Virus record (IMG/VR): IMGVR_UViG_3300036668_000183
Span: 3,511-67,510 of that record
Strand: one strand, 5' to 3'
DNA from: a virus
Length of the DNA stretch: 64,000 nucleotides
In this document: in pieces, positions 1-64,000 of the stretch
Position numbering within the stretch: the first letter of the stretch is position 1
Layout: each line of letters begins with the position of its first letter
Made by a program: the position numbers and the translations under genes
Notes under the pieces: model-generated
What the model was told of the DNA's origin: nothing
What the model saw: the letters and a program-made list of their open reading frames with translations, nothing else
The model's database searches: none

Positions 1-59
1 TCAGACTTAAGCAGTTAAACACATGAACGAATGATTCAAGAACAATTTGGAGTAATGAA

Positions 60-236
60 ATGAAACTATCACTAAGCAGGGTAGAAGGTATACTGGAGGA
101 AATAGAATCTCTAAAGAAAGATGAACAAGAGATCCTAGCCTCATTGATGGCCATACGACATCCCGAAACAGCCGATGTACTGCTCGGAGTGTTATGGTCT
201 GAAATGCTACATACAAGGGAACTACAATTAGGCTAG
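60..236 (+). CDS. small hypothetical protein (58 aa)
   Basis: ATG 60 to TAG 236 read by hand (MKLSLSRVEGILEEIESLKK...); GGAG upstream; same strand as neighbours; below ORF-track cutoff. Confidence 0.5.
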   Translation: MKLSLSRVEGILEEIESLKKDEQEILASLMAIRHPETADVLLGVLWSEMLHTRELQLG

Positions 237-249
237 ATGATAAAAATAT

Positions 250-280
250 TTTACTTTTATTGTAAAATTTAGGTTATAAT
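250..280 (+). promoter_or_regulatory. sigma70-like early promoter (TTTACT...TAGGT-TATAAT family)
   Basis: TTTACTTTTATTG...TTTAGGTTATAAT, nearly the same as copies at 18359 and 19415, but spacer is 19 nt here. Confidence 0.55.
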
Positions 281-304
281 TACTATAACTACTGGAGAAA
301 TAAA

Positions 305-547
305 ATGATCGTTGCCAATAAAATTAAAGATATAATTGCATTGAGTCCTTCTAAAATGACTTCAATTTTAGCCTACAGCAGTGTAAATGGTGTTAATATT
401 ATTTCTTGTGAATTTGTTGGAATGAATCTTAAGACTGACTTCGTATACAGCGTGAAGTACAATAAAAACGAGTCTGGCATGGTTACGGTAATGTACAGTA
501 ATTTGGTCAAAGAGTTTATCGCAAAAATTGACAAAAAGGATAATTGA
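305..547 (+). CDS. hypothetical protein
   Basis: ORF with GGAG RBS downstream of the early promoter. Confidence 0.6.
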   Translation: MIVANKIKDIIALSPSKMTSILAYSSVNGVNIISCEFVGMNLKTDFVYSVKYNKNESGMVTVMYSNLVKEFIAKIDKKDN

Positions 548-598
548 AATGAAATATGTTCTGATCGTTTTTAATGCCAAGGGCATGAAACACCGCAA

Positions 599-913
599 TT
601 GGAAGTTGTCAATAAATGGTTTGACGACACTAACCAGAAGTTGTGGCATTGGAGTATATATATAATGAAAAGTGATTCTTTAACAAGCGAAAAATACGAC
701 AAACTAATCACTCTTCCTGCTTCTGACTTTGCAGACACCATCAAGTTAACTGTCAAGCAAACAAAACGTTTGACAAAGATTGGTCTAGACGAGCGCGAGA
801 TCAATGATGCCTTGGAAAGTATACAGGAAGCAGCATATGAAGCTGTAAAGGAATGTATTAAGAAAGCAGTGTTCGCTCGTATAAACTCTAGCGATAGATA
901 TCACGAAAATTGA
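599..913 (+). CDS. hypothetical protein (start uncertain, possibly ATG 666)
   Basis: ORF track; co-oriented with neighbours. Confidence 0.45.
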   Translation: MEVVNKWFDDTNQKLWHWSIYIMKSDSLTSEKYDKLITLPASDFADTIKLTVKQTKRLTKIGLDEREINDALESIQEAAYEAVKECIKKAVFARINSSDRYHEN

Positions 914-1051
914 ATCAGTATTAGATGAAGTTAACGAACGCGCTTACTACTCTGGATACATAGCTTGGAGTAATGAAGAAGATCGACATTGGATACAGTT
1001 AGAGTTTGGGTATGGGTCATTACATGAAGCTAAAAAATTAAGGAACACAAG

Positions 1052-1525
1052 ATGAATAACACCACCGTGCTTAATACACTCGAATGGGAGTATGATGACT
1101 GGTTGCGCGAAAGCTCTTGCTCACAAGAATTACTTGAAGATATTGACGAGCGCATAACCGAGGTAAAAATTGAAATGCGTAGGTCTGTTAAGCAAGAACC
1201 CGTAGCTTACATAAAAGATAGAGAGCTTGGATATATGCTTGCAGTTAGAGAAGTAGGAGCGAAAGAGTGGCGCACTAATCTTGGCCTTTACCTTGAAAAG
1301 GGTGACGTGCCTTTGTACACAGCACCACCAGCATTCCAAGAGATAGAAGAGTTAAACGAACTTTATATGGCGGCAAAAAACGTCATAGACTGGACTGAAG
1401 CCGCACATCGACCACCTGTGTGCGACGCATTTGAAACAGGTCAAATGGTGCTGGTCAGGCTTCACGCTCTGGCTGATTTGCAAGATGCGATTGACGCTAT
1501 TAAAGGAAAAAACCATGACAATTGA
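1052..1525 (+). CDS. hypothetical modular protein (QEPVA...PLYTAPP motif)
   Basis: AAGGA RBS; motif shared with the next ORF. Confidence 0.65.
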   Translation: MNNTTVLNTLEWEYDDWLRESSCSQELLEDIDERITEVKIEMRRSVKQEPVAYIKDRELGYMLAVREVGAKEWRTNLGLYLEKGDVPLYTAPPAFQEIEELNELYMAAKNVIDWTEAAHRPPVCDAFETGQMVLVRLHALADLQDAIDAIKGKNHDN

Positions 1526-1907
1526 AGCGATGAAGCAAGCAATAGAAGCCTTAGAATTATTTGCAAGTCCTGATGTAATTGGTTGGGAGATAGCTAAAAA
1601 CGCATACACGACACTCAAACAAGCCATTGAGCAAGCAGAAAGCCAAGAACCTGTAGCATGGATTGTTCCAGTGCACACACACGGGGGAGATATATCACAG
1701 AAGTTGTCTTGGACTAAATCGGGTGCGGGTATATCGGGGGTACTTTTTGAGCCCAGTGAGAGATTTCCATTATACAAGTCACCACCAAAGCGCGAATGGG
1801 TAAGTCTCAGTAAAAAAGAAGTCCAAGAAATATTTGACATGGATTTAGGTGTTTACGAAAGTATTGAAGAAACAATGCGACAACTTGAGGAGAAGAACAA
1901 TGGTTAA
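1515..1907 (+). CDS. hypothetical modular protein (QEPVA...PLY...REWVSL)
   Basis: Start moved to ATG 1515 after AAAGGA RBS; in frame with track ORF 1431..1907. Confidence 0.65.
   Translation: MTIEAMKQAIEALELFASPDVIGWEIAKNAYTTLKQAIEQAESQEPVAWIVPVHTHGGDISQKLSWTKSGAGISGVLFEPSERFPLYKSPPKREWVSLSKKEVQEIFDMDLGVYESIEETMRQLEEKNNG
1795..1902 (+). repeat. imperfect ~105 bp direct repeat, copy 1 (copy 2 at ~2736-2845)
   Basis: Both copies encode EWVxL..EV..IFDMDLGVYExIEETMRQLEEKN; ATTGAAGAAACAATGCGACAACTTGAGGAGAAGAAC is identical. Confidence 0.85.
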
Positions 1908-2016
1908 GCTTACAGAAGAGCAGGAAATGTTTTGTGATGGTCATTGCAATTGGAACATGCACCACCAAGACTGCCCACGGCACAGAGCCCGTCATGTAGA
2001 AAAGATATGTAAATGA
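1900..2016 (+). CDS. small Cys/His-rich peptide (38 aa)
   Basis: MVKLTEEQEMFCDGHCNWNMHHQDCPRH...; overlaps upstream stop and downstream ATGA. Confidence 0.45.
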   Translation: MVKLTEEQEMFCDGHCNWNMHHQDCPRHRARHVEKICK

Positions 2017-2630
2017 GCAAGTCTGAGTTTGTTATTAAAAAGATTAGCAAACAATCTTGCGCGTCAATCTTACTTAAATATCATTATCTTAAAGACTTTT
2101 CTAAAGGTTTTAAAAGTGGATTTAATTACGGGCTGTTTAAAGAAGAAAGTTTAGTTGGGTGCGTCATATATTCAGGGTTCCCCGTGCCTGAGTTAGCGCA
2201 AGGAATGCTTGGGCTTGCAAGAAATGAACAAAAGGGTTTGTTTGAATTAAGTCGGTTATGTTTACACCCAGACGTTCAAAGTTCAGAGCATAATTTAGCG
2301 TCTTGGTTTGTTTCAAAAACAATTAAATTATTGCGGAAAGAAACTGAAGTTAGAGTCATTTTGTCCTACGCCGATTCCGACTTTCATCAAGGCGTAGTTT
2401 ACAGAGCGTGTAATTTTAGTTATTACGGGTTAACTACGGTTAAAAAAGACTTTTGGATTGCGCAGGATGATGGCGCTTACGTTAAACATAGCCGTGGAAA
2501 AACAAAAGGCGTTTTGGGTGAGTGGCGAAACAGAACGCGAAAGCATAGATTTGTTTTGATATTTGATAAAACATTAAAAATTTTATGGGCGGAAACCAAA
2601 TCGACACCCCCACCTACTATTGAGGGATAG
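2013..2630 (+). CDS. Mom-like GNAT-fold DNA modification enzyme
   Basis: HYL, ELSRLC, SYAD...HQGVVYRACNFSYYG motifs resemble the phage Mu Mom family. Confidence 0.7.
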   Translation: MSKSEFVIKKISKQSCASILLKYHYLKDFSKGFKSGFNYGLFKEESLVGCVIYSGFPVPELAQGMLGLARNEQKGLFELSRLCLHPDVQSSEHNLASWFVSKTIKLLRKETEVRVILSYADSDFHQGVVYRACNFSYYGLTTVKKDFWIAQDDGAYVKHSRGKTKGVLGEWRNRTRKHRFVLIFDKTLKILWAETKSTPPPTIEG

Positions 2631-2633
2631 AAC

Positions 2634-2846
2634 ATGATTAAAGAACAATTAGAAAAAATGAGCGCCTTTGACGGCGATATATTGCTGGCAGACGGCTTTG
2701 ATGACTGCGTCGTCGGTGTGACATTGCGAGATGATGAATGGGTAGGATTGACTGAGCAAGAAGTTAAAGACATTTTTGATATGGACTTAGGCGTTTACGA
2801 AAACATTGAAGAAACAATGCGACAACTTGAGGAGAAGAACCAATGA
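2634..2846 (+). CDS. hypothetical chimeric protein containing repeat copy 2
   Basis: LLADGFDDCVVGV N-terminus joined to the C-terminal module also seen in 1515..1907. Confidence 0.6.
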   Translation: MIKEQLEKMSAFDGDILLADGFDDCVVGVTLRDDEWVGLTEQEVKDIFDMDLGVYENIEETMRQLEEKNQ

Positions 2847-2995
2847 ACCGCTTACACTTTATTGGCATCGTAGTTTTTATTAACGTCTTCGCGTGGGTCG
2901 TGACACTTGTTGCAATTATTAACTAGGAGGGAGTATGAAATCTATGGAAAAAACGAGAGATAAAATAGCATTTAAAGCTATGAAATTTTTACTAA

Positions 2996-3301
2996 GTGAG
3001 AAGGTTTTTGACTTTGATAAATACAAAACTGACCCTAATCGATGCTTACAAAGCAGGTAAAAAGATTCAGGTCAGAACTCTAGACGGTTGGGTAGATGCA
3101 GGGATTCCATTTTTTAATAATGAACGAGAGTATCGAGTTAAGCCTAAGATTGTGACTAAATCCTTGTATGTGTTTAAAATTGAAGATGTGTGGCAAGTTA
3201 CCGACCGATACTACGCTTTAGACGAAGTCCGTCTGTTTTTTAGTGGTATTACCAATGAATATGAGATCGTCTTAATATCTGCCAAGGAGTTTGAAGAATG
3301 A
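2996..3301 (+). CDS. hypothetical protein (5' end looks disrupted)
   Basis: AYKAGKKIQ...EYRVKP; ATGA overlap with next gene; best RBS is at out-of-frame ATG 2935. Confidence 0.5.
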   Translation: MRRFLTLINTKLTLIDAYKAGKKIQVRTLDGWVDAGIPFFNNEREYRVKPKIVTKSLYVFKIEDVWQVTDRYYALDEVRLFFSGITNEYEIVLISAKEFEE

Positions 3302-3858
3302 AAATTTATATCGTCGCACTAACTCGTCAACAAGCCGATGATTATGCTCGTGAAACATTCGCCAATGATTATATATTTTTGTCAGGGGATACGAGTTTAA
3401 AAGGCGTAGCCGACCCAGTAGTATTATTTGTTCGCGACTGGATTAAACGAATCGATCTTGAAAGGGTATTTCTCAGTTTGCTGACATCGACAAATATTGA
3501 TTCTACAAGGCATCGTGCAATTAATCAGCTATGGGGTGAATGGAAAACTTACCATGATTCACAAATTAAATGCATCGTAAAAGACTGTAATAATAAACCT
3601 CATCTAGGCAAATTTGTTGGTGACTTATGTAGTCCTTGTAATTCATTTATTACCAAAGGTGAGGGCACTTGTTCTCAGGCATATCGTAATGCAAAGATCG
3701 TTGGCGAAAGGGAACTTGGTGCGTATCAATTAATTCAAGAAGGATGGAATCTAGGTATGCAATATGGCAAAAACATCGACAAGGAAAATAAAAATAGTGA
3801 ACTTATCGCAGAACTTTCGCGGGAAGATTATCTTAACCTACTCAAGAGGTATTTCTGA
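3298..3858 (+). CDS. hypothetical protein with Cys cluster
   Basis: AAGGAG RBS; CxxxxC...LCxxC. Confidence 0.65.
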   Translation: MKIYIVALTRQQADDYARETFANDYIFLSGDTSLKGVADPVVLFVRDWIKRIDLERVFLSLLTSTNIDSTRHRAINQLWGEWKTYHDSQIKCIVKDCNNKPHLGKFVGDLCSPCNSFITKGEGTCSQAYRNAKIVGERELGAYQLIQEGWNLGMQYGKNIDKENKNSELIAELSREDYLNLLKRYF

Positions 3859-4202
3859 TGGAATCGAATAACAATGACTACTCACCCGACAAGTGGGTTA
3901 TCGTAGAACTTAAATATGAAAATGATACCGTTTATAAGATATTGGCTAGTTGGTATGGTGGATTCGGTGGGTCTGATCAATGGAGACTTTCCTCTGGTGC
4001 GGTTCAGGTTACCGAGTACGATAATCATTATGAAATCTTGAACGAGTCGGGGTCTGTTTACTACTGCTATAAAAATGCCGAAGGATTTAGTGTCTACTCG
4101 AGCGGTATCTATGAAAGATTTGAGAAGAGTGTTCTAGAGGATAATAGTTATAAAATTTCACGAATTACGATAAAAGAGTTGGAAACTGCTTTACTTAAAT
4201 AA
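3858..4202 (+). CDS. conserved phage hypothetical protein
   Basis: PDKWVIV...WYGGFGGSDQWRLSSG...SGSVYYC; GAGG RBS. Confidence 0.7.
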   Translation: MESNNNDYSPDKWVIVELKYENDTVYKILASWYGGFGGSDQWRLSSGAVQVTEYDNHYEILNESGSVYYCYKNAEGFSVYSSGIYERFEKSVLEDNSYKISRITIKELETALLK

Positions 4203-4218
4203 AATTTTAGTCTATAAT
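4190..4218 (+). promoter_or_regulatory. sigma70-like early promoter
   Basis: TTTACT (4190-4195), 17 nt, TATAAT (4213-4218). Confidence 0.65.
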
Positions 4219-4249
4219 TACTGTATTGATAAATTAATTAGGACACAAA

Positions 4250-4420
4250 ATGAATCACGTATATATAGTTGCAGCGCATGACGGTTATATTTATGGGGTG
4301 TTTTCAGATCCTGTGTCGGCTAAAGATTATAGTGATCTTGTTACAGAGGCAACCGAGCTTGTCATTCGAGAAGTCAAAGGCGTAAAAGTTGGCGATTCAG
4401 AAGTATTGAATGTCTTATAA
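4250..4420 (+). CDS. small hypothetical protein (56 aa)
   Basis: ATG 4250 after AGGA, MNHVYIVAAHDGYIYGVFSD..., TAA 4420. Confidence 0.55.
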   Translation: MNHVYIVAAHDGYIYGVFSDPVSAKDYSDLVTEATELVIREVKGVKVGDSEVLNVL

Positions 4421-4428
4421 ATTTAAGT

Positions 4429-4902
4429 ATTGAGAATTTTAAAAAAGATATTTTAGAATATTTTGATACTTCAGAAGAAATGTTTGCTAGAGAAAAAGAA
4501 CTTGTAAATGACGAATTTTTATTAAGAGAAGATGTTTACAATATTCGAAGAGGTGGATTTGGTGGATTTGATTATATAAACAGTTCAGGAATGCCAAAGA
4601 TGTTAGGTAAACATCACAGTCCAGAAACTAAAAAAATATTATCAGAAGTTATGACTTGCAGATTTAAAAATGGTACAGCACCTAAAATGACTGAAGAAAC
4701 TCGTAAGAGTATATCAAAATCTAAGTTAGGTACAGAATATAAATCAAAGCCGCCAAAGTCAGAAGATCATAAAGAGAAAATTAGAATTTCTAATTTAGGT
4801 AAAAAACATAGTTTAATTACTTGTCCGCAGTGTGGGAAACAAGGGGGAGAAAGAGCAATTAAACGTTGGCACAGAGTATGTGCGGGTGTAACTCAGTGGT
4901 AG
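4429..4902 (+). pseudogene. 5'-truncated Seg-like GIY-YIG/NUMOD3 homing endonuclease
   Basis: In-frame IENFKKDILEYFDTSEEMFAREKELV...YNIRRGG (C-terminal half of GIY-YIG domain), three NUMOD3-like repeats (GKHHSPETKK, TEETRKSIS, SEDHKEKIR), CPQCGK knuckle; N-terminal GIY-YIG strands absent. Confidence 0.7.
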
Positions 4903-4956
4903 AGTGTCAGCCTTCCAAGCTGTTCGTCGCAGGTTCAATCCCTGTCACCCGCTCCA
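4882..4956 (+). tRNA. tRNA-Gly(TCC)
   Basis: GCGGGTG/CACCCGC acceptor, anticodon loop CT-TCC-AA, GGTTCAATCC T arm, encoded CCA. Confidence 0.93.
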
Positions 4957-5147
4957 TTAAGTTTGTTGTTTTGGAAAATTCGATGTATACGATATGCGCA
5001 CTCTCACTGTCGTCAATGTCTGCAGACACACGATACGAGTTGGACTATGACGAGATTGGATTGATCATCCTGTAAGTAAGCATAGAACGATAAAAGCCAA
5101 AGAATAGGGTTGAGCCTATTCCATAACAAAACAACAAACTTAATGGA
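4953..5147 (+). ncRNA. putative structured RNA 1 closed by a 21-bp perfect inverted repeat
   Basis: TCCATTAAGTTTGTTGTTTTG (4953-4973) pairs with CAAAACAACAAACTTAATGGA (5127-5147); several internal hairpins. Confidence 0.6.
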
Positions 5148-5152
5148 AACAT

Positions 5153-5326
5153 TATTATAGAGAGTCCTGTAACGAGGTGTCTAATCAACAACCTGACTGC
5201 CGAGGGTGACTTATCCCTTTCTTTTATTATGTCATGATCTGACATAGACCCGTGATAGGTCGTACATTAGATTGGGAGCGTGAAGTTATATGCGCTTAAA
5301 AGGATATGGTAGTACTCTCTATAATA
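5153..5326 (+). ncRNA. putative structured RNA 2 (homolog of 9642-9818)
   Basis: 13-bp perfect closing stem 5153-5165/5314-5326; internal hairpins; motifs and spacing shared with 9642-9818. Confidence 0.7.
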
Positions 5327-5330
5327 TTTT

Positions 5331-5407
5331 GCACCGTTAGATCAGTTGGTTAGATCGCTTGCCTGTCACGCAAGAGGCCAGGGGTTCAAGTCCCCTACGG
5401 TGCGCCA
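5331..5407 (+). tRNA. tRNA-Asp(GTC)
   Basis: Cloverleaf, CTTGC-CT-GTC-AC-GCAAG, CCA. Confidence 0.95.
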
Positions 5408-5413
5408 GTTCTA

Positions 5414-5489
5414 CTATCTATTGCGTAATCAGGTAGCGCACTGCGTTTGGGACGCAGGAGTCTAGGTTCAAATCCTAGTAGATAGACCA
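5414..5489 (+). tRNA. tRNA-Pro(TGG)
   Basis: CTATCTA/TAGATAG acceptor, CTGCG-TT-TGG-GA-CGCAG, CCA. Confidence 0.92.
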
Positions 5490-5496
5490 AGTTTAT

Positions 5497-5597
5497 GTGT
5501 TTGTAGCTCAGAGGAAGAGCGGGAACCGGTTCATGGCGAAGGGCCTAATTGCTGCCGGGTAAACCAAGCCGTTGGTTCGAGTCCAACCAGACACACC
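5497..5597 (+). ncRNA. tRNA-like RNA with expanded, non-canonical anticodon domain
   Basis: Acceptor GTGTTTG/CAGACAC, D arm GCTC/GAGC and T arm GTTGG-TTCGAGT-CCAAC intact; 50 nt between D and T arms; no canonical anticodon loop. Confidence 0.7.
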
Positions 5598-5601
5598 TAG
5601 T

Positions 5602-5707
5602 TAAGTGGTAATCGGTCAATCTGTGTAAAAGGTATTGCGGATCCTAAATCAGGATTGTTAAACATCGGAGCGCAAGTTAAATGAAATGTGTGTCAGCCTG
5701 CCACTTA
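5602..5707 (+). ncRNA. putative structured RNA 3
   Basis: TAAGTGGTA/TGCCACTTA closing stem; nested TTGCG/CGCAA and ATCCT/AGGAT helices; lies between tRNA genes. Confidence 0.45.
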
Positions 5708-5741
5708 TCAGTTGGAGTATCTTTAGTATACCGGTAGTAAA

Positions 5742-5829
5742 GGAAGGCCAAGCCAACTGGAGATGGCATCTGTCTGGAAAACAGCCGAGTGTTAATAGCG
5801 CCTTTAGAGTTCGACTCTCTAGCCTTCCG
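5742..5829 (+). tRNA. tRNA-Ser(GGA)
   Basis: GGAAGGC/GCCTTCC acceptor, CT-GGA-AA loop, long variable arm, G discriminator; CCA not encoded (TCA). Confidence 0.88.
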
Positions 5830-5841
5830 TCAAGTTTTAAT

Positions 5842-5916
5842 GGTGTCATTAGTGTAGTGGTAGCACCCAATCCTGTGACGATTGTAGTACCGGATCGATA
5901 CCGGTATGACACCCCA
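5842..5916 (+). tRNA. tRNA-His(GTG)
   Basis: G-1:C73 pair, CAATC-CT-GTG-AC-GATTG, CCA; atypical T loop ATCGATA. Confidence 0.9.
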
Positions 5917-5923
5917 AGTTTTC

Positions 5924-5997
5924 GCCCTACTAGTTAAGTGGTATAACTCCTGTTTTGTAATCAGGCGTCGGCAGTTCGATTCTGTCGTGGGGCACCA
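5924..5997 (+). tRNA. tRNA-Thr(TGT)
   Basis: Cloverleaf, TT-TGT-AA loop, CCA. Confidence 0.9.
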
Positions 5998-6004
5998 AGT
6001 TTAT

Positions 6005-6080
6005 TCCCCAATAGCTCAGTTGGTAGAGCATCGCACTGTTAATGCGAGTGTCGCTGGTTCAAACCCAGCTCGGGGAGCCA
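6005..6080 (+). tRNA. tRNA-Asn(GTT)
   Basis: TCGCA-CT-GTT-AA-TGCGA, G discriminator, CCA. Confidence 0.93.
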
Positions 6081-6105
6081 CTCACTTTATTATAAAGGAA
6101 CCATA

Positions 6106-6696
6106 ATGCCCTCAGTTTGGATCGTGTCAGATACACATTTTGGACACGCAGGAGTATGCAAGTTTATGCAGAATGATGGCGTGACTAAGCTGCGTCCATG
6201 GACCGACCCTAATGAAATGGACGAGTTCATGGTCAAGGCGTGGAATGACCGTGTCAAGCCAAATGACAAAGTGTATCACTTGGGCGATGTGGTAATTAAC
6301 CGCAAGGCATTATCTACTCTCGCTCGCCTTAATGGCGACAAGGTTCTTATTCGTGGTAACCATGACATCTTTCGTGACAGAGAGTACTCACAATACTTTC
6401 GCGAGCTTCGTGCTTACCATGTTATGAACGGGATGATTTTGAGTCATATTCCTATACATTCAGACAGCCTTGGTCGCTTTGGCGTTAACATTCACGGCCA
6501 TCTTCATAGCAACCGCGTGATGAAGAATGATCCGTTTGGTCATAGGGAACCATTCATCGATGTGCGCTACCATTGTGTATGTGTTGAACAAACGGACTTT
6601 GCTCCAATCCTCTTTGAAGATGTAGTAAAAAGGATTGAAGCTGAGGGTGGACAAGTGGGGTTTAAGAAAGGAAATGCGTCGACGGCAGCAATGTGA
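6106..6696 (+). CDS. calcineurin-like metallophosphoesterase
   Basis: SDTHFGH, HLGD, GNHD, SH, HGHLH motifs. Confidence 0.9.
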   Translation: MPSVWIVSDTHFGHAGVCKFMQNDGVTKLRPWTDPNEMDEFMVKAWNDRVKPNDKVYHLGDVVINRKALSTLARLNGDKVLIRGNHDIFRDREYSQYFRELRAYHVMNGMILSHIPIHSDSLGRFGVNIHGHLHSNRVMKNDPFGHREPFIDVRYHCVCVEQTDFAPILFEDVVKRIEAEGGQVGFKKGNASTAAM

Positions 6697-6753
6697 TGTA
6701 ATGCCTCTAATTCTTATGGGGATAGTTGAACTTTCTTTGATAGGATTTGTATT

Positions 6754-7050
6754 ATGGACGATACTAATAAAGTAGAAAGCATTATGCAGGAACTAAGTAA
6801 TACTTCCAACTCATTTAACGAAGCAATGGACGATATCAGAGATGATCGTGAGGCGTATTGGGATTCACTAACAAAGGATCAACAGCTGAAATGTTTTTGT
6901 GCAGTTGTTGAAAGAATTGTTAAAGGTGAATTAGAAGGGAATTCATATCGAAGCATGCTTTACAAAACATTCGAGTTTGGCAGAGAATCATACTGTCAAG
7001 CTCAAATGGCAGGGTTTTTAGATCTACACAATTCAATGTACGCAAAGTAA
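6754..7050 (+). CDS. conserved phage hypothetical protein
   Basis: ORF with AGGA RBS; GFLDLHN C-terminus. Confidence 0.65.
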   Translation: MDDTNKVESIMQELSNTSNSFNEAMDDIRDDREAYWDSLTKDQQLKCFCAVVERIVKGELEGNSYRSMLYKTFEFGRESYCQAQMAGFLDLHNSMYAK

Positions 7051-7144
7051 CTGATCAAAAGTTTTATTGATTTGGTCATGTGTTTTATATTATGATTGCA
7101 ATGTACCGCTGTGGTACGTGAATTTATCATAGGAGTTTTGACAT

Positions 7145-7465
7145 ATGAGTATGAGACAGAAAATATTTACGGCACTGGTTATTGAACGTAAGCAAAAGAC
7201 AGCAGATCAATTTGCAGCTCAACTTGGTACCACTACAAAAACAGTTGCAGCTCGTATTAGTGAGATTCGTGACTCAGGATACGTTATCAAGACTGCTCGC
7301 AGGGTCGATACAAAAGGCCGAGTGAAGTACTTTTATCGTCACAGCAATCCAAATCGCTTGATGGTTCAAGCAGGAAGGGCAATGATGAAAGCATTTGGTA
7401 TGGTAGGACAACGTTTAATGAGGGGGCCTTTGGGCCCCCTTCTAGATCTTTTGCAACGGAACTGA
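7145..7465 (+). CDS. winged helix-turn-helix DNA-binding protein
   Basis: TADQFAAQLGTTTKTVAARISEIRDSGYVI HTH pattern; AGGAG RBS. Confidence 0.7.
   Translation: MSMRQKIFTALVIERKQKTADQFAAQLGTTTKTVAARISEIRDSGYVIKTARRVDTKGRVKYFYRHSNPNRLMVQAGRAMMKAFGMVGQRLMRGPLGPLLDLLQRN
7421..7452 (+). terminator. GC-rich hairpin, probable intrinsic terminator
   Basis: AGGGGGCC-TTTG-GGCCCCCT with an imperfect T tail; overlaps the 3' end of the wHTH ORF. Confidence 0.55.
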
Positions 7466-7470
7466 ATTAT

Positions 7471-8070
7471 ATGGACGACGTCGATTGCTGGAACGTGGTA
7501 GATCCTATAGACTTATGGGTAACAGATAAACTCCTTCTCGCCAAGCAATTGGGATACTATTGTGGACCAGCTGGCTTGGTACCTGAAAGAGATGGTGAAT
7601 ATATTGTCAGACCATGTGTCAACTACAGGATGATGAGCAGAGGTGCTGAGATAATGACTCTGGGACCTTCTTATGGTGATATAATCCCCAATGGGTTCTT
7701 TTGGTGTGAGGAGTTCAAAGGCCGCCATATCACATATGATTATCACTTTGGTGTTCAAACACTAGCTGCTGAAGGGTTTCGTAATGACCTTAACAGGCTA
7801 GATAGGTTTTCAAAGTGGGTAAAAGTTGTTGATACCTATTCGCCGCCTAAAGTATTGCTAAATATTGTTATGAAATATGAGTGGATAAACCTGGAAGTTA
7901 TTGACGGTAAGGTAATTGAAGTTCATTTTCGATTTAATGATGACTTCAATAATCACACATCAACAACAATTATCCCTGTTTGGAAAGAACACTACGACAA
8001 AGACTTGCACGGAGGTAAAAACTTTTATCCAAGTGAGTGTGGAGATCGAATAGGATTTTTATTAGAGTGA
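7471..8070 (+). CDS. hypothetical protein, possible ATP-grasp-like fold
   Basis: YIVRP...G, WCEEFKG, INLEVIDGKVIEVHFR resemble ATP-grasp elements. Confidence 0.5.
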   Translation: MDDVDCWNVVDPIDLWVTDKLLLAKQLGYYCGPAGLVPERDGEYIVRPCVNYRMMSRGAEIMTLGPSYGDIIPNGFFWCEEFKGRHITYDYHFGVQTLAAEGFRNDLNRLDRFSKWVKVVDTYSPPKVLLNIVMKYEWINLEVIDGKVIEVHFRFNDDFNNHTSTTIIPVWKEHYDKDLHGGKNFYPSECGDRIGFLLE

Positions 8071-8098
8071 CATTAACTTTATTTGATATAGGACTAAC

Positions 8099-8290
8099 AT
8101 GAATGTAATCAGCAATTACTTTAGTGATGATAGAACAAAACAAGCAATAGTCAATATCCTTGACAGTATTCCTGTAGTTAAGTTTTATCAGGACAATATA
8201 AAATTGGAGACACGAGTGTTGATTGGTCTCACTCTTCAACAGGCTGAGGATATCGCAGTAAACTATATCCAAGGTACCTTTAAAATATAG
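8099..8290 (+). CDS. hypothetical protein
   Basis: AGGA RBS; ORF track. Confidence 0.55.
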   Translation: MNVISNYFSDDRTKQAIVNILDSIPVVKFYQDNIKLETRVLIGLTLQQAEDIAVNYIQGTFKI

Positions 8291-8301
8291 TAGTGGAGGT
8301 T

Positions 8302-8619
8302 ATGATGAAACCATTTTTAACAGCATTAGCTATCTTAGTGTCGCCTTTGGTATATGCTGATGATAGTAAAGTTGAAGTTGTAAACATGCCAATATACTGT
8401 GTTACAGATAAGAAACTATCTGATACAGTTATAGAGTTTAAAGAGATTCCTGTTGCAGAAGGAATTAGTTTGAGAAAAATTGATGGTAAGGAATATAAAA
8501 GTCCGTTAGTGATCCTTATAAACAAAGACAATTCTAGTTATACAATTGCTGAAAAGGTATCAGAAACCCACTTCTGTATCATTGCTATGGGTGAGAACTT
8601 TCGGCCAGTTGCTAGGTAG
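8302..8619 (+). CDS. hypothetical exported protein
   Basis: GGAGG RBS; signal-peptide-like MMKPFLTALAILVSPLVYA. Confidence 0.65.
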   Translation: MMKPFLTALAILVSPLVYADDSKVEVVNMPIYCVTDKKLSDTVIEFKEIPVAEGISLRKIDGKEYKSPLVILINKDNSSYTIAEKVSETHFCIIAMGENFRPVAR

Positions 8620-8620
8620 T

Positions 8621-8956
8621 ATGAAAGGTTATGATCGTATGAAGTTAATCCAAAGGTGCTCTGGACAGGGTATTGTAACAGGTATTGTCGGAACAATCGT
8701 TGCTCAGCAAATCTTTCGTCCACCTGTTGTAGTGGTTCCTCAGGGAGTGCCCATGCAACCAGGATACGCTCCAGGATATGCTCCTCAAGGAGTGCCTATG
8801 CAACCAGGATACGCTCCAGGATATGCCCCACCTATGGTTCCTTATTATCCGGGTACCGTGTATCCAGATTTCGTTTACCGTCCAATGTTTCGAGACGTCG
8901 ATGTGTGGATTCCAGAGTGTCAATGCTACCGGACAATGCGCGTTCAAATAAGGTAA
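8621..8956 (+). CDS. Pro/Tyr-rich hypothetical protein
   Basis: Hydrophobic GIVTGIVGTIVA, PGYA repeats, CxC C-terminus; start uncertain. Confidence 0.55.
   Translation: MKGYDRMKLIQRCSGQGIVTGIVGTIVAQQIFRPPVVVVPQGVPMQPGYAPGYAPQGVPMQPGYAPGYAPPMVPYYPGTVYPDFVYRPMFRDVDVWIPECQCYRTMRVQIR
8738..8827 (+). repeat. 45-bp tandem duplication (PQGVPMQPGYAPGYA x2)
   Basis: 8738-8782 and 8783-8827 differ only at synonymous sites. Confidence 0.9.
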
Positions 8957-8962
8957 GGATTT

Positions 8963-9037
8963 GCGCCCATCGTATAATGGATAATACAGGGGATTTCTAC
9001 TCCCTAAATGTGGGTTCAATTCCTGCTGGGCGTACCA
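8963..9037 (+). tRNA. tRNA-Arg(TCT)
   Basis: Cloverleaf, TT-TCT-AC loop, CCA. Confidence 0.92.
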
Positions 9038-9072
9038 ACATCAAATTTTATAAACCAAAAGGATAATACACT

Positions 9073-9546
9073 ATGAAGAATTGGGAAGACTATGTAGGGC
9101 TTCAACCGTCTAAGGCATTTGAATCAGATAAACATATTATTTTTTACTTGAGTTGCGAACAAAAAGTTTCAGAAGAAGATGGCAAAGAATACCCAATAAT
9201 TTCTGTAAAAAGATTTATGTTAGAGCATGAATTATTTGAGTTTAACAAAAAAGAAGTTGGTGATATTGTTGAGTCTGTAATTCGTAAATCCTTTCCTTTA
9301 TTTAAGCCTGAAGTAGAAGGAGGTCTTTTAGAAGATATTAAAAGACATGCATCGTATGAGGTACAGAAAAACACAAGGATAGGAGGAGCCAATACCGAGT
9401 TTGAAGATTATGTAATGTATGTTGGTCCTACTATTTATGATCGTCCAATATTTGTTGGAGAACTGAAAGGCATGTATGCTGTCATGCCTCACCCTGAAAT
9501 TGAAAAGTATGGTTACCGAGTATGCGAATCGGTATCTTCTGATTAA
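9073..9546 (+). CDS. hypothetical protein
   Basis: AAGGA RBS; ORF lying between two tRNAs. Confidence 0.65.
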   Translation: MKNWEDYVGLQPSKAFESDKHIIFYLSCEQKVSEEDGKEYPIISVKRFMLEHELFEFNKKEVGDIVESVIRKSFPLFKPEVEGGLLEDIKRHASYEVQKNTRIGGANTEFEDYVMYVGPTIYDRPIFVGELKGMYAVMPHPEIEKYGYRVCESVSSD

Positions 9547-9557
9547 TCATAAGGAAT

Positions 9558-9635
9558 GTGTGGATGCCCGAGTGGCCAAAGGGAACAGTCTGCAAAACTG
9601 TAAAGTCGTGAGTTCGAATCTCACTCCACACTCCA
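9558..9635 (+). tRNA. tRNA-Cys(GCA)
   Basis: GTGTGGA/TCCACAC acceptor, ACAGT-CT-GCA-AA-ACTGT, U discriminator, CCA. Confidence 0.92.
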
Positions 9636-9641
9636 CATAGT

Positions 9642-9818
9642 AAATATATCATCGAGAGTCCGAGGGCGAAATACTTAACCAGTAGCTTGACTGTCTAAAG
9701 TTGGTACGCGCCTGGTAACTTTGTTTAAAATCGATCTGTGGTGGATCATAAAGTTACTCAGGCTCCTTTAAGTTATATGAGGATTAAACGGGTTGACAGT
9801 ACTTTCGATGATATATTT
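9642..9818 (+). ncRNA. putative structured RNA 4 (homolog of 5153-5326)
   Basis: 18-bp closing stem 9642-9659/9801-9818 (one G-U), long internal hairpin, shared AAGTTATATG loop. Confidence 0.7.
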
Positions 9819-9838
9819 TTACGCTAATAGGGACTTTC

Positions 9839-10270
9839 ATGAAATTTTAAATCGATACCGAGTTCAATGATTTTAGAGGGGAATTGATTTCCATGGCATT
9901 GGTAGCAGAGGATGGCACCGAGTTCTATGAAGTACTTGAATGTACTGATCCTACTGAATGGGTCGCGACAAATGTTATGCCAATTCTTGAAAAAAGTCCA
10001 ATCAGTAAAGATCAATTTCAATTAAAGTTGCAAGACTTTTTAAATGAGTTTGATTCTATTCATATCATCGCAGATTACCCAGATGACATAAAGTATTTTT
10101 GTGAGTCCTTGATTCTAGACGCTGGCTTGTCTATGCACTACCCCAAACTCACAATGGCAATACGTCCTGAACTATCTTCTAGGGGTAGCAAAGTACTTCA
10201 CAACGCTCTTCATGACGCTAGAGCAATTCTGATGGATGACTTAGAACAGACCTATCCTGATAAAAAGTGA
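9839..10270 (+). pseudogene. DEDDh 3'-5' exonuclease interrupted by in-frame TAA at codon 4
   Basis: ATG AAA TTT TAA ATC GAT ACC GAG TTC = MKF*IDTEF in frame with ORF 9884..10270 ending HNALHDA. Confidence 0.75.
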
Positions 10271-10308
10271 TTGGTGTGATAATTTTTTACATCGATACTG
10301 AGTTTAAA

Positions 10309-11904
10309 TTAAGATATTATTAGGTGTGGTGCAGCCTGAAATTCCGATGCAATCTTTTTTGGATCTGCCTTACCTAGTTTGTTAGTTATTATATTTTTCA
10401 TTTTGTCATAATCGGTTTCATCAAAGTATATGTGTGACAACTTGGTAATCAACCCAAAAACTGTAATAAACAACTTTCTTTTAAAGTGAAGTTGAAAAGA
10501 CTCCCCACCATGTATAAAAAAGAAACAAATTTGTGCATGATCATAGTGGGCGCTAAGAACTGCAATACGAGTCGACTCGTATTTTTTAGAGTATCCCCTA
10601 ACCTCATCTACGACTAGCATTCTGTAGGTGTCATAAAAGTTTTCTGATTCTAATCCACTTATTTTCTGAAACTTATTAAAAAAGTTTATGATCTTTATGT
10701 TCTTTTTCTTTTTATAAAGAATGTCTCGACTTTCTGTAAGCGCCCCAGCAGAGACGTAAGAAGTGGAGCATTCCTTAAATGCTTCTGGGTCTAATACTTT
10801 TAGTCGATCACACACCTCTTCAAACTTAGCTCTTCTAAGCTTTCCTAATTTTACCGACATCGAATTATACATTTGATACTTTCGGCAAATCTCTTCAAAA
10901 ACACCACTAGAAACACCACCTACCCATTGAGTATCTTTTAAATGCTTTGTAGAAGCCGCAAATTGACCATTCCACCCAGCCCCATATCCTTGTGCATACA
11001 ATAAAAAATTTAGATCATATTTCATCATAGGTGTTTGACTCTTTGAGCTTCTTAACTTTGAATACCTAAACTTAACTGGCAATTCCCAATTTAATTTTTC
11101 AAAGGTTATAAAGGATTTAAAGTCAATATCAATGACAGTATCAATATACCGTTTAGTGTGTTGAGGTTCATCAAGGATTAATGCCAAGAATTTTATGAAT
11201 GGATCAATGTCTGGAAGAATTTCACCCCTTAACTTTATGTCTACTATTTTTATGTTTGGGATTGCAGAAATAGTAGTCGGCAATTTTAAAGAAATTGGTA
11301 TAAGATCCCTAGGCTCAAAATACTTTCGTATGATGTTAGCATAACTATTTGACTGTGGAGAATTTGATAAAGAGTTGTTTAGAATTGATTCTGGGTCAGT
11401 GACATATTTTTTTAAGTCCGAAGTGATTGCACCTATCTTACTTTTTTTAACGGCCATAATATCGACCGAAGAAAGAATGTCTATCTTATATGACAGATCA
11501 AAGGCTTTTTTTATGTTAGTAAGGGAAATGTCTTTTACGAGTAATACGAATGGGTCATTTTGGTCAAGAAATTTATAATCTTTTAAAGAACCTTTAAAAA
11601 CCTTTTTTTCTACACATGCCTTAGCGACCCTATAGACTTTTTTTGCTGTGGTGTGATATGATTCTTTTTTAGTCTTTTCTGTTAGGGTCACTTTAAATTC
11701 TTTCTTTACACCATTTAAAGGAAACCCTGCAGATAAGTATTTTCTTCGGTACTCTTGAACGTTGGTTGTCCCCATGAATAAACGATAAAACCCTATTGCA
11801 TGTTCGCTCTCTTCCATGCCAACTTTTTCGGTGTAGTTTGGATTTTCTGCAAAATATGCAAATGCCAAACACTGTGCAAGTTCTTTATAGTCCGCCTTAG
11901 CCAT
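10309..11904 (-). CDS. late-expressed 531-aa protein, possible PD-(D/E)XK nuclease-like
   Basis: Start moved to ATG 11904 (AGGA RBS, TATAAATA upstream); E...SVDIMAV...LIPISLK pattern. Confidence 0.55.
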   Translation of the reverse strand: MAKADYKELAQCLAFAYFAENPNYTEKVGMEESEHAIGFYRLFMGTTNVQEYRRKYLSAGFPLNGVKKEFKVTLTEKTKKESYHTTAKKVYRVAKACVEKKVFKGSLKDYKFLDQNDPFVLLVKDISLTNIKKAFDLSYKIDILSSVDIMAVKKSKIGAITSDLKKYVTDPESILNNSLSNSPQSNSYANIIRKYFEPRDLIPISLKLPTTISAIPNIKIVDIKLRGEILPDIDPFIKFLALILDEPQHTKRYIDTVIDIDFKSFITFEKLNWELPVKFRYSKLRSSKSQTPMMKYDLNFLLYAQGYGAGWNGQFAASTKHLKDTQWVGGVSSGVFEEICRKYQMYNSMSVKLGKLRRAKFEEVCDRLKVLDPEAFKECSTSYVSAGALTESRDILYKKKKNIKIINFFNKFQKISGLESENFYDTYRMLVVDEVRGYSKKYESTRIAVLSAHYDHAQICFFFIHGGESFQLHFKRKLFITVFGLITKLSHIYFDETDYDKMKNIITNKLGKADPKKIASEFQAAPHLIIS

Positions 11905-11942
11905 GGTAAAATTCCTGTAATAATTTAGTATTTTTATATTAG

Positions 11943-11950
11943 TATTTATA
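11943..11950 (-). promoter_or_regulatory. T4-type late promoter TATAAATA
   Basis: Exact consensus ~40 nt upstream of ATG 11904. Confidence 0.75.
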
Positions 11951-12033
11951 TATATAAATTGTGTCACCATGAAAAGCCAAAGTCGTGTATAATTAGATCT
12001 GTTGTCTAATTTTAAAGCCTGAGGAAATAGTCT

Positions 12034-12168
12034 ATGAACATTGTACGAGAAATGCATGAAAGTGGTCTTTCAAAATCCGATATCGTATGGGAAGTGTTGG
12101 GTGCACTCAGTGTTTTTGCCTTACCCATTATTGTGTTGTTTGTTGGTAGTTATCTAGGTTTAAAGTAA
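12034..12168 (+). CDS. small membrane protein (44 aa)
   Basis: GAGGA RBS; hydrophobic VLGALSVFALPIIVLFVGSYLGL. Confidence 0.6.
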   Translation: MNIVREMHESGLSKSDIVWEVLGALSVFALPIIVLFVGSYLGLK

Positions 12169-12177
12169 AACCGAATT

Positions 12178-12253
12178 GCTCCTATAGCTCAGTGGTTAGA
12201 GCAGGGCACTCATAATGCCTTGGTCACTGGTTCGAATCCAGTTGGGAGTACCA
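12178..12253 (+). tRNA. tRNA(CAT), most likely Ile2 (lysidine) type
   Basis: CT-CAT-AA loop; C4-G69/C5-G68 pairs and D/T arms resemble bacterial tRNA-Ile2; lacks initiator hallmarks. Confidence 0.85.
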
Positions 12254-12272
12254 AAAATAAAATGACCTGCTA

Positions 12273-12280
12273 TATAAATA
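12273..12280 (+). promoter_or_regulatory. T4-type late promoter TATAAATA
   Basis: Exact consensus upstream of AAGGAG-ATG 12304. Confidence 0.7.
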
Positions 12281-12303
12281 TAGTTAAACATAAGGAGCAG
12301 GTA

Positions 12304-12699
12304 ATGTTAAATGAATTAACTCAGTTAGGACTATTACTCGCAGTGGCATATGCCATCTTTAAGTCAGGCGAAGCCTATACTCTTTGGAGAATTCAAAGAG
12401 ACATCGCGGCTTTGGAAAGTGGTGAATTAGTATATGAGGAAGAAGAGGAAGAAGACGATTCCGTAAGTGTTGAATCAATGACAATAAAAAAAGTCGATAA
12501 TGTTTTTTATGCCTATGGAACCAATGATAGATTTTTGTGTCAAGAATCTGATTTGTCAGGGTTGTTCATGAGCATAAAGGATTCTTTCCCTAAGACAATC
12601 TGGTTGATCAATGAAGCCAAGTATACGACTTTAACATCCGAAGAGCAAGAATCAATTTTACCTACATTGTCAAACATTTTTTCTAACACCAAAGAGTGA
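12304..12699 (+). CDS. hypothetical membrane-anchored protein
   Basis: Start at ATG 12304 (AAGGAG); N-terminal hydrophobic helix; acidic tract. Confidence 0.65.
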   Translation: MLNELTQLGLLLAVAYAIFKSGEAYTLWRIQRDIAALESGELVYEEEEEEDDSVSVESMTIKKVDNVFYAYGTNDRFLCQESDLSGLFMSIKDSFPKTIWLINEAKYTTLTSEEQESILPTLSNIFSNTKE

Positions 12700-12704
12700 C
12701 CGCA

Positions 12705-12956
12705 ATGAGCGAACCTGATGAAAACTTTTTCGATTTCGGATTTACGGTAGTCAGTGAAGACGAGCTAGAATCTATTCAAGTGGCAGACGCGACAGTAGCC
12801 GACATTTACACAAGAATGAATCAACTCTATGACGCGATCATGCCTTTACTCAAGAACCTAAAACAAAACTCGGACAAGGACTACATTTACTGGCCTAACC
12901 GAGTCGAGAAGGTCGAACTGTTTGAAAAGAAAATAAAAAGTATCATGCACCCTTAA
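12705..12956 (+). CDS. conserved T4-like hypothetical protein
   Basis: FDFGFTVVSEDEL...PLLKNLK...KDYIYWPNR. Confidence 0.7.
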   Translation: MSEPDENFFDFGFTVVSEDELESIQVADATVADIYTRMNQLYDAIMPLLKNLKQNSDKDYIYWPNRVEKVELFEKKIKSIMHP

Positions 12957-13170
12957 TGTCAGGGATCAAAATACATTTACCTACTAATAAAGTAAATTCA
13001 TTTTTTTCGTTCAGATCAGGAATAAGTTCTTCGATAAGATTATTTTTACCAATTTCACATTCGGCTTCGGTATCAAAATATAGTATGGGGTCGGGCTCAA
13101 CCTCGATGCATTGATAGTTAAGTGAAGACAGACATAAGATAAGACCAATAATAAACATTTTACGTGACAT
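12943..13170 (-). CDS. small exported hypothetical protein
   Basis: AAGG RBS; LILCL...C...FDTEAEC...KC pattern. Confidence 0.55.
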   Translation of the reverse strand: MSRKMFIIGLILCLSSLNYQCIEVEPDPILYFDTEAECEIGKNNLIEELIPDLNEKNEFTLLVGKCILIPDIKGA

Positions 13171-13230
13171 CCTTTTTAAGTTTGTGGTACCATAGTGTAC
13201 CTAAAATTATATATAATAGGAATTTTTACA

Positions 13231-13899
13231 ATGATCAAAAATGAACTAGGTGAAGTAAAAGACTTCAAATTCAGTAGTGGTATGGTAGGCAACACGTTCA
13301 ATTCTCATGTGAACGAACAGTTGCCCTTCTATGAATTAGTGACCCGAGTTACCTCTTCTATCATCCGAAACTACCTACCTAAGGATGGTGTACTGTATGA
13401 CATTGGGGCATCTACGGGTAATGTGACTAGGTCGGTTGCAGACATCGGAGCATCAAGAAATGCTAGATTCATCTCTATAGAATCAAGTGAAGAGATGGGG
13501 AAAACTTGGGATGGGTATGGTGAATTGCACATAGAGGACGCAGTACACTATAATTACGAAAAGTTTGATGTTGCCGTATGTTTTCTGGTGATTATGTTCA
13601 TGACCATAGAAGAGCGTAAAATATTTATCGACAAGTTGAAGAAAAAGATGAATAGAGGTGGTATCATTATTATTGTAGACAAGGTACTTGCCGATGGCGG
13701 GTATTTTGGTACGGTGTTGCGTAGATTAACGTTCGATTGGAAACTTAAGAACGGGGCATCGCCTCAGGACATCATTAAAAAAGAGTTAAGTCTTTCTGGT
13801 GTACAAAGACCTATGTATCGAAGTGAGTTAGAGGGATCAAAAGAATTTTTTAGACTTGGTGAATTTATTGGGGTGGTGATTGAAAATGAGGTATCTTAG
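13231..13899 (+). CDS. cmoA: CmoA-like carboxy-SAM synthase / class I SAM-binding protein
   Basis: DFKF...F..HV..QLPFY, YDIGASTG, IMF...ER, RGG...VDK, WKLKNGAS..DI..K..SL parallel E. coli CmoA (DWTF, PGY, YDLGCSLG, LQF, PGG..SEK, FKRANGYS..EI..K). Confidence 0.75.
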   Translation: MIKNELGEVKDFKFSSGMVGNTFNSHVNEQLPFYELVTRVTSSIIRNYLPKDGVLYDIGASTGNVTRSVADIGASRNARFISIESSEEMGKTWDGYGELHIEDAVHYNYEKFDVAVCFLVIMFMTIEERKIFIDKLKKKMNRGGIIIIVDKVLADGGYFGTVLRRLTFDWKLKNGASPQDIIKKELSLSGVQRPMYRSELEGSKEFFRLGEFIGVVIENEVS

Positions 13900-15106
13900 T
13901 TTATTTAGTGGTATCGAGGCAGTTTCTGTTGCATGGGAACCTTTTGGGTTCGAGTGCGCGGGGGTCGCAGAGATTTTGCCCTTTCAGTCTTCTATATTGG
14001 CGGAAAGGTTTCCTAATATAAAAAATTTAGGTGATGTTACCAAGATAGATGAAGAGGTCGTCAAGTCTTTGGGACAGATTGATATTGTGGTGTTCGGTTC
14101 ACCGTGTCAAGATTTGAGTGTCTCTGGTAAACGGGGTGGACTGAATATGGATAAGGAGGACACTAACCATTCGTCAAAGTTATTCTTTGAGGGTGTTAGG
14201 GTTTTTAGATTAGCACAAAAGCATTGTGGTGCTAGGTTTATGCTATGGGAAAATGTCCCAGGCGCATTGTCGAGTATGGAGGGTAGAGATTTTGGAACAG
14301 TTCTTGAAACATTGGTTGGGGTCAAATTCGGTGGGGGAAAACTTGTTTGGGGAAATGATGGTGTTGTATGCTCAGACAATTCCCTGTGCGAATGGGCAGT
14401 GTTGGACGCTCAGTGGTTCGGAGTCCCGCAACGGAGGCGTCGAGTCTTCGCTTTACTCGATACTGGAGACTGGCGAAATAGAAGACCGATACTTCTTGAA
14501 GCCGAGCACCTGCGAAAAGTTATTGGAAAGGATGGAAATCCGAAACAAAAAAATTCCACCAAACCTAAAGATAGTTCTGGAGAAAGTAGCGTCTTCGAAA
14601 TGCACATGATGGACTTTAGAATTAAGCCCGTTAAAATTTCACCTACGATGACGAGTAAGTGGGGTGCAGGGAGTGCTCCATTAAAAATTGAAACGTTTGA
14701 TCGTCAAGGTATGAATGAGTGGTCAGATAATAGTGTGGCTTTGACCATTATCGCTAGAGATTATAAATCTGCCACCGATCTAGTGAGTTATTCGATTGTT
14801 GAAAACGTGATTGATCGTCAACATCATAATGGTGGTAATGGAATTGGTATAAATGAAAATGTTTCTTTTACTCTTAATGCAACAGGGGTTCATGCGGTGT
14901 CTAAGGATTATCAAGTTCGTAGATTAACACCAGTTGAATGTGAGAGGCTTCAGGGGTTCCCTGATGGTTGGACTAATGTAAACAATGCCCTTCCATCTAA
15001 AAGATATAATTGTCTCGGAAGATCTATGGCAGTTCCTGTTATGTCGTGGATAGGAAAACAGTTGTTGAAGGTTGAAAATTTCGAATCAAAACCTAAAAAT
15101 GTATAA
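13886..15106 (+). CDS. C5 DNA cytosine methyltransferase family, predicted carboxymethyltransferase
   Basis: Motifs I FSGIE, IV GSPCQ, VI ENV, VIII QRRRR, IX RRLTPVECERLQGFP, X GRS (canonical GNS). Confidence 0.85.
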   Translation: MRYLSLFSGIEAVSVAWEPFGFECAGVAEILPFQSSILAERFPNIKNLGDVTKIDEEVVKSLGQIDIVVFGSPCQDLSVSGKRGGLNMDKEDTNHSSKLFFEGVRVFRLAQKHCGARFMLWENVPGALSSMEGRDFGTVLETLVGVKFGGGKLVWGNDGVVCSDNSLCEWAVLDAQWFGVPQRRRRVFALLDTGDWRNRRPILLEAEHLRKVIGKDGNPKQKNSTKPKDSSGESSVFEMHMMDFRIKPVKISPTMTSKWGAGSAPLKIETFDRQGMNEWSDNSVALTIIARDYKSATDLVSYSIVENVIDRQHHNGGNGIGINENVSFTLNATGVHAVSKDYQVRRLTPVECERLQGFPDGWTNVNNALPSKRYNCLGRSMAVPVMSWIGKQLLKVENFESKPKNV

Positions 15107-15109
15107 ATA
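15102..15109 (+). promoter_or_regulatory. T4-type late promoter TATAAATA
   Basis: Exact consensus upstream of ATG 15146. Confidence 0.7.
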
Positions 15110-15145
15110 GTATAAAGATTATTTTATTAAGGGACTATTACCATA

Positions 15146-15940
15146 ATGATTACAGAAGACTTAGCAGATATATTCGCCCCACTAGATGAGGGCAATGAAT
15201 TACAACAAAAGGTCAACAAACACATCTCAAAGGGTGTTAGTGTTGGAGCGGTGTCACCAGAAGGGAAACATACAAATACGCCCGAAAAGATGAAGGCGGC
15301 TCATGCTAAAATTAAAACCGATCTTGAAGCCTCAAGAAAATCTGGTCATATTGGTGGTTGGTCTGGGCCTCATAAGGGACAGTATCGCTATGGTGGCGAA
15401 CATGAGGTGTCGCACGAAGGTTCATATCTAGTTCATGCGAAATCGGCAGACAAAAAGCATCATGGCAATATGTTAGGTGCACTTAAGAAAGTTGGTAATG
15501 TACACAAGCAAGAAACTATTCTTAGTGTTCGTGGAAACCGTGGTAATGCAAGTGATAAAAATGCACATTGGCATCACCTAAATAATTCCAAAACAAAAGG
15601 GCAGAAAGAGGATAAAGGTAAATTGAAGTATAATCAGCCTTTAGCACAAGATACAGGGAGAACCCAAATGAAAGGTAGCACACAGTCATTTACTTCAAAA
15701 AAAGAAGGGTACAGTGATTTTAATAACCTGATCGACAGCGTTCAGAATTATTGTGGTACTGATAACTTGATTACACAAAAACAGTTTGAAGAGGTTTATG
15801 GTGAGGCTCGTGAATTTTTTGTAGAAAAATACGGACAACCAGAACGAAGCTTTACATCGGTGTTTTCTTTTGGTCAGAAGTGTCGTAAAGAATTGACCGA
15901 AGCTTTGAACAACGCTGGTGTTCTGGTAGAAAGAGTTTAA
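15146..15940 (+). CDS. late His/Lys-rich hypothetical protein, possible internal head protein
   Basis: Late promoter; acidic leader MITE...LDE followed by a basic His-rich body. Confidence 0.6.
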   Translation: MITEDLADIFAPLDEGNELQQKVNKHISKGVSVGAVSPEGKHTNTPEKMKAAHAKIKTDLEASRKSGHIGGWSGPHKGQYRYGGEHEVSHEGSYLVHAKSADKKHHGNMLGALKKVGNVHKQETILSVRGNRGNASDKNAHWHHLNNSKTKGQKEDKGKLKYNQPLAQDTGRTQMKGSTQSFTSKKEGYSDFNNLIDSVQNYCGTDNLITQKQFEEVYGEAREFFVEKYGQPERSFTSVFSFGQKCRKELTEALNNAGVLVERV

Positions 15941-15944
15941 AGAA

Positions 15945-16280
15945 ATTGTTGTATGAAGTGAGGCGAACACAAGGCAAGACGCGGGTGCAAATCCCACCAC
16001 CTCCACCAAAAGAATTCTTCACCCTTATACGGTACAGTCGCCTAGACTAAAGACGTATATAAAGAGTTCTTTTGATGGGGGTGAACTAGGATCGATTGCT
16101 ACGTCAGTAACTGAATGGACAACTCGGTAATGCTAAAACCGTTAGGGTTAGGAGTTTCCTGACCGAAGAAGCGAAACAAATAAATGCAGCCAATAACAGC
16201 ATTTTCGAAGCAGAACGCTTAGTAGCGTAATCACTTCTGGGGTTTTGTTGATTGTCCTTATTATCCAATCAATCACCACT
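15945..16280 (+). ncRNA. ssrA: circularly permuted (two-piece) tmRNA
   Basis: T arm + CACCTCC-A-CCA (ends 16008) precedes GGGGGTG (16077-16083), which pairs with it including G3-U70; tag frame 16186-16230 AANNSIFEAERLVA*; outer ends approximate. Confidence 0.88.
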
Positions 16281-16311
16281 TTTATTTTTGTGAAACCACT
16301 GGAGAAATGAA

Positions 16312-16545
16312 ATGAGTAAGACACCACATGAAATTAGATTAGACATTCTTAAAATGGCTCTAGAGTCAGAATTCATTCGCTACAATACCGAGTGTGAAGT
16401 AGTGAGATCAAATTGGCAAGTCGCCTTAGATTCTGCTCGTGATGAACATCGTAACCTACCAATTCTTTCTGGGTTGCCAGAGTTTCCTTCAGAAAAGGCT
16501 ATAATCGATAGGGCAAAATTCTTTAGCAAATTTGTTGGCTTATAA
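16312..16545 (+). CDS. conserved phage hypothetical protein
   Basis: SKTPHEIRLDILKMA...FPSE..II.RA..F..FV; GGAG RBS. Confidence 0.7.
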   Translation: MSKTPHEIRLDILKMALESEFIRYNTECEVVRSNWQVALDSARDEHRNLPILSGLPEFPSEKAIIDRAKFFSKFVGL

Positions 16546-16548
16546 ATA
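16541..16548 (+). promoter_or_regulatory. T4-type late promoter TATAAATA
   Basis: Exact consensus upstream of AGGA-ATG 16585. Confidence 0.75.
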
Positions 16549-16584
16549 CCATAGAAACGTAAATAATAAATTACTAGGAAAATA

Positions 16585-17151
16585 ATGTTATCATTTGTTG
16601 AGTACATTGCATGTAGCGAATTGGTGTCAGAAGACGCCCAACAAGTGCTACGTTACGCCGCGAAGCAACACCGAAAGCAAACTCGTTCGGATGGGACGCC
16701 TTACATTTCTCACCCTGTTCGGGTTGCTCAACACATTAGACAATTCAAACAATCCCACAATATCGAAGCATTGGTAAGCGCGGCTTACCTACACGACACA
16801 ATTGAAGATACTAATACAACCTACGAAGATCTAAAAAAGTTGTTCGGTGGTCTTATTGCATCCTTGGTAAAAGAGTTGACCTCTGATGAATCAGAACTCG
16901 AAAAATTAGGAAAGACCGAATACCTATCCAAAAAAATGTTGGGTATGAGTAGTTGGGCTCTGGTGATAAAATTAGCAGATCGCCTAGATAATGTAAAAGA
17001 CATCACGACCGCTAAGACTCCTGCATGGCGCTCTAAGTACAAAAAAGAAACCGAATCACTTATGAATGTCCTTGAAAAGGGCAGAGTTCTTTCGGGTACC
17101 CACAAAAAGATCATAGGTCTTATTCGAAATAAGTTGAAAGAAGTAGGCTAG
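16585..17151 (+). CDS. RelA/SpoT-type HD domain small alarmone hydrolase
   Basis: H..QTR..GTPYISHP, LHDTIEDT, IKLADRLDN; no synthetase domain. Confidence 0.88.
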   Translation: MLSFVEYIACSELVSEDAQQVLRYAAKQHRKQTRSDGTPYISHPVRVAQHIRQFKQSHNIEALVSAAYLHDTIEDTNTTYEDLKKLFGGLIASLVKELTSDESELEKLGKTEYLSKKMLGMSSWALVIKLADRLDNVKDITTAKTPAWRSKYKKETESLMNVLEKGRVLSGTHKKIIGLIRNKLKEVG

Positions 17152-17169
17152 ACTTTCACATACTATATT

Positions 17170-17820
17170 ATGAAATCAAATGCAACAACAACCCTTCATA
17201 TAGTAGGTAATGGGAACTCAGAGAATCTATTTTTGCGTTCTGATTACCCTAGCGCCGATATTGTTATTGGTTGCAACTTTTCGAATCCAAAACACCGACC
17301 AGACCTAACAATAATGATTGACATAAAGCCTTTCATGAAGTTCTATGAAGGCGTAGTGTTGACTATCCCTCTTGTTATATCCGAGCGTTGTGAAAATTAT
17401 GTTTTGAAAGATATGGGTGGCTGGGATAAAGTCCCTAAAGGCTCCCTACTCCTCTCTGACGTGATTCCTATGATACACCCTAAGGAAAGACCCTACCCAA
17501 TGAACTCGGGTCACCACGCCACGTTATATGGCATCAATGAGGTGTTAGAGCACACAAAGACAATACACCTATGGGGATTTAATTCCTTTTGGTCAGATGA
17601 CATGTCGTCTCTTACTAATGCCTACGTACAAAGATCCGAGCATGCAAAAACTAACAATAGGGTCAGTGAAACATGGCGCAACTACTGGGTTGAAATTTTT
17701 AACAGTAACCCAAGCATTGAGTTTTGTGTACACTGTCCCAATGATTCAAATATCACTAACCATTCTTTGACACAAGTCAAAAATCTAAAGGTACAAAAAC
17801 ATCATGAAAGCACTAGGTGA
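17170..17820 (+). CDS. glycosyltransferase-like protein (GT29/Maf-like Rossmann)
   Basis: IVGNGNS, VIGCN, NSG, IHLWGF motifs. Confidence 0.5.
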   Translation: MKSNATTTLHIVGNGNSENLFLRSDYPSADIVIGCNFSNPKHRPDLTIMIDIKPFMKFYEGVVLTIPLVISERCENYVLKDMGGWDKVPKGSLLLSDVIPMIHPKERPYPMNSGHHATLYGINEVLEHTKTIHLWGFNSFWSDDMSSLTNAYVQRSEHAKTNNRVSETWRNYWVEIFNSNPSIEFCVHCPNDSNITNHSLTQVKNLKVQKHHESTR

Positions 17821-18352
17821 ATATATACTTGTAGTCGACCAAGCGATCCCCTCTGAATTATGCGAAAGGACGATTAGGCTTTACGATGAGTGTGATAAGA
17901 CGATTCAAAGAGATACCGAGGTCTACCGATTCACTGAACTTAACATAAACCAAGAAGCTTCGTTTAATGAATGTGTGGCTCAGTTGCAGTCAATTACTCA
18001 ACGGGTACATGACTCGTATATTAAAAATACAGGCTCGAATTTTCTTCCAATTGAGCATGGCTATGAGCAACATCGCATGAAGAAATACGAAGCCAACGAT
18101 AAAGATCAGTTCGATTGGCATACAGATGTCGGCGACCATGCTTCGGCTAAGAGATATTTGGTAATGTTTTACTATCTCAATACCGTAGAAGATGGGGGCG
18201 AAACCCTATTTCACATTGGTGAAATTTACTCAGTGAAACCGAAGCAGGGTAGAGTCGTTTGCTTTCCCCCAAACTTCATGTACCCACACAAGGGTAGCAA
18301 ACCCATTTCAGGGCCCAAATATATCATATCGACCTATGGGCATTATTTGTAA
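17804..18352 (+). CDS. 2OG-Fe(II) oxygenase (prolyl-4-hydroxylase-like)
   Basis: WHTD, YLN....GGETLF, PKQG....FP, YPH...KY. Confidence 0.88.
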   Translation: MKALGEYILVVDQAIPSELCERTIRLYDECDKTIQRDTEVYRFTELNINQEASFNECVAQLQSITQRVHDSYIKNTGSNFLPIEHGYEQHRMKKYEANDKDQFDWHTDVGDHASAKRYLVMFYYLNTVEDGGETLFHIGEIYSVKPKQGRVVCFPPNFMYPHKGSKPISGPKYIISTYGHYL

Positions 18353-18358
18353 TTTAGT

Positions 18359-18387
18359 TTTACTTTTATTGAAATTTAGGTTACAAT
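18359..18387 (+). promoter_or_regulatory. sigma70-like early promoter
   Basis: TTTACT, 17 nt, TACAAT. Confidence 0.7.
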
Positions 18388-18427
18388 AAATTCTGTAAAC
18401 AAAACTAAACGGAAACTATATCATGAA
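18376..18427 (+). repeat. 52-bp promoter/leader direct repeat, copy 1 (copy 2 at 18679-18730)
   Basis: TTAGGTTACAATAAATTCTGTAAACAAAAC.AAACGGAAA.TATATCATGAA, 2 mismatches. Confidence 0.9.
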
Positions 18428-18677
18428 AGTTGGAATCTTTAAGTTTGTTGAAGTTTGTATCGGCGATTCTTATGGTCGAAATGATTGCTTAGTAAATGAT
18501 GGCTTAGATACTATGGTCGAGATATACGACACTCGCTACGGTCAATTCGTTAGTCGCTACTATGCGTTCACCATAAAGACTATGTCAGACAACGAAGGTT
18601 TAGATATTGGTGATGGTTGGTCTATGGACAAAAATGAAGTTAAAAAATTACGTGAATTCACTTACTCTTTAGCCTAA
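18423..18677 (+). CDS. early hypothetical protein
   Basis: Follows repeat leader; GQFVSRYY motif. Confidence 0.7.
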   Translation: MKVGIFKFVEVCIGDSYGRNDCLVNDGLDTMVEIYDTRYGQFVSRYYAFTIKTMSDNEGLDIGDGWSMDKNEVKKLREFTYSLA

Positions 18678-18725
18678 ATTAGGTTACAATAAATTCTGTA
18701 AACAAAACCAAACGGAAAATATATC

Positions 18726-19004
18726 ATGAATGTAAATGACATCAGTCTTGCGATTTTGAACGGTGATTTTAGTAACAGTGATCTTAATAACATCGGTGAC
18801 GCAATTAATTACGCAAAAAAGCGCTTGGCCGACAAATCTATTAGTTCATTAAATCTTGGTGATTTGGTATCTTTTAGTACTCGCAAGGATAATACGGTCT
18901 ATAAAGGTTCTATCGTTAAGATTGCCTTAAAATATGTTAACGTGAAAACTGCTGATGGGGTATGGAAAGTTCCTGCCAATGTCTTATCAAAATTATCAGC
19001 CTAA
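18726..19004 (+). CDS. early hypothetical protein with SH3-like C-terminus
   Basis: Follows repeat leader; LGDLVSF...G.IVKI...WKVPA. Confidence 0.7.
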   Translation: MNVNDISLAILNGDFSNSDLNNIGDAINYAKKRLADKSISSLNLGDLVSFSTRKDNTVYKGSIVKIALKYVNVKTADGVWKVPANVLSKLSA

Positions 19005-19016
19005 TAGGAGAACCCC

Positions 19017-19409
19017 ATGGGTTTAGATATGTATTTGTTTGCAAAAGAAATTGATACCAGTCGCGAATTGGTTGTAGGTGGAGATGAATACTGTGCCATA
19101 ACATGGCGCAAGGCTAATGCGATTCATAAGTGGTTCGTCAAAAACGTTCAGGGCGGTGTTGATGATTGTGGGGAATATCTCGTCAGTCCCGAAAAACTAA
19201 AAGAGTTGTCTAGATTATGTAAACAATGTATCGATGATGTAGGTAAGGCTGAAAAACTTCTTCCTACGTCAAGTGGATTCTTTTTCGGTTCGACAGAGTA
19301 CGACGAATGGTACATGGAAGATCTAAGGGATACATCTAAAAAACTTGACTGGGCTTTGGGTGAGCATCCTGAAAAAATATATGCATTTTATTATTCCTCT
19401 TCTTGGTAA
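19017..19409 (+). CDS. conserved phage hypothetical protein
   Basis: MGLDMYL, WRKANAIHKWFV, LPT.SGFFFGS..YDEWY; AGGAG RBS. Confidence 0.75.
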   Translation: MGLDMYLFAKEIDTSRELVVGGDEYCAITWRKANAIHKWFVKNVQGGVDDCGEYLVSPEKLKELSRLCKQCIDDVGKAEKLLPTSSGFFFGSTEYDEWYMEDLRDTSKKLDWALGEHPEKIYAFYYSSSW

Positions 19410-19414
19410 AAAGT

Positions 19415-19443
19415 TTTACTTTTATTGAAATTTAGGTTATACT
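19415..19443 (+). promoter_or_regulatory. sigma70-like early promoter
   Basis: TTTACT, 17 nt, TATACT; spacer matches the 18359 copy. Confidence 0.7.
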
Positions 19444-19481
19444 TAGTTGTTGAAGATATTTAATACATCATGGAGCATCAA

Positions 19482-19814
19482 ATGGATAACATTGAAAACG
19501 TACTTGATTCGGCAAGAGTCGCGGCATTCGAGGCGGCAAGCAAATCTTTCGTAAATGACTTGGGTAGCGTAGATCGTCCTATGTGTGGCTATGCTTGGGT
19601 TGAGGTTTACGGTGTTCGCATTAACTCTAAGGTAGGAAAATCATTGGTTAAGTACGGTTTCAAAAAATCGTACTCTAGTAAGGGTTTAATCTTATGGAAT
19701 CCTTCTGGCTTACCAATACAGAATATGGACGTAAAAGAAGTAGGTTCTTATGCCTATGCCTCAGTGTTACGCGAATCAGGTTTGGACGCGGTTTCGGCTT
19801 CTCGCTTGGATTGA
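19482..19814 (+). CDS. conserved phage hypothetical protein
   Basis: CGYAWV...Q.MD.KE...AYA.VL...SRLD; GGAG RBS before ATG 19482. Confidence 0.7.
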   Translation: MDNIENVLDSARVAAFEAASKSFVNDLGSVDRPMCGYAWVEVYGVRINSKVGKSLVKYGFKKSYSSKGLILWNPSGLPIQNMDVKEVGSYAYASVLRESGLDAVSASRLD

Positions 19815-19839
19815 CATTTTTTTAAAACTCTTGTATAAT
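19811..19839 (+). promoter_or_regulatory. consensus sigma70 promoter
   Basis: TTGACA, 17 nt, TATAAT. Confidence 0.85.
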
Positions 19840-19874
19840 ATGTGTATTGGTTAAGAAAACAACGGAGAAATAAA

Positions 19875-20291
19875 ATGGCTTATATCGGAAAAGACGGAAA
19901 AGCGAAACGCGCTCCTGCTATTAAGGCTTTGTTAGCAAAATACGGTATCAAAGGTTCTTTGTCGATAAGAAATAATTCTTGTCTTATTTTGAGTGTTCGC
20001 TCAGGTAAGATTGATTTTATTAAAAACTTCAACGATAGCGTAGTAGGTTGTCCATATTTGAGTCGCTTATTAAACTCTCCTGCTCGTGATTCTTTGAAAG
20101 TCTCTAGTCCTCGTAGCGCTTCTGGTTACTATCACGGCGATGCAAAAGATTTTCTTTTATCGGCAATCGCGATCTTAATGGGTAGTGATTATCATGATCG
20201 CTCTGATATTATGTCCGACTACTTCGACGTTTCTCACTATATAAGTATCGATATTGGTCGCTGGGATAAGCCCTATGTCTTGGTTTCATAA
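19875..20291 (+). CDS. conserved phage hypothetical protein
   Basis: GGAG RBS before ATG 19875; DRSDIMSDYFD...IGRWDKPY. Confidence 0.7.
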   Translation: MAYIGKDGKAKRAPAIKALLAKYGIKGSLSIRNNSCLILSVRSGKIDFIKNFNDSVVGCPYLSRLLNSPARDSLKVSSPRSASGYYHGDAKDFLLSAIAILMGSDYHDRSDIMSDYFDVSHYISIDIGRWDKPYVLVS

Positions 20292-20315
20292 TTAATATAG
20301 ATACTAGTACGAATC

Positions 20316-20346
20316 AAAACCTCAGGTTCTATAAATGAGGTTTTTT
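20316..20346 (+). terminator. intrinsic terminator
   Basis: AAAACCTCA-N11-TGAGGTTTTTT. Confidence 0.55.
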
Positions 20347-20370
20347 ACTAACATAGAATGGAAGAATTAT

Positions 20371-20640
20371 ATGACCAGAGACGAAATGATTGCAAACCTT
20401 GCTTCTTCAGTTTGTGAAGTGACCTTTAAGAAAGCCAACGGTGAAGAGCGCGTAATGAGGTGTACCCTAGTGAGTGACCTATTACCACCCAAGGTAGTCA
20501 CCACGCCTATTTTAGAGGACTTAGAGACCCCTAAGACACAGAAGAAACCGAGTATAGATGTGATACCCGTGTTCGATCTTCATGCCAATGGGTGGAGATC
20601 TTTTAGGGTCGATAGCGTCACTAATTTTAGATTAGAATAG
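20371..20640 (+). CDS. WYL/SH3-like small protein
   Basis: VTFKKANGEERVMRCTL...VFDL...GWRSFR. Confidence 0.75.
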   Translation: MTRDEMIANLASSVCEVTFKKANGEERVMRCTLVSDLLPPKVVTTPILEDLETPKTQKKPSIDVIPVFDLHANGWRSFRVDSVTNFRLE

Positions 20641-20649
20641 GCTTAGAGT

Positions 20650-21762
20650 ATGGCAAAGGCTAACACTACCAGAATAAAGACAGGGTTACCCACATGCCCT
20701 ACGAATAAGGGCTTAAAGGGGTGTAGATACTTTTTCGATCAGGATGTCGATCGAAAGGTCGCAATGGAAATCAGTAAAAAGTATGTTCGAAAAAATTACG
20801 CTAAGTCCGAAGCAGAGGCGATTTTAGCTAACCCTGATTACCTTTTCTATACCTATACATACCTACCCGCTACGATCCATTGGCATAACATAGGTCAGGC
20901 ATTCGAGACCGACGAAGAGAAAAGATATTTTAAAGAAGTCTCTAGATATTTTGGTGAACTCATTACCAAGGGTAAAGAACTCCTTAAAAATAAAGTTTCG
21001 GATGATGACACCAGCGCCCCTAAAGTTAGGTTAACACCCCAAGAACTTTTGGCAAACAAGATTAACAATACGGTCATGGTCGATCTGGATGAATTAGAGG
21101 ATCAATGGACGGTGGGACAGAAAAGCGAGCTTGCCCTATACGAAGCATTCAAACGCCATGAGTTGAAGGGTCAGGCGGTGAATCCTGTTCATATAAGGCT
21201 ATCCAGATGGCTCTCAGAGTACTCAGACGCCTACAATAAGACTTGCCCACAGATGGTAGAGGGCTACTCTCATTTGCCCCGTACAGAACTCAAGAGGCGT
21301 GTGACGTGCATCACCAAGATGATGAGTGATCTACAAAGAGTCAAAGAGACCACCAAGGCGACTCGTCAACCTAGGGTACCTAAAACCCGTGGGGCAGATA
21401 AACAGGTTCAAAAGTTGCAATACCTTAAAGAGTCTGCAGAATATAAATTGATGTCGGTCAACCCAATTCAGATCCCATCAGCATTTAGACTTTTTACCTT
21501 TAATGCAAAGACTCGCGTTTTGTGTGAGTATGTTACATCTTCGACTTCGGGGTTTGGTGTCAAGGGGACTAGCCTACAAAATTTTGATGAAAGTCAATCA
21601 AAAAGTATCATACTTCGTAAACCTAATGATATAATACCCATCATTCTCAACAAGACACCAAAACAAATCAGCACCGAGTTGAGTAAACTTAGTACTAAAG
21701 AATCTATCCCCAACGGAAGATTTAACATTGATACCATTATATTAAGGATACTAGATAAATGA
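20650..21762 (+). CDS. conserved T4-like hypothetical protein
   Basis: 370-aa ORF, GFGVKGTSLQNF...LRKP...NGRFN..TIILR; ATGA overlap with gp33. Confidence 0.75.
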   Translation: MAKANTTRIKTGLPTCPTNKGLKGCRYFFDQDVDRKVAMEISKKYVRKNYAKSEAEAILANPDYLFYTYTYLPATIHWHNIGQAFETDEEKRYFKEVSRYFGELITKGKELLKNKVSDDDTSAPKVRLTPQELLANKINNTVMVDLDELEDQWTVGQKSELALYEAFKRHELKGQAVNPVHIRLSRWLSEYSDAYNKTCPQMVEGYSHLPRTELKRRVTCITKMMSDLQRVKETTKATRQPRVPKTRGADKQVQKLQYLKESAEYKLMSVNPIQIPSAFRLFTFNAKTRVLCEYVTSSTSGFGVKGTSLQNFDESQSKSIILRKPNDIIPIILNKTPKQISTELSKLSTKESIPNGRFNIDTIILRILDK

Positions 21763-22001
21763 CGCCAGAATTAGAAGCTCAAATTATGACTCAAAAGAAA
21801 TTCACAAAGTTGATCGAAGAAAAGGTTACCAATACACCTAACCTAATGTATCTTGATGCCGTTGTTATTTTGTGTGGTCAATTGGGGTTGGATGAATCCG
21901 AAATAGCGCCTTTAATTTCAAAAATGGTTAAGTCAAAGATCCAAGCCGAAGCGATTAAATTAAAATTGTTAAAGGGAGGTGGTGGGAGGTTGCCGATATG
22001 A
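21759..22001 (+). CDS. gp33: late transcription coactivator gp33
   Basis: F...IE.......YLDAVV..C...K.KIQAEA..L.LL; synteny 33-59-32. Confidence 0.8.
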   Translation: MTPELEAQIMTQKKFTKLIEEKVTNTPNLMYLDAVVILCGQLGLDESEIAPLISKMVKSKIQAEAIKLKLLKGGGGRLPI

Positions 22002-22585
22002 AATTAGAAGGTTACGATGCCTACAGATTTTATGTGGCAGTAAAAATGCACTTTGAATCACCTACCTATGATATAATAAAGTACAATTATAAAACGTCGA
22101 CCAATCACAAGGCGTTTTGGAAGCGTAAAGACAAGTACTTTTTTTCTAAGACGGCTTCGCGCTTTAACACTGCGCCCGAGTTAGTTACGTACTTTGTCTC
22201 TTTTTTCATATCCGATATTAAATGGATCGGGGACATGATAGAACACGAAAAGGTATTCACAGAATATCAAAAACGTGTACAATCACTATCTTATACATTT
22301 TCTTCGGATATAAATAAATTATCAGAAAAAGTCTCGGCTTTTGATGATATGTTTCGAGCAACAGACTCACCCTACCCGATCTTAATCGATCAATATTTAC
22401 AAGGTGAAATCTGTATCGAGACGGTAGTAATCCTTGATCAGTTAACAGGGTTTATTGCTAAAGTAGGGGTGACAGACAATATCATCTGGCCTGATATGTC
22501 TCGTAGAATACAAAAATATTCTACTTTTGTGAAATGCGATCTAGATAAAATGAGATCGATCATATTAAAATCATTTACACAATAG
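21998..22585 (+). CDS. gp59: helicase loader gp59
   Basis: Y.AVKMHF...YD..KY, KRKDKYFF, I..ETVVILD. Confidence 0.88.
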   Translation: MKLEGYDAYRFYVAVKMHFESPTYDIIKYNYKTSTNHKAFWKRKDKYFFSKTASRFNTAPELVTYFVSFFISDIKWIGDMIEHEKVFTEYQKRVQSLSYTFSSDINKLSEKVSAFDDMFRATDSPYPILIDQYLQGEICIETVVILDQLTGFIAKVGVTDNIIWPDMSRRIQKYSTFVKCDLDKMRSIILKSFTQ

Positions 22586-22627
22586 TCATATAATCATATA
22601 AACATATAAACATATTGGAGAAGTATT

Positions 22628-23557
22628 ATGTCTTTTGAAGACTTAAAGAAAAATCGGGCAAATGCCTTTGACAAGCTCAAACAAGCGGCAGAGAAAATTA
22701 GTGGAAATTCCAAAGACTCAAAGTCATATGATGACAGTCGGTTTTGGAAACCCACGATCGACAAGGCGGGTAATGGATATGCAGTAATCCGTTTCTTGCC
22801 ATCCAAGGTCACGAGTGAGGCACCCTATACAAAGTTTTGGGATCATGCCTTTAAGGGCCCACGAGGAGCTTGGTACTTTGAAAAGTCCTTGACAACTCTT
22901 GATGGTGCACCTGATCCTGTTTCTGAATCTAATGCAGAACTCTGGGCAACAGGACTTGAAGAGAATAAACAGATCGCCCGAGATCGTAAACGCAAGTTAC
23001 ATTACGTTTGTAACGTGTATGTGGTTTCGGATCCCGCTCATCCAGAAAATGAAGGAAAGGTTTTTCTTTATAAGCACGGAAGTAAGGTGTTCGAAAAGTA
23101 CAACGATAAGCTTCATCCTCAGTTTGAAGACGAACAACCAATGAACCCATTTGATATGTGGGAAGGTGCGAATTTAAAAATTAAGATTCGCAAGGTTGAG
23201 GGCTATGTAAATTACGACAAGTCCGAGTTCGAATCTTGTTCACCATTGTCCGAGTCCGATGAAAAGCTTGAAGAAATATATGGTCAACTGTATTCTCTCA
23301 AAGAGTTTACGGATCCTTCTACCTTCAAGACCTATGAAGAGCTTAAAGAAAAACTCGATCGTGTATTAGGAAAATCTGGTGGTCGTTCTATGAGTACCGC
23401 AGAACAAATCTCTTTAGACGATACTCAGGAGGCAAGTCAACCGAAGTCAGAGGCTCAGGCTCAGGTTAAGTCTGCAAAACCTGCCCCAATCGTACAAGAC
23501 GAAGACGAAGACGATGATACTTTGTCGTACTTCAAGAAGTTGGCATCACAGGGTTAA
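22628..23557 (+). CDS. gp32: single-stranded DNA-binding protein gp32
   Basis: RFWKPTIDKAGNGYAVIRFLP, PENEGKVFLY, NPFDMWEGAN, NYDKSEF, acidic tail. Confidence 0.97.
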   Translation: MSFEDLKKNRANAFDKLKQAAEKISGNSKDSKSYDDSRFWKPTIDKAGNGYAVIRFLPSKVTSEAPYTKFWDHAFKGPRGAWYFEKSLTTLDGAPDPVSESNAELWATGLEENKQIARDRKRKLHYVCNVYVVSDPAHPENEGKVFLYKHGSKVFEKYNDKLHPQFEDEQPMNPFDMWEGANLKIKIRKVEGYVNYDKSEFESCSPLSESDEKLEEIYGQLYSLKEFTDPSTFKTYEELKEKLDRVLGKSGGRSMSTAEQISLDDTQEASQPKSEAQAQVKSAKPAPIVQDEDEDDDTLSYFKKLASQG

Positions 23558-23579
23558 GGAAGTCTAGTAGGTAGTTATG

Positions 23580-23615
23580 AATGGAGAGAATGATTTTTTA
23601 TTCTCTCCATTTTTT
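23580..23615. terminator. intrinsic terminator between convergent genes
   Basis: AATGGAGAGAAT-loop-ATTCTCTCCATT followed by a T run. Confidence 0.8.
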
Positions 23616-25806
23616 ATGCTGTCGACCAAATGAGTTCGGACACATTACTAGGACGCTTCCCTGGGGATGGCGAAGGTCTAACCACCGTGGTATTAGAATT
23701 GCTAACATTGTTCACAGTATTAGAACTTATGTTATTTGTTCCACCACCACCAGATTTTGCTCCTTCGGCTTGACTCTTCAACTGTTCGCTTTCATTACGG
23801 GCAACCGACATAGCCGACCCCAATTCGACTGCCCTCTTATTTTGAGGTTGATCGACCACTAGGTTAGAGGCATCTACTTGTTTCTTATATTGAGCTTCAA
23901 CCTCTGAGGGATAGTTTTTATTCCCCATCGACTTACTTAATGATATTGCCGACATTTGAATCTTGCTTAGTGACTGACCTTTAATAAAGGGTTCACCACC
24001 AATCATAAGTTCTTTGCTACTTGTCGAAGAAGACTTCGTAATAGGAGACTCTAATTCACTTTTAATAACTTTATCATAAAGGGGAGACAATGGAGTTTTG
24101 CTAATTTCTTCTTCACTAAAGCCTCTCTTTTTAAGAGCCTCTACTTTATTTATTTCAGATTCGGCTTTAATTTGCTTTTTATACTGAGACTCAATTTCAG
24201 GAGGATATTTATAATTATCCATCTGCTTTGCCATCTTAATGGCACCGAGCTGGTTTTTAGATAAGTCTTTCCCAGGGACTACAACTTCACCAGCAATCAT
24301 TGTTATATTGTTGGGGTCTAAAGATGGATTTTCTTTTACTGCGGCAGATATTTTTTCTTGTCGTGCTTTAAAATCTTCTTTTTCGCTTTTTAAAGTTTTT
24401 TTAATATATAATTGATCAGGAGAGTTATCATACTCTTCTTTAGAAACTTCTTTGCCATCTATTTTATATGTGGTTGGTTTACGACCACCCTTTGTACTAT
24501 TGGGATTTTGTGGCACAGGTTCTTGTATAGGCTCAGGAGGTAATTCTGTTCCGTCGGAATTTATACCGACAAACTTATATACTGCATCGGGTATGGCCTT
24601 AGCCGCTAAGTTATTAACCGAATACCATGGTTGACTCTTGTCGGCTATAGGTAGAGCATTTTTAAGTATTGATTTTATAAATGAGTTGATGTCAGAAACT
24701 GCTGTTGATAATGAATTACCTATACCTTTAAACGATTCAATAATTCCAGTAAATATGTCGGAAACAGCTCCAAATATACCATCAATAAATCCTTTAAATA
24801 AATCATTAAAGCTAAATGAGTCTAAGAACTTTTCTGCTTTGTCAAAACCGAGCGCACCTAATACCCATGCTCCAATATCTTTAACAACATCAAGGAACCC
24901 CAAAATAAAACCATCAAAGAATCCAGTGATAACACCTTTGAGTAGACCAATTATTCCTTCTGCTTTAAAGCCTTCCCATGCTCCCATAATTGTAGTAAAT
25001 ACTGTAATGATGGGCGCAAAGATTTTTGAGACAACCTTAAATACGCCACCAAAAACTTTAGAAAATGATTTTGAAAACTTGTTGAACATTCTTGTTATGT
25101 CGTTAAATTTATCACCAAACTTCAACACATAATTAGAAAAATCTGTTACTCCACGCATGAATCGAGTTATGCCAGTGATTGCCTCTTTAAACACTTTGGA
25201 TCGTAAAGAAAATCCTAAAAATACATCACCCATCGTTTTGAAGAATGTTACAATCTTTCCAAATGATTTTGTGAATACTGAATCAATTGAAGAAGCGCTA
25301 ATCGTAAAAATAGATTTTATTTTTGCAATGCTATCGCCAATGGTTTTTAAAAGGTTAGAAGGCGCAAAAAGTTTTACAAGATAACTTATACCTTTACCGA
25401 TGACCATCAAGTTTTTTACATAGGACGATATAGCACCTGCTACGGTACCCAAGGACACTGCTAGGATACCAGCAAAGACACCAATTCTTTGTAGGTTACC
25501 TAGCCATACCAACATATTCTTTGAGTCCATCCGAGCCTGATCACGAGGGACATTAGATTTTTTAGCCATCTCCTTAAAGGTCTCGAGAGTATCTTTTTCA
25601 TACTCCGAACGTTCTCGATCCTTCTCGATCTGAAGTAATGAATTTCCCTTCATAAAATCAGTCAACTTAGAAAAGCCTTTTTCAATGGCTTCGACCGTCA
25701 ACAATTGATAATCAAGACTATCGACCGTGAGATCTTTAATAGTCTTGAGTTTCTTGTTGGATTCCTTTAATTGATCGTTTACTTTTTCTAACGTGTCGAT
25801 AGCCAT
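23614..25806 (-). CDS. tape-measure-like / baseplate hub protein (gp29-like)
   Basis: Coiled-coil N-terminus, long amphipathic F/G-rich helices, NNISSNTVNN C-terminus; follows gp26-gp51. Confidence 0.65.
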   Translation of the reverse strand: MAIDTLEKVNDQLKESNKKLKTIKDLTVDSLDYQLLTVEAIEKGFSKLTDFMKGNSLLQIEKDRERSEYEKDTLETFKEMAKKSNVPRDQARMDSKNMLVWLGNLQRIGVFAGILAVSLGTVAGAISSYVKNLMVIGKGISYLVKLFAPSNLLKTIGDSIAKIKSIFTISASSIDSVFTKSFGKIVTFFKTMGDVFLGFSLRSKVFKEAITGITRFMRGVTDFSNYVLKFGDKFNDITRMFNKFSKSFSKVFGGVFKVVSKIFAPIITVFTTIMGAWEGFKAEGIIGLLKGVITGFFDGFILGFLDVVKDIGAWVLGALGFDKAEKFLDSFSFNDLFKGFIDGIFGAVSDIFTGIIESFKGIGNSLSTAVSDINSFIKSILKNALPIADKSQPWYSVNNLAAKAIPDAVYKFVGINSDGTELPPEPIQEPVPQNPNSTKGGRKPTTYKIDGKEVSKEEYDNSPDQLYIKKTLKSEKEDFKARQEKISAAVKENPSLDPNNITMIAGEVVVPGKDLSKNQLGAIKMAKQMDNYKYPPEIESQYKKQIKAESEINKVEALKKRGFSEEEISKTPLSPLYDKVIKSELESPITKSSSTSSKELMIGGEPFIKGQSLSKIQMSAISLSKSMGNKNYPSEVEAQYKKQVDASNLVVDQPQNKRAVELGSAMSVARNESEQLKSQAEGAKSGGGGTNNISSNTVNNVSNSNTTVVRPSPSPGKRPSNVSELIWSTA

Positions 25807-25821
25807 TGCATTTTCCTAGGA

Positions 25822-25977
25822 TTACTTTTTATTTTTTAGTCTTTCGTTTTCTTCTCGGATATAATCTACTAACAACGTCACGTACACTTCCCTTTCCCAA
25901 GGAACCATTTCATTTAACTCTGACAGACTGTACTTGTGATGTTGAAGTAAGGCAAAGTTTATTTTGTAATGGTTCAC
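25822..25977 (-). CDS. gp51: baseplate hub assembly catalyst gp51-like (51 aa from GTG)
   Basis: NHYKINFALLQHHKYSLSELNEMVPWEREVYV, read by hand; absent from ORF track. Confidence 0.8.
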   Translation of the reverse strand: MNHYKINFALLQHHKYSLSELNEMVPWEREVYVTLLVDYIREENERLKNKK

Positions 25978-25997
25978 TAGGGTGTCATGAGAAAGGG

Positions 25998-26708
25998 CTA
26001 CCCGAAAAAATTACCAAGACCCTTCACTTCTACATCATTGTGGGTTTTGCATTGAGAACAATCAAACACTGCGTGTATCTTGGCGGTTGGCATGTTCTCT
26101 ACAAATTTCTTTATTTCATTAAATTGATCAGAATTTAAAGATTCGATAAACTCTTTTAATTCTTGCTCACTCTGATCTTTGGTATCAAACAATTCATCAC
26201 CCGAATATATCGACTCGATGCATATGGTAATTAATTTAAAGATTGTATTGATTTGCGTGTCTTCGTCGGCTTCGATTTGAATTAGTTCATTTACTGTAGG
26301 GTACCTCATCATGACACCAACCGTATCGGTGAGTTTAATACGTTTGGCTAATTTGTCTTTGGGTACGTCGATCGTTAACTTTTCAAGATCTACTACAATT
26401 GGATTGCGTGTTTCGCATTCGGTACACGGTACGCTTACTTCTGTGGTCTCGCCAACAGATTTTGAACGTAGTTTCATAAACATGAACTCGAGGTCGAACA
26501 TGGTAATCTTGTCTACATTAATTACCCCATCAGTACACGAAGAGATCACGTCCTTTATGGCTCGAACCATTTGCGTTTGTTCGTTTGACTCAAGAGCCAA
26601 CATTAAGATTCTTTCTTCTTTTACTAGGTATGGTCGGTAGATTACTTTTTCACCAGTAGAAGGGAGCTTGGTTTCATATCGGGGTACGTCTAGTTTTGGC
26701 AATGCCAT
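25998..26708 (-). CDS. gp26: baseplate hub subunit / chaperone gp26-like
   Basis: LPSTG.KV.YRPYLVKEE, LRSKSVGE, CxxC x2, GL.NFF end. Confidence 0.88.
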   Translation of the reverse strand: MALPKLDVPRYETKLPSTGEKVIYRPYLVKEERILMLALESNEQTQMVRAIKDVISSCTDGVINVDKITMFDLEFMFMKLRSKSVGETTEVSVPCTECETRNPIVVDLEKLTIDVPKDKLAKRIKLTDTVGVMMRYPTVNELIQIEADEDTQINTIFKLITICIESIYSGDELFDTKDQSEQELKEFIESLNSDQFNEIKKFVENMPTAKIHAVFDCSQCKTHNDVEVKGLGNFFG

Positions 26709-26741
26709 AATGTTAATTCTCCATTTTCATAAGTTAATTAT

Positions 26742-27257
26742 TTATTCAGCCATCCAGTTGTCGTATGCAAAGGTTGCGGTACACTTGACGACGGAATTCT
26801 CGGCTTCATTTCCCAATTCGATAGATGCCAATGTTGTAGGGTAAGCATTGAAGTATGTTGCGGTTTTAGTTACTTCATCATTCACATCTAAATGTTGTAC
26901 GGTAATCTGTCGAGTATATTCTTCTTTTAAGGCAACCCTATACGTGAGTAGATTAGAGTTTACGTTTTGTATAATAGAGGACTGCCACCTTTCCAAGTAG
27001 TCCCATGCATACCAATCATTGCCCAGAATGAAAGTCATAGTAAGATCATCATTGGCAAAGGCATAGGGCTTCTTGATACCTTTCATGTCGGTGAAGTATT
27101 CTTGTGAAAGATATTGACGACCTGGCCAAAGAACCGAGTCACACATTAAATTCAAGTGAGCCTTATTTCCTCGGTCGAACATGACCTTATACCGATTGTT
27201 ACGCGCAAGTCCCTTTGAACCCCCGAACTGCGCGATCAAAGCGTCTACGTTGCTCAT
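26742..27257 (-). CDS. tail-tube-like baseplate protein (gp54/gp19 family)
   Basis: GLARNNRYKV, C....PG, NAYP...IEL, ATFAY..W; start moved to ATG 27257. Confidence 0.75.
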   Translation of the reverse strand: MSNVDALIAQFGGSKGLARNNRYKVMFDRGNKAHLNLMCDSVLWPGRQYLSQEYFTDMKGIKKPYAFANDDLTMTFILGNDWYAWDYLERWQSSIIQNVNSNLLTYRVALKEEYTRQITVQHLDVNDEVTKTATYFNAYPTTLASIELGNEAENSVVKCTATFAYDNWMAE

Positions 27258-27859
27258 TGCTTGTATTTCCTTTTGCTTTCGTTCCAAACCTGAAAACGAG
27301 ATTTCTTCTTGAATTGTTCGGTCGGTAAGAAAATTGCTGTTTCCCAATCCGAGGGGTGTACTTCTACCACTCTGGACATAATGTGTTTTGTTAGGTACCG
27401 TTTAAAACATGGCTTGAACTCTTCGAATTTTTGAGTACTCGATAATAATTCATAGGTCAAACGTAATCGAGTTCGATCATTAAACCTTCGATTCGTGGCG
27501 ACCTCCATCAACTTATCCAACAACACTGCTCGGTGCATAGGTGGTAAGTAGTGAAGATTGATACCATAGAACCCCTTAGGCGCAGGAGACACCGAAAGAA
27601 TTAGAGGAAACCTATCATAGTAAGGCATAGTATCCTTTGTCTTAGGATCATATGAGTACATGTACATTCGACCAATCAAGGGGCGATCATTTGATTTGAT
27701 TTTTAGTGAAGAGTCTTTTAAGAGTTGCAACGAGTTCATATTTCTAAGACTCTTCATTCTGCTCACAAACCAAGCGCGTGATTCTTCTGTACGCTTGGGT
27801 ATACCGTTGCGTACCATTTCTTTTTCGATCTGTCTGAATAGTGATTTTTCTTTAGCCAT
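27254..27859 (-). CDS. gp2: DNA end protector gp2
   Basis: YDPKTK..MPYYDRFPL, G.NLHYL, KPC.KRYL, W..AIFLP. Confidence 0.92.
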   Translation of the reverse strand: MAKEKSLFRQIEKEMVRNGIPKRTEESRAWFVSRMKSLRNMNSLQLLKDSSLKIKSNDRPLIGRMYMYSYDPKTKDTMPYYDRFPLILSVSPAPKGFYGINLHYLPPMHRAVLLDKLMEVATNRRFNDRTRLRLTYELLSSTQKFEEFKPCFKRYLTKHIMSRVVEVHPSDWETAIFLPTEQFKKKSRFQVWNESKRKYKQ

Positions 27860-27864
27860 ATGTT

Positions 27865-27872
27865 TATTTATA
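27865..27872 (-). promoter_or_regulatory. T4-type late promoter TATAAATA
   Basis: Exact consensus just upstream of gp2 ATG. Confidence 0.7.
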
Positions 27873-27876
27873 CAAA

Positions 27877-28320
27877 TTATTTAAGGATTTTTATTCCCAT
27901 AGATTTAAGTGTGTCTTCAGTCCAAATTACAAATTTCCATCCACGGGATTGAGCAAATTTTTGTGCCGATTCCCATTTGGATTGATTCTTTATATAGGTC
28001 AAAGATTCGGATATAAAACGTTTTGTTTTTCTGGGTGGTTTCTTGGGTGGTGATAATTCCTTTTTAGGTTTGATCTCGACAATGTACTGTTCACCCTCTA
28101 GAGTCTCAAACCAGACATCAACAAAGTATCGATGCATTCTATTATCGGTTTTGCAAAGGTAAGGAATAAAAAACTCTTCGGATGCCCAACTCTTTATCGA
28201 AGGGTTATCATCAAGCCACCGAAATGTATTTCTTTCCCAAAGAGAACGATATACGATATTGCTTGAGTCTCCCGCATACTTTTTAATATTTTTAGGAGTA
28301 AATTTACCTTTGTAGGACAT
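27877..28320 (-). CDS. gp4: head completion nuclease gp4
   Basis: YKGKF.PKN..KY.GD, YRSLWER, HRYFVD, VEIKP, NQSKW, TE. Confidence 0.93.
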   Translation of the reverse strand: MSYKGKFTPKNIKKYAGDSSNIVYRSLWERNTFRWLDDNPSIKSWASEEFFIPYLCKTDNRMHRYFVDVWFETLEGEQYIVEIKPKKELSPPKKPPRKTKRFISESLTYIKNQSKWESAQKFAQSRGWKFVIWTEDTLKSMGIKILK

Positions 28321-28327
28321 ATAAATA
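28320..28327 (+). promoter_or_regulatory. T4-type late promoter TATAAATA
   Basis: Exact consensus upstream of the baseplate operon. Confidence 0.75.
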
Positions 28328-28360
28328 ACCTTATAGAGATTTTAACATTTTAGGCTATTT

Positions 28361-29173
28361 ATGACAATTTACAGGTTCCCTTCTAGCGTCGACACAGATC
28401 GTAGACCTCATGTCTTATTCTCGACACATCGACCGAATTATTCACCTAGCGCAAATGAAGCCTTCACGGTTCCGTTGGGCGATAGCGTGGCGTTGTATTT
28501 ACCGACAAACTATTCTGTTAGTGATATTCTGAGATACGAAAATTCGTCATCTGGCGCGGCAGGGGCGGTATTCGAGTTGGCTAGTGAGAAGGGTACTCAG
28601 GTGACAGGAGAAGATGTGGCCTCGGTTGCCGAGGCGGTGGCTTTTAATAGCGCGGCGGGTATCGCGGCGGGTGCCGCGGGTTTAGCGGCTTCTCGTACAG
28701 GTATTGCAGGAACCATACTATCTGCATTAGTTACCGAGTCTGCGGCAGGGAACGTTGCCAACGAATATTCTAAGACCTATCAAAAAACTTTGAACCCACG
28801 AGAGTTTATGTTATTCAAAGCGCCAAGCATAAGACAGTTTGGCTTTAACTTTACATTCATACCTTCTAGCAAACTCGAAGCCGAATCAATTCCTGAAATT
28901 ATAAAATTCTTTCGAAAGGCTTCATACCCAGAAGGGGTGGGCCCAGCAGATATACAGTACCAATTTCCAGACGCCTTTTCGGTTAGGTTCATAAACTCGG
29001 ACGCCATGATTAAAATTCCTGCGGTCGTGTGTTATGGGACTACTGTCACCTATAACCCAAACACGATGTCATTCTTTAAATTGGACAACAACCTACCCGT
29101 CGAAATAAACCTTCAACTGTCATTTCAAGAACTTCAACCAATTAGTCGTAAAATGGTTGACCAAGGATTCTAA
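28361..29173 (+). CDS. gp48: baseplate tail-tube cap gp48-like
   Basis: NP...LFK.P..R.F.F.F.F.P....EA, L.LSFQE. Confidence 0.85.
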   Translation: MTIYRFPSSVDTDRRPHVLFSTHRPNYSPSANEAFTVPLGDSVALYLPTNYSVSDILRYENSSSGAAGAVFELASEKGTQVTGEDVASVAEAVAFNSAAGIAAGAAGLAASRTGIAGTILSALVTESAAGNVANEYSKTYQKTLNPREFMLFKAPSIRQFGFNFTFIPSSKLEAESIPEIIKFFRKASYPEGVGPADIQYQFPDAFSVRFINSDAMIKIPAVVCYGTTVTYNPNTMSFFKLDNNLPVEINLQLSFQELQPISRKMVDQGF

Positions 29174-29895
29174 TGAGTTATTTTTCGAACTTCAAAAAAA
29201 CGCCCTATACTCTAAACGAGATCGGAACCCAAGAGGTCACCGACATCTCAATGTACTCAAAGATATTTGCTCGTGTGGTCGACGACATTACTTTATATTC
29301 TTACTACACTTTTGTGAATGGTGATCGCCTAGACGTTATATCAAAAAAACTTTACGGAACACCCGAGTACTATTGGACTATACCACTAATCAACCCAGAA
29401 ATTGTAAACACATATCGAGATCTACCCAAAGAATATAATGACGATCTTATAAAATATTTGTCAGGCTTATACGAGGGCAAGGCGCTTAAGTTAGCCGAGG
29501 GTGGATCCTTGGCGGGTAAATTTAAAATCGGTGAAACTGTTTCCTTTGGTTTGTATAAGGGTACGGTTCTTGAAAAATTTCCGACACTAGGATTCATGAC
29601 CGTCAAAGAAACTTCAAACGATTCGTTTCCAACAAATCAAGTTTTTACTCTCACAGGAGAAACTTCAGGGGATACTCTAGAAATTGCAAACGTTCTTGAA
29701 CACTATCAGGCGCCACATCATTATGTTAACGATAAGGACGAATGGGTTCGATGGAATGCCGACGACATGTTGACCTATGTAAGCGTTCTAGAATATGAAA
29801 CAGAACTAAATGATGTTCGTAGTCAAATACGAGTAATTAACCCAGAAAATATTTACACTGTCGTGAATAACTTTGAACGTGAGATGAGACGATAA
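29173..29895 (+). CDS. gp53: baseplate wedge gp53
   Basis: SYFSNF, GDRLD.IS.KLYG..EYYW.I..IN (LysM-like), EYE..LND..S.IRVI. Confidence 0.88.
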   Translation: MSYFSNFKKTPYTLNEIGTQEVTDISMYSKIFARVVDDITLYSYYTFVNGDRLDVISKKLYGTPEYYWTIPLINPEIVNTYRDLPKEYNDDLIKYLSGLYEGKALKLAEGGSLAGKFKIGETVSFGLYKGTVLEKFPTLGFMTVKETSNDSFPTNQVFTLTGETSGDTLEIANVLEHYQAPHHYVNDKDEWVRWNADDMLTYVSVLEYETELNDVRSQIRVINPENIYTVVNNFEREMRR

Positions 29896-29899
29896 TACT

Positions 29900-31324
29900 A
29901 TGACACAAAATTCTGTTTCGGATCCAAACCTAGCAAAACTTTCGCCAAGAAAATTCCGTTCTCTGACCGCGTACATCACTAAGTACAATGACACGGTGGT
30001 AGAAATAACCAAAGAGATTACCGAAATTTCGATCTACGAATCCATCTATACGCCTTTCATGTATGGTGATCTTGTCATCATTGATACTTCGGCAATGCTA
30101 TCGACCTTCCCTTTTGTGGGTCAAGAAAAGCTAAGACTCATATGGGAACGAGAAGACAAAACAGTCGAGACCGAATTTTATATTACCGACATCGCAGACG
30201 TATCACAGATCAACGATTCTACTGGTACATATACTCTAAACTTTACTTCAGAAAAACAAGTACGAAATTCTTTTTGTTTATTCTCTAAGTCATATAAGGG
30301 TAATTCGGTAGACATCATAAAAAGTATTTTTAAAGAATACCTAAGAGAAGACATACAGACTTCTACCCGAGGAATGCTATCACACAATGTAGTGTTTCCA
30401 TATACTAAACCAATCTCGGCAATCAACATGGTTCAACAAACAACCCCAGCCGAGGACGGTACGCCTATGTTTGTGTACGAAACTTTGTACGGTAACCGAA
30501 CCTATTTGTCTTCGATGAAGGCAATGTTGAATCAGGCGCCCGTCATGAAAATCGAACCAAAGAATATTATCAATAGTGATAACGGTAACATGATTGTCGG
30601 TGGCATGAAGAATTACAGAAATCAAATTAATCAAATGGCAATCATAAAAGGGTATGACACACTCAGTCATATTAGTCAAGGATCGTTTGGGGCCCAGACC
30701 ATATCGGTCGACATTGGTAAACAGATGGCAGACATAACGGATTTTGATTTTAGAAAACATGCTCCACCAATATCAAAAGACTGGATCACCACATTCTTTG
30801 CCTTTGAGGATGTTCCTAATTCCGAAAACATTGCGGGGTCTAATGGTGTTCGTGTGAACGGAATACGATCAACTAAATTACATGTTCAACACAAAAACAC
30901 TTTAGCCTATGAGGATTTTCCTAATCTCAATGACGTAGAACCTAATGTCTTTGCTTCGATGAAGTCATATATGAAACGGTTAAATACTACGACCCTACAT
31001 GTCTACATGAACTCGGTTACTGAATTAGAGGCAGGGAAAACTGTTGATGTTGTTTTCCCTAGATTTTCTCCTAACCTTGAAGGCATAGATGACATAGAAG
31101 ACAAGGTCAACTCGGGTAAATATTTAATCTCGGCTATTCGTCACTATGTCAAGAACCGAGATTATAGTATGTCCCTAGAGTTGGTTCGTGACGGTATGGG
31201 TGAGACTGCGAGCTTCTATGGAAACAATAGAGTACCCAACTTTGGTGCACCACTTAGAATCAAGAAGTCCTTGTTACCCGAATTGAAAAAAAGTTTGATT
31301 GATAGAATTGGAGATTTATTTTAA
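29900..31324 (+). CDS. baseplate hub protein (gp27-like)
   Basis: ISIYESI..PFMYG...I.D, GQEK, SGKYLISAIRH; between gp53 and gp5. Confidence 0.7.
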   Translation: MTQNSVSDPNLAKLSPRKFRSLTAYITKYNDTVVEITKEITEISIYESIYTPFMYGDLVIIDTSAMLSTFPFVGQEKLRLIWEREDKTVETEFYITDIADVSQINDSTGTYTLNFTSEKQVRNSFCLFSKSYKGNSVDIIKSIFKEYLREDIQTSTRGMLSHNVVFPYTKPISAINMVQQTTPAEDGTPMFVYETLYGNRTYLSSMKAMLNQAPVMKIEPKNIINSDNGNMIVGGMKNYRNQINQMAIIKGYDTLSHISQGSFGAQTISVDIGKQMADITDFDFRKHAPPISKDWITTFFAFEDVPNSENIAGSNGVRVNGIRSTKLHVQHKNTLAYEDFPNLNDVEPNVFASMKSYMKRLNTTTLHVYMNSVTELEAGKTVDVVFPRFSPNLEGIDDIEDKVNSGKYLISAIRHYVKNRDYSMSLELVRDGMGETASFYGNNRVPNFGAPLRIKKSLLPELKKSLIDRIGDLF

Positions 31325-32712
31325 TGGCTACATCTTTTCATGTTGGTGTTGTTGAAGACCGACACGATCCCCTAACAATGGGACGTGTTCGTGTTCGTGT
31401 GTTTGGTCTTCATTCGGATGATCGAATAAATGAAGTCCCCATTGATTCACTACCATGGTCGATGGTGATGATGCCAGCCAACGTCTCAACGACCGCGAGT
31501 GGTGTGTCACAATTAGTCGAGGGTACATGGGTACTTGTAATGTACCATGATGAAAACCTACAAGATCCGATCGTGATCGGTTCCTTGCCTTCGACACAGA
31601 GTACTTCGCCACCAGATTATTCTAAAGGATTCACAGATCCCTTTGGTGTAAATCCTAAATGGAGCGATGGAACGTCCAACACTTCTTTGGCATCAAAGCC
31701 AGATACCTTTACCGAACACCCAGTGTACACGGAACGAGAGCGAACTCGGGTGCCCTCGGTACCTGCAGGGAAAAAATACAAGGCATCTACCGTGACCTCA
31801 GACTTAGCCGAGGATGAGTACAAGAGGGAAGAGTGGGGCGAGTTACCTTTACGTGGTGGACAGTCTTCGAAATATCCGTATAATTCGGTGACCGAGTTTG
31901 AGGGTGGTATGTTGGAGGAGTTCGACTCTTCGCCTGGCGCTCAACGTGTGACCCGCATGCATCCATCAGGAACCTATGACGAAATCATTGTCGACGGAAC
32001 TCGTACAATTAAAATTATGGGTGATGGATATGAACTCATCATGGGCAATAAAAACATGTATGTCAAAGGCAATTTAAATATTACCGTAGACGGAAACATG
32101 TCCCAACTAGTTAAGGGTGATTACACCCTAGAGGTCGCTGGAAACTATACCGAGACAATTGCAAAATCTAAACAGACAAAGATCATTGCAGGAAATCTTG
32201 TTACCGAAGTTCAACAAGATGTGTCGACAAATATTGGTGGCGAATATTATATTAAGTCCGCGGGTAACCATTCCTTAAACGTTGGTGGAAATAAATTAGA
32301 GCTTGTTGCAAACACATCCCAGACAAATGTCGGATCTGATAATTCTTTGTCGGTCAAGGGTAGCCATAACGTTATGGTGTCTGGCAACATGGGAGTTGTC
32401 ACAAAAGCGAATCGAATGGATATTGTGTATGGATTATACAATATTGAATCTGTGGGATTTTTAACTCTAGACACTTCTACAAACCTAATAATGAATGTCG
32501 GAATTAGTTCTACCGAAACTGTGGGCGTCACAAAGACGGTTAACGTTGGAGCTAACTTTTCTGAAATGGTTATTGGATCTAAATCAGAAGCGGTTGGGGT
32601 TTCAAAGACTGTTGATGTTGGTGGAAGTCTATCGGAATTGATTGGTGGAGCCCGAAGCGCCACTGCTACAGGTATTATCAGCTTTAATGGCTCAATCATA
32701 ACATTGAATTAA
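31324..32712 (+). CDS. gp5: baseplate central spike gp5 (no lysozyme domain)
   Basis: GVVEDRHDPL.MGRVRVRVFGLH OB fold, YPYN, EFD.SPG..R...H.SGT, V.G beta-helix repeats. Confidence 0.92.
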   Translation: MATSFHVGVVEDRHDPLTMGRVRVRVFGLHSDDRINEVPIDSLPWSMVMMPANVSTTASGVSQLVEGTWVLVMYHDENLQDPIVIGSLPSTQSTSPPDYSKGFTDPFGVNPKWSDGTSNTSLASKPDTFTEHPVYTERERTRVPSVPAGKKYKASTVTSDLAEDEYKREEWGELPLRGGQSSKYPYNSVTEFEGGMLEEFDSSPGAQRVTRMHPSGTYDEIIVDGTRTIKIMGDGYELIMGNKNMYVKGNLNITVDGNMSQLVKGDYTLEVAGNYTETIAKSKQTKIIAGNLVTEVQQDVSTNIGGEYYIKSAGNHSLNVGGNKLELVANTSQTNVGSDNSLSVKGSHNVMVSGNMGVVTKANRMDIVYGLYNIESVGFLTLDTSTNLIMNVGISSTETVGVTKTVNVGANFSEMVIGSKSEAVGVSKTVDVGGSLSELIGGARSATATGIISFNGSIITLN

Positions 32713-32725
32713 AAGAGGGTATGGT

Positions 32726-34414
32726 ATGGCATTAGATTTATCAAGTGCAATCTCTGCGGTTAATGGTGTAACGAACTCGGCAACCAACGCGGTTGGGGCA
32801 GTAGGAGCGATAACAAGCGCAGGGGTCGCGGCGGCGGGTGTGGCAACGGTACTAGGTGCAATCAATCAATTCACGGACGTGAACAGTTTGTTGTGTGGCG
32901 AGAATGGTGTATTCACTGAAATAAAGAAACTACAAGACACTATTCTTGACCAAGTGATGTTGGGTAAAAACTTTATTGCCGCTATTGATGGTATTGTTAC
33001 CCAAGCAGAAACTTTCATTGATGCAATTCAAAACGCACCCGATGTAGTCGAATCTATACTTCAACAAACTGTATTAAATTTAATCTCTGAACAAGCCCTA
33101 AGAAACCCCGAAGGCGTAATATCGGACATATTAGCGTTAAGAGCCGCGTACCAAAATGCAGGCCCAGCAGTCGAACAGATCATTGATAATGTAGAAAGGT
33201 TTATTGCCGATCCACTCAACACGCCACTCGATGTATGTAATAGCATACCCAACCTAATAAAGGTAGGGGACACTTTTGTAGAGTTTCCAAAGAAGGCATT
33301 ACAACCCGACCCTTCAAAAACTCCTGAGTCTATCATAGAATCTTTTACCAAAGAGTTGGGTGAAATATTTGATAATGCCGTAACAAAATCAGAAGACGAC
33401 CTAAAGATTAGATTTGAGCAAACCATACCGACGTCTCCAAAATTTCCATTGCCCGATGTATCAAACGACATTGCAATTTCGGGAAGAACTCCTATCTCGA
33501 TTGCCTACACCCTCGAGCCTGGGTCTGCTCACAGGGCGGCAGTGGCTCAGTCGGCATCCGTAATTCCCCCAACATCATCGACCCCTGTCGTAGGCGATGA
33601 TGGTAGAACTTCTGTTACGCCTCCTACCTCTTCGACTTCTGTCGCTGGTAGGTCTCCTTCGGATATTCAAAATCAGACTAGAAACGTGGTTCCACCTCCA
33701 TCACTTGCAAACCCATTCCCTGAAGGTAGGCAATTTGTTGCCCAAGATTTTGCTCCATCTAAGTATGCAAAGTCAATTGCAACAAAACTTAACAGCTTAA
33801 ACCCTTCGGTTCGTGGAAGATTTGCCGCGGGTATTCAAGACTACATTTCGTCAAACTTTCCTGAACGAGACATCAATGTCACCGAAGGATATCGTTCACC
33901 CGAAAGGTCTGCTCAATTGGCGGCATCAGGGATCAAGGCGGCAGGGGCGGGTAAGTCATGGCATAACTATGGATCGGCAATGGATGTTGCAATTTATGTA
34001 AACGGTAAATATGACGATGGTCGTAGGGGCCCATCCGAATATGTTGGTCTTGCCCGAGCATCAATGCAAAAATTTGGGTTAGTGAATGATCTAAAGGGCG
34101 ATTCAGGACACTTCTACCCAGCGTCATTTGGGGCAGGGGTACCTAAGGCCATTCAACAAGGTTCGACTACTGTCGCCTCATATGCAAAGTCAAAAGGACT
34201 AAATGACGTTCCACAAACGACCTTAGTCGCCTCGGCATCAACAACAACAAGTGGATCGACAGAAGTTATTGACATCAGAAGTATACAGAGCAAGGCTCGT
34301 GGTGATGCCATCGATAAGGCTTTAGCCGAAGGTAAAACAATCCAAGAAGCAGAATCTCTTGGTCAGGTCGCGGGTAACAATGCAGGTACCGAAGCCTTTA
34401 AGAAACTCGCATAA
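32726..34414 (+). CDS. baseplate-associated protein with M15-family peptidoglycan peptidase
   Basis: EGYRS.E, SWHNYG.AMD, D..HF zinc motif; Pro/Thr/Ser linker. Confidence 0.75.
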   Translation: MALDLSSAISAVNGVTNSATNAVGAVGAITSAGVAAAGVATVLGAINQFTDVNSLLCGENGVFTEIKKLQDTILDQVMLGKNFIAAIDGIVTQAETFIDAIQNAPDVVESILQQTVLNLISEQALRNPEGVISDILALRAAYQNAGPAVEQIIDNVERFIADPLNTPLDVCNSIPNLIKVGDTFVEFPKKALQPDPSKTPESIIESFTKELGEIFDNAVTKSEDDLKIRFEQTIPTSPKFPLPDVSNDIAISGRTPISIAYTLEPGSAHRAAVAQSASVIPPTSSTPVVGDDGRTSVTPPTSSTSVAGRSPSDIQNQTRNVVPPPSLANPFPEGRQFVAQDFAPSKYAKSIATKLNSLNPSVRGRFAAGIQDYISSNFPERDINVTEGYRSPERSAQLAASGIKAAGAGKSWHNYGSAMDVAIYVNGKYDDGRRGPSEYVGLARASMQKFGLVNDLKGDSGHFYPASFGAGVPKAIQQGSTTVASYAKSKGLNDVPQTTLVASASTTTSGSTEVIDIRSIQSKARGDAIDKALAEGKTIQEAESLGQVAGNNAGTEAFKKLA

Positions 34415-34959
34415 TGAGTATTATAATAAACATACTCGAAACAGGTGGTGGTGGATCCCCTCCTATATCTGATCCAACCGAAGGAGGACTTTACCTCCCC
34501 GATGCCTATGAGTCTACTCCATTCTATGCAATAGCCGAGTTTCAATTTCAAGAAATTACTGTTGACCCAGAAACTCTAGAAGAAACTATAATATTGTCTA
34601 ACCCATTTAATGTGACTTCTGATTTTAACTTTGCACAATATGGAATGACGCTCACAAAGATTAATGCCTATACGGTTAGAGTAGATGGGCCAGTAGTCGA
34701 TGCGTTCCCTTCTCAGTATTATCAGTTTGTACTACCAGATTTAACAACACCGATTTTACCATTCAATACCGAAGAAGAGTTTCTATCTTTGATAAGATAC
34801 CAGATGCCTTCGAGTGTGACGATATTATTAGAATATGCGTTTAAGGTATATTCAAGCTCAAGTAACTTTACCGTGGCACCAGTAAACCAATGGATAAACT
34901 GGTTGTTTCAATCAGCAGTCAATAACATAAATGCTTTAACTATAAAAGGATTAGAATAA
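34414..34959 (+). CDS. hypothetical baseplate-region protein
   Basis: Coupled TAATG start; position before PAAR. Confidence 0.65.
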   Translation: MSIIINILETGGGGSPPISDPTEGGLYLPDAYESTPFYAIAEFQFQEITVDPETLEETIILSNPFNVTSDFNFAQYGMTLTKINAYTVRVDGPVVDAFPSQYYQFVLPDLTTPILPFNTEEEFLSLIRYQMPSSVTILLEYAFKVYSSSSNFTVAPVNQWINWLFQSAVNNINALTIKGLE

Positions 34960-34960
34960 T

Positions 34961-35272
34961 ATGCCATCAGTTGCAAGACTCAGTGATACTGTATTATCAC
35001 CAGACGGTAGAGGTAAAAATTGTGCATTCCCTATGCAAACCTCCGTAGTTCAAGTAAATACGGTTAACGTATTTGTCAACGGTCGCCTTGTTCCCGTTCT
35101 CGGTAACTTAGTAGGGCCACACCCTAGAGGTGGTTGTGTTCCAGATGTTTCACCTTTAAACAAAGCTTCGACCACAGTATTTGTTGGTGGTCTAGGTGTA
35201 GGACGAATAGGCGATACATATGGTAATAATATAATTACACAAGGAAGCCCTAATGTATTCGCGGGTGGATAA
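34961..35272 (+). CDS. PAAR spike-tip protein (gp5.4-like)
   Basis: PSVARL.D, NVFVNG, GRIGD, GSPNVFAGG. Confidence 0.88.
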   Translation: MPSVARLSDTVLSPDGRGKNCAFPMQTSVVQVNTVNVFVNGRLVPVLGNLVGPHPRGGCVPDVSPLNKASTTVFVGGLGVGRIGDTYGNNIITQGSPNVFAGG

Positions 35273-35278
35273 AAAGGT

Positions 35279-35286
35279 TATAAATA
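35279..35286 (+). promoter_or_regulatory. T4-type late promoter TATAAATA
   Basis: Exact consensus before gp25. Confidence 0.7.
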
Positions 35287-35290
35287 AACC

Positions 35291-35701
35291 ATGGCAAACT
35301 TAAACATACGCGCAAGAGAAAAAGTATACACCGATGTCGATTTTGCATTCCGTGTAAATCCAGACACAGAGGACTTGTACATTAAAAAAGATGTAGAGGC
35401 GGTTAAGCAATCGGTTCTTAATATTCTTAGGACACGACGTGGAGAAAGACCCTTTATGCCTTCTTTTGGTTCTAACATTGATTCATATCTATTTGAACCA
35501 ATCGATTCGACTACCAAGGCAATGATCGAAGAAGAAATAATATTTGCCATTCGGAATTATGAACCTAGAGTTATCATCAAGGCAATTGTGGTCGAGGCTC
35601 TTGAAGAGCAAAATGCAATTAAGATCGCATTAGATGTAGAAATCATTTCACCTACCCTTGCGACAACTACCATAGAATTTATTGTACAGAGACTACGCTA
35701 A
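35291..35701 (+). CDS. gp25: baseplate wedge gp25
   Basis: AVKQSV.NI..T..GERPF.P.FGS, YEPRV. Confidence 0.95.
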   Translation: MANLNIRAREKVYTDVDFAFRVNPDTEDLYIKKDVEAVKQSVLNILRTRRGERPFMPSFGSNIDSYLFEPIDSTTKAMIEEEIIFAIRNYEPRVIIKAIVVEALEEQNAIKIALDVEIISPTLATTTIEFIVQRLR

Positions 35702-37530
35702 TGGCAATTAAACAAAACAAACAACTCAACGTGTCTAAATTAGATTTTGAAGACATCAAGAAAAATCTAAAAGAATTCTTGCGTTCTCAGGATACGCTCA
35801 GAGATTATAACTTTGAGGGTTCTGCGTTATCTACCTTCGTAGATCTAATGGCATATGTTACCCATTACAATGCCCTTAATGCAAACATTGGAATCAATGA
35901 ATCTTTCCTTGAGACTGCTCAGAACCGTGGCAGTGTTGTTGGTCATGCAAGACAACTAGGATATACACCAAGATCTGTAATAGGTTCAACTGCTAAAATT
36001 GATATTACTGTGGTCGACGCGATTGACCCCAACATGACGTTACCAAAATACACGAAATTTAAAAGTGTAATTGATGGGGTTAGTTATTTCTTTGTTACAA
36101 CAAAATCATACACAACAACCAATGCAACCTTTTTGGATGTAGAAATAAAACAAGGCAACGTTAAGAATGTCGACTACATCTATGATCTCGACACATCCGA
36201 ACAATTCATTATTCCTGATTTAAATGTTGATACTACTCTATTAGAAGTCAACGTAAGAGAGTCGTCTAATTCTTCTACCATATACACATTTAATCCTGTG
36301 AAGAATATTGTAGACATAAACGGTGAATCACGGGCGTATTTTCTTAATGAGTCATTTGATGGAAATTATGAAATAACTTTTGGTGATGGTGTAATTGGTG
36401 AGGCATTGGTCAATGGTAATGTAATTGAAATAAAATACCTTGTGACTGATGGTGCCGATGCTAATGGAGCAAAGGGATTCAATAAAGTTGATTCTATCCA
36501 AGGCAATAGCAATCTTTCTATTACAACTCGATCTGCATCTACTGGTGGAATTGCAAGAGAAACTATTGAAAGTGTTAAACTACGCGCTCCCCTATCCTTC
36601 TCGGCTCAGAACCGAGCAGTTACTCCTGATGATTATAAATCTATTATTCTTGATAATTTCAGTAATGTTAAATCTATTGTCGTATGGGGTGGCGAAGATA
36701 ATGATCCCCCTCAGTATGGTAAGGCATTTATTTCGATAAAACCTGCAGTTGGTGAAATTCTATCGACCGCAGAAAAAGATACTATTATAAATTCTATCAT
36801 TAAACCAAAGGCAGTCGTATCGATCACACCTGAATTCATAGATCCGATATATACCTATGTCGATCTTGAAGTCTTTTACAAATACGATCCTGTAGAAACT
36901 ACTTTTTCGGTTGCTCAATTGACAACCAAAGTAAAAACTGCTATTCAGAATTATAATGACTCTAACCTTGAAATGTTTGATGGTGTCTTAAGATATTCAA
37001 CCCTATTGGGTGTTGTCGATAACTCGGACAATTCAATACTAAACTCTGTTGTCAGAGTTTACATGAAAAAACGATTTATTCCTATACTTAATCAGGCTAG
37101 GTTATATGAATTGAAATTTTCAAGCCCTATATATATCACATCTTCAAATGAGCCAGTGATATATCGTTCAAGTATATTTACATATGGCGAGGAGCAATGC
37201 ACCTTGCAAGATTATATAAATTCTCAAGGCGAAAGAGTTATAAGAGTTATCCGCGGTCGAGGAGTCAATCAAATTACTGTTGCTGATGAAGTTGGTTATG
37301 TCGATGCTCCTGCAGGTAAGATCGTATTGACTAATTTTAATGTGTCTTCGTTTATCGGGGCATATATTGAATTAACGGTCATACCAGACTCTAACGATGT
37401 TTCGCCTTTAAGAAATAATTTGGTTAGCATAGACTATCAAAATATCACAGTCACAGGAACAAGCGATGATGTGGTAGCAGGTTCTGCCGCAGGTGGTTCT
37501 AATTATAGGTTGGTGTCTCGACATGCCTAA
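35701..37530 (+). CDS. gp6: baseplate wedge gp6
   Basis: LDFEDIK.NL, DYNFEGS, FGDGVIG, QNRAVT..DY, WGGEDN.PP.YG. Confidence 0.95.
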   Translation: MAIKQNKQLNVSKLDFEDIKKNLKEFLRSQDTLRDYNFEGSALSTFVDLMAYVTHYNALNANIGINESFLETAQNRGSVVGHARQLGYTPRSVIGSTAKIDITVVDAIDPNMTLPKYTKFKSVIDGVSYFFVTTKSYTTTNATFLDVEIKQGNVKNVDYIYDLDTSEQFIIPDLNVDTTLLEVNVRESSNSSTIYTFNPVKNIVDINGESRAYFLNESFDGNYEITFGDGVIGEALVNGNVIEIKYLVTDGADANGAKGFNKVDSIQGNSNLSITTRSASTGGIARETIESVKLRAPLSFSAQNRAVTPDDYKSIILDNFSNVKSIVVWGGEDNDPPQYGKAFISIKPAVGEILSTAEKDTIINSIIKPKAVVSITPEFIDPIYTYVDLEVFYKYDPVETTFSVAQLTTKVKTAIQNYNDSNLEMFDGVLRYSTLLGVVDNSDNSILNSVVRVYMKKRFIPILNQARLYELKFSSPIYITSSNEPVIYRSSIFTYGEEQCTLQDYINSQGERVIRVIRGRGVNQITVADEVGYVDAPAGKIVLTNFNVSSFIGAYIELTVIPDSNDVSPLRNNLVSIDYQNITVTGTSDDVVAGSAAGGSNYRLVSRHA

Positions 37531-39028
37531 AAAGAATGTCCCTAATGTCGCCTCCTTTGTAACTTCTATTCTACCTGATCATGTTGTTCAGTCATACCCT
37601 GAACTCGTAGAATTTGCACGTGTATTTTTTGATTACCTTGAAAACGAAAACAAGTCTTCATATTATCAAAACAATTTGTATCTTCAAAGAGATATACGAG
37701 AGCAAGAACCAGAGTTTTTAAATTACATACAACGTGAGCTTGGCATATTATCCAAGCAAGAATATGCCTCTAATCCACAAGTATTCTATGACAAGATAAG
37801 TGAAGTATGGAAATCGAAAGGTTCAGAAGAATCAATCAAGACATTCTTTAGATTATTCCTCGATGATGAAGTAGAAATATATTACCCTTGGGACTCGGTA
37901 CTGATACCTTCTGATGGTCGTTGGAATGTAGAAACTGTTCTTCGCATTACACCATTGAACGGTGACCCATATGCCTTTGAAGGTAAACGTATATACGAGG
38001 CGGGTTCAAATGCATCTGCAGTCGTAGATTCGGTAAAGCGTAAAATATATCAGGACATAATAATTTATGAGTTAACACTCTTACCAGAAACTATATCAAC
38101 TGTTAAATTTACTGATTATAAGACAATTTATGTAAACTCTTCGCTTTCTGCAGAGATTTATCGAAGTGCAAATGGATTCGTTATTAACAGTGTTGGGTCT
38201 GGTTATAAGATCGGTGATAAAATAACCGTACAAGGATTCGAAGGCTCTTCGGTCATTGCTCAGGTCACAAGTGTTAACTCACTAGGTGGTATTGTTGGCT
38301 ATGCCATTTCTGACTTTGGTTCAGGTAATACGCCCTATTCTGTTATTTCTACAAACGATCTTGGTCAATATTATTTAATAGATTTCTTACTATATCAATT
38401 CCTTGACTATGGGCTAATAACTGAAACTGAAATATATCCATATATTACATATATTAACTATGGTCTTATAACAGAACTTGCTACTCTGGCAGATGATTAT
38501 GGATTAGTCGCTCCGAAAGTGATAATAAATATTGATAGTATGAACGGTGTCGGTGCAGAACTTGTATTGACTTACGGAGCTTTGGCGAAGTATCAAGGAT
38601 ATTATAAAGGTGTTCGTGGTCAGTTATCTGAGTCAATCGTTTTACAAGATTCAAAATATTATCAAAAGTTTTCATATGAAGTAAGAACTACGCACCAATC
38701 TAGCTCATGGATGCAACCTTTAAAGAAGTTTGCTCACCCTGCTGGCATGGAGGTGATCAGTAATGTTTTTACTTTCAATTTCATTAACACTAAAGTTAAG
38801 AATGCGTTCATATTTGTCGGAACAAAAGATCCTGTCGAATATATAGTATTAGAGTCGCCTCAGTTAACGGATTCTATAACAGGATTTGTTCAATCTTATT
38901 ATGTTAACTCTGATATGTATTATGCCGAAGATTATTATGCAGACAAATCTTTTAATCTAGAATCTACTGTTTCAGGACAGGCAACTCAGGCCACGCTAAA
39001 TGCAGTTGAAGAAACACAAACAATATAG
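37523..39028 (+). CDS. gp7: baseplate wedge gp7-like
   Basis: SKGSE.SI..FFR, LQDSKYYQKFSY, HPAG; between gp6 and gp8. Confidence 0.8.
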   Translation: MPKKNVPNVASFVTSILPDHVVQSYPELVEFARVFFDYLENENKSSYYQNNLYLQRDIREQEPEFLNYIQRELGILSKQEYASNPQVFYDKISEVWKSKGSEESIKTFFRLFLDDEVEIYYPWDSVLIPSDGRWNVETVLRITPLNGDPYAFEGKRIYEAGSNASAVVDSVKRKIYQDIIIYELTLLPETISTVKFTDYKTIYVNSSLSAEIYRSANGFVINSVGSGYKIGDKITVQGFEGSSVIAQVTSVNSLGGIVGYAISDFGSGNTPYSVISTNDLGQYYLIDFLLYQFLDYGLITETEIYPYITYINYGLITELATLADDYGLVAPKVIINIDSMNGVGAELVLTYGALAKYQGYYKGVRGQLSESIVLQDSKYYQKFSYEVRTTHQSSSWMQPLKKFAHPAGMEVISNVFTFNFINTKVKNAFIFVGTKDPVEYIVLESPQLTDSITGFVQSYYVNSDMYYAEDYYADKSFNLESTVSGQATQATLNAVEETQTI

Positions 39029-39036
39029 AGGAAGTA

Positions 39037-40605
39037 ATGGGAACCAAATCAAGTATATCTACCAAGCTAAGTTATCTGAATGCAAAGAGGTTGATTGACT
39101 CAGTATCGAATCAGTCATCGAATCTTTATGTAGGTATTGGTCGCCCACAACCTTGGGAAAATGATACGCTCCCACCCGACACAGATAACAGTCTTGATTC
39201 TGAATATGATGCATGGCATGATATGACTGCAATGAAACGTGTCATATCTCAGGATATTGTTCTGGGGTTTAGACGTGTCGACTGGACTACTGGAACAGTG
39301 TATGCCGAGTATGATGATGCCATTGATTTAACCGAATTAGATTTTTATGTATATACTGACGAAAAGAAAGTATATAAATGCATTTCAAATAATAACGGTT
39401 CTCAATCTACATCAAAACCTACCCATGTCACTTCGGGTATTAATACCACATTAGACGGATATAAGTGGAAGTTCATGTTCACCGTGTCAGATTCACTTAT
39501 TCGTAAATTCTTTGTTACTGGTATTCTGCCAATGGATAATAACGAATTTATTGAATCTGAATCTATAAGAGGTTCTGTTGATCATCTAAAATTAATTTCT
39601 GGCGGTGATGGTTATCCACTAAATGCATCTATTGATAATGACACAGACTTGCCAATTTTTATAAAAGGCGACGGAAAAGAGGTATCAACTGCTCGGTGTA
39701 CAATAGTGACTTCTGGTGGTGTGGTAAGCTCGGCAGTTGTTACTGAAAGTGGCACAGGATACCCTTCTGCCCCAGAGATTAATATCCCTGTCTTGATACG
39801 TCAAGTCTCTACATCTGGCGCAGTAGAAACTGCTTTCGGAATAGCTACGACTGGTGCTGTTGGGCAAATCCTAACTGTTGAAATTATACTAGGCGGAACA
39901 GGATACACAGATGGTCCAGCTATTATAGTGCTTTCTTCTTGTTACGGTTATGCCGAAACTGATGAAAATGGAATTATCACTAATATCGATGTTTCAACTG
40001 GAAGATCAGGTAGCGAATTCACTATTACAAAGGCAGTCGTTATTGCAAACTCGATAACATCCGCAGAGATAAGACCTATTATATCGCCTTTCCGAGGTCA
40101 TGGCGCTTCTCCAGAAAGGGAATTGTACGCTCGATATGCTCTTATGAATCTTAACTTTGCCTATAACGAAGGTCAAGATGACTTCACGGTTCAAAACGAT
40201 TTTAGGCGCATCGTGTTACTTGATAGCCCTTTTATTTATGGGACTTCTGTTCTTGCAACTGCGCGAACGCTTAATGCAAAAAATACATTGGTCATATCTA
40301 ATATCTCTGGAACCTTTGACGAAGACGACATTATATACGGTCAGACTTCTGGTGCAATAGGGCTTAATGTAGATTTGATAGATGGTAATAAGATTAGATA
40401 TATTCGAGACGAAACTCTTACGAATAATATTGATTTTCAAATTGAGTCTATCCGATCAGAGTCTGGGGCAACTGCAACAATTACACAAATTTTAAATCCA
40501 GAGGTTCAACCCTATTCGGGTGATATTTTGTTTATAAATAATAGGACACCAATTGATAGAACAAGCGATCAGATTGAAACCATTACGCTTGTACTTGAGT
40601 ATTAA
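39037..40605 (+). CDS. gp8: baseplate wedge gp8
   Basis: IGRPQPW, R.DW..GT.Y, VYKCISNN, DGYKWKFM, YSGDILFINNR.PI.R...Q.E. Confidence 0.9.
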   Translation: MGTKSSISTKLSYLNAKRLIDSVSNQSSNLYVGIGRPQPWENDTLPPDTDNSLDSEYDAWHDMTAMKRVISQDIVLGFRRVDWTTGTVYAEYDDAIDLTELDFYVYTDEKKVYKCISNNNGSQSTSKPTHVTSGINTTLDGYKWKFMFTVSDSLIRKFFVTGILPMDNNEFIESESIRGSVDHLKLISGGDGYPLNASIDNDTDLPIFIKGDGKEVSTARCTIVTSGGVVSSAVVTESGTGYPSAPEINIPVLIRQVSTSGAVETAFGIATTGAVGQILTVEIILGGTGYTDGPAIIVLSSCYGYAETDENGIITNIDVSTGRSGSEFTITKAVVIANSITSAEIRPIISPFRGHGASPERELYARYALMNLNFAYNEGQDDFTVQNDFRRIVLLDSPFIYGTSVLATARTLNAKNTLVISNISGTFDEDDIIYGQTSGAIGLNVDLIDGNKIRYIRDETLTNNIDFQIESIRSESGATATITQILNPEVQPYSGDILFINNRTPIDRTSDQIETITLVLEY

Positions 40606-40616
40606 CAGAGGAATAT

Positions 40617-43600
40617 ATGCCAATCAATTTTAATACCGCACCATACCACGATGACTTCAGCGAAGATAAGAAGTTCCTGAAGATTTTATTTCGTCCTGGG
40701 TATGCCGTACAGACTCGAGAGTTAAATCAGCTTCAGTCAATGTACCAGAAGCAGGTGGATCGTTTTGGTCAATCGATATTTAAAGAAGGCTCGATAGTGA
40801 TCCCAGGTGGAACCTCTTTAAATACAAAACTTCAATATGTAAAGATGACTGGCAACATTTCATCTACACAAACTATTGCAGGATCTGATCAATCCGCCAC
40901 TAGTATAACGGTCACTGATGCTAATATTGCTTCAATGATCGGTAAAGAAGTTACTGGTGAAGGTTCTGGCGTCAAGGGCATTGTTAAACATTATAAGTTG
41001 GCGACCAATACTGACCCTCTAACACTATTTGTTGAGTATGATACAACTGGTGACGACAATGTTACTCAGGTATTCAATGATGCTGAAACGCTATCGGTTA
41101 TTATTTCTGAGACCAACTCTGAGAACTATACCACATATAGAATCAATACTGCAGTATCCGAATCGACTGGTGTTGGTTCAGTAGTAGAGATAGAGCGAGG
41201 CGTGTATTTTATTCGTGGTTACTTTACTCTTGTTGAAAAACAAAGTTTAATTCTTGAGGCATATTCTTCAGAGCCATCATATCGAATTGGCTTGCATGTA
41301 AACGAAACATTAGTTACACCAGAACAAGATGAGACCCTAAACGATAATGCAAATGGGACATATAACTATGGCGCTCCTGGTGCTCATCGTTATAAAGTAG
41401 AACTCCTACTAGAAAAATTACCACTCGGCTCAATCACTGACGAAACTTTTATCGAGTTGATGCAAACCGAAGAAGGTGCAAAACAATCTCATGTCAATAA
41501 AACAGAATATTCAGAATTAGCTCGAGAGCTTGCACGTCGTACCTTTGATGAATCTGGTGACTACACAGTAAGTTCTTTTAGAATGACTGCCAAAGAATCA
41601 CGTAACAACGATCGTAGCGAATGGGTATCAGGCGCATCGTATCTGATTGGCGATATTATCACCTCTAACACTAAGACCTATGTTTCTACCATGTCAGGAA
41701 CTTCTGGTTCTACCACGCCATCACACTTGATAGGCGATGCTTCGGACGGTGCATTAACATGGACGTTCGATGAAAATCCAAAATACAATAATGGTCAATC
41801 ATTAACTGGGCTTGAGTCCCAAATCGTATTAGCCGTAGAGCCTGGCAAAGCCTATGTTCGTGGGTACGAGATCGAGAAACCTTCTACCACATTCATTACG
41901 GTAAATAAGGCTCGTGTATATAAGCAAATCAATGATGACCTAATCGCTACGACAATTGGTAGTTATATCATGACCCGTAATTTTGTAGGTGTTCCTGATT
42001 TTGTAACCTTCGTTTCGGTAAACCTAAAGAGTTTTACTGGAAGTTCTTTGGGTACTGCTAAGATTCGTGGCCTTGAGCGATTCGGAAATGAATACCGCCT
42101 ATATGTATTTGACATTGTTCTTAATACCGATAAGACTTTTGAACGTGACGTAAAGACTATTGACAATGCAAGTTTCAGTTCACAGGTCGCTAACATTGTT
42201 GACGCAGATGCTCAGGGTAATGTATCAGTATCAGGAACGACTATAACAGGTTCGGGTACTCGTTTCTCAAGAGATTTTATTGTCGGTGATTTTATCGATG
42301 TCGGTGGAAACTATTATAGTATTACTGTTATCACAAATGACAGTACCTTAACCATCTCGGCTTCGGGTACTGGTGCAACTAATGTTGCCTATAAAATTCA
42401 TCGTTCTAACGTAAAAGATCCAACCCAAGCAATTTCGTTATTTCCTTTGGGTCGTGGTTTTATTAAAACTGTAAAGGATGAAACTCCTTCAGTTGCTATT
42501 CCAGAAATGTCATATACTGTTATGCAGAAAGTCACAAAGACTACTGGTTCTGGCGCAACGTCTTTAACTGTTTCATTATCTGAAGTATCTGGTCTTACTG
42601 GTGTTGGTTCTAGAATTGATCCTAATACAGAATTGACAGAAATTATAGTATCGACTTCAGGGTCTGCCTTTGTTGTCCCTACTGGAATTAGCGTTTCTAT
42701 AGATGATCAGTCCTTTACTATTACTGGATTACCAGTATCATCAGAATCAACTACTTACACAGTATTCTTTCCTGTCATAAAAAATAGCTCAGTAACTGTA
42801 ACTCCTAAGAAAAAGACTCCTGTACGTTATGCTACTTTTGATCTTACTACGACAACGGCAATTGAACAACGAATCATATCACTTGGTAAAGCCGACGTAT
42901 ATCGAGTCCGTAAAGTTATAATGTCGACCGCCACTGGTGCATTTAATGCTGCTGGTGCAGTAGATATTACTCAATACTTTCAATTAGATGACGGTCAACG
43001 TGATACTCATTATGATGTGTCTAAATTAATTCGTCGTCCAAACTTTGCAGTTCCTACTGGTTCGTTAAGAATTTACTTTGACTACTATCAACATTCTGAA
43101 GTTGGTGATTACTTTTGTATTGATTCGTATGAGAATGTTAGACGTGAAGACATTCCATTATACTCAACAATATATGGTGTTGTCTTTTTAGCAGACGTAA
43201 TAGATTTTCGTCCTCGCATGGGTGATGATGGAGTTTCATTCACAAGTTCTGGTGGTGCATTGGCATTACCCCCAAAGCCTGGGACAACAACCGAAGTAGA
43301 CTATACATATTATGTTCCTCGTATTGATAAAATATCTTTGAACATTGAAGGCAATTTTATTGTAACCGAAGGCACTGCCGCAGATAATGCAGTCTCACCC
43401 GAGGCGCCCGATTTAACAATGCATTTAACAACTCTAACTCTTGCACCTTATACGCTTAGTCCTAATTATGTAAATATTCAAAAAATTGATAACCGTAGAT
43501 TTACCATGCGTGATATTGGTAAACTCGAAAAGCGTATCGAAAATCTTGAATACTACACTTCCCTATCATTACTAGAACAACAGGCTTCGTCTTTAAATGT

Positions 43601-46600
43601 CCCTGATGAATTTGGTATCGATAGATTTAAGAACGGATTTATCGTAGATAACTTCGCAGGTCATACGACAGGTGATGTATTCTCTACAGACTACAAAGCG
43701 TCTATCGATATGGATGCCAAAGAGTTAAGACCAACATTCGTGATGGATAACGTAAAGTTGATTGAACAGGCTCGCTCTGATTCTGAACGCGCAACTCAGG
43801 GTTATCAGATAACGGGTGACTTGATTACTTTGCCCTATACAGAAAATCAATTTATTGCTCAGACATATGCTTCTCGCCCAGAGAATATTAACCCATTTGC
43901 TATCTTTACCTTTATCGGTTCGGTAGACTTGAATCCTCCTTCGGATGAATGGATAGAGACACAACGTGTACCAGAAATTATCAATGACGTAGAGGGCAAT
44001 TTCTCTGCCGTCCGAGCCGCAGAGCAAAACTCAGGTGCGCTTGGTACTATATGGAATGCATGGCAGACTCAATGGAGTGGGACTCAGGTAACGGGTAATA
44101 CATTATCTCGTGCGGCTGATTGGTCTACAAATGACCTTGGTCTAGGTGCCGCAGGTTGGCAAAACCGTCAAACCTTCACAGGAGCCGAGGTTGCTCTTAT
44201 TAATGGAACCGCAGGTGGTCGAGTCGTCACTCGCGAGGTTGTTGCTAATGCAAGTGGTCAAACTCGTACGGGTATCAATACCGAAGTTCGTGCAACATTC
44301 TCAAAGGAATTTGTGTCAGATAGAGTTGTCTCTACTTCGCTCATACCTTTCATACGTTCACGAAAGGTAGTATTCTTGGCTCGTGGTTTAAAGTTACAAA
44401 CTATTGTACATCCTTTCTTTGACCAGACTAATATTACTCAGTATATTACTCCTGCCTCTAGATTGACTTTCAAGGGTACTAATCCTATAAATGTAGAGGA
44501 CATCGACAAGTTTGACTTTGAGTCTAATGTTGGGCAAGATAACGATGAACCTTCAAGAAGGTTCAATGGTAATACTCAGACTTCATATAACAAAGGGGAC
44601 GTAGTATTCGTTAAACGTCGCGGTACAGTTTCCTATGCAAGCCCTGCCACATCACCTGCTACTGCGGTATGTGTACTTCAGGAAGTTCAGCCTGGTGGAA
44701 CAACTCGCTCAGTCTTGGTCGTAAACACTAAGGGCACATTCCTTACAACTGATATTATTGGGGGATCGGTTTCTGGTTCAGAAGGTGAAGTTACTTTATG
44801 GGCTCCGACAGAAAAGGGCGATCATTTATTGACAAACTTTGGTGGTGACGTTGCTGGTGTGTTTGATATACCCAATGACAACTCGGTGCAATTCCAAACT
44901 GGAAATCGCGAATTTAAGTTGATTGACAATACTACTAATAACGATCTGATTGCAAAGACTCGAGCGTTTGGCAACTATCATGCAGAAGGCGTATTACAGA
45001 CATGGCAGTCGACATATAGTTCTGTTCGTAATGGCGAGATAGTTCGTACTGTTGTAACAGATGATCGTACTGTCATTACAGACGAAAGGGCAGGTCGGAT
45101 TATTCGTGATACTGGTTGGTATGATCCTTTGGCTCAAACTTTCTTGGTACAAAACCGTGGTGGTGCATTCATTACCTCTATTGATGTATGGTTCGCATCG
45201 GTCGATCCAATTAAACCAGTAACATTACAGATTCGTGAAGTTGTAAATGGATACCCTGGGAAAACAATTCTGCCATTCTCTAATGTCACACTTTACCCAT
45301 ATGAGTTACGCGATGAGAACCAACCAGCGGGTTATGGTTTATCGGCCAACAGCATTGAATTAGACGGTAGTGTATGGTTAGCGGCAGATAAGCCAACTAA
45401 ATTTTATATGAAGTCACCCGTCTTTGTTCAAGACATCGGTGAATATTGTATAGTCCTTTTATCTAACTCAAATAATTATAACGTATGGACTTCTGAGCTT
45501 GGTGGTATTGATATTACTACACCAACACCACGCTTAATCTCTGAGCAACCCTATGCAGGTGTATTGTTTAAATCACAAAATGCCTCTACATGGACTGCTC
45601 ATCAGAATGAAGACTTAATGTTCAGGGTCAATACTGCTCAGTTCAATACTTCTGGTTCTGCCATATTTGTTAACGCAAGAGTCGATAATGCATCATTAAC
45701 CAACGATCCATTCTTTACTCGTGCAGGTTCTAAGCTCGTCAGAGTATTTCAACGTAATCATGGAATGTCTGTTGGGTCGAAGGTCACAATATTAGGCGTT
45801 GCGACAAATACATATAATAATATTTCTTCTACTCAATTAAATACACAGCATACGGTTTTACATATTGAGCAAAACTCTTTTACTGTTCGCGTAACAAGTA
45901 CGGCAGGACAAACTGGTCGTACTGGTGGTTCTGGTATTGTGTCTACTCGTAACGTTCAATTTGATACGGTACAACCCGTGATTCAGTTACAGAAGTTTGC
46001 CGATACGACTCTTGACTTTTCTATCAAGACAATTTCTGGGTCTTCTATAAATGGATCACAGGTAGCAGGGAATCCAGATTCTTCGTTCAGTTCTGTTATT
46101 GCGAATGACAATAACTCTTTTGCTTCCCCAAGAATGATAGCATCGCCAGAAAATGAGACGCTATATCTTTCGGGTCAAAAGTCATTAGAATTTAAAGCAA
46201 ACATGACGACATCGAACTCGTCAATATCACCTGTAATCGATACTGCCAGAACTTCACTTATCACAGTAAACAATCGTATTAATTCACCAACGTTCACATC
46301 AAATACTTTTGTAGGTGCAACTGAAGATGGCGACTTTGACTTCTATGCTATCATATCCTTAAATGAAGAGATTGCATTCAGTGGAAAAACTATTACGACA
46401 AATGATGTGGCAGTAAAGGCGATTTTTAAGTCACTACGAAATGGTAAGTACATAAACATCGTTGGTTCGGCTAGTAATGATGGTAATCATCTTATTACAA
46501 ATATATCCGAAGATGGTGGAACGGTGACGACCACTACATCATTCAATACTGCTTCGGCAGGTGCGATAATTACAATTAAGTTGTATGATAACTATATTGA

Positions 46601-46955
46601 TGAAATCGCACTTGAGAGTTCTTCCTTGGCTAAATACCTTACTAGAAAGATTAATCTATCGGGTTCTGCCGCAGAGTCAAAGAACTTATCTATTAGATTT
46701 GCCGCAGATATTCCAGTAGGTGCAAGTATAGAGGTTTATTATAAGACATCACAAGTTAGCTCAGGGATTCCTTTCAATGAAGTTCTTTGGAATTTCGTTG
46801 GTACCACTGTGGCTAATAACCGAATGTCAGATGCAGCATTTACTGTAAATGACATTCCTGCTTTCAATGCTGCGTCAATTAAACTTGTAATGAAGTCTTT
46901 CAACTCCTCAGCAATACCTAGAGCAAAGGATTTAATTGTTATTGCAACCGCCTAA
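40617..46955 (+). CDS. large virion structural protein (VrlC/DUF4815-like)
   Basis: N.APY.DDF, LFRPG.AVQ.RELNQLQ, APGAHR, GKAYV.GYE, TMRDIG.LE.RI..LEYYTSLSLLE, DPLAQTF; TATAAATA at 40533. Confidence 0.85.
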   Translation: MPINFNTAPYHDDFSEDKKFLKILFRPGYAVQTRELNQLQSMYQKQVDRFGQSIFKEGSIVIPGGTSLNTKLQYVKMTGNISSTQTIAGSDQSATSITVTDANIASMIGKEVTGEGSGVKGIVKHYKLATNTDPLTLFVEYDTTGDDNVTQVFNDAETLSVIISETNSENYTTYRINTAVSESTGVGSVVEIERGVYFIRGYFTLVEKQSLILEAYSSEPSYRIGLHVNETLVTPEQDETLNDNANGTYNYGAPGAHRYKVELLLEKLPLGSITDETFIELMQTEEGAKQSHVNKTEYSELARELARRTFDESGDYTVSSFRMTAKESRNNDRSEWVSGASYLIGDIITSNTKTYVSTMSGTSGSTTPSHLIGDASDGALTWTFDENPKYNNGQSLTGLESQIVLAVEPGKAYVRGYEIEKPSTTFITVNKARVYKQINDDLIATTIGSYIMTRNFVGVPDFVTFVSVNLKSFTGSSLGTAKIRGLERFGNEYRLYVFDIVLNTDKTFERDVKTIDNASFSSQVANIVDADAQGNVSVSGTTITGSGTRFSRDFIVGDFIDVGGNYYSITVITNDSTLTISASGTGATNVAYKIHRSNVKDPTQAISLFPLGRGFIKTVKDETPSVAIPEMSYTVMQKVTKTTGSGATSLTVSLSEVSGLTGVGSRIDPNTELTEIIVSTSGSAFVVPTGISVSIDDQSFTITGLPVSSESTTYTVFFPVIKNSSVTVTPKKKTPVRYATFDLTTTTAIEQRIISLGKADVYRVRKVIMSTATGAFNAAGAVDITQYFQLDDGQRDTHYDVSKLIRRPNFAVPTGSLRIYFDYYQHSEVGDYFCIDSYENVRREDIPLYSTIYGVVFLADVIDFRPRMGDDGVSFTSSGGALALPPKPGTTTEVDYTYYVPRIDKISLNIEGNFIVTEGTAADNAVSPEAPDLTMHLTTLTLAPYTLSPNYVNIQKIDNRRFTMRDIGKLEKRIENLEYYTSLSLLEQQASSLNVPDEFGIDRFKNGFIVDNFAGHTTGDVFSTDYKASIDMDAKELRPTFVMDNVKLIEQARSDSERATQGYQITGDLITLPYTENQFIAQTYASRPENINPFAIFTFIGSVDLNPPSDEWIETQRVPEIINDVEGNFSAVRAAEQNSGALGTIWNAWQTQWSGTQVTGNTLSRAADWSTNDLGLGAAGWQNRQTFTGAEVALINGTAGGRVVTREVVANASGQTRTGINTEVRATFSKEFVSDRVVSTSLIPFIRSRKVVFLARGLKLQTIVHPFFDQTNITQYITPASRLTFKGTNPINVEDIDKFDFESNVGQDNDEPSRRFNGNTQTSYNKGDVVFVKRRGTVSYASPATSPATAVCVLQEVQPGGTTRSVLVVNTKGTFLTTDIIGGSVSGSEGEVTLWAPTEKGDHLLTNFGGDVAGVFDIPNDNSVQFQTGNREFKLIDNTTNNDLIAKTRAFGNYHAEGVLQTWQSTYSSVRNGEIVRTVVTDDRTVITDERAGRIIRDTGWYDPLAQTFLVQNRGGAFITSIDVWFASVDPIKPVTLQIREVVNGYPGKTILPFSNVTLYPYELRDENQPAGYGLSANSIELDGSVWLAADKPTKFYMKSPVFVQDIGEYCIVLLSNSNNYNVWTSELGGIDITTPTPRLISEQPYAGVLFKSQNASTWTAHQNEDLMFRVNTAQFNTSGSAIFVNARVDNASLTNDPFFTRAGSKLVRVFQRNHGMSVGSKVTILGVATNTYNNISSTQLNTQHTVLHIEQNSFTVRVTSTAGQTGRTGGSGIVSTRNVQFDTVQPVIQLQKFADTTLDFSIKTISGSSINGSQVAGNPDSSFSSVIANDNNSFASPRMIASPENETLYLSGQKSLEFKANMTTSNSSISPVIDTARTSLITVNNRINSPTFTSNTFVGATEDGDFDFYAIISLNEEIAFSGKTITTNDVAVKAIFKSLRNGKYINIVGSASNDGNHLITNISEDGGTVTTTTSFNTASAGAIITIKLYDNYIDEIALESSSLAKYLTRKINLSGSAAESKNLSIRFAADIPVGASIEVYYKTSQVSSGIPFNEVLWNFVGTTVANNRMSDAAFTVNDIPAFNAASIKLVMKSFNSSAIPRAKDLIVIATA

Positions 46956-46956
46956 T

Positions 46957-47166
46957 ATGGATTCTCTTATAAAAGTGAAAGATGAAATCGGGTTGCATCG
47001 AGAAATGCAATCTGGTGCCATAGTGAATACTTCTTCTACAGACTATAATAAATACATTGAGCAACGTAATAAAATGAAACATCAACAAGAAAGAATAAAT
47101 AAACTAGAAGATGATGTTGCAGACTTAAGAAATTTAATTCAACAAATGGTAGCCAAAGCGATATGA
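46957..47166 (+). CDS. small coiled-coil protein
   Basis: R...SGAIVN.....Y, heptad C-terminus. Confidence 0.7.
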   Translation: MDSLIKVKDEIGLHREMQSGAIVNTSSTDYNKYIEQRNKMKHQQERINKLEDDVADLRNLIQQMVAKAI

Positions 47167-47612
47167 TAGAAGATAATATCAAAATAGAAGGTGTTGTTAC
47201 GGTAGAGTTATTTGGCTCAGATCATGTTCTCAAATATTCCGATACTGTACATAATCTAGTTACCACTGCAGGTAAGAACTTCATTGTTCGTAAAATAAAG
47301 GGCGATGTCGAAGTGATCGAGTCGATTTCAATTGGCTCTGGCACTACTCCTGCAACTATAACTGATACTGCTATGGAAACTTTGTTGGCTCAAAACAATG
47401 TGTTGTTTACTTTTGTTGATACCGTGAATACTAATGTTCTTGTTAACACCACAACATTTGAAGAGGGCATCGGTACGGGTACACTGAACGAGATTGGATT
47501 GTTTTCTGATTCATCACCAAGGAAATTACTTTGTCGTACTGTTGTATCGACACCATTCGTCAAATCACCCACGGACTATTTAAATGTTTCGTGGAAAATT
47601 AAAATCGGGTAA
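47163..47612 (+). CDS. tail-fibre/collar-like structural protein
   Basis: HNLVTTAG, IGSGTT, EIGLF, V.WKI. Confidence 0.65.
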   Translation: MIEDNIKIEGVVTVELFGSDHVLKYSDTVHNLVTTAGKNFIVRKIKGDVEVIESISIGSGTTPATITDTAMETLLAQNNVLFTFVDTVNTNVLVNTTTFEEGIGTGTLNEIGLFSDSSPRKLLCRTVVSTPFVKSPTDYLNVSWKIKIG

Positions 47613-47615
47613 AAG

Positions 47616-50312
47616 ATGGCAACAATTATAAAACGGTTAGTCAAAGGCACACCTCTTACGAATGCTGAAGGAGATGCTAACCTAGACGCATTTAATACAG
47701 AAAAACTAGAACGCAATGGGTCAATACCCATGACGGGTAATTTGAACACCTCTGGCATTGTACCAATAAGCGAAGCCAATGGTCTAAAAATCTTTAATGA
47801 GAATGACGAACTTGTCGCGACCTTTGGTGCAGGTAATACAAAAGATATTGTGGTTGAAGGTAATATAAACGTTGGTGGCGAGGCAAGCGGAGATCTTAAT
47901 CTAAACGGTGGTGATATATCTGTACGAAATATATATCTTTCTGGTCAGATTATATCATCTCAGCTTGGTGCACAATATAAAGTATCAGGCGACGGTGAAA
48001 CTTTTCAGGGTACTGGCGAAAATTTATCAAATAAACTTGTAGTCACATTAGATGTCATCTTACGATTGATTACTATAGAAGGCACATTTGATTCCGGGCA
48101 AGAAATTGTAGGATCAGTATCTGCTACAACTGGAACGGTCACAAAGGTCTTTGGTAATGACATATACGTCAAATTAGATGATCCTGCTGAATCATTTACC
48201 ATAGGGGAAACTATATCCTATGCATCAAATACTGGTGTGTTAAGTGTTGTCATAGATTCATCTACCTTTGAAATTGGTCATGAAGTAAAAATATTTGGCG
48301 CATCTGTCCCTGGGAGCCCTACTCCTATTATTACTCCTGCCTCATCGGCAGCTAAGATTGGCACTGGTTCAGGGTTTACATATTACTATTGGATTGCGCA
48401 GTTTAACTTTAATGATGGTAGAATATCAAGTGCAACAAAAATAAGCACTAGTATTGTTCATAAAGTTGCGTCAGAGTTTAATGAGACTGATAATATTTCA
48501 TTGATATTAAATCGTACAAGCGCAAGTTATGGTATTGCGATATATAGAGCAACTCAAGATTCTATCGACCAATCAGTTCTTATTGATGTACTAGGTCCAG
48601 GGCAATTAGGCGGGGCTGCTTCTAATATATCATATATAGACTATGGTCGTTATTCTAATACAGAGTGGGCAGGTAAAGATGATTTTGGCAACTATACTGC
48701 TAATTCTGGTATCATACACTTCCCGTTATCTGCATCGGCAACACCTTTGAAGGGTTGGGTTACTGCTACAGTTGAAAGCATAGACAATACAGAGCAAGTA
48801 ACATTTGATGCACAATATGAAATGAACTCAGGTTCTTCATTAGAATTTGTACATAATAATACTGCTGGTCTTCAGCAGTTTATAAATGACCAACGGGATT
48901 TAAATGTCAAGGAAGCAAACTTTTCTAATGGTGTCTATTATACATCTAAACTGAAAGTCCCTTCGAACTTTGAGATGACAGGCTCAGGCAAGCAAACCGT
49001 ATTTAAACAAATCCCTTGGAATTTTGAATACTGGAATGATGTAGTTAACCCTAACGAAAAGGGTAATATATTTGTATCAGAAGAGTCGGCTCCATTTAGT
49101 GTTTCGTTTTCTAACTTGACTGCAGATGGTAACTTTACTAATAATGCAAGATATGCAGAAGCCAACGCAACATACCTAATCAATATATCAAATGGCGAGA
49201 ATATTTCATTCTCTGATATTCAGGTCGTTAATTCTACGGGTGGTGGCATTCGTTCGTATCAGTGTGATTATCTTCGTCTTCAGAATTGTGAAATATTAAA
49301 TGGTGGCGGTGTATCCTATTTGGGTAACGAGTTGTCTCCATTCTTTTCTGGTGGTTCTAGATACCTTACAGTAACGAATAACTTGTTTGAAAACTTCTTG
49401 AGTCCTGTTGATGTATCTGTGACTAATATCGGAACAGTAATTGGTAATACGGTTCGCAACTGCGGATCGGGTCTATTGATATATGGTTCAGCCAATTTAC
49501 TTTCATCGCCTAATTTATTGATGGGACCTGATAATGAGTACCTGCCTTCTCCTGATACAATGGACTCAGATTATAATGCCGTAAATATTTCGCTCGATAG
49601 CGGTGTGGATTATATCTCTGCAGCATATCTCTATATGGAACGTGGCGTTGTGTCGTACCTCGGTTCTGGTGATAGGAATAGTATTCCTGGGACTGCCGTA
49701 GAATTGACTGCTGACATTAGGATGTTGACCAAGTTAAATAATGATGAGCAACTTCCTGTTGACTATTCCGAAACATTGCGTGGTACGCAATTTATTAATT
49801 TCATATCTGCTGATACAGGTGACTATGGAAGAAACAATGGTTATTTCCAGTTCAAGATACTCGGTACTGATATTAACGAGATTCCTACTCTATCAGAGTT
49901 GATTACAGAGAATTCAGGAATACTTGTTGCAGGAGAGCAGATCATGGGCTTGGCATATCGAGTCATAGGTACAACTTATACAAATACTGATGTTGGCGAA
50001 AGAATTGCAATAGAGGAATCTATATTTTCTGCAAGTGGCAGTGATAAGTTCATTACCATTACGTTAAGTGATCCTTCACAATATGCTACATTTGTTTCGG
50101 GTGATACAGTAAAAATATTTACTCATACATCTACACCAGATATAAATAGTACAGAGAGTGTCATTGTAGAAAAGATTGTATCTGGCTTGGCGCGCAAACT
50201 AAAAATTCAATTACCAGCAGAAGTTAATTTATCTGGTTCAGTAAATGGTGGTGTAACAGGTTATGTCGCTATCAGAAAATCATTCATACTTGCCAAAGGA
50301 AGAATTCATTAA
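47616..50312 (+). CDS. fibre/spike protein with parallel beta-helix-like region
   Basis: R..KG.PLT..E.DAN fibre N-terminus; I.NC.I.N / VTNN.FEN beta-helix pattern. Confidence 0.65.
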   Translation: MATIIKRLVKGTPLTNAEGDANLDAFNTEKLERNGSIPMTGNLNTSGIVPISEANGLKIFNENDELVATFGAGNTKDIVVEGNINVGGEASGDLNLNGGDISVRNIYLSGQIISSQLGAQYKVSGDGETFQGTGENLSNKLVVTLDVILRLITIEGTFDSGQEIVGSVSATTGTVTKVFGNDIYVKLDDPAESFTIGETISYASNTGVLSVVIDSSTFEIGHEVKIFGASVPGSPTPIITPASSAAKIGTGSGFTYYYWIAQFNFNDGRISSATKISTSIVHKVASEFNETDNISLILNRTSASYGIAIYRATQDSIDQSVLIDVLGPGQLGGAASNISYIDYGRYSNTEWAGKDDFGNYTANSGIIHFPLSASATPLKGWVTATVESIDNTEQVTFDAQYEMNSGSSLEFVHNNTAGLQQFINDQRDLNVKEANFSNGVYYTSKLKVPSNFEMTGSGKQTVFKQIPWNFEYWNDVVNPNEKGNIFVSEESAPFSVSFSNLTADGNFTNNARYAEANATYLINISNGENISFSDIQVVNSTGGGIRSYQCDYLRLQNCEILNGGGVSYLGNELSPFFSGGSRYLTVTNNLFENFLSPVDVSVTNIGTVIGNTVRNCGSGLLIYGSANLLSSPNLLMGPDNEYLPSPDTMDSDYNAVNISLDSGVDYISAAYLYMERGVVSYLGSGDRNSIPGTAVELTADIRMLTKLNNDEQLPVDYSETLRGTQFINFISADTGDYGRNNGYFQFKILGTDINEIPTLSELITENSGILVAGEQIMGLAYRVIGTTYTNTDVGERIAIEESIFSASGSDKFITITLSDPSQYATFVSGDTVKIFTHTSTPDINSTESVIVEKIVSGLARKLKIQLPAEVNLSGSVNGGVTGYVAIRKSFILAKGRIH

Positions 50313-53263
50313 TGTCTAGTCTAACTAATGTAAACAATAATGCCGCAGTTGTTGTCGTAGGACGAACTGCGGCAGTACCTCCTGGTCAACAACCAGCAAG
50401 TAAATCGATTCCTGTTGTATTAGCAACTGATCAACCTCCTGTCCCAGTCATTGAACAAAACAAGATTGCTTCTGAAGTAGCATTATCTTTGTTGGGTATT
50501 CCACGTTCAGAAGTTGCACTTGGCATCTTTGCTGACGTGAATACCTATGACGTCAATCCTTCTGAATGGTCTAGCAGTCCTGCAATTCGAGAGGATATTC
50601 TTGAAGCAGATGACATTGCATATGATGGTTTTGATGGCGAACAAGGTTGGGGAATCAAACATATCCCAGAAGAGTCTGGTGCTCTTGTTGAGGCTCCTGC
50701 TAATAAGGTAGCAATTCTTACATCAAAGCGATTCTTTCGTTATCAGCCAGGTCGTGTATCATCGGCCACATTTGGCATAAAGACTTCGATTATCCCTGGC
50801 GAGCCTTCCGATGTATATCGTAATCCTGCAATTCGCAAGTATGGTATTTTTGACAAGTTTGATGGTTATTTTTGGGAAACCCGTGACACAGGAAAAGGCG
50901 ACCAACTTGTCGTAGTCCGTCGTACTCAAGCAGTTATTACGGCTAATCCGATTACCTTTGGTTCGGCAATGGGACAGCAAATAGATGACTATGGTCAATC
51001 AGGCGAAGCACCCTCATCAACTAATGCAGAAGGGACTCCTGGTGATTTAGTTATCCTACGCGATAGTCTAGTCATGTCTCATGCCGCGATGTATGATCCT
51101 TCACTATTGCTAGAAGAAACAAATCATGCTGCTTCGGCAATAGGTTCAAATGCAATAACATTGGCAGTTGCAGATGGTGAATTAGCCAATGGTCAATATG
51201 TATCTTATCACACAGATGAACCAACTGCAATTACTGGTCTGATAAAGACAAAGATTTATCGTGTCATTGAAAAGACTACACCATCTGTTGGTAACTATAC
51301 GGTCAAGTTGGCCGAGTTAGGTGATGACGGTCAGGGCAATACTCCTATTACACTTGGTACACTGACAGGAACTCATGTTATCCGTACACCTGTGCCATTT
51401 ATATTCCCAGAAAATGGTGTCGAAGGCGCTCATGATATTATGTTTCCATTGCGTCGGTCGTTTGACATAGACAGAAATGTTTTAGAAACTCCTGTTGGAT
51501 ATATTGGGACCTCTAAGAGTGGTGATGAAACTGTATCACAGGCACTTGTTCGTATCTCAGAAGAGATTGATGTTGTTAATACAAGTTGGGCAAATTGGGT
51601 AGAGCAAAACGTCAAGCCAGAATTTTATCGTGTCTATGAATATCGTATTCCACGTTCACGTTTCTCTGGCGACTTCCTAAATGGTACTCAGGATTCAACT
51701 GCACAGGAAGTATTATACTCTGACGTAGTGCGTACAGGTTCTGGCAATGATACGATTAAACTTCCTGGCGAAAACGTTATCTCTCCAGTAACTGATGGCA
51801 ACATTACCTCTGATTCTATTTGGGACATTGACTTTACTAAAGTAATCATGCAAAAGATAGAATTCTCGTGGTACGGTGCGGTGGGTGCACTGTTCCTTGC
51901 CTATGTTCCTGTATCAAATGGCGAGGCTCGCTGGGTTCGTGTTCATCATCTTCGTGCATCTAATCAACTCAAAGTATCTTCTTTGGGTAATGCCACCTTG
52001 CCTATTACATACCTTGTATATGGTGGTGGTTCAGAAGAGCGATATGGTTATGAAAATGCATCAAGTTCTGGCAAAAGAATTCCTAATTCAGTCCCAGGAT
52101 CTGGTTCATATTCACAATACATTACTAAGTACGGTGCATCATATTATATCGATGGCGGTGATCGAGGAACAGTTCGACTTTATAGTTATGCCTCCTCTGC
52201 TGCGACTGAAGTATATGGCTCAAAGTATCGTATAAAAGTTAATGCTTCGGAGTCTCAGGCATCGGATCCTTATGTGACTATGATTGAGACTGCTCCATAT
52301 GACGTCAACCCTACTGCGTCGGATTTCTATATGAGTGGTACGTTATTGTCTGGTGATGTAGTCGACCGTGGTATTAAGGTTACATGGGTAGATATACCAA
52401 ATAAGAGATTGTACCTTAACAAGGCATTGAATTCTGTTACTGGTGTATCGGTTCAAATGGACATTCTGGTAGATCGCCCTCAGATTATCTATGGTCTTCA
52501 GACTAAGCGTGAAATTGTTTCATCGCAGGGTAAGAGTGTTCGTAACCGTGTTCAGGTATATCCTACACGTCTTGCAACTGGCGCAGCAGGTACATCTACT
52601 ATATCGTTACAATTACGCAAGAATCCTATTTTCCAGACCTTTGATGCATATTCAGGTACATTGACCCTCACTGCGGCAACGGTACTAAAATCTGCAGGTC
52701 AACAAACGGCATTGTCATTATCAGCAACTCCTACAATTGCAGATGGCAAGTCTGTATATGGTTGGTTCAGGGCATACTTTACATCAGATGTCGGCGAGTT
52801 TAAGTTTCTTGTACTTGGTCTATTGAGACGTATCGGTTCGGCATATAACTTCACGGCCAAAGATGCATACTCAGAAGAAGTCGAGATTGTTGGATCCTTT
52901 ATGGTTGCAGTTAACTATGACGAAGATGGTACAGTAATCAGTACGGATACAGGAACTCCTGAAGAGTTGTCAAGATTATCTTCTGTTCTAATCAACGAAG
53001 AATTGCGTACTCCGATCCCAGGAACTGGTACTCAGGTCACTACGTTTTATATTCCTCCTGGTGGTAATATATTTGAACTCGATGCATACTTTGATTACAA
53101 TAAAGATTATCTCTCATATCCATTGACCAATGAAACTGATTTACTTTTCTTGACTTCTGCTTCAGTGGATCGTCAATATAATATAGATGGTAGCGGAGAT
53201 CCTACGGGTTCGCCTGTCCTGAAATCGTCAGTGTTAGCAAGTCTGACATGGGAAGAGCAATAA
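50312..53263 (+). CDS. large virion structural protein (paralog of 53270..56521)
   Basis: RYQPGR, KIEFSWYGA, GEARWV, KYGASYYIDGGD. Confidence 0.7.
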   Translation: MSSLTNVNNNAAVVVVGRTAAVPPGQQPASKSIPVVLATDQPPVPVIEQNKIASEVALSLLGIPRSEVALGIFADVNTYDVNPSEWSSSPAIREDILEADDIAYDGFDGEQGWGIKHIPEESGALVEAPANKVAILTSKRFFRYQPGRVSSATFGIKTSIIPGEPSDVYRNPAIRKYGIFDKFDGYFWETRDTGKGDQLVVVRRTQAVITANPITFGSAMGQQIDDYGQSGEAPSSTNAEGTPGDLVILRDSLVMSHAAMYDPSLLLEETNHAASAIGSNAITLAVADGELANGQYVSYHTDEPTAITGLIKTKIYRVIEKTTPSVGNYTVKLAELGDDGQGNTPITLGTLTGTHVIRTPVPFIFPENGVEGAHDIMFPLRRSFDIDRNVLETPVGYIGTSKSGDETVSQALVRISEEIDVVNTSWANWVEQNVKPEFYRVYEYRIPRSRFSGDFLNGTQDSTAQEVLYSDVVRTGSGNDTIKLPGENVISPVTDGNITSDSIWDIDFTKVIMQKIEFSWYGAVGALFLAYVPVSNGEARWVRVHHLRASNQLKVSSLGNATLPITYLVYGGGSEERYGYENASSSGKRIPNSVPGSGSYSQYITKYGASYYIDGGDRGTVRLYSYASSAATEVYGSKYRIKVNASESQASDPYVTMIETAPYDVNPTASDFYMSGTLLSGDVVDRGIKVTWVDIPNKRLYLNKALNSVTGVSVQMDILVDRPQIIYGLQTKREIVSSQGKSVRNRVQVYPTRLATGAAGTSTISLQLRKNPIFQTFDAYSGTLTLTAATVLKSAGQQTALSLSATPTIADGKSVYGWFRAYFTSDVGEFKFLVLGLLRRIGSAYNFTAKDAYSEEVEIVGSFMVAVNYDEDGTVISTDTGTPEELSRLSSVLINEELRTPIPGTGTQVTTFYIPPGGNIFELDAYFDYNKDYLSYPLTNETDLLFLTSASVDRQYNIDGSGDPTGSPVLKSSVLASLTWEEQ

Positions 53264-53269
53264 TACGTT

Positions 53270-56200
53270 ATGCATACAAAAATTGGGTTTGATAAGTTTC
53301 CAGTACCTTCTATTATTACGGAAGTTCAACTGTCTGATATTGTCACGGGTGAAAAGCTCGTGGATCAGGCAGGACTTCCGCTCGTCACAGACGCAGAAAG
53401 AGTAATTTCTGAAATTGCTACTTCTAAGCATGCAACGTCCGTAGTTACTGATCCTAATACAATAGAACCAATTAAAGTTGTTGAACAATTCCCAGAGACA
53501 TCTGAGACTGCAACGACTCTATTGGGTATAAGCAGAGCAGAGACTCAGTTGAGTCTGTTTTCTGATGTATCTGTTCTTGGCTTTGATGAGTCGTCATGGG
53601 AGACATACAATTATGGATCTGGTGCTGCTTCATATGGTCCATGGGAATCTAGAACTGCTGTAGGATTTGGGCAACACTATGGCGCTCAGATGATAGAAGA
53701 AACTGGAGAGCAAGCAATTAAGTTAGGCGCATTTCCTGTACCTTATTCATATCCATTCGGTCCAGGGTGGGAAGACCTTGGTCTATATAATGAATTACTA
53801 TATCAACAATTTAAAAACTTTATTGATTTAGGTAACATACTATATGAAGAACTTCCTGGCTTGTCGCAATACTTTTTAGATGGATCAAAGGTATTCATTG
53901 GAAGCGATGAAGAAATTGAATTTGTTGGTGTAACAGAAGCCGAAGGATTCACACTAATTGATACATGGACAAGAACATGGGTAGACATTCGTTCCAATAT
54001 ATTTTCTGACCCTACTAACCCAGGCACAATTATTACTCCATCAATCATTAATGGACTGACGGGTAGCAACCCTTCATTTGACGAAACCCGACCTGGCTAT
54101 TCCTCTAGCACTAGACGACTTTCGTTAATGCAATCTCGCAAGACATATCGTTATCAGCCAGGGCGTATATCAGGGTTTACCTTTGGTGCCAGAATATCCT
54201 CGGACTCAGGCTCTGCGGCAAACGTAATCGAATGGGGTATAGCAAACCCAACGGATCAGTATGTCTTTCAGGTTCGTGGTGCAAATTTTTCAATTGTTCG
54301 TAGATCTACCGTTCCACTTGATCCTGATGTTATTAGAGCAAATGGTCTTGAGCCATCGGATCAAAGATTTGAATCATCAGGTGACCCATTTAATCCACAG
54401 AATTATTATACACTAGTCATACCTCGTGATAACTTTAATGGTGATAAACTTAATGGTAATGGTCGTTCGGGTTATTTATTGACAACACCTAATGTAACGA
54501 TGTACAAGATTGAGTTTGGCTGGTATGGAGCAATTGGCGCAAAGTTCTATGTGTATATTCCTGTAGATAATGGCGAGGCTCGTTGGGTTCTGATTCATAC
54601 GCTGGTCATAGAAAATAAATTAGGACAACCTTGTCTAGAGGATCCTTACTTTAGATTTAAATATCAAATTGATATTCGTGAAAACGCTACTCTCCGTACA
54701 CCGCAGTACATATACAAATATGGTGCATCATGCTATATTGATGGCGGGGATGAAGGAGCATTGACTCAGAATTCATTTGAGTCTGGACTGAAAGATATTA
54801 ACTCGACTATCAGCAAACCATTAATAGGTCTGACATCAAAGACAACATTATTAAATTCTGATGGTATAGCAAAAGAAAATAAAAAAATTATATTTCCAAA
54901 GACAATATCTGCTACGGCATCTGAGTTGACACGAGTTGATGTGGTTACCTGTAAGGCATGCCCTGGGTTTGGTCATGTATACAATCATGGTCTCATTGGC
55001 GGAACGATTGGTCGTACATTTAACATAACATTAAATACCTCGGCACTTAATACGTTTTCTATAGTCCCTGCTAATCCCTTAGATGTTCAACCATCAGAGT
55101 TGTTTACGGTTGCAGATATTGGTTCAAAGATAATTGCAGATGGATTGTATGGTGGTTATATCAAGTCACTTGATTTAGAGACATCTCCAGGGTCTGGTCT
55201 GTTTGAAGAAGCAGTCATAGAAAGAATCGCAACAAGTGGGTTCACAAAAGTTGCTGGCGGATTCCCTTCTACTGTATTTTCATATACCGCAGGTGAGGTT
55301 ATAACCATACCGTTTGGTACAGGAACTCAATACCCATATCAGGTTAGGTTGACTAATTATGATGCTATTGCTGCTTCGATCACTCCGCTGACTGGTTCCA
55401 AGATAGAAATACAATTTTTAAACCCAAGTTTACGTGAATCGTTTGCGCATTTCGCAGAATTCTTGCTAGGTGTAACCGACAAGGTGCCAGTTGAAGTTTT
55501 AGACTCAGGTGGCGATCCAGATATAAATTGGAAATATTCAGAATCAGATACACGAACAGCATTACCGCTCTCTGACATTTTATTTGGTGAGCATATACCT
55601 TTTAATACAAGTCGTACTCGCAAGGGTATTGAAAGTGGTGAAGGCGCTAATGGATTATTTTCTGTTGGCGAAATTGATTATCGTATTCCTGCAATTACTG
55701 GTATATTGCCAGGTGTATGTTCTACGCTTACAGTTGAGCAAATAGATAAAATACAATTAAATGGCAAATTAGAATTAGGGAATCCTAAGACTGGCGAACC
55801 TGATGGCAATTATTATATTGTCCTTGAGCCAAACGAGTCATTTCAATCAGATGCACTAATAAGTGGCGAAGTCGGATTGTATAACGGTACTGCTTTTGTT
55901 AGTACGGGCATTACGTTTACATCGGAACAGGATTCATATGATGTCGAAGAAGATACAATTTATTATGCTCAGATAAGTGGTCAACTCCCAGGCAAAAGTG
56001 ATGGAGATGATATACAGATCGCATTGTCATCGTTGCGCATATTCGGGGCAAATGTCAATAAATCAAAGGTCATGAAGTTCAACCCATATCCATTGTACCT
56101 TGTTTGCTTTTTGCGAGATAAGTCTGCAGTCAATTCAATTTCAGTCAAAGAAATAATTGGCGACATGGCTATTGCATCATCGCCACAATGGCTCCTAAAT

Positions 56201-56521
56201 AATAATATAGATAAATCACCACTTGTAAGTAGCCCAGCAGAAGACGATTTTCCTCCAGTTAATTTTGTTTCAAAGAATAGATTATCTGCTGTAGCAGTTG
56301 ATGTAGAAGTTGGCCAGCAGTTAAGACCCTACAGCGTGGTGGATTCATTTTATGTCGGTGCAGGAGAAACAAAAATAATTGATATGTCAAATATATATGG
56401 TTCAGATCGTGAATCTATTACACCTGACTTATTTAACAGAGAAGCAACCTTTGTTGTTGGCAAGACGATGGCAGTTTCTTCTGGTACTATACAAATAAGT
56501 ATTAATACATCGGAACAATAA
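53270..56521 (+). CDS. large virion structural protein (paralog of 50312..53263)
   Basis: RYQPGR, KIEFGWYGA, GEARWV, KYGASCYIDGGD. Confidence 0.7.
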   Translation: MHTKIGFDKFPVPSIITEVQLSDIVTGEKLVDQAGLPLVTDAERVISEIATSKHATSVVTDPNTIEPIKVVEQFPETSETATTLLGISRAETQLSLFSDVSVLGFDESSWETYNYGSGAASYGPWESRTAVGFGQHYGAQMIEETGEQAIKLGAFPVPYSYPFGPGWEDLGLYNELLYQQFKNFIDLGNILYEELPGLSQYFLDGSKVFIGSDEEIEFVGVTEAEGFTLIDTWTRTWVDIRSNIFSDPTNPGTIITPSIINGLTGSNPSFDETRPGYSSSTRRLSLMQSRKTYRYQPGRISGFTFGARISSDSGSAANVIEWGIANPTDQYVFQVRGANFSIVRRSTVPLDPDVIRANGLEPSDQRFESSGDPFNPQNYYTLVIPRDNFNGDKLNGNGRSGYLLTTPNVTMYKIEFGWYGAIGAKFYVYIPVDNGEARWVLIHTLVIENKLGQPCLEDPYFRFKYQIDIRENATLRTPQYIYKYGASCYIDGGDEGALTQNSFESGLKDINSTISKPLIGLTSKTTLLNSDGIAKENKKIIFPKTISATASELTRVDVVTCKACPGFGHVYNHGLIGGTIGRTFNITLNTSALNTFSIVPANPLDVQPSELFTVADIGSKIIADGLYGGYIKSLDLETSPGSGLFEEAVIERIATSGFTKVAGGFPSTVFSYTAGEVITIPFGTGTQYPYQVRLTNYDAIAASITPLTGSKIEIQFLNPSLRESFAHFAEFLLGVTDKVPVEVLDSGGDPDINWKYSESDTRTALPLSDILFGEHIPFNTSRTRKGIESGEGANGLFSVGEIDYRIPAITGILPGVCSTLTVEQIDKIQLNGKLELGNPKTGEPDGNYYIVLEPNESFQSDALISGEVGLYNGTAFVSTGITFTSEQDSYDVEEDTIYYAQISGQLPGKSDGDDIQIALSSLRIFGANVNKSKVMKFNPYPLYLVCFLRDKSAVNSISVKEIIGDMAIASSPQWLLNNNIDKSPLVSSPAEDDFPPVNFVSKNRLSAVAVDVEVGQQLRPYSVVDSFYVGAGETKIIDMSNIYGSDRESITPDLFNREATFVVGKTMAVSSGTIQISINTSEQ

Positions 56522-56530
56522 GATAAAACT

Positions 56531-59038
56531 ATGGCATTTGAAACAAACGTATATTACGGATACAAGGCATCTAATAATCTTTCTGATGTTATCGATGGAG
56601 AAGATGCTCTATTTAAAATAGGGTTGAATATTGGCGACCTTAATATCATACGTGGAGTTGCAGGTGAGTTAGGTGCAACACGTGATGATCTGGTTACACT
56701 GTCTAATTTGACTTCGCCAATTTATAGAACTTTGGATAGATTTTTATCGGAAAGTTCACAGTATGCAGGTATATTATCTAGGGCAGGTGGAACAGACAAT
56801 TCACTTCAGGGTAATCTAGAGGTCAATGGACCAATTGGTGCCTCGGCCATTCGATATAATTATGTTAATACAGATACTGACCAGATTGCCTTTGCAGATA
56901 TTTCTACATCTCGTGTATCGGCATGGTCGTCTATTAGTCCAGCAGGATCTTCTCCTTCTGAATCTGATCCGATCTTCTATGGTTCAGAAGTCAAGATATA
57001 CGATGGTGGTACTGTTACAACAGACAAGATTCAGTGGGGAGAAAATGCAGTCCCTAAATTATATACTGCAGAAGTTCCTACTCATGCAATTACGACTACA
57101 ATCAATGGACAACAGGTTAAGTTATATGCCATGAAGTCCATTCCACTTAAATTTAGTGGTTTTTTTAGAAACTTTGATAGTATTGTAGCAGTTAATCCAA
57201 TAACTGGTATCAACATCAGTTGGCGAATTGTCAATCAGTCAAATGCGTTAGATATTCAATCATATCCGAATCGAGGCACTACATTAAATTATCGTAGTGT
57301 TCAGTCTGCACCTCGTACAATTGAAATATATTATCCTCCAGATAATTTTACATCATTGACTCTGACTGGTGTAAACCTGCGTACTCTTCCGTTAGCTGAA
57401 TTGCCTAATCTTACACAATTAAATATTTCATTTAATGATATACGAACTGTCCCTAATCTGAATATATTTTCGCCTAACCTTTTGACGCTTAACATATTTG
57501 GTAACAATCTTTACTTAGCAGAAAGCGACAACCTAAAGAAACTGAACTTAGATGTGCTAAATCACTTTCCTACAAGTCTTGCATCTATTAATATGTATGG
57601 CACGTTCTTTGGTTCGATTCGCTGGGTCAATGGTTCTGGTATAGAAGTTGCTCCGGCAAGTGTAGGCGCAGTATCTGTATTTAAGTATCGCTTTCCTTCG
57701 CTGATCACGTTTAATGTAGGACGTGGTTCTGGTCCATTTTTTAACCCAGACTTATATGATCCTGTGTGTCATTTACCACAGATGCCAGATACTTGTCAAA
57801 ATTATTATGTAGGAAATAATGACTTTAGAACAGTTCCTGCTACAGGACTAAAAGATTTACCAGAATTAAGAAATATTGATTTGGGTGGTAATAGAAATTT
57901 AAGCGATGCAACATTTTCTATTGCCTCGACTAATATACAGACCGTCAATATCAGTAGTACAAATTTGCCCATGCCAGATTTAAGAAGCAGAACACTCCTA
58001 ACAAGTTATGGTCATACTAGTAATAGCAACTCTAGTCCGTTTCATGTTAGTACATCTTCTGATGTGTCGTACAAGTTTTCTGGTTGTACTGCTCTTACTG
58101 GTATTAGCATAAATGCGTCTGCTGTTAGTGGATTTATACCAAAGTTCAAGAACAATCAATCACTGACTTCATTTGATGCCTATGCTGCGCAATCAATAAC
58201 AGGCGGCAGACCAGATAATGGTGAGCATGGTTATGCAGATGGTACAACTTATGTGTTGTACAAGGATACCTTTAATAACGCCAAGGACATATCATTTTTC
58301 CGAGTATTGTCAAACAGTCTTTTAGTTGGAAAGGGATTTGAACCCGACACGTTTAAAAACCTAAAGAATCTTAGCTATCTCTATTGGTATTCATATGGAA
58401 GAACTGGCGATTCATTAACCGATGTTCCTTTGCCAGATATATCAAGTTGCCCTGCACTGCGTTATTTTATAATGCCAGTAAACAAATTCCGTGGGTCAAT
58501 TCCTACATTTACGTCTAATCAAAGCATTCTCTATATTGATGTATCAAATAATGAACTCTCTGGTGGTGTTCCTTTCTTCAATAACAAGTTAGCATTAAAT
58601 TACTTTTATGCACATAATAATGCATTGACATCGTTTAATGGCTTCATAAACACACCTAACTTGTATCATGTTTATTTGTATAATAATCAGATAACAGGAT
58701 CTATACCTGCGTTGTCGGAAGACTCGACTAATATAGATATACTATATCTCTATAATAATCAATTCACTGATTATGTAAGTGGATCCTTTAAAGGACTCCG
58801 AAGACTGGCATTCCTCGATGTATCGAATAATGACTTATCTGAGTCTAATTTAAATAATATCATTGAAGATCTGTACGAAAATTATATCCTTGCTCCTCGA
58901 AGTAGAGTTAATGTGAATCTTCGTGGTCAATCAAATGCGCCTGGGTATAGTCCTTCTGAAATTGGTACGACTCGTGAACAAGAAATATACGAAAAGATAA
59001 CATTCCTCCGTCAACGTGGTTGGCAAATTTCATGGTAA
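56531..59038 (+). CDS. leucine-rich repeat protein
   Basis: Many LxxLxLxxNxL repeats (LTQLNISFNDI, LYHVYLYNNQITGSIP, LAFLDVSNNDL). Confidence 0.88.
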   Translation: MAFETNVYYGYKASNNLSDVIDGEDALFKIGLNIGDLNIIRGVAGELGATRDDLVTLSNLTSPIYRTLDRFLSESSQYAGILSRAGGTDNSLQGNLEVNGPIGASAIRYNYVNTDTDQIAFADISTSRVSAWSSISPAGSSPSESDPIFYGSEVKIYDGGTVTTDKIQWGENAVPKLYTAEVPTHAITTTINGQQVKLYAMKSIPLKFSGFFRNFDSIVAVNPITGINISWRIVNQSNALDIQSYPNRGTTLNYRSVQSAPRTIEIYYPPDNFTSLTLTGVNLRTLPLAELPNLTQLNISFNDIRTVPNLNIFSPNLLTLNIFGNNLYLAESDNLKKLNLDVLNHFPTSLASINMYGTFFGSIRWVNGSGIEVAPASVGAVSVFKYRFPSLITFNVGRGSGPFFNPDLYDPVCHLPQMPDTCQNYYVGNNDFRTVPATGLKDLPELRNIDLGGNRNLSDATFSIASTNIQTVNISSTNLPMPDLRSRTLLTSYGHTSNSNSSPFHVSTSSDVSYKFSGCTALTGISINASAVSGFIPKFKNNQSLTSFDAYAAQSITGGRPDNGEHGYADGTTYVLYKDTFNNAKDISFFRVLSNSLLVGKGFEPDTFKNLKNLSYLYWYSYGRTGDSLTDVPLPDISSCPALRYFIMPVNKFRGSIPTFTSNQSILYIDVSNNELSGGVPFFNNKLALNYFYAHNNALTSFNGFINTPNLYHVYLYNNQITGSIPALSEDSTNIDILYLYNNQFTDYVSGSFKGLRRLAFLDVSNNDLSESNLNNIIEDLYENYILAPRSRVNVNLRGQSNAPGYSPSEIGTTREQEIYEKITFLRQRGWQISW

Positions 59039-59045
59039 CAAGAAA

Positions 59046-60029
59046 ATGGCATTAAGAAATTTAGGATATGATCAGGCAAGGAATCTTGCGGAATCTGTAG
59101 ATGATCGTCAAGCTCTTAACAATCTTGGTGGTGGTAGTATTGCAGATGATATATTCATATTCAGAAACAATACAAATAACTTTTCTGAGTTGGAATGGAG
59201 ATATGAGACACTTGGATCGTCAATAGTCGGCAACAAGTTTTTATTTCCTACATCACTATTAGCAACATATACAAATAATGATCCTGTATATGTGAGCGGA
59301 ACTTCTTTGGGTAGTCTTAGCCCTGATCAACTGTATTATGTTGTACAATACAATCCTAAGTCTGGCGCAAGATCAAATCAAATATCGTTTGGCCTGTCTC
59401 TTACTGTAGATGGTAGTCTTGTTGCACTAGGTTCTATTACGAGTCATTTAATATTTACACGTAATGACTTTGTTAGTCAGGATAATATTATCAATATTGC
59501 TAGACCGCAATCACGTAATACATTTTTGACTCAAACTAATGCAGAAGTTGACACTACATATGGTGTAAATAATTATAATCAAGGGTTTAGTGCATTAGAA
59601 GAAAACGTTGATAGATTTTCTTTTTTAAGTACACAAAAATATACCAGTAATAAATCACTTGCTACATCAAATATAATTAACACACAGGGATCTATTACTG
59701 CGTCAGATCCGGCAGTTCATAATACTTCTCAAGTAAAGCTGAACGAAGTTAATTCACCTGGTGTATACATAACTGATCCGTTTTCTGATATATTTGAAAT
59801 CAGTAAAACAAGAGCATATTCTAGCGATAATCAACCATGGGTACAAGGTGCAACATCACTGGATACAAAGTCAAGTCAAGTCAACATTGGCGATCTTTAT
59901 TTTGAAAATGATATAAAGTTTGCTTCCATTGATGCATTTAATACAGAATCGGGCGAAGCCTCTAGCTTTACCCACAAGATTCCTATTATCATTGATGGCG
60001 TAGAGTATTTCATTCTGCTTAAACAATAA
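59046..60029 (+). CDS. structural/fibre accessory protein
   Basis: Start ATG 59046; NLAE..D..ALNNLG N-terminus; THKIPI.IDG.EY C-terminus. Confidence 0.65.
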   Translation: MALRNLGYDQARNLAESVDDRQALNNLGGGSIADDIFIFRNNTNNFSELEWRYETLGSSIVGNKFLFPTSLLATYTNNDPVYVSGTSLGSLSPDQLYYVVQYNPKSGARSNQISFGLSLTVDGSLVALGSITSHLIFTRNDFVSQDNIINIARPQSRNTFLTQTNAEVDTTYGVNNYNQGFSALEENVDRFSFLSTQKYTSNKSLATSNIINTQGSITASDPAVHNTSQVKLNEVNSPGVYITDPFSDIFEISKTRAYSSDNQPWVQGATSLDTKSSQVNIGDLYFENDIKFASIDAFNTESGEASSFTHKIPIIIDGVEYFILLKQ

Positions 60030-62259
60030 TCTTTCCAAGTATTTTGAATGTTGCACCAGCACGATCTTTGATTGTAATTGTGCGATCATAGGTATCTGCT
60101 ACAGAGGCAGACACTACAGTAACTGAATCTGCTTTGAGTGACTGAAACTTCAATTCACCTGTTCCTGTTATCGTAGGTTCAATTTTCATAGATGGTCTGC
60201 CTGATGTAGTAATCAGTCCTGTTGATGTTGCTGTAAATGGTGGAGATGTATCAATTGGTGGAAAACAAATTTCTTTTGAGTCTATAGTGCCGCCTGGGGC
60301 AAATATAATCAATTGTCCAGAAGGAATGTCATCTGCTATATTTGCAGAAAGAGTTATAATAAAATCACTGCCTGATGGTACAATGCTAACTACAGTAGTG
60401 CCTGTGGGTATGCGAGTTCCAAACTGAACAACTTGTCCTGCAATCAAATTTGTATCATCTTCAATAGTAAGTGTATTGCTTCCTGCGTTACTTTGTACTG
60501 TTGTTACGTCTGAAAATACATTTGTACAGTAATCGGTCAATGAATTATTATAAAGACCTTTGGCACGATAAAACAGTGCAGTACCGTTGATAGCAGAACC
60601 AGATGATGCAGTGAATGACTTAGAAGTCGTGATACTCGTAGATCCTTTAGTGACGACCACATTATAGAGCGGAGATCCGTTCAGAACGACAACATCACCG
60701 ATTAAAATATTACTGACCGTGTTTGTAGATAGACCACTTATTGTAGTCCCAACATTCGACCATATGGCAGATGATTCAAATGCACCTAGACCACGATGAT
60801 TAACAAAGACCAGAGAAGTAGATGCAGTGGTAGTTGTTGTTTCGCTACTAATGAATATTAATGAATTAATGTTAAAATCTGTAACTTGTGTTCCGGCATT
60901 TATTCCAGTGCCGAATATAAAATTCCCTGGTTCAATCAAGTCTGTTGTATCAGATACTGCAAGAGTTGTTGTACCCGTCAAGAATGCTACCGTTGCAGTA
61001 CGTCTAATTGCACTTGCAAGTGATATAGGCGGTGTATATGTAATATTGAGTTTGTTAAGAGAAACAACTGATTGATAATCGGAATATGCAGACACTCCGC
61101 CTACGACACCACCATATGACGGAATCCGATTATCATAGAATGAATTGAATTCTCCATAATCTACGTCAGATGGTGACGGGTCTATATTATAATCTTCATC
61201 ATATAAAAATTTATAGTTTAAACTTCTATTTGAAGTAGATGGTACTCCAATGCTGAAAATAATAGTCTTTTGAGTTGCAGGCGATATATCTTCGCCATTT
61301 GCGTCATCTAGCCAAAATCTAATTTGTATAGGATATGCTTCGCCAATAATCAAATCACCTAGAACTAAATCTACGTTACTTGCTGTTCCGCTTCCAATAT
61401 TATATGTAAAGTCAAATGTGGTTCCACTAGCAAATCCGGCATCGAGTGGTTCTGATATGGTTATAACCCCTGTCAATAGATTAATTCCAGCGATAGTGAC
61501 TGGATTACTTTCTGGATCACTGAATTGAGATATTGCGTCATTGACAAGAATATCTCCAATCAAGAGATTTTTTACATTAGCAATATTTTGTAGTGTAATA
61601 GTGGTTGCAGATGTAGAAGCAGCATCACATGCAAACGTATGCACTACCTGAGACTTTCTGGCCAATATTGTATCGGCTTCGCCAAATTCAACAGTAAAAT
61701 ATGAATTAGTACTGACTCTTAATACGTGAGGACCAGATTCCGTAGGTTTAAAAAATCCTGTGTAAATTGCTCCACCATAATTGCTCTTAGTTCCTTGAAG
61801 TACATCGACAGAAAGGTTTATATCCCCATTTTCCCAAAAGACTTCTGTTTCTGCTGGAGCACCTGTAAAAATATTGTCTAGGTCTACTGCAACGGAATCG
61901 ACTTGAGTATCAGGATAGTATCTGACAGTCAGTCCATCACCGCCAAATAACTGAGGTACTCCAGTTATATATTTTGATTGGTCAATACGATTTTTCAGTG
62001 TTATGACTGATTTATATACTTCAATGCCACCTTCTGAACTGACGACTCGAATGGCAGATCCTGCAATGTTTGCAAAGTCTGCGCTAGTGACACCCTTTGA
62101 ATCAATGTTCTTGATGACTTCAATGTCCGCAGAAACAAAAGTTTCGCCTTCTTCCTGAACTAACCCATCAAGCAAGTTCTCTAATGATTGTTTTGGGTCT
62201 ACGATGTCAGAGAAGTTTAGGTCTCGACGAAGTCCCTTTTTACTGAAGCTTCTGGTCAT
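60019..62259 (-). CDS. structural protein with PA14-like domain
   Basis: GDGLTVRYY, YTGFFKPT.SG.H.L, YPIQIRFW; beta-rich repeats GTGI.AGT.V / GTRIPTGT.V. Confidence 0.65.
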   Translation of the reverse strand: MTRSFSKKGLRRDLNFSDIVDPKQSLENLLDGLVQEEGETFVSADIEVIKNIDSKGVTSADFANIAGSAIRVVSSEGGIEVYKSVITLKNRIDQSKYITGVPQLFGGDGLTVRYYPDTQVDSVAVDLDNIFTGAPAETEVFWENGDINLSVDVLQGTKSNYGGAIYTGFFKPTESGPHVLRVSTNSYFTVEFGEADTILARKSQVVHTFACDAASTSATTITLQNIANVKNLLIGDILVNDAISQFSDPESNPVTIAGINLLTGVITISEPLDAGFASGTTFDFTYNIGSGTASNVDLVLGDLIIGEAYPIQIRFWLDDANGEDISPATQKTIIFSIGVPSTSNRSLNYKFLYDEDYNIDPSPSDVDYGEFNSFYDNRIPSYGGVVGGVSAYSDYQSVVSLNKLNITYTPPISLASAIRRTATVAFLTGTTTLAVSDTTDLIEPGNFIFGTGINAGTQVTDFNINSLIFISSETTTTTASTSLVFVNHRGLGAFESSAIWSNVGTTISGLSTNTVSNILIGDVVVLNGSPLYNVVVTKGSTSITTSKSFTASSGSAINGTALFYRAKGLYNNSLTDYCTNVFSDVTTVQSNAGSNTLTIEDDTNLIAGQVVQFGTRIPTGTTVVSIVPSGSDFIITLSANIADDIPSGQLIIFAPGGTIDSKEICFPPIDTSPPFTATSTGLITTSGRPSMKIEPTITGTGELKFQSLKADSVTVVSASVADTYDRTITIKDRAGATFKILGKIIV

Positions 62260-62271
62260 AAAGTTTTCTCT

Positions 62272-62331
62272 TATAAATAATGTTAGATTCAGTAGTTATT
62301 TATACTTTTTAAATTGTAAAAAGTATAAATA
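62272..62331. promoter_or_regulatory. divergent cluster of three late promoters
   Basis: TATAAATA on + at 62272 and 62324, on - at 62297-62304. Confidence 0.75.
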
Positions 62332-62365
62332 CTAATATAACAATTAACCGCAGGAATTCACTTCA

Positions 62366-62713
62366 ATGGCGTCATATGCTAATGTTAGCGCAGATCAGGG
62401 TGCGGATTTTCAGACTATCTTAGAGTTAGAAGATGCCAATGGCGACCCTTTAGATTTAACCGAATACAATTTATATGGTCAAATTAGACGTACATACAAA
62501 TCGACAAATGCAGTTGATTTTACTATTGTCAAGTCTAATGCACTTGGGGGCGTTATACGTGTCGAATTAACATCAGAACAAACTGCTAACATGAAAAGTG
62601 GGCGGTATGTGTATGACATATATTCAATGAACACAGAAATAAGTAATAGCAGGATAAAATTATTAGAAGGAATTTTTGAATTAATTCCATCAGTCACAAA
62701 AATTATTGAGTGA
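62366..62713 (+). CDS. conserved T4-like structural protein
   Basis: DQGADF, DLT.Y...QIR, GRYVYDI, LLEG...P.VT. Confidence 0.75.
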   Translation: MASYANVSADQGADFQTILELEDANGDPLDLTEYNLYGQIRRTYKSTNAVDFTIVKSNALGGVIRVELTSEQTANMKSGRYVYDIYSMNTEISNSRIKLLEGIFELIPSVTKIIE

Positions 62714-62716
62714 TAT

Positions 62717-62917
62717 ATGTCGATAAAAGTTAAATTAAGAAGTCAAGATAATCTTATAGTTAAATCAAAGGTTGGTCCGTCATCTATAGATGAATTAAGT
62801 AATATTGATGTGTCAGATTTGCAAGACGGTGCTGTTCTTGTTTATTCTACCAATATAGGTAAATGGAAGTCAACGAAACTATTAGAAAAACAAACCGTTG
62901 ATGGCGGCACATATTAA
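62717..62917 (+). CDS. small hypothetical protein
   Basis: L..IDVS..QDGAVLVY....KW, DGGTY end. Confidence 0.65.
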   Translation: MSIKVKLRSQDNLIVKSKVGPSSIDELSNIDVSDLQDGAVLVYSTNIGKWKSTKLLEKQTVDGGTY

Positions 62918-62986
62918 GTATTATAAATAAACGTATAACAACTCGCTCTATATAGGGCATCACATAAAGAGTTAAGGAATATTCCT

Positions 62987-63190
62987 ATGGCATCTGCAAG
63001 TGTTTTTAAGTTTAGACGGTCTTCTGTTCCAGGCAAAGCACCTACGACAAGTGATATTGAACTAGGTGAACTTGCAATCAATACATATGATGGATATATG
63101 TATTTAAAACAATCTGATGGTACTGGCGACAAAGCCATACGGTTTGTCAGCGACCAAGCATCACAAGACTACGGTCTTATCACAGATTAA
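62987..63190 (+). CDS. stand-alone tail-fibre N-terminal module
   Basis: RSSVPGKAPT...GELAINT.DG..Y; AAGGA RBS; TATAAATA at 62922. Confidence 0.65.
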   Translation: MASASVFKFRRSSVPGKAPTTSDIELGELAINTYDGYMYLKQSDGTGDKAIRFVSDQASQDYGLITD

Positions 63191-63204
63191 ACAGGAAACA
63201 TAAA

Positions 63205-64000
63205 ATGTCAAAGGTCGTACAAAGACGCAGAGGTACTAGCGCAGAACATACCACGTTCACTGGTGCTTTAGGTGAAATTACAATTGATACCACGAAAGAT
63301 ACTGTAGTCGTACATGACGGTTCTACTATCGGTGGTCATCCTTCGGCTCGCGAAGACTTAGCAAATACAAAGGTAAGTGCTCTGACTTCAATTGGTGGTT
63401 CTAGTACTGCTACCGATGACTTATTCTTGATATATGATTCTTCTGCTGAACTAATGAAGAAAATTACTCGTGAAGAACTTAACAATGCAATGGAGATTGA
63501 TGCTCTATCAAATGTAACGATTACTGGCGGGTCAATCAATGGTACTACTGTTGGTGCAAGTGTTGCATCAACTGGCGCATTTACGACGCTAAACAGTTCA
63601 TCGACTACAATTTTAAACGGTACTACAATACCTGCGTCGTCTACATTAGTAAAAACTGCTGATAAAATTAGTGTTCTATCTTCTACAACTTCTGCAGAAT
63701 TAGCTGGAGTCATTAGTGATGAAACTGGTACAGGTTCTTTAGTATTTGCCACATCTCCTACATTGGTCACACCAAATATTGGTACTCCATCGGCAGGTGT
63801 AGTCAGTAATTTGACTGGTACTGCATCTATTAACATTAACGGAACAGTTGGCGCTTCAACAGCAAGCACTGGTGCATTTACGACGCTAAACAGTTCATCG
63901 ACTACAATTTTAAACGGTACTACAATACCTGCGTCGTCTACATTAGTAAAAACTGCTGATAAAATTAGTGTTCTATCTTCTACAACTTCTGCAGAATTAG
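63205..64000 (+). CDS. tail fibre protein, partial (Mtd_N-like N-terminus), runs off the window
   Basis: ATG 63205 after AGGA; QRRRGT.AEH..FTGA.GEI.IDT.K..VVVHDG...GG; DETGTGSLVFATSPTLVTP motif; open to 64000. Confidence 0.85.
   Translation, partial: MSKVVQRRRGTSAEHTTFTGALGEITIDTTKDTVVVHDGSTIGGHPSAREDLANTKVSALTSIGGSSTATDDLFLIYDSSAELMKKITREELNNAMEIDALSNVTITGGSINGTTVGASVASTGAFTTLNSSSTTILNGTTIPASSTLVKTADKISVLSSTTSAELAGVISDETGTGSLVFATSPTLVTPNIGTPSAGVVSNLTGTASININGTVGASTASTGAFTTLNSSSTTILNGTTIPASSTLVKTADKISVLSSTTSAEL
63571..64000 (+). repeat. 297-bp-period repeat in tail fibre
   Basis: 63571-63703 matches 63868-64000 with one synonymous mismatch. Confidence 0.92.

What the first reader, a model, noticed from the sequence alone, without database searches (positions are those of the whole stretch)
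5153..9818. Two homologous ~175-nt structured RNAs beside tRNAs (5153-5326 and 9642-9818) with covarying helices
Seen: both have a long closing stem ending GAGAGT/ACTYTC, then CC and exactly 30 nt to a helix that covaries (ACTGCC 5196-5201 with GGTAGT 5308-5313; ACTGTC 9690-9695 with GACAGT 9795-9800) and stacks on the closing stem. Both have a last hairpin with different stems (AGCG/CGCT versus TCCT/AGGA) but the same 12-nt loop TKAAGTTATATG, followed by exactly 17 nt to the closing stem. A 5' hairpin loop (TAATC / TAACC) could pair with the loop GTTA as a pseudoknot. The middles are unrelated hairpins. Inference: one family of compact, tertiary-folded phage ncRNA processed from tRNA transcripts (ribozyme, decoy for anti-phage RNases, or protein sponge). 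I do not recognise the family.
Basis: partly seen in the sequence, partly recalled or inferred. Interest (0 to 1): 0.82.

Follow-up and report, generated by a model that had tools for sequence, protein, structure and literature searches.

The report
Knotted small RNA in phage tRNA clusters
The two stretches are genes for one family of tightly folded non-coding RNAs that some uncultivated lake phages carry among their tRNA genes; the family is absent from the RNA catalogue searched, and its job is still unknown.

Summary
5153-5326 and 9642-9818 are two copies of one structured RNA, read on the tRNA strand of a T4-like-baseplate phage contig (67.5 kb, about 39% complete). A covariance model built from them found relatives in other viral and metagenome contigs, in about 7 sequence lineages. 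All but two directly abut tRNA genes.

The closing stem P1, a 5' hairpin P1a and helix P2 are 95.5% paired. Ten of 25 pairs show changes on both sides (0 of 500 shuffles reach this).

Instead, the 5' hairpin loop pairs with the loop of a middle hairpin that is homologous across members, not "unrelated". Three complementary versions occur: ACCA:UGGU, AUCA:UGAU and UGACUA:UAGUCA.

- **No known family:** Rfam 15 gave no match, and the model hit nothing in the T4 rnaC/rnaD region or the T5 stable-RNA region.
- **Patchy:** 2 of 80 related loci carry it, and 0 of 5 large related genomes.
- **Dispensable:** natural variants have lost half of copy A together with seven tRNA genes.
- **Expression:** no data could be obtained.
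- **Function:** unknown. My best guess is a stable RNA released by tRNA processing that acts in trans.

This scan had already flagged the same family on other DNA (e1-5786949, e1-5786958, e1-5788987). I class it as a new member of a known kind, the phage tRNA-cluster stable RNAs.

The parts
5153..5326 (+). Copy A of the RNA, 174 nt from the first to the last base of P1. It lies 5 nt after another stem-closed element (4953-5147) and 4 nt before tRNA-Asp (5331).
   Evidence: Model R1 206.8 bits and R2 169.6 bits; tRNA positions.
9642..9818 (+). Copy B of the RNA, 177 nt. It starts 6 nt after tRNA-Cys (9558-9635) and ends 20 nt before the ATG (9839) of a DEDD-type exonuclease-like gene.
   Evidence: R1 206.2 bits and R2 130.6 bits; tRNA; gene.
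5153..5165 (+). Copy A, P1 5' strand. It pairs with 5314-5326. The inner six pairs, GAGAGU/ACUCUC, are nearly invariant in the family.
   Evidence: 13 pairs, 96.5% of cells paired, 5 pairs changed on both sides. L156 has GAAAGT/ACTTTC.
5175..5194 (+). Copy A, hairpin P1a: AGG-TGT / ACA-(A)-CCT, with the 7-nt loop CTAATCA at 5181-5187.
   Evidence: helix 2: 4 of 6 pairs changed on both sides, 88.9% of cells paired.
5196..5201 (+). Copy A, P2 5' strand ACTGCC. It pairs with GGTAGT 5308-5313, including one G-U pair. P2 stacks on P1 through the continuous 3' strand.
   Evidence: helix 3: 100% of cells paired, one pair C-G/U-A, one G-C/G-U.
5202..5219 (+). Copy A, conserved GAGGG followed by a possible short hairpin P3 (GAGGG/CCCTT). 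Tentative: CCC could instead pair with GGG 5274-5276.
   Evidence: Folds; RNAalifold on the class III sequences.
5228..5246 (+). Copy A, lineage-specific hairpin TATGTCA-TGATC-TGACATA.
   Evidence: Absent at this place in the other lineages.
5247..5261 (+). Copy A, hairpin P4: GACC-CGTGATA-GGTC. Its loop UGAU is complementary to AUCA (5184-5187) of the P1a loop.
   Evidence: The stem differs in every lineage while pairing is kept.
5277..5296 (+). Copy A, hairpin P5: AGCG-TGAAGTTATATG-CGCT.
5297..5307 (+). Copy A, conserved joining strand J5/2, TAAAAGGATAT (family consensus UWAAAMGGRNWU).
   Evidence: Alignment A5; the pattern search found only family members plus one chance hit.
9672..9684 (+). 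Copy B, hairpin P1a inner stem TAC/GTA with loop TTAACCA (9675-9681).
9690..9695 (+). Copy B, P2 5' strand ACTGTC. It pairs with GACAGT 9795-9800.
9710..9763 (+). Copy B, long arm GCCTGGTAACTTT / AAAGTTAC-TCAGGC. It encloses hairpin P4, GATC-TGTGGTG-GATC (9733-9747), whose UGGU is complementary to ACCA (9678-9681).
   Evidence: MFE and centroid folds; interior fold; coordinates.
9764..9783 (+). Copy B, hairpin P5: TCCT-TTAAGTTATATG-AGGA.
9784..9794 (+). Copy B, joining strand J5/2: TTAAACGGGTT.

Best explanation
Both stretches are genes for one family of 142-184-nt structured non-coding RNAs. Certain uncultivated phages with a T4-like baseplate keep them inside or beside their tRNA gene clusters, on the tRNA strand.

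Shown here: the fold.
- A long closing stem P1 whose inner six pairs, GAGAGU/ACUCUC, are almost invariant.
- A small hairpin P1a inserted at the joint with a second, stacked helix P2 (ACUGYC/GRCAGU).
- A variable arm that ends in hairpin P4, then a last hairpin P5.
- A conserved 11-13-nt joining strand (UWAAAMGGRNWU).
- The P1a loop is complementary to the P4 loop, in three co-varying versions.

Inferred, with my odds:
- The RNA is made as part of tRNA precursor transcripts and cut out by the host's tRNA-processing enzymes (RNase P at the next tRNA, 3' trimming after the previous one). P1 shields both ends (about 0.7).
- It then acts in trans as a stable, compact RNA. Its invariant core (the 12-bp P1/P2 stack, CC, GAGGG and the joining strand) is the working surface that binds a partner common to many hosts, most likely a protein or RNA of the tRNA/translation apparatus. 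P5 and the extra hairpins are lineage-specific (about 0.35).
- It is an accessory gene, not an essential one.

The confidence given is for the whole statement. That this is a real structured RNA family I put at about 0.93.
For: Family and fold:
- Model R1, built from the two copies, found L078:3625-3813 at 81.8 bits among 80 loci that share the neighbouring phosphoesterase gene.
- Pattern scans of viral and metagenome contigs, checked with R1/R2, added L086, L089/L088, L090/L091, L093/L095, L097, L098 and variants, L114 and L156, at 83-190 bits (R1) and 82.7-176.9 bits (R2). L156 and L095 were judged by eye and by regex only, not by a model.
- On 9 sequences, 95.5% of 221 cells pair and 10 of 25 pairs changed on both sides. 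0 of 500 shuffles reach either figure, and slid controls give 25.7-47.1% paired.
- G-U pairs in P1 of copy B and P2 of copy A fit only the + strand. Reverse-strand scores are 17-23 bits against 170-207.

Loop-loop pairing: 12 of 13 members have the exact complement of P1a loop positions 4-7 in a hairpin loop of the arm. The 13th, copy B, was missed only by my script's loop rule and is visible at 9733-9747. Complementarity holds within classes and never across them.

tRNA context:
- Copy A ends 4 nt before tRNA-Asp; copy B starts 6 nt after tRNA-Cys.
- L078 lies between tRNA-Arg and tRNA-Thr.
- L089 abuts tRNA-Asn.
- L093, L097 and L098 lie between tRNA-Asn and tRNA-Met, with P1 reaching into the GCCA end of tRNA-Asn.

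Accessory status:
- 2 of 80 related loci carry it.
- 0 of 5 large related records carry it, three of them at least 95% complete. The positive control found it in 5 of 5 known carriers.
- L100 and L105 carry a deletion running from the middle of copy A to the phosphoesterase start.

Precedent: GenBank annotates stable RNAs of unknown function in the tRNA regions of T4 and T5.
Against: - No transcript evidence. Four metatranscriptome runs covered only tRNA-like parts of 4880-6100 and nothing of 4962-5289.
- No partner was identified.
- Copy B has no tRNA downstream, so its 3' end cannot be set by RNase P.
- L090 appears to have its own sigma-70-like promoter (my reading), and ARAGORN finds no tRNA in that locus. 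The tRNA link is therefore not absolute.
- Dense conservation in joining strands is more typical of ribozymes and aptamers than of protein-binding RNAs (general knowledge, not tested).
- Only about 7 independent lineages exist. The loop-loop pairing rests on two compensated positions plus a 2-bp extension.
- A generic search for the longest complement of the P1a loop anywhere in the interior is not significant for 4-5-nt matches (98 to 1868 of 2000 shuffles reach the observed length).
Confidence: 0.5

Rival explanations
1. Self-assembling RNA. The P1a-P4 loop complementarity is intermolecular, so the RNA forms dimers or closed rings, as a small counterpart of the ROOL and GOLLD assemblies. The two paralogs in this genome are kept from mixing by different kissing codes.
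For: - ROOL and GOLLD are phage RNAs of unknown function 'often near tRNA islands'. In ROOL, a kissing loop earlier predicted as tertiary from covariation proved to be quaternary (passages of 10.1101/2024.12.08.627333).
- Copies A and B in one genome use different pairs, AUCA:UGAU and ACCA:UGGU.
- Covariation cannot tell intra- from intermolecular pairing.
Against: - At 142-184 nt the RNA is three to five times smaller than ROOL or GOLLD.
- The two loops can plausibly meet within one molecule.
- No sequence or model similarity to ROOL or GOLLD.
- Nothing was tested experimentally.
Confidence: 0.12
2. An RNA that works by itself: a self-cleaving or other ribozyme, or a ligand-binding aptamer. 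Its invariant junction nucleotides would form an active site or pocket.
For: About 30 nearly invariant nucleotides sit in junctions and in the helix ends next to them, alongside a tertiary loop-loop contact (alignments).
Against: - No match to any ribozyme or riboswitch family of Rfam 15, even at E up to 10 on the isolated elements.
- There is no expression platform and no regulated downstream gene for copy A.
- The long, perfect P1 is unlike a switch helix.
- No conserved candidate cleavage site could be named.
Confidence: 0.13
3. A cis-acting element of tRNA operons. It would be a folded spacer that guides or insulates processing of neighbouring tRNAs or ends the transcript, with no function once released.
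For: - It directly abuts tRNAs in most loci.
- P1 of the L093 group includes the GCCA end of tRNA-Asn.
- P1 of copies A and B is followed by 4-5 T.
- Many unrelated stem-closed elements share this context: 4953-5147 here, and the earlier notes listed.
Against: - A spacer would not need about 30 invariant nucleotides, a conserved loop-loop contact, or near-identical P5 loops in two paralogs.
- L090 and L114 are not flanked by ARAGORN-called tRNAs.
- The terminator scan did not call either P1.
Confidence: 0.12
4. A scaffolded antisense RNA. The variable P5 loop (or other variable parts) base-pairs with mRNAs of late virion or fibre genes.
For: - 5279-5293 has a perfect 15-nt complement at 52841-52855, on the sense strand of the 983-aa gene 50312-53263.
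- The L089-type RNA has a 16-nt complement inside a 952-aa virion structural gene of its own genome.
- The P5 loop is 11 of 12 identical between the two paralogs although their stems differ.
Against: - Calibration is weak: 3.75% of 400 random 160-nt windows of this window, and 1.75% of 400 in the other genome, reach such lengths.
- The two RNA segments involved are not homologous, and the second is largely inside helices.
- The two target proteins are not similar by tblastn.
- The RNAs of G001 and G003 have no match over 12 nt, though those records are incomplete.
- Copy B would pair over only 10 nt.
Confidence: 0.06
5. A DNA-level inverted-repeat mobile element (MITE-like), or chance similarity without RNA function.
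For: The distribution is patchy, positions among tRNAs differ, there are two copies in one genome, and the terminal inverted repeats are long.
Against: - The outer repeat arms differ completely between copies yet stay complementary.
- G-U pairs fit only one strand.
- Internal helices and loops co-vary.
- The element always has the orientation of the tRNAs.
Confidence: 0.03

Closest known systems
Phage T4 stable RNAs, species 1 and 2 (rnaC, rnaD; annotated in NC_000866)
   Same: - Small stable RNAs of unknown function inside a phage tRNA gene cluster, on the tRNA strand and directly abutting tRNA genes (annotation).
- The phage has a T4-like baseplate.
- A homing-endonuclease-like ORF sits beside the cluster: segB in T4, and the NUMOD3 ORF 4480-4902 here.
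   Different: - Model R2 with filters off gives nothing above 8.3 bits in the 10-kb T4 region, and only 4.5-5.1 bits over rnaC.
- T4 rnaC ends in a tRNA-like T arm (GGGTTCGAATCCCGG, read). This family has none.
- Sizes are 139 and 119 nt, against 142-184 nt here.
Phage T5 stable RNAs of the tRNA region (RNAI, RNAIII, RNAIV, RNA1, RNA2, RNA2H, RNA3, RNAX; annotated in NC_005859)
   Same: Annotated 'stable RNA with unknown functions', interleaved with tRNA genes. RNA2H is 172 nt and closed by a long stem.
   Different: No R2 match over any of them. The best hits in 26 kb are 15.4 bits or less, on short AT-rich palindromes.
ROOL (RF03087) and GOLLD (RF01998) RNAs
   Same: Phage and prophage RNAs of unknown function, often near tRNA islands, held together by kissing loops (passages read).
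   Different: Those RNAs are several-fold larger. Rfam scans gave no match at gathering thresholds or at E up to 10. Multimer formation has not been tested here.
Unnamed look-alike RNA in related phages (L061:2592-2795, L022:4770-4975, L180:5380-5590, L182:117-323)
   Same: - Also stem-closed and between tRNAs.
- Shares the ACUGU../..ACAGU helix, the AGGAA..AUAACC stretch after it, and CUUAAAC before its 3' strand.
- R2 scores are 29.3, 17.2, 33.7 and 27.4 bits over the full model.
   Different: About 205 nt long. The 5' hairpin and the CC lie in a different order, and GG sits between the helix and the closing stem. This is a sister family at best and is not described anywhere I searched.
Candidate structured RNAs of IMG/VR (catalogue of PMC10690425)
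   Same: Predicted from the same kind of viral contigs. The catalogue includes tRNA-like and other intergenic motifs (passages read).
   Different: That catalogue's motifs are 29-151 bases long.

Membership tests
Any Rfam 15 family (including ROOL, GOLLD, 6S, Y RNA/YrlA, RNase P, riboswitches, small self-cleaving ribozymes) | Covariance-model score at or near the family's gathering threshold | tested here: not met
   Whole window at gathering thresholds: only tRNAs and a permuted tmRNA. Window 4700-10000 at E<=10: nothing over the two elements. Each element alone at E<=10: one 12.4-bit reverse-strand hit to STnc310 (gathering score 40) for copy A, and none for copy B.
T4 rnaC/rnaD | Location inside a phage tRNA gene cluster, on the same strand | tested here: met
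T4 rnaC/rnaD | Sequence and structure homology | tested here: not met
   R2 with filters off on NC_000866 66000-76000: best 8.3 bits, and 4.5-5.1 bits over rnaC.
T5 stable RNAs | Sequence and structure homology | tested here: not met
   R2 on NC_005859 22000-48000: no hit over the eight annotated RNAs.
tRNA or tRNA-like RNA | Cloverleaf with a T arm and acceptor stem | tested here: not met
   ARAGORN and the Rfam tRNA model call the neighbouring tRNAs but not 5153-5326 or 9642-9818.
Y RNA / YrlA with Ro (Rsr) | Match to the YrlA model, and a TROVE-domain protein in the genome | tested here: not met
   The only YrlA hit is 23.9 bits over tRNA genes at 5967-6029. There is no TROVE match in the 67.5-kb record, but that record is about 39% complete, so absence of the protein is inconclusive.
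Riboswitch | Aptamer followed by an expression platform upstream of a regulated gene | tested here: not met
   Copy A is followed by a tRNA 4 nt later. P1 is a 13-18-bp stem, and most homologs lie between two tRNAs.
MITE-like DNA inverted-repeat element | Conserved terminal inverted repeats, either orientation, target-site duplication | tested here: not met
   The outer arms differ between copies with compensatory changes, G-U pairs fit one strand only, and the element always has the tRNA orientation.
Stable RNA released from tRNA precursors | A discrete transcript with ends set by tRNA processing | not testable with these tools
   The only RNA runs that could be laid covered tRNA parts alone, and they were contigs, which show no ends.

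The most novel reading that the evidence does not exclude
The loop-loop pairing is quaternary rather than tertiary. These 142-184-nt RNAs would then assemble head-to-tail into dimers or closed rings, a miniature of the ROOL and GOLLD RNA-only assemblies that also travel with phage tRNA genes. Phages carrying two copies would keep them as separate assemblies by giving each its own kissing code (AUCA:UGAU against ACCA:UGGU), while both display the same outward-facing P5 loop.
Probability: 0.12. Interest if true: 0.8.

Novelty: new member of a known kind. Interest (0 to 1): 0.5.

Why it matters
Phage tRNA clusters have been known since T4 and T5 to hold stable RNAs whose function is still annotated as unknown. 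ROOL and GOLLD show that such RNAs can be elaborate machines.

This family is small enough (about 170 nt) for chemical probing, crystallography or cryo-EM. It has a clear conserved core and a simple loop-loop contact that can be tested by mutate-and-rescue. It also comes as two natural paralogs in one genome.

If its partner or activity were found, that could show what this whole class of tRNA-cluster passengers does for phages. As it stands, it adds one well-supported family to the RNA catalogue but no new principle.

Tried and rejected
- **Rfam.** Four scans found nothing over the elements.

- **Cultured phages.** blastn ('distant') of 4800-6100 and 9500-9900 against 50,697 GenBank phage records matched tRNA parts only. 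The L097-type, L089-type and L180 look-alike RNAs gave no match.

- **Bacterial and archaeal genomes.** A 40-nt degenerate pattern hit 12 stretches, and 0 of 12 were confirmed by R2. This tests only that exact pattern.

- **Chance pattern hits set aside.**
  - L084, L087, L092: coding-looking sequence and no R1 hit.
  - L094, L096: by eye and no R2 hit.
  - L157: by eye only.
  - L201-L205: no R2 hit.
  - 33 of the 44 metagenome stretches: no R2 hit at E<=0.01.

- **Expression.** One run search found DNA holders in salt-lake metagenomes and six RNA runs with a 0.04 share of words. Four were laid. Their contigs cover tRNA-like parts only, mostly from other organisms, and nothing at 4962-5289. 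This is no evidence either way.

Rejected because the last loop is not conserved.

- **Generic longest-complement test for the P1a loop.** Not significant for 4-5-nt matches. The support for the kissing loop comes from the homologous hairpin and class-specific complementarity. I could not obtain one alignment with all three classes in register, so the tool's pair-count controls were not run on the kissing pairs.

- **Other possible pairings seen by eye.** None shows consistent pairing or covariation:
  - CC with the GG of the joining strand;
  - AUCC before the arm with GGAU of the joining strand;
  - CCGTTT/AAACGG in L093 only.

- **Resemblances recalled from memory, not tested beyond Rfam.** None fits in order or pairing, and all were rejected:
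  - RNase P CR-I 'GAAAGUCC';
  - the group I intron R/S elements;
  - the Y RNA 'GGUCCGA' stem;
  - the hammerhead core;
  - the hairpin ribozyme loops.

- **Ro/TROVE protein.** None in the record, which is incomplete.

- **Antisense idea.** See the rival explanations. Calibration makes it weak.

- **Promoter and terminator scan of 4200-10400.** Nothing decisive.

- **Literature.** Two full-text searches turned up no description of this family. For PMC10690425 I saw the listing and passages; its supplements were closed. For 10.1101/2024.12.08.627333 I saw the listing and passages.

Full report
**What is in the window.** The window is 64 kb of a 67.5-kb viral contig that CheckV estimates at about 39% complete. 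It encodes T4-type baseplate wedge proteins, a tape-measure-like protein and tail proteins. It also carries ten tRNA genes and a permuted tmRNA. The finding's two stretches lie on the tRNA strand. Copy A (5153-5326) sits between another stem-closed element (4953-5147) and tRNA-Asp (5331). Copy B (9642-9818) starts 6 nt after tRNA-Cys and ends 20 nt before an exonuclease-like gene.

**Checking the observation.** The shared 5' motif occurs twice against 0.01 expected. Both fold better than shuffles, with z of -2.28 and -4.36.

**Relatives.**
- A model of the two copies (R1) searched over 80 loci that share the neighbouring phosphoesterase gene at 76-98% identity. It found the family in only two: L004, a near-identical partial copy A, and L078, a diverged homolog at 81.8 bits lying between tRNA-Arg and tRNA-Thr.
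- Degenerate-pattern scans of IMG/VR and of JGI metagenome contigs, each checked with R1 or the nine-sequence model R2, added more members:
  - L086;
  - L089/L088;
  - L090/L091;
  - the L093/L097/L098/L156 group;
  - L114;
  - several duplicates.
- I count about seven independent lineages.
- Twelve pattern hits in bacterial and archaeal genomes were all rejected by R2.
- blastn against GenBank phages found nothing.
- Other carriers have one copy per record, 5 of 5 records. This window's phage has two.

**Structure.**
- On nine sequences, P1 (13 pairs counted), P1a (6) and P2 (6) are 95.5% paired. Ten pairs changed on both sides (0 of 500 shuffles), and slid controls give 25.7-47.1% paired.
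- The inner P1 (GAGAGU/ACUCUC) and P2 (ACUGYC/GRCAGU) are nearly invariant in sequence. Where they do vary, they stay paired: G-U in copy B, A-U in L156, and C-G/U-A and G-U in P2.
- The G-U pairs and the much weaker reverse-strand scores fix the RNA to the tRNA strand.
- Inside P2 lie a conserved GAGGG, a variable arm, a last hairpin P5 and a conserved joining strand UWAAAMGGRNWU.
- The arm always ends in a hairpin whose stem differs in nearly every lineage (for copy B):
  - GACC/GGTC
  - GATC/GATC
  - GAAC/GTTC
  - TAC/GTA
  - TGC/GCA
  - GAGG/CCTC
  - CGG/CCG
  - GGAA/TTCC
  - GGG/CCC
- That hairpin's loop holds the exact complement of positions 4-7 of the P1a loop:
  - ACCA:UGGU in five lineages;
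  - AUCA:UGAU in copy A and L086;
  - UGACUA:UAGUCA (6 bp; 5 bp in L098/L113) in the L093 group.
- Complementarity is class-specific in the 13 x 13 cross table.
- How GAGGG, the following C-rich run and the G-rich run before P5 pair remains unresolved.

**Comparison with what is known.**
- Rfam 15 has no match, even for the isolated elements at E up to 10.
- The closest precedents by context are the stable RNAs annotated in the tRNA regions of T4 (rnaC, rnaD) and T5 (eight RNAs, one of 172 nt). R2 matches none of them.
- ROOL and GOLLD share the habit of sitting near phage tRNA islands and use kissing loops, some of them between molecules. They are far larger and unrelated in sequence.
- A roughly 205-nt look-alike in related phages (L061, L022, L180, L182) shares the P2 helix and flanking motifs and scores 17-34 bits. 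It may be a sister family.
- This scan had already noted the same family on other DNA: the L089 type in e1-5786949 and e1-5786958, and the L093 type in e1-5788987 and e1-5788997.

**Distribution and dispensability.**
- The family is patchy: 2 of 80 related loci carry it, and 0 of 5 large related records, three of them at least 95% complete.
- Thirteen relatives of the exonuclease gene downstream of copy B have neither a tRNA called by ARAGORN nor an R2 hit within 1.5 kb on either side of it.
- Two metagenome contigs (L100, L105) carry a deletion that removes the 3' half of copy A and the whole downstream tRNA cluster.
- The RNA therefore behaves as an accessory cassette that travels with tRNA genes.

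**Function.**
- Nothing here shows what the RNA does.
- No RNA-seq data covered it.
- No Ro-type protein is encoded in the fragment.
- A 15-nt complement of copy A's P5 loop lies in a fibre-like gene, and the L089 type has a 16-nt complement in a virion structural gene. Both are only marginally beyond background, at 3.75% and 1.75% of random windows.
- My committed reading is a stable RNA released by tRNA processing that acts in trans through its invariant core.
- The rivals are an RNA-only assembly, a ribozyme or aptamer, a cis-acting processing element, and an antisense scaffold. Each is listed with what would refute it.

**Verdict.** This is a real, conserved, tertiary-folded ncRNA family that is new to the catalogue I searched. 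It belongs to the long-known but unexplained class of phage tRNA-cluster stable RNAs. Interest is moderate.

Noticed in passing
window 4953-5147: A second, unrelated stem-closed element sits directly upstream of copy A. Its 21-bp closing stem begins at the CCA end of tRNA-Gly. A similar element (same 'GGAAAATTC' start after a long stem) lies at about L078:2928-3150.
   Followed up: partly
window 5497-5595: A 99-nt tRNA-like sequence scores 42.7 bits with the Rfam tRNA model, but ARAGORN does not call it. The anticodon arm appears to be replaced by a longer structured insert.
   Followed up: no
window 5597-5741: An unassigned 145-nt stretch lies between the tRNA-like element and tRNA-Ser. Its first 14 nt (5597-5610) repeat the 5' part of tRNA-Thr (5930-5943), so it may be a decayed or remodelled tRNA.
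   Followed up: no
window 9839-10270: The DEDD-type exonuclease-like gene just downstream of copy B has an in-frame TAA as its fourth codon (9848-9850; reads MKF*IDTEF). A relative, L164, reads MKLYIDTEF with TAC (Tyr) there. Possible causes: a nonsense mutation, read-through, or an assembly error.
   Followed up: partly
L061:2592-2795, L022:4770-4975, L180:5380-5590, L182:117-323: A roughly 205-nt stem-closed RNA lies between tRNAs in related phages. It shares the ACUGU/ACAGU helix and the CUUAAAC strand with this family and scores 17-34 bits with R2. It is a possible sister family and is not in Rfam by name as far as I could tell; I did not scan these loci with Rfam.
   Followed up: partly
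L100:6249-6365 (minus strand), L105:9862-9978: Close relatives of this phage carry a deletion joining the middle of copy A (after TCTTTT) to the start region of the phosphoesterase gene. It removes seven tRNA genes and the other small RNAs.
   Followed up: partly
window 52841-52855 and 57117-57129: There is a 15-nt perfect complement of copy A's P5 hairpin inside the fibre-like gene 50312-53263. A 12-13-nt same-sense copy of the P5 loop lies inside gene 56531-59038. About 4% of random windows reach a 15-nt complement.
   Followed up: yes
window 4480-4902: An ORF with a NUMOD3 motif (the DNA-binding module of homing endonucleases) runs into the start of tRNA-Gly. This recalls segB in the T4 tRNA cluster.
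   Followed up: no
L090:13291-13645: In this contig the RNA follows a sigma-70-like TTGACT/TAAACT pair. About 80 nt downstream there is a tRNA-like T arm that ARAGORN does not call. AhpC- and AhpD-like genes (judged from the translations, not scanned against a family library) lie 0.6-1.7 kb upstream.
   Followed up: no
window 15947-16230: A phage-encoded circularly permuted tmRNA (Rfam RF04321, 75.1 bits; ARAGORN tag AANNSIFEAERLVA).
   Followed up: no

What the first reader, a model, noticed from the sequence alone, without database searches (positions are those of the whole stretch)
13231..15106. CmoA-like Cx-SAM synthase coupled to a cytosine MTase with Asn-to-Arg in motif X: predicted 5-carboxymethylcytosine DNA modification system
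Seen: a CmoA-like gene overlaps (13886-13899) a complete C5-MTase whose motif X reads LGRS (AGA at 15020-15022) where the family has GNS/GNA. Known: CmoA makes carboxy-SAM from SAM and prephenate, and replacing this Asn with a basic residue (engineered M.MpeI N374K) turns a C5-MTase into a Cx-SAM-using carboxymethyltransferase. Inference: the phage makes its own Cx-SAM and writes 5cxmC on DNA as anti-restriction armour. Caveats: the CmoA KR motif appears as KE here (an Arg follows in VQRP). I also recall a similar pair reported from a Synechococcus phage, so novelty may lie in this lineage and its target site rather than the chemistry.
Basis: partly seen in the sequence, partly recalled or inferred. 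Interest (0 to 1): 0.9.

Follow-up and report, generated by a model that had tools for sequence, protein, structure and literature searches.

The report
Phage cytosine carboxymethylation gene pair
A T4-like phage carries a two-gene cassette that most likely makes carboxy-SAM and uses it to put carboxymethyl groups on its DNA cytosines; this chemistry was published in 2025, but here it sits on a different branch of DNA methyltransferases.

Summary
A CmoA-like gene (13231-13899) overlaps by 14 nt a complete C5-cytosine methyltransferase gene (13886-15106). Its motif X reads LGRS, and Arg379 (AGA 15020-15022) aligns with M.HhaI Asn304. The chemistry is already published: Synechococcus phage S-B43 CmoA/CmoX/CmoY, PMC12783734, Dec 2025.

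What differs here is the methyltransferase. It has the canonical GSPCQ motif IV, not the SPPC used to define CmoX, and is barely similar to SpCmoX (BLASTP E 0.007). It belongs to an Arg clade nested among ordinary Asn methylases. An enriched tree rejects a single Arg clade (AU p 1.8e-35), although a sparser tree did not.

Arg tracks cmoA. Of 19 Arg-type viral loci, 17 have cmoA adjacent, and the other 2 are cut at the gene start. Of 114 Asn-type loci, 0 have it. No CmoY ligase was found in the contig (a fragment, 39% complete) or in related loci.

Side finding: a conserved +1-frame ORF (14292-14609) inside the methyltransferase gene. It has a TTG start in 79 of 82 loci and is predicted to bind the enzyme (0.86 against 0.02 for the best control).

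An earlier first-reader note of this scan flagged the same cassette on other DNA. Function is inferred, not assayed.

The parts
13231..13899 (+). cmoA-like gene, predicted carboxy-SAM synthase, 222 aa; AGGA at 13218-13221 lies upstream of the ATG
   Evidence: phrog_4752 E 4.1e-44. TIGR00740 is the best NCBIfam hit, E 1.8e-14, but below cut-off. Best PDB hits are CmoA 4GEK, 4IWN and 1IM8. The AF2 model has pLDDT 80.5 and its top six Foldseek hits are CmoA, TM 0.67-0.74. 23% identity, E 4e-18, to SpCmoA. SAM-contact residues Y39, D62, G64, S66 and F137 (E. coli numbering) are conserved; Arg199 is not.
13886..15106 (+). C5-cytosine methyltransferase homologue, 406 aa, predicted DNA cytosine-5 carboxymethyltransferase (large chain)
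   Evidence: PF00145 E 8.8e-42. TIGR00675 scores 142 bits, above the 100.65 cut-off. Best solved relatives are M.HhaI (E 6.5e-14) and DNMT3A/B, not 8YF3. It belongs to an Arg clade (SH-aLRT 100) nested among Asn methylases.
13886..13899 (+). 14-nt overlap of the two genes, suggesting translational coupling; GGTGGTGA lies before the ATG
   Evidence: Read from the sequence. Related loci have the two genes abutting or overlapping (coordinates).
14105..14107 (+). TGT, catalytic Cys74 in motif IV GSPCQ (canonical PCQ, not the SPPC of CmoX)
15008..15010 (+). AAT, Asn375, four residues before the Arg; Asn-type sisters have Lys, Arg or Ser here
   Evidence: Arg-type: Asn in 111 of 111. Asn-type: K 74, R 11, S 5. 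The other Arg lineages have Glu in 50 of 50.
15020..15022 (+). AGA, Arg379 in motif X (LGRS), at the place of HhaI Asn304 and SpCmoX Arg350; predicted to hold the carboxylate of Cx-SAM
   Evidence: Alignments. Invariant in 93 of 93 clade members. The role of Arg350 was shown by crystal structure 8YF3 and the R350N mutant in PMC12783734.
14292..14609 (+). ORF in the +1 frame nested in the methyltransferase gene: TTG start, GGAGG at 14280-14284, 105 aa. Predicted small second chain of the enzyme.
   Evidence: Found in 98 HSPs over 99 loci, always in the +1 frame. The +1 frame is better conserved than the main frame in its 3' part and has no stops. The start codon is TTG in 79 of 82 loci. Predicted to bind the large chain: 0.86 against a best control of 0.02.

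Best explanation
This is a two-gene DNA-modification cassette of an uncultured T4-like (Kyanoviridae-like) phage.

Step 1, inferred from homology and context: the CmoA-like enzyme converts SAM plus prephenate into carboxy-SAM, raising a cofactor that is scarce in cells.

Step 2, inferred: the methyltransferase homologue works by the standard C5 mechanism. Cys74 attacks C6 of a flipped-out cytosine, with help from Glu122 and the motif VIII arginines. It takes Cx-SAM instead of SAM because Arg379 replaces the motif X Asn and salt-bridges the cofactor's carboxylate. The product is 5-carboxymethylcytosine in phage DNA.

Step 3, inferred from the S-B43 precedent: the bulky anionic base shields the DNA from host restriction.

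No amide ligase accompanies this lineage, so 5cxmC may be the final base, but only about 39% of the genome is in hand. The enzyme probably also needs a 105-aa chain encoded in the +1 frame inside its own gene. The target sequence is unknown.
For: Arg379 aligns with HhaI Asn304 and SpCmoX Arg350.

PMC12783734 (Results and Discussion read) reports three relevant results. SpCmoA makes Cx-SAM. SpCmoX uses only Cx-SAM, with Arg350 touching the carboxymethyl group in structure 8YF3. The R350N mutant is dead.

PMC13288465 (passages) reports that Lys or Arg at this site gives M.MpeI and M.CviPI Cx-SAM activity. [quoted passage not shown]

Association in viral contigs (99 loci): of 19 Arg-type loci, 17 have a CmoA-like gene directly adjacent, and the other 2 start at the methyltransferase so no upstream DNA exists. 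Of 70 Asn-type loci, 0 have one. One Lys-type locus has one, and so does one locus cut before motif X. A further 8 loci cut before motif X have none. In species genomes (52 loci), 44 Asn-type loci have none; 8 are cut and could not be typed.

The same CmoA subfamily also sits beside SPPC/Arg methylases, for example Moraxella phage Mcat8 (51% identical CmoA), and beside a third Arg lineage. Unrelated methylases next to it therefore share little beyond the Arg.

Arg always comes with loss of the basic residue four positions before it.

CmoA is the best sequence and fold match of the upstream protein.

The contig holds no CmoB.
Against: Nothing was assayed.

The CmoA-like protein scores far below the NCBIfam CmoA cut-off: 54 against 193 bits.

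It has Glu185 where bacterial CmoA has Arg199, the residue that binds the carboxylate (PMC3663124). SpCmoA shares that Glu but has an Arg four residues later, where the window has Ser. In Foldseek, other methyltransferases (CysG, BelI) follow CmoA closely.

Engineered Lys/Arg variants keep SAM activity, so some 5mC is possible.

Six CmoA-adjacent methylases read 'QANG--MTVPAV' and have no basic residue at this site, so the rule is not absolute.

The Arg-type loci form one clade, some of them near-identical. The 17 of 19 therefore counts sequences, not independent events.

The methyltransferase model is poor (mean pLDDT 59.8), and Cx-SAM could not be docked.
Confidence: 0.72

Rival explanations
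1. 5cxmC is only an intermediate. A ligase or other enzyme encoded elsewhere in the unsequenced ~60% of the genome converts it to an amide such as glycyl- or carbamoyl-methylcytosine, as CmoY does in S-B43. Steps 1 and 2 are the same as in the best explanation.
For: In native S-B43 DNA only the glycine amide was found, not 5cxmC. About 2,251 ligases accompany the 5,615 published candidates (PMC12783734). The contig is a fragment, CheckV 39% complete. SpCmoY-like genes lie within 4 kb in 6 of the 80 CmoA-anchored loci, 5 of the SPPC type and 1 of the third type.
Against: No Asn_synthase (PF00733) in the 67.5-kb contig. No SpCmoY relative (tblastn, E 1e-4) in any of the 99 methyltransferase-anchored loci, including the 19 Arg-type ones. 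None in the 9 window-type CmoA-anchored loci. Apart from the pair itself, no gene family is shared between the window and those loci.
Confidence: 0.2
2. The methyltransferase is an ordinary SAM-dependent 5mC methylase that tolerates Arg. The CmoA-like protein serves another end, such as tRNA cmo5U synthesis with the host's CmoB, or draining SAM to blunt host defences.
For: Engineered Lys/Arg variants still methylate with SAM (PMC13288465). PMC12783734's Discussion raises SAM depletion by CmoA as an open question. The CmoA-like protein lacks Arg199.
Against: 0 of 114 Asn-type relatives have cmoA, while nearly all Arg-type loci do. Three methylase lineages next to this CmoA subfamily all carry Arg. 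The genes overlap and are probably co-translated. Wild-type SpCmoX did not accept SAM. No CmoB in the contig.
Confidence: 0.06
3. The CmoA-like enzyme makes a SAM analogue other than carboxy-SAM, and the methyltransferase transfers that group, so the base is something other than 5cxmC.
For: Only 23% identity to SpCmoA and 54 bits to the CmoA model. The carboxylate-binding Arg199 column is Glu, and the window clade also differs from SpCmoA four residues on.
Against: An Arg at motif X argues for an anionic group on the cofactor. The same CmoA subfamily (47-52% identical) pairs with SPPC/Arg methylases of the published kind. No other SAM-derivatising activity is known for this fold family, to my knowledge (recalled).
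Confidence: 0.04

Closest known systems
CmoA-CmoX(-CmoY) system of Synechococcus phage S-B43 (PMC12783734; structure 8YF3)
   Same: A phage-encoded CmoA homologue lies next to a C5-methyltransferase homologue whose motif X Asn is Arg. Both are T4-like (Kyanoviridae-type) phages: the window's gp32 is 51% identical to cyanomyophage gp32. Predicted product and purpose are the same.
   Different: The methyltransferase is from another lineage. It has GSPCQ instead of SPPC. BLASTP to SpCmoX gives E 0.007. 8YF3 is not among its PDB sequence hits at E<=1e-3 nor among its listed Foldseek hits. Residue -4 is Asn, not Glu. Gene order is cmoA then methylase with an overlap, with no CmoY ligase and no ParB. 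It has a nested +1 ORF. The target motif is unknown, whereas SpCmoX targets GC.
Engineered carboxymethyltransferases M.MpeI N374K and M.CviPI Y205K/R (PMC13288465, passages read)
   Same: A single basic residue at the same pocket position lets a C5 methylase use Cx-SAM.
   Different: Those are laboratory mutants that keep SAM activity and depend on supplied Cx-SAM. Here the Arg is natural, fixed in a clade, accompanied by a second change at -4, and sits beside its own cofactor synthase.
Bacterial CmoA (E. coli 4GEK/4IWN, H. influenzae 1IM8), Cx-SAM synthase for tRNA cmo5U
   Same: Best sequence and fold match. The SAM-contact residues are conserved.
   Different: About 20% identity. Below the family cut-off. 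Arg199 is replaced by Glu. No CmoB partner. The neighbour is a DNA enzyme.
Two-chain C5 methylases M.EcoHK31I and M.AquI (PMC2836561, PMC3404938, passages read)
   Same: As in M.EcoHK31I, a small polypeptide is encoded in another frame inside the large chain's gene. Two related loci (L090, L094) have an M.AquI-like split into two overlapping ORFs.
   Different: The EcoHK31I small chain carries motif IX. Here motif IX is in the main frame, and the nested product resembles the start of the variable region after motif VIII.

Membership tests
CmoX as defined in PMC12783734 | C5-methyltransferase fold with catalytic Cys, ENV and QxRxR motifs | tested here: met
   PF00145 E 8.8e-42; motifs.
CmoX as defined in PMC12783734 | 'SPPC' motif IV (S95 P96 P97 C98) | tested here: not met
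   The window has FGSPCQDL. 117 of the 118 hits that cover motif IV have PCQ or PCA after S or F. The paper kept only SPPC sequences.
CmoX as defined in PMC12783734 | Arg at the position of SpCmoX R350 / HhaI N304 | tested here: met
   Arg379.
CmoX as defined in PMC12783734 | Common descent with SpCmoX | tested here: not met
   BLASTP E 0.007. The two fall in separate superclades split by a branch with SH-aLRT 100. AU test on 49 rows rejects one Arg clade, p 1.8e-35. A sparser 57-row set did not reject it, p 0.70.
CmoX as defined in PMC12783734 | cmoA in the gene neighbourhood | tested here: met
   Overlapping gene upstream; 17 of 19 clade loci.
CmoX as defined in PMC12783734 | Cx-SAM-dependent carboxymethyl transfer to cytosine C5 | not testable with these tools
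   Needs LC-MS of nucleosides.
CmoA (TIGR00740, bacterial Cx-SAM synthase) | Score above the curated family cut-off | tested here: not met
   54 bits against 193.3; NF011995 38.7 against 285.
CmoA (TIGR00740, bacterial Cx-SAM synthase) | Arg199 salt bridge to the carboxylate (PMC3663124) | tested here: not met
   The column holds Glu in the window, SpCmoA, Mcat8 and 113 of 116 relatives. Arg193 is invariant in the 13-row alignment, eight residues later.
CmoA (TIGR00740, bacterial Cx-SAM synthase) | SAM-contact residues and CmoA-like fold | tested here: met
   Y39, D62, G64, S66 and F137 are invariant. The top six Foldseek hits are CmoA.
Phage CmoA (SpCmoA-like, phrog_4752) | Family membership, and pairing with an Arg-bearing DNA methylase | tested here: met
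   phrog_4752 E 4.1e-44. E 4e-18 to SpCmoA. 61 of the 80 nearest viral loci have an Arg-type methylase beside it: 40 SPPC, 12 of the third type, 9 of the window type.
Phage CmoA (SpCmoA-like, phrog_4752) | Cx-SAM synthesis from SAM and prephenate | not testable with these tools
   Shown only for SpCmoA.
CmoY amide ligase step | Asparagine-synthetase-like ligase near the pair | tested here: not met
   No PF00733 in the contig; no SpCmoY relative in the Arg-type loci. The contig is incomplete.
M.EcoHK31I-type two-chain methylase | Small chain encoded in another frame inside the large chain's gene | tested here: met
M.EcoHK31I-type two-chain methylase | Small chain supplies motif IX | tested here: not met
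   Motif IX (RRLTPVECERLQGFP) is in the main frame.

The most novel reading that the evidence does not exclude
Use of carboxy-SAM for DNA arose independently at least twice, and probably three times, in C5 methyltransferases. Each time it came by the same Asn-to-Arg change at motif X together with loss of the basic residue four positions earlier. The window's lineage is a canonical-PCQ enzyme made of two chains, the small one encoded in the +1 frame inside the large one's gene. It leaves plain 5cxmC as the final base at a target site different from SpCmoX's GC. The published SPPC filter would therefore undercount natural DNA carboxymethyltransferases.
Probability: 0.4. Interest if true: 0.65.

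Novelty: new variant of a known kind. Interest (0 to 1): 0.5.

Why it matters
The chemistry is known, so the value is in breadth and in practice.

1. Natural DNA carboxymethyltransferases are not one family. Of the 80 viral loci nearest to this CmoA, 21 carry Arg-bearing methylases that the published SPPC criterion would not pick up: 9 of the window type and 12 of a third type.

2. Repeated Asn-to-Arg changes, each with a second change at -4, make a clean natural experiment on how a cofactor pocket is retuned. They also offer a sequence rule for finding, or engineering, carboxymethyltransferases with new target motifs for sequencing methods that use 5cxmC.

3. A ligase-free lineage may show whether 5cxmC alone protects DNA.

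4. The nested +1 ORF matters at the bench. A codon-optimised synthetic gene would silently delete it and could give a false negative.

Tried and rejected
**SAM lyase downstream.** ORF 15146-15940 gave a weak PF23780 hit: E 0.006, 17 bits against a cut-off of 28. It has no PHROG, no PDB sequence hit at E<=1, and is not shared with related loci. Dropped.

**Promoters and terminators.** The scan of 12600-16400 found 13 promoter-like sites against 10.1 expected, and 0 terminators. Uninformative.

**DNA similarity to known phages.** Only a 37-nt match.

**First tree.** With 57 rows and only 3 on the SpCmoX side, the AU test did not reject one Arg clade: p 0.70, and the constrained tree was 14 lnL units better. 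I then added 8 phage relatives of SpCmoX. For speed I dropped 16 rows: L069_12271, L094_6478, L009, L017, L024, L036, L007, P0120, P0092, P0076, L047, L041, L064, L083, L022, P0086. The new 49-row set rejected it. Both trees used the 'quick' method.

**Methyltransferase structure.** The AF2 model was poor (pLDDT 59.8; residues 206-335 below 50). Its Foldseek hits only confirm a HhaI/DNMT3-like core. Cx-SAM is not among the ligands on offer, so the Arg-carboxylate contact could not be modelled.

**Nested ORF families.** Pfam gave nothing for the nested ORF product. PHROG gave only a weak hit, phrog_16143, E 0.011.

**Ligase, ParB and CmoB.** None found, but the contig is a fragment.

**Supplements.** The supplements of PMC12783734 are closed. 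I could not check whether any non-SPPC sequences or this clade appear in its networks.

**Literature.** The natural system appears only in PMC12783734. A nested ORF in this methylase lineage was not found in print; the library lacks most subscription journals.
Full report
**What is there**

The window is 64 kb of a 67.5-kb IMG/VR viral contig, linear, with CheckV completeness 39%. GC content is 38.9%. The contig carries T4-type genes: gp59, gp32 and baseplate proteins. Its gp32 is about 51% identical to those of cyanomyophages such as S-IOM18 and P-SSM4.

At 13231-13899 lies a 222-aa class I methyltransferase-fold protein. Its stop overlaps by 14 nt the start (ATG 13886) of a 406-aa C5-cytosine methyltransferase that ends at 15106.

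**The methyltransferase**

It matches PF00145 over the whole profile (E 8.8e-42) and has every catalytic motif. In the phmmer alignment to M.HhaI, its LGRS lies over FGNS, so Arg379 replaces the motif X Asn304. The same column holds Arg350 of SpCmoX.

**The upstream protein**

- Its best NCBIfam model is CmoA: TIGR00740, E 1.8e-14, but 54 bits against a cut-off of 193.
- Its best solved relatives are the three CmoA structures.
- It belongs to phrog_4752 (E 4e-44).
- A model built on 13 relatives (pLDDT 80.5) finds CmoA as its six best Foldseek hits, TM 0.67-0.74, closely followed by CysG/BelI-type methyltransferases.
- In a 120-sequence alignment with E. coli CmoA, the SAM contacts Y39, D62, G64, S66 and F137 are invariant.
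- Arg199 binds the carboxylate in bacterial CmoA (PMC3663124, passages). In the window that column holds Glu, and the same is true of Mcat8, 113 of 116 database relatives, and SpCmoA.
- SpCmoA is a proven and fast Cx-SAM synthase (PMC12783734), so the missing Arg199 does not disqualify the protein. The window clade (KELSLSGVQRP) does differ from SpCmoA (KEKELRDMLKP) in the next turn, however, and which residue takes over is unknown.

**What is already known**

PMC12783734 (Nat Commun, Dec 2025) describes this chemistry; I read the Results and Discussion.

- S-B43 CmoA makes Cx-SAM.
- CmoX transfers carboxymethyl to cytosine C5 at GC sites, using only Cx-SAM.
- Arg350 contacts the carboxymethyl group in structure 8YF3, and R350N is inactive.
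- CmoY ligates glycine, and native DNA carries the glycine amide.
- The authors list 5,615 candidate CmoX sequences, chosen for an SPPC motif plus R350, with 4,257 CmoA and 2,251 ligases on the same contigs.
- Engineered Lys or Arg at this site gives other methylases Cx-SAM activity while they keep SAM activity (PMC13288465, passages).

**What is different here**

The window's enzyme has FGSPCQDL, not SPPC.

- Against SpCmoX it gives only E 0.007 over 146 residues.
- 8YF3 is in the PDB copy, yet it is not among the enzyme's 50 sequence hits at E<=1e-3. Those hits are led by M.HhaI and DNMT3A/B. 8YF3 is also not among the listed Foldseek hits. SpCmoX's own nearest solved relative is M.HaeIII.
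- Among the 120 best database hits, P0001 to P0092 all have N[ACSV][LI]GRSMAV, and so does one fragment. Twenty-five lower-scoring hits have KALGNSM[AV]V, and 2 are truncated.
- In trees the Arg sequences form one clade (SH-aLRT 100) nested among Asn enzymes.

Independent origin of the Arg from the SpCmoX lineage was not resolved with a sparse outgroup (AU p 0.70). I then added eight phage relatives of SpCmoX. These showed that the SPPC side holds Arg, Asn, Met and Leu forms. With them, starred branches force two changes, and the AU test rejects a single Arg clade (delta lnL 201, p 1.8e-35).

No record in the 50,697-phage collection is more than 42% identical. A scan of 185,579 species genomes, which included the pattern GRSMAVPV[MI], found no Arg-type member. 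The clade is therefore known only from uncultured viral and metagenomic contigs.

**Link between Arg and cmoA**

In 99 methyltransferase-anchored viral loci:

| Motif X type | Loci | With adjacent CmoA-like gene | Note |
|---|---|---|---|
| Arg | 19 | 17 | the other 2 begin at the methylase, so no upstream DNA exists |
| Asn | 70 | 0 | |
| Lys (L094) | 1 | 1 | |
| Cut before motif X | 9 | 1 | |

Forty-four Asn-type loci in bacterial genomes also have none. Some Arg loci are near-identical, and all belong to one clade, so this counts as one evolutionary event.

Independent support comes from anchoring on CmoA instead. Of the 80 viral loci nearest to this CmoA subfamily:

| Adjacent methylase | Loci |
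|---|---|
| SPPC/Arg type | 40 |
| Third type (GGFPCATFS ... ERCGR[AST]VTV), also with Arg in this column | 12 |
| Window type | 9 |
| A type reading QANG--MTVPAV, with no basic residue here | 6 |
| Other Asn methylases | 2 |
| No methylase ORF found | 11 |

The six QANG loci are an unexplained exception.

Arg also covaries with the residue four positions earlier:

| Group | Residue at -4 |
|---|---|
| Asn-type | K 74, R 11, S 5 |
| Window-type Arg | N, 111 of 111 |
| The other Arg types | E, 50 of 50 |

If motif X is helical there, these two side chains are neighbours. That is an inference.

**No ligase**

The contig has no Asn_synthase domain. None of the Arg-type loci has an SpCmoY relative. 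Apart from the pair itself, no gene family is shared between the window and those loci, which include siphophage-like contigs with ERF, YqaJ and Sf6-type small terminase genes. The pair thus behaves as a mobile two-gene cassette. Plain 5cxmC as the end product is plausible but unproven, because the genome is incomplete.

**A second chain**

An earlier first-reader note of this scan, on another genome, prompted me to examine the +1-frame ORF inside the methyltransferase gene.

- Its translation finds a counterpart in 98 HSPs over the 99 loci, always in the frame one base after the methylase frame, in both Arg and Asn types.
- No copy lies in the main frame of the 120 proteins.
- Over the last 15 compared codons, mean pairwise identity is 0.54 in the +1 frame against 0.28 in the main frame and 0.28 in the third frame (16 Arg-type sequences). 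For 31 Asn-type sequences the figures are 0.65, 0.30 and 0.25.
- The +1 frame has no stops over 95 codons in any of the 47 sequences. The third frame has 208.
- The +1 codon at 14292-14294 is TTG in 79 of 82 loci. The main-frame Phe there is therefore always TTT, even in GC-rich genomes.
- An SD-like motif lies upstream in 61 of 82 loci; in the window it is GGAGG at 14280-14284.
- From that TTG, 61 of 79 loci encode 100-119 aa.
- In L094 the same frame runs on into motifs IX and X, and from 'ILETG' onward it matches PF00145 positions 192-323. The product therefore looks like the segment that follows motif VIII in ordinary single-chain enzymes.
- Co-folding the 406-aa and 105-aa chains gave a median score of 0.86 against a best control of 0.02. 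That mark was reached by 58 of 80 solved complexes and 2 of 110 mismatched pairs. The runs agree in at least 85% of contacts, and the partner's pLDDT is at least 76.
- Because the piece resembles part of solved monomeric methylases, this pass may reflect that likeness rather than real binding.

The nearest precedent is M.EcoHK31I, whose small chain is encoded in another frame inside the large chain's gene but carries motif IX (PMC2836561, PMC3404938, passages).

**Verdict**

The system is a published kind. The window shows a new variant of it: another methylase lineage with a convergent Arg, no ligase, and probably a nested second chain. All functional steps are inferred.

Noticed in passing
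window 14292-14609 (+), inside the methyltransferase gene: A conserved +1-frame ORF (TTG start, 105 aa) is present in nearly all relatives of this methylase, both Arg and Asn types. It is under purifying selection and predicted to bind the large chain. It recalls the M.EcoHK31I small chain but does not carry motif IX.
   Followed up: yes
window 2013-2630 (+): A 205-aa protein of the Mom family (PF25680, E 3.3e-28, above cut-off). By recalled knowledge, Mom of phage Mu modifies adenine in DNA, so this phage may carry two different DNA-modification systems.
   Followed up: no
L094 6478-9135: A natural Lys at the motif X position (YRSFGKSMAVP), directly downstream of a CmoA gene. It mirrors the engineered M.MpeI N374K. 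That methylase is split into two overlapping ORFs (8001-8645 and 8305-9135), which may be an M.AquI-like split, a frameshift or an assembly error. A second methylase of the QANG type lies upstream of the CmoA gene.
   Followed up: partly
L138, L141, L152, L159, L168, L171, L183, L189 and others: A third methylase lineage next to CmoA: GGFPCATFS motif IV and ERCGR[AST]VTV motif X. It has Arg but no SPPC, and occurs in 12 of the 80 CmoA-anchored loci.
   Followed up: partly
L128, L131-L135: Methylases directly upstream of CmoA whose motif X reads QANG--MTVPAV, with neither GN nor a basic residue. How, or whether, they use Cx-SAM is unexplained.
   Followed up: no
L104-L107 (Melnitz, LoVEphage, BMBtp14, Fpv5): SPPC-type relatives of SpCmoX with Leu (GLMVAP) or Met (GMSVPP) in place of the motif X Asn. 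No CmoA is annotated nearby, and these phages are not among the 46 CmoA hits. Their cofactor is unclear.
   Followed up: no
L108 (Pseudomonas phage PaBG 125316-129209): Gene order is ParB-like, Arg-type SPPC methylase, CmoA, small ORF, asparagine synthase. This is the published arrangement in a cultured jumbo phage.
   Followed up: no
window 15102-15109: TATAAATA overlaps the methylase stop codon, 37 nt before ORF 15146. By recalled knowledge it matches the T4 late-promoter consensus.
   Followed up: no
window 10309-12057 (-): A 582-aa ORF on the opposite strand with no Pfam or PHROG family.
   Followed up: no
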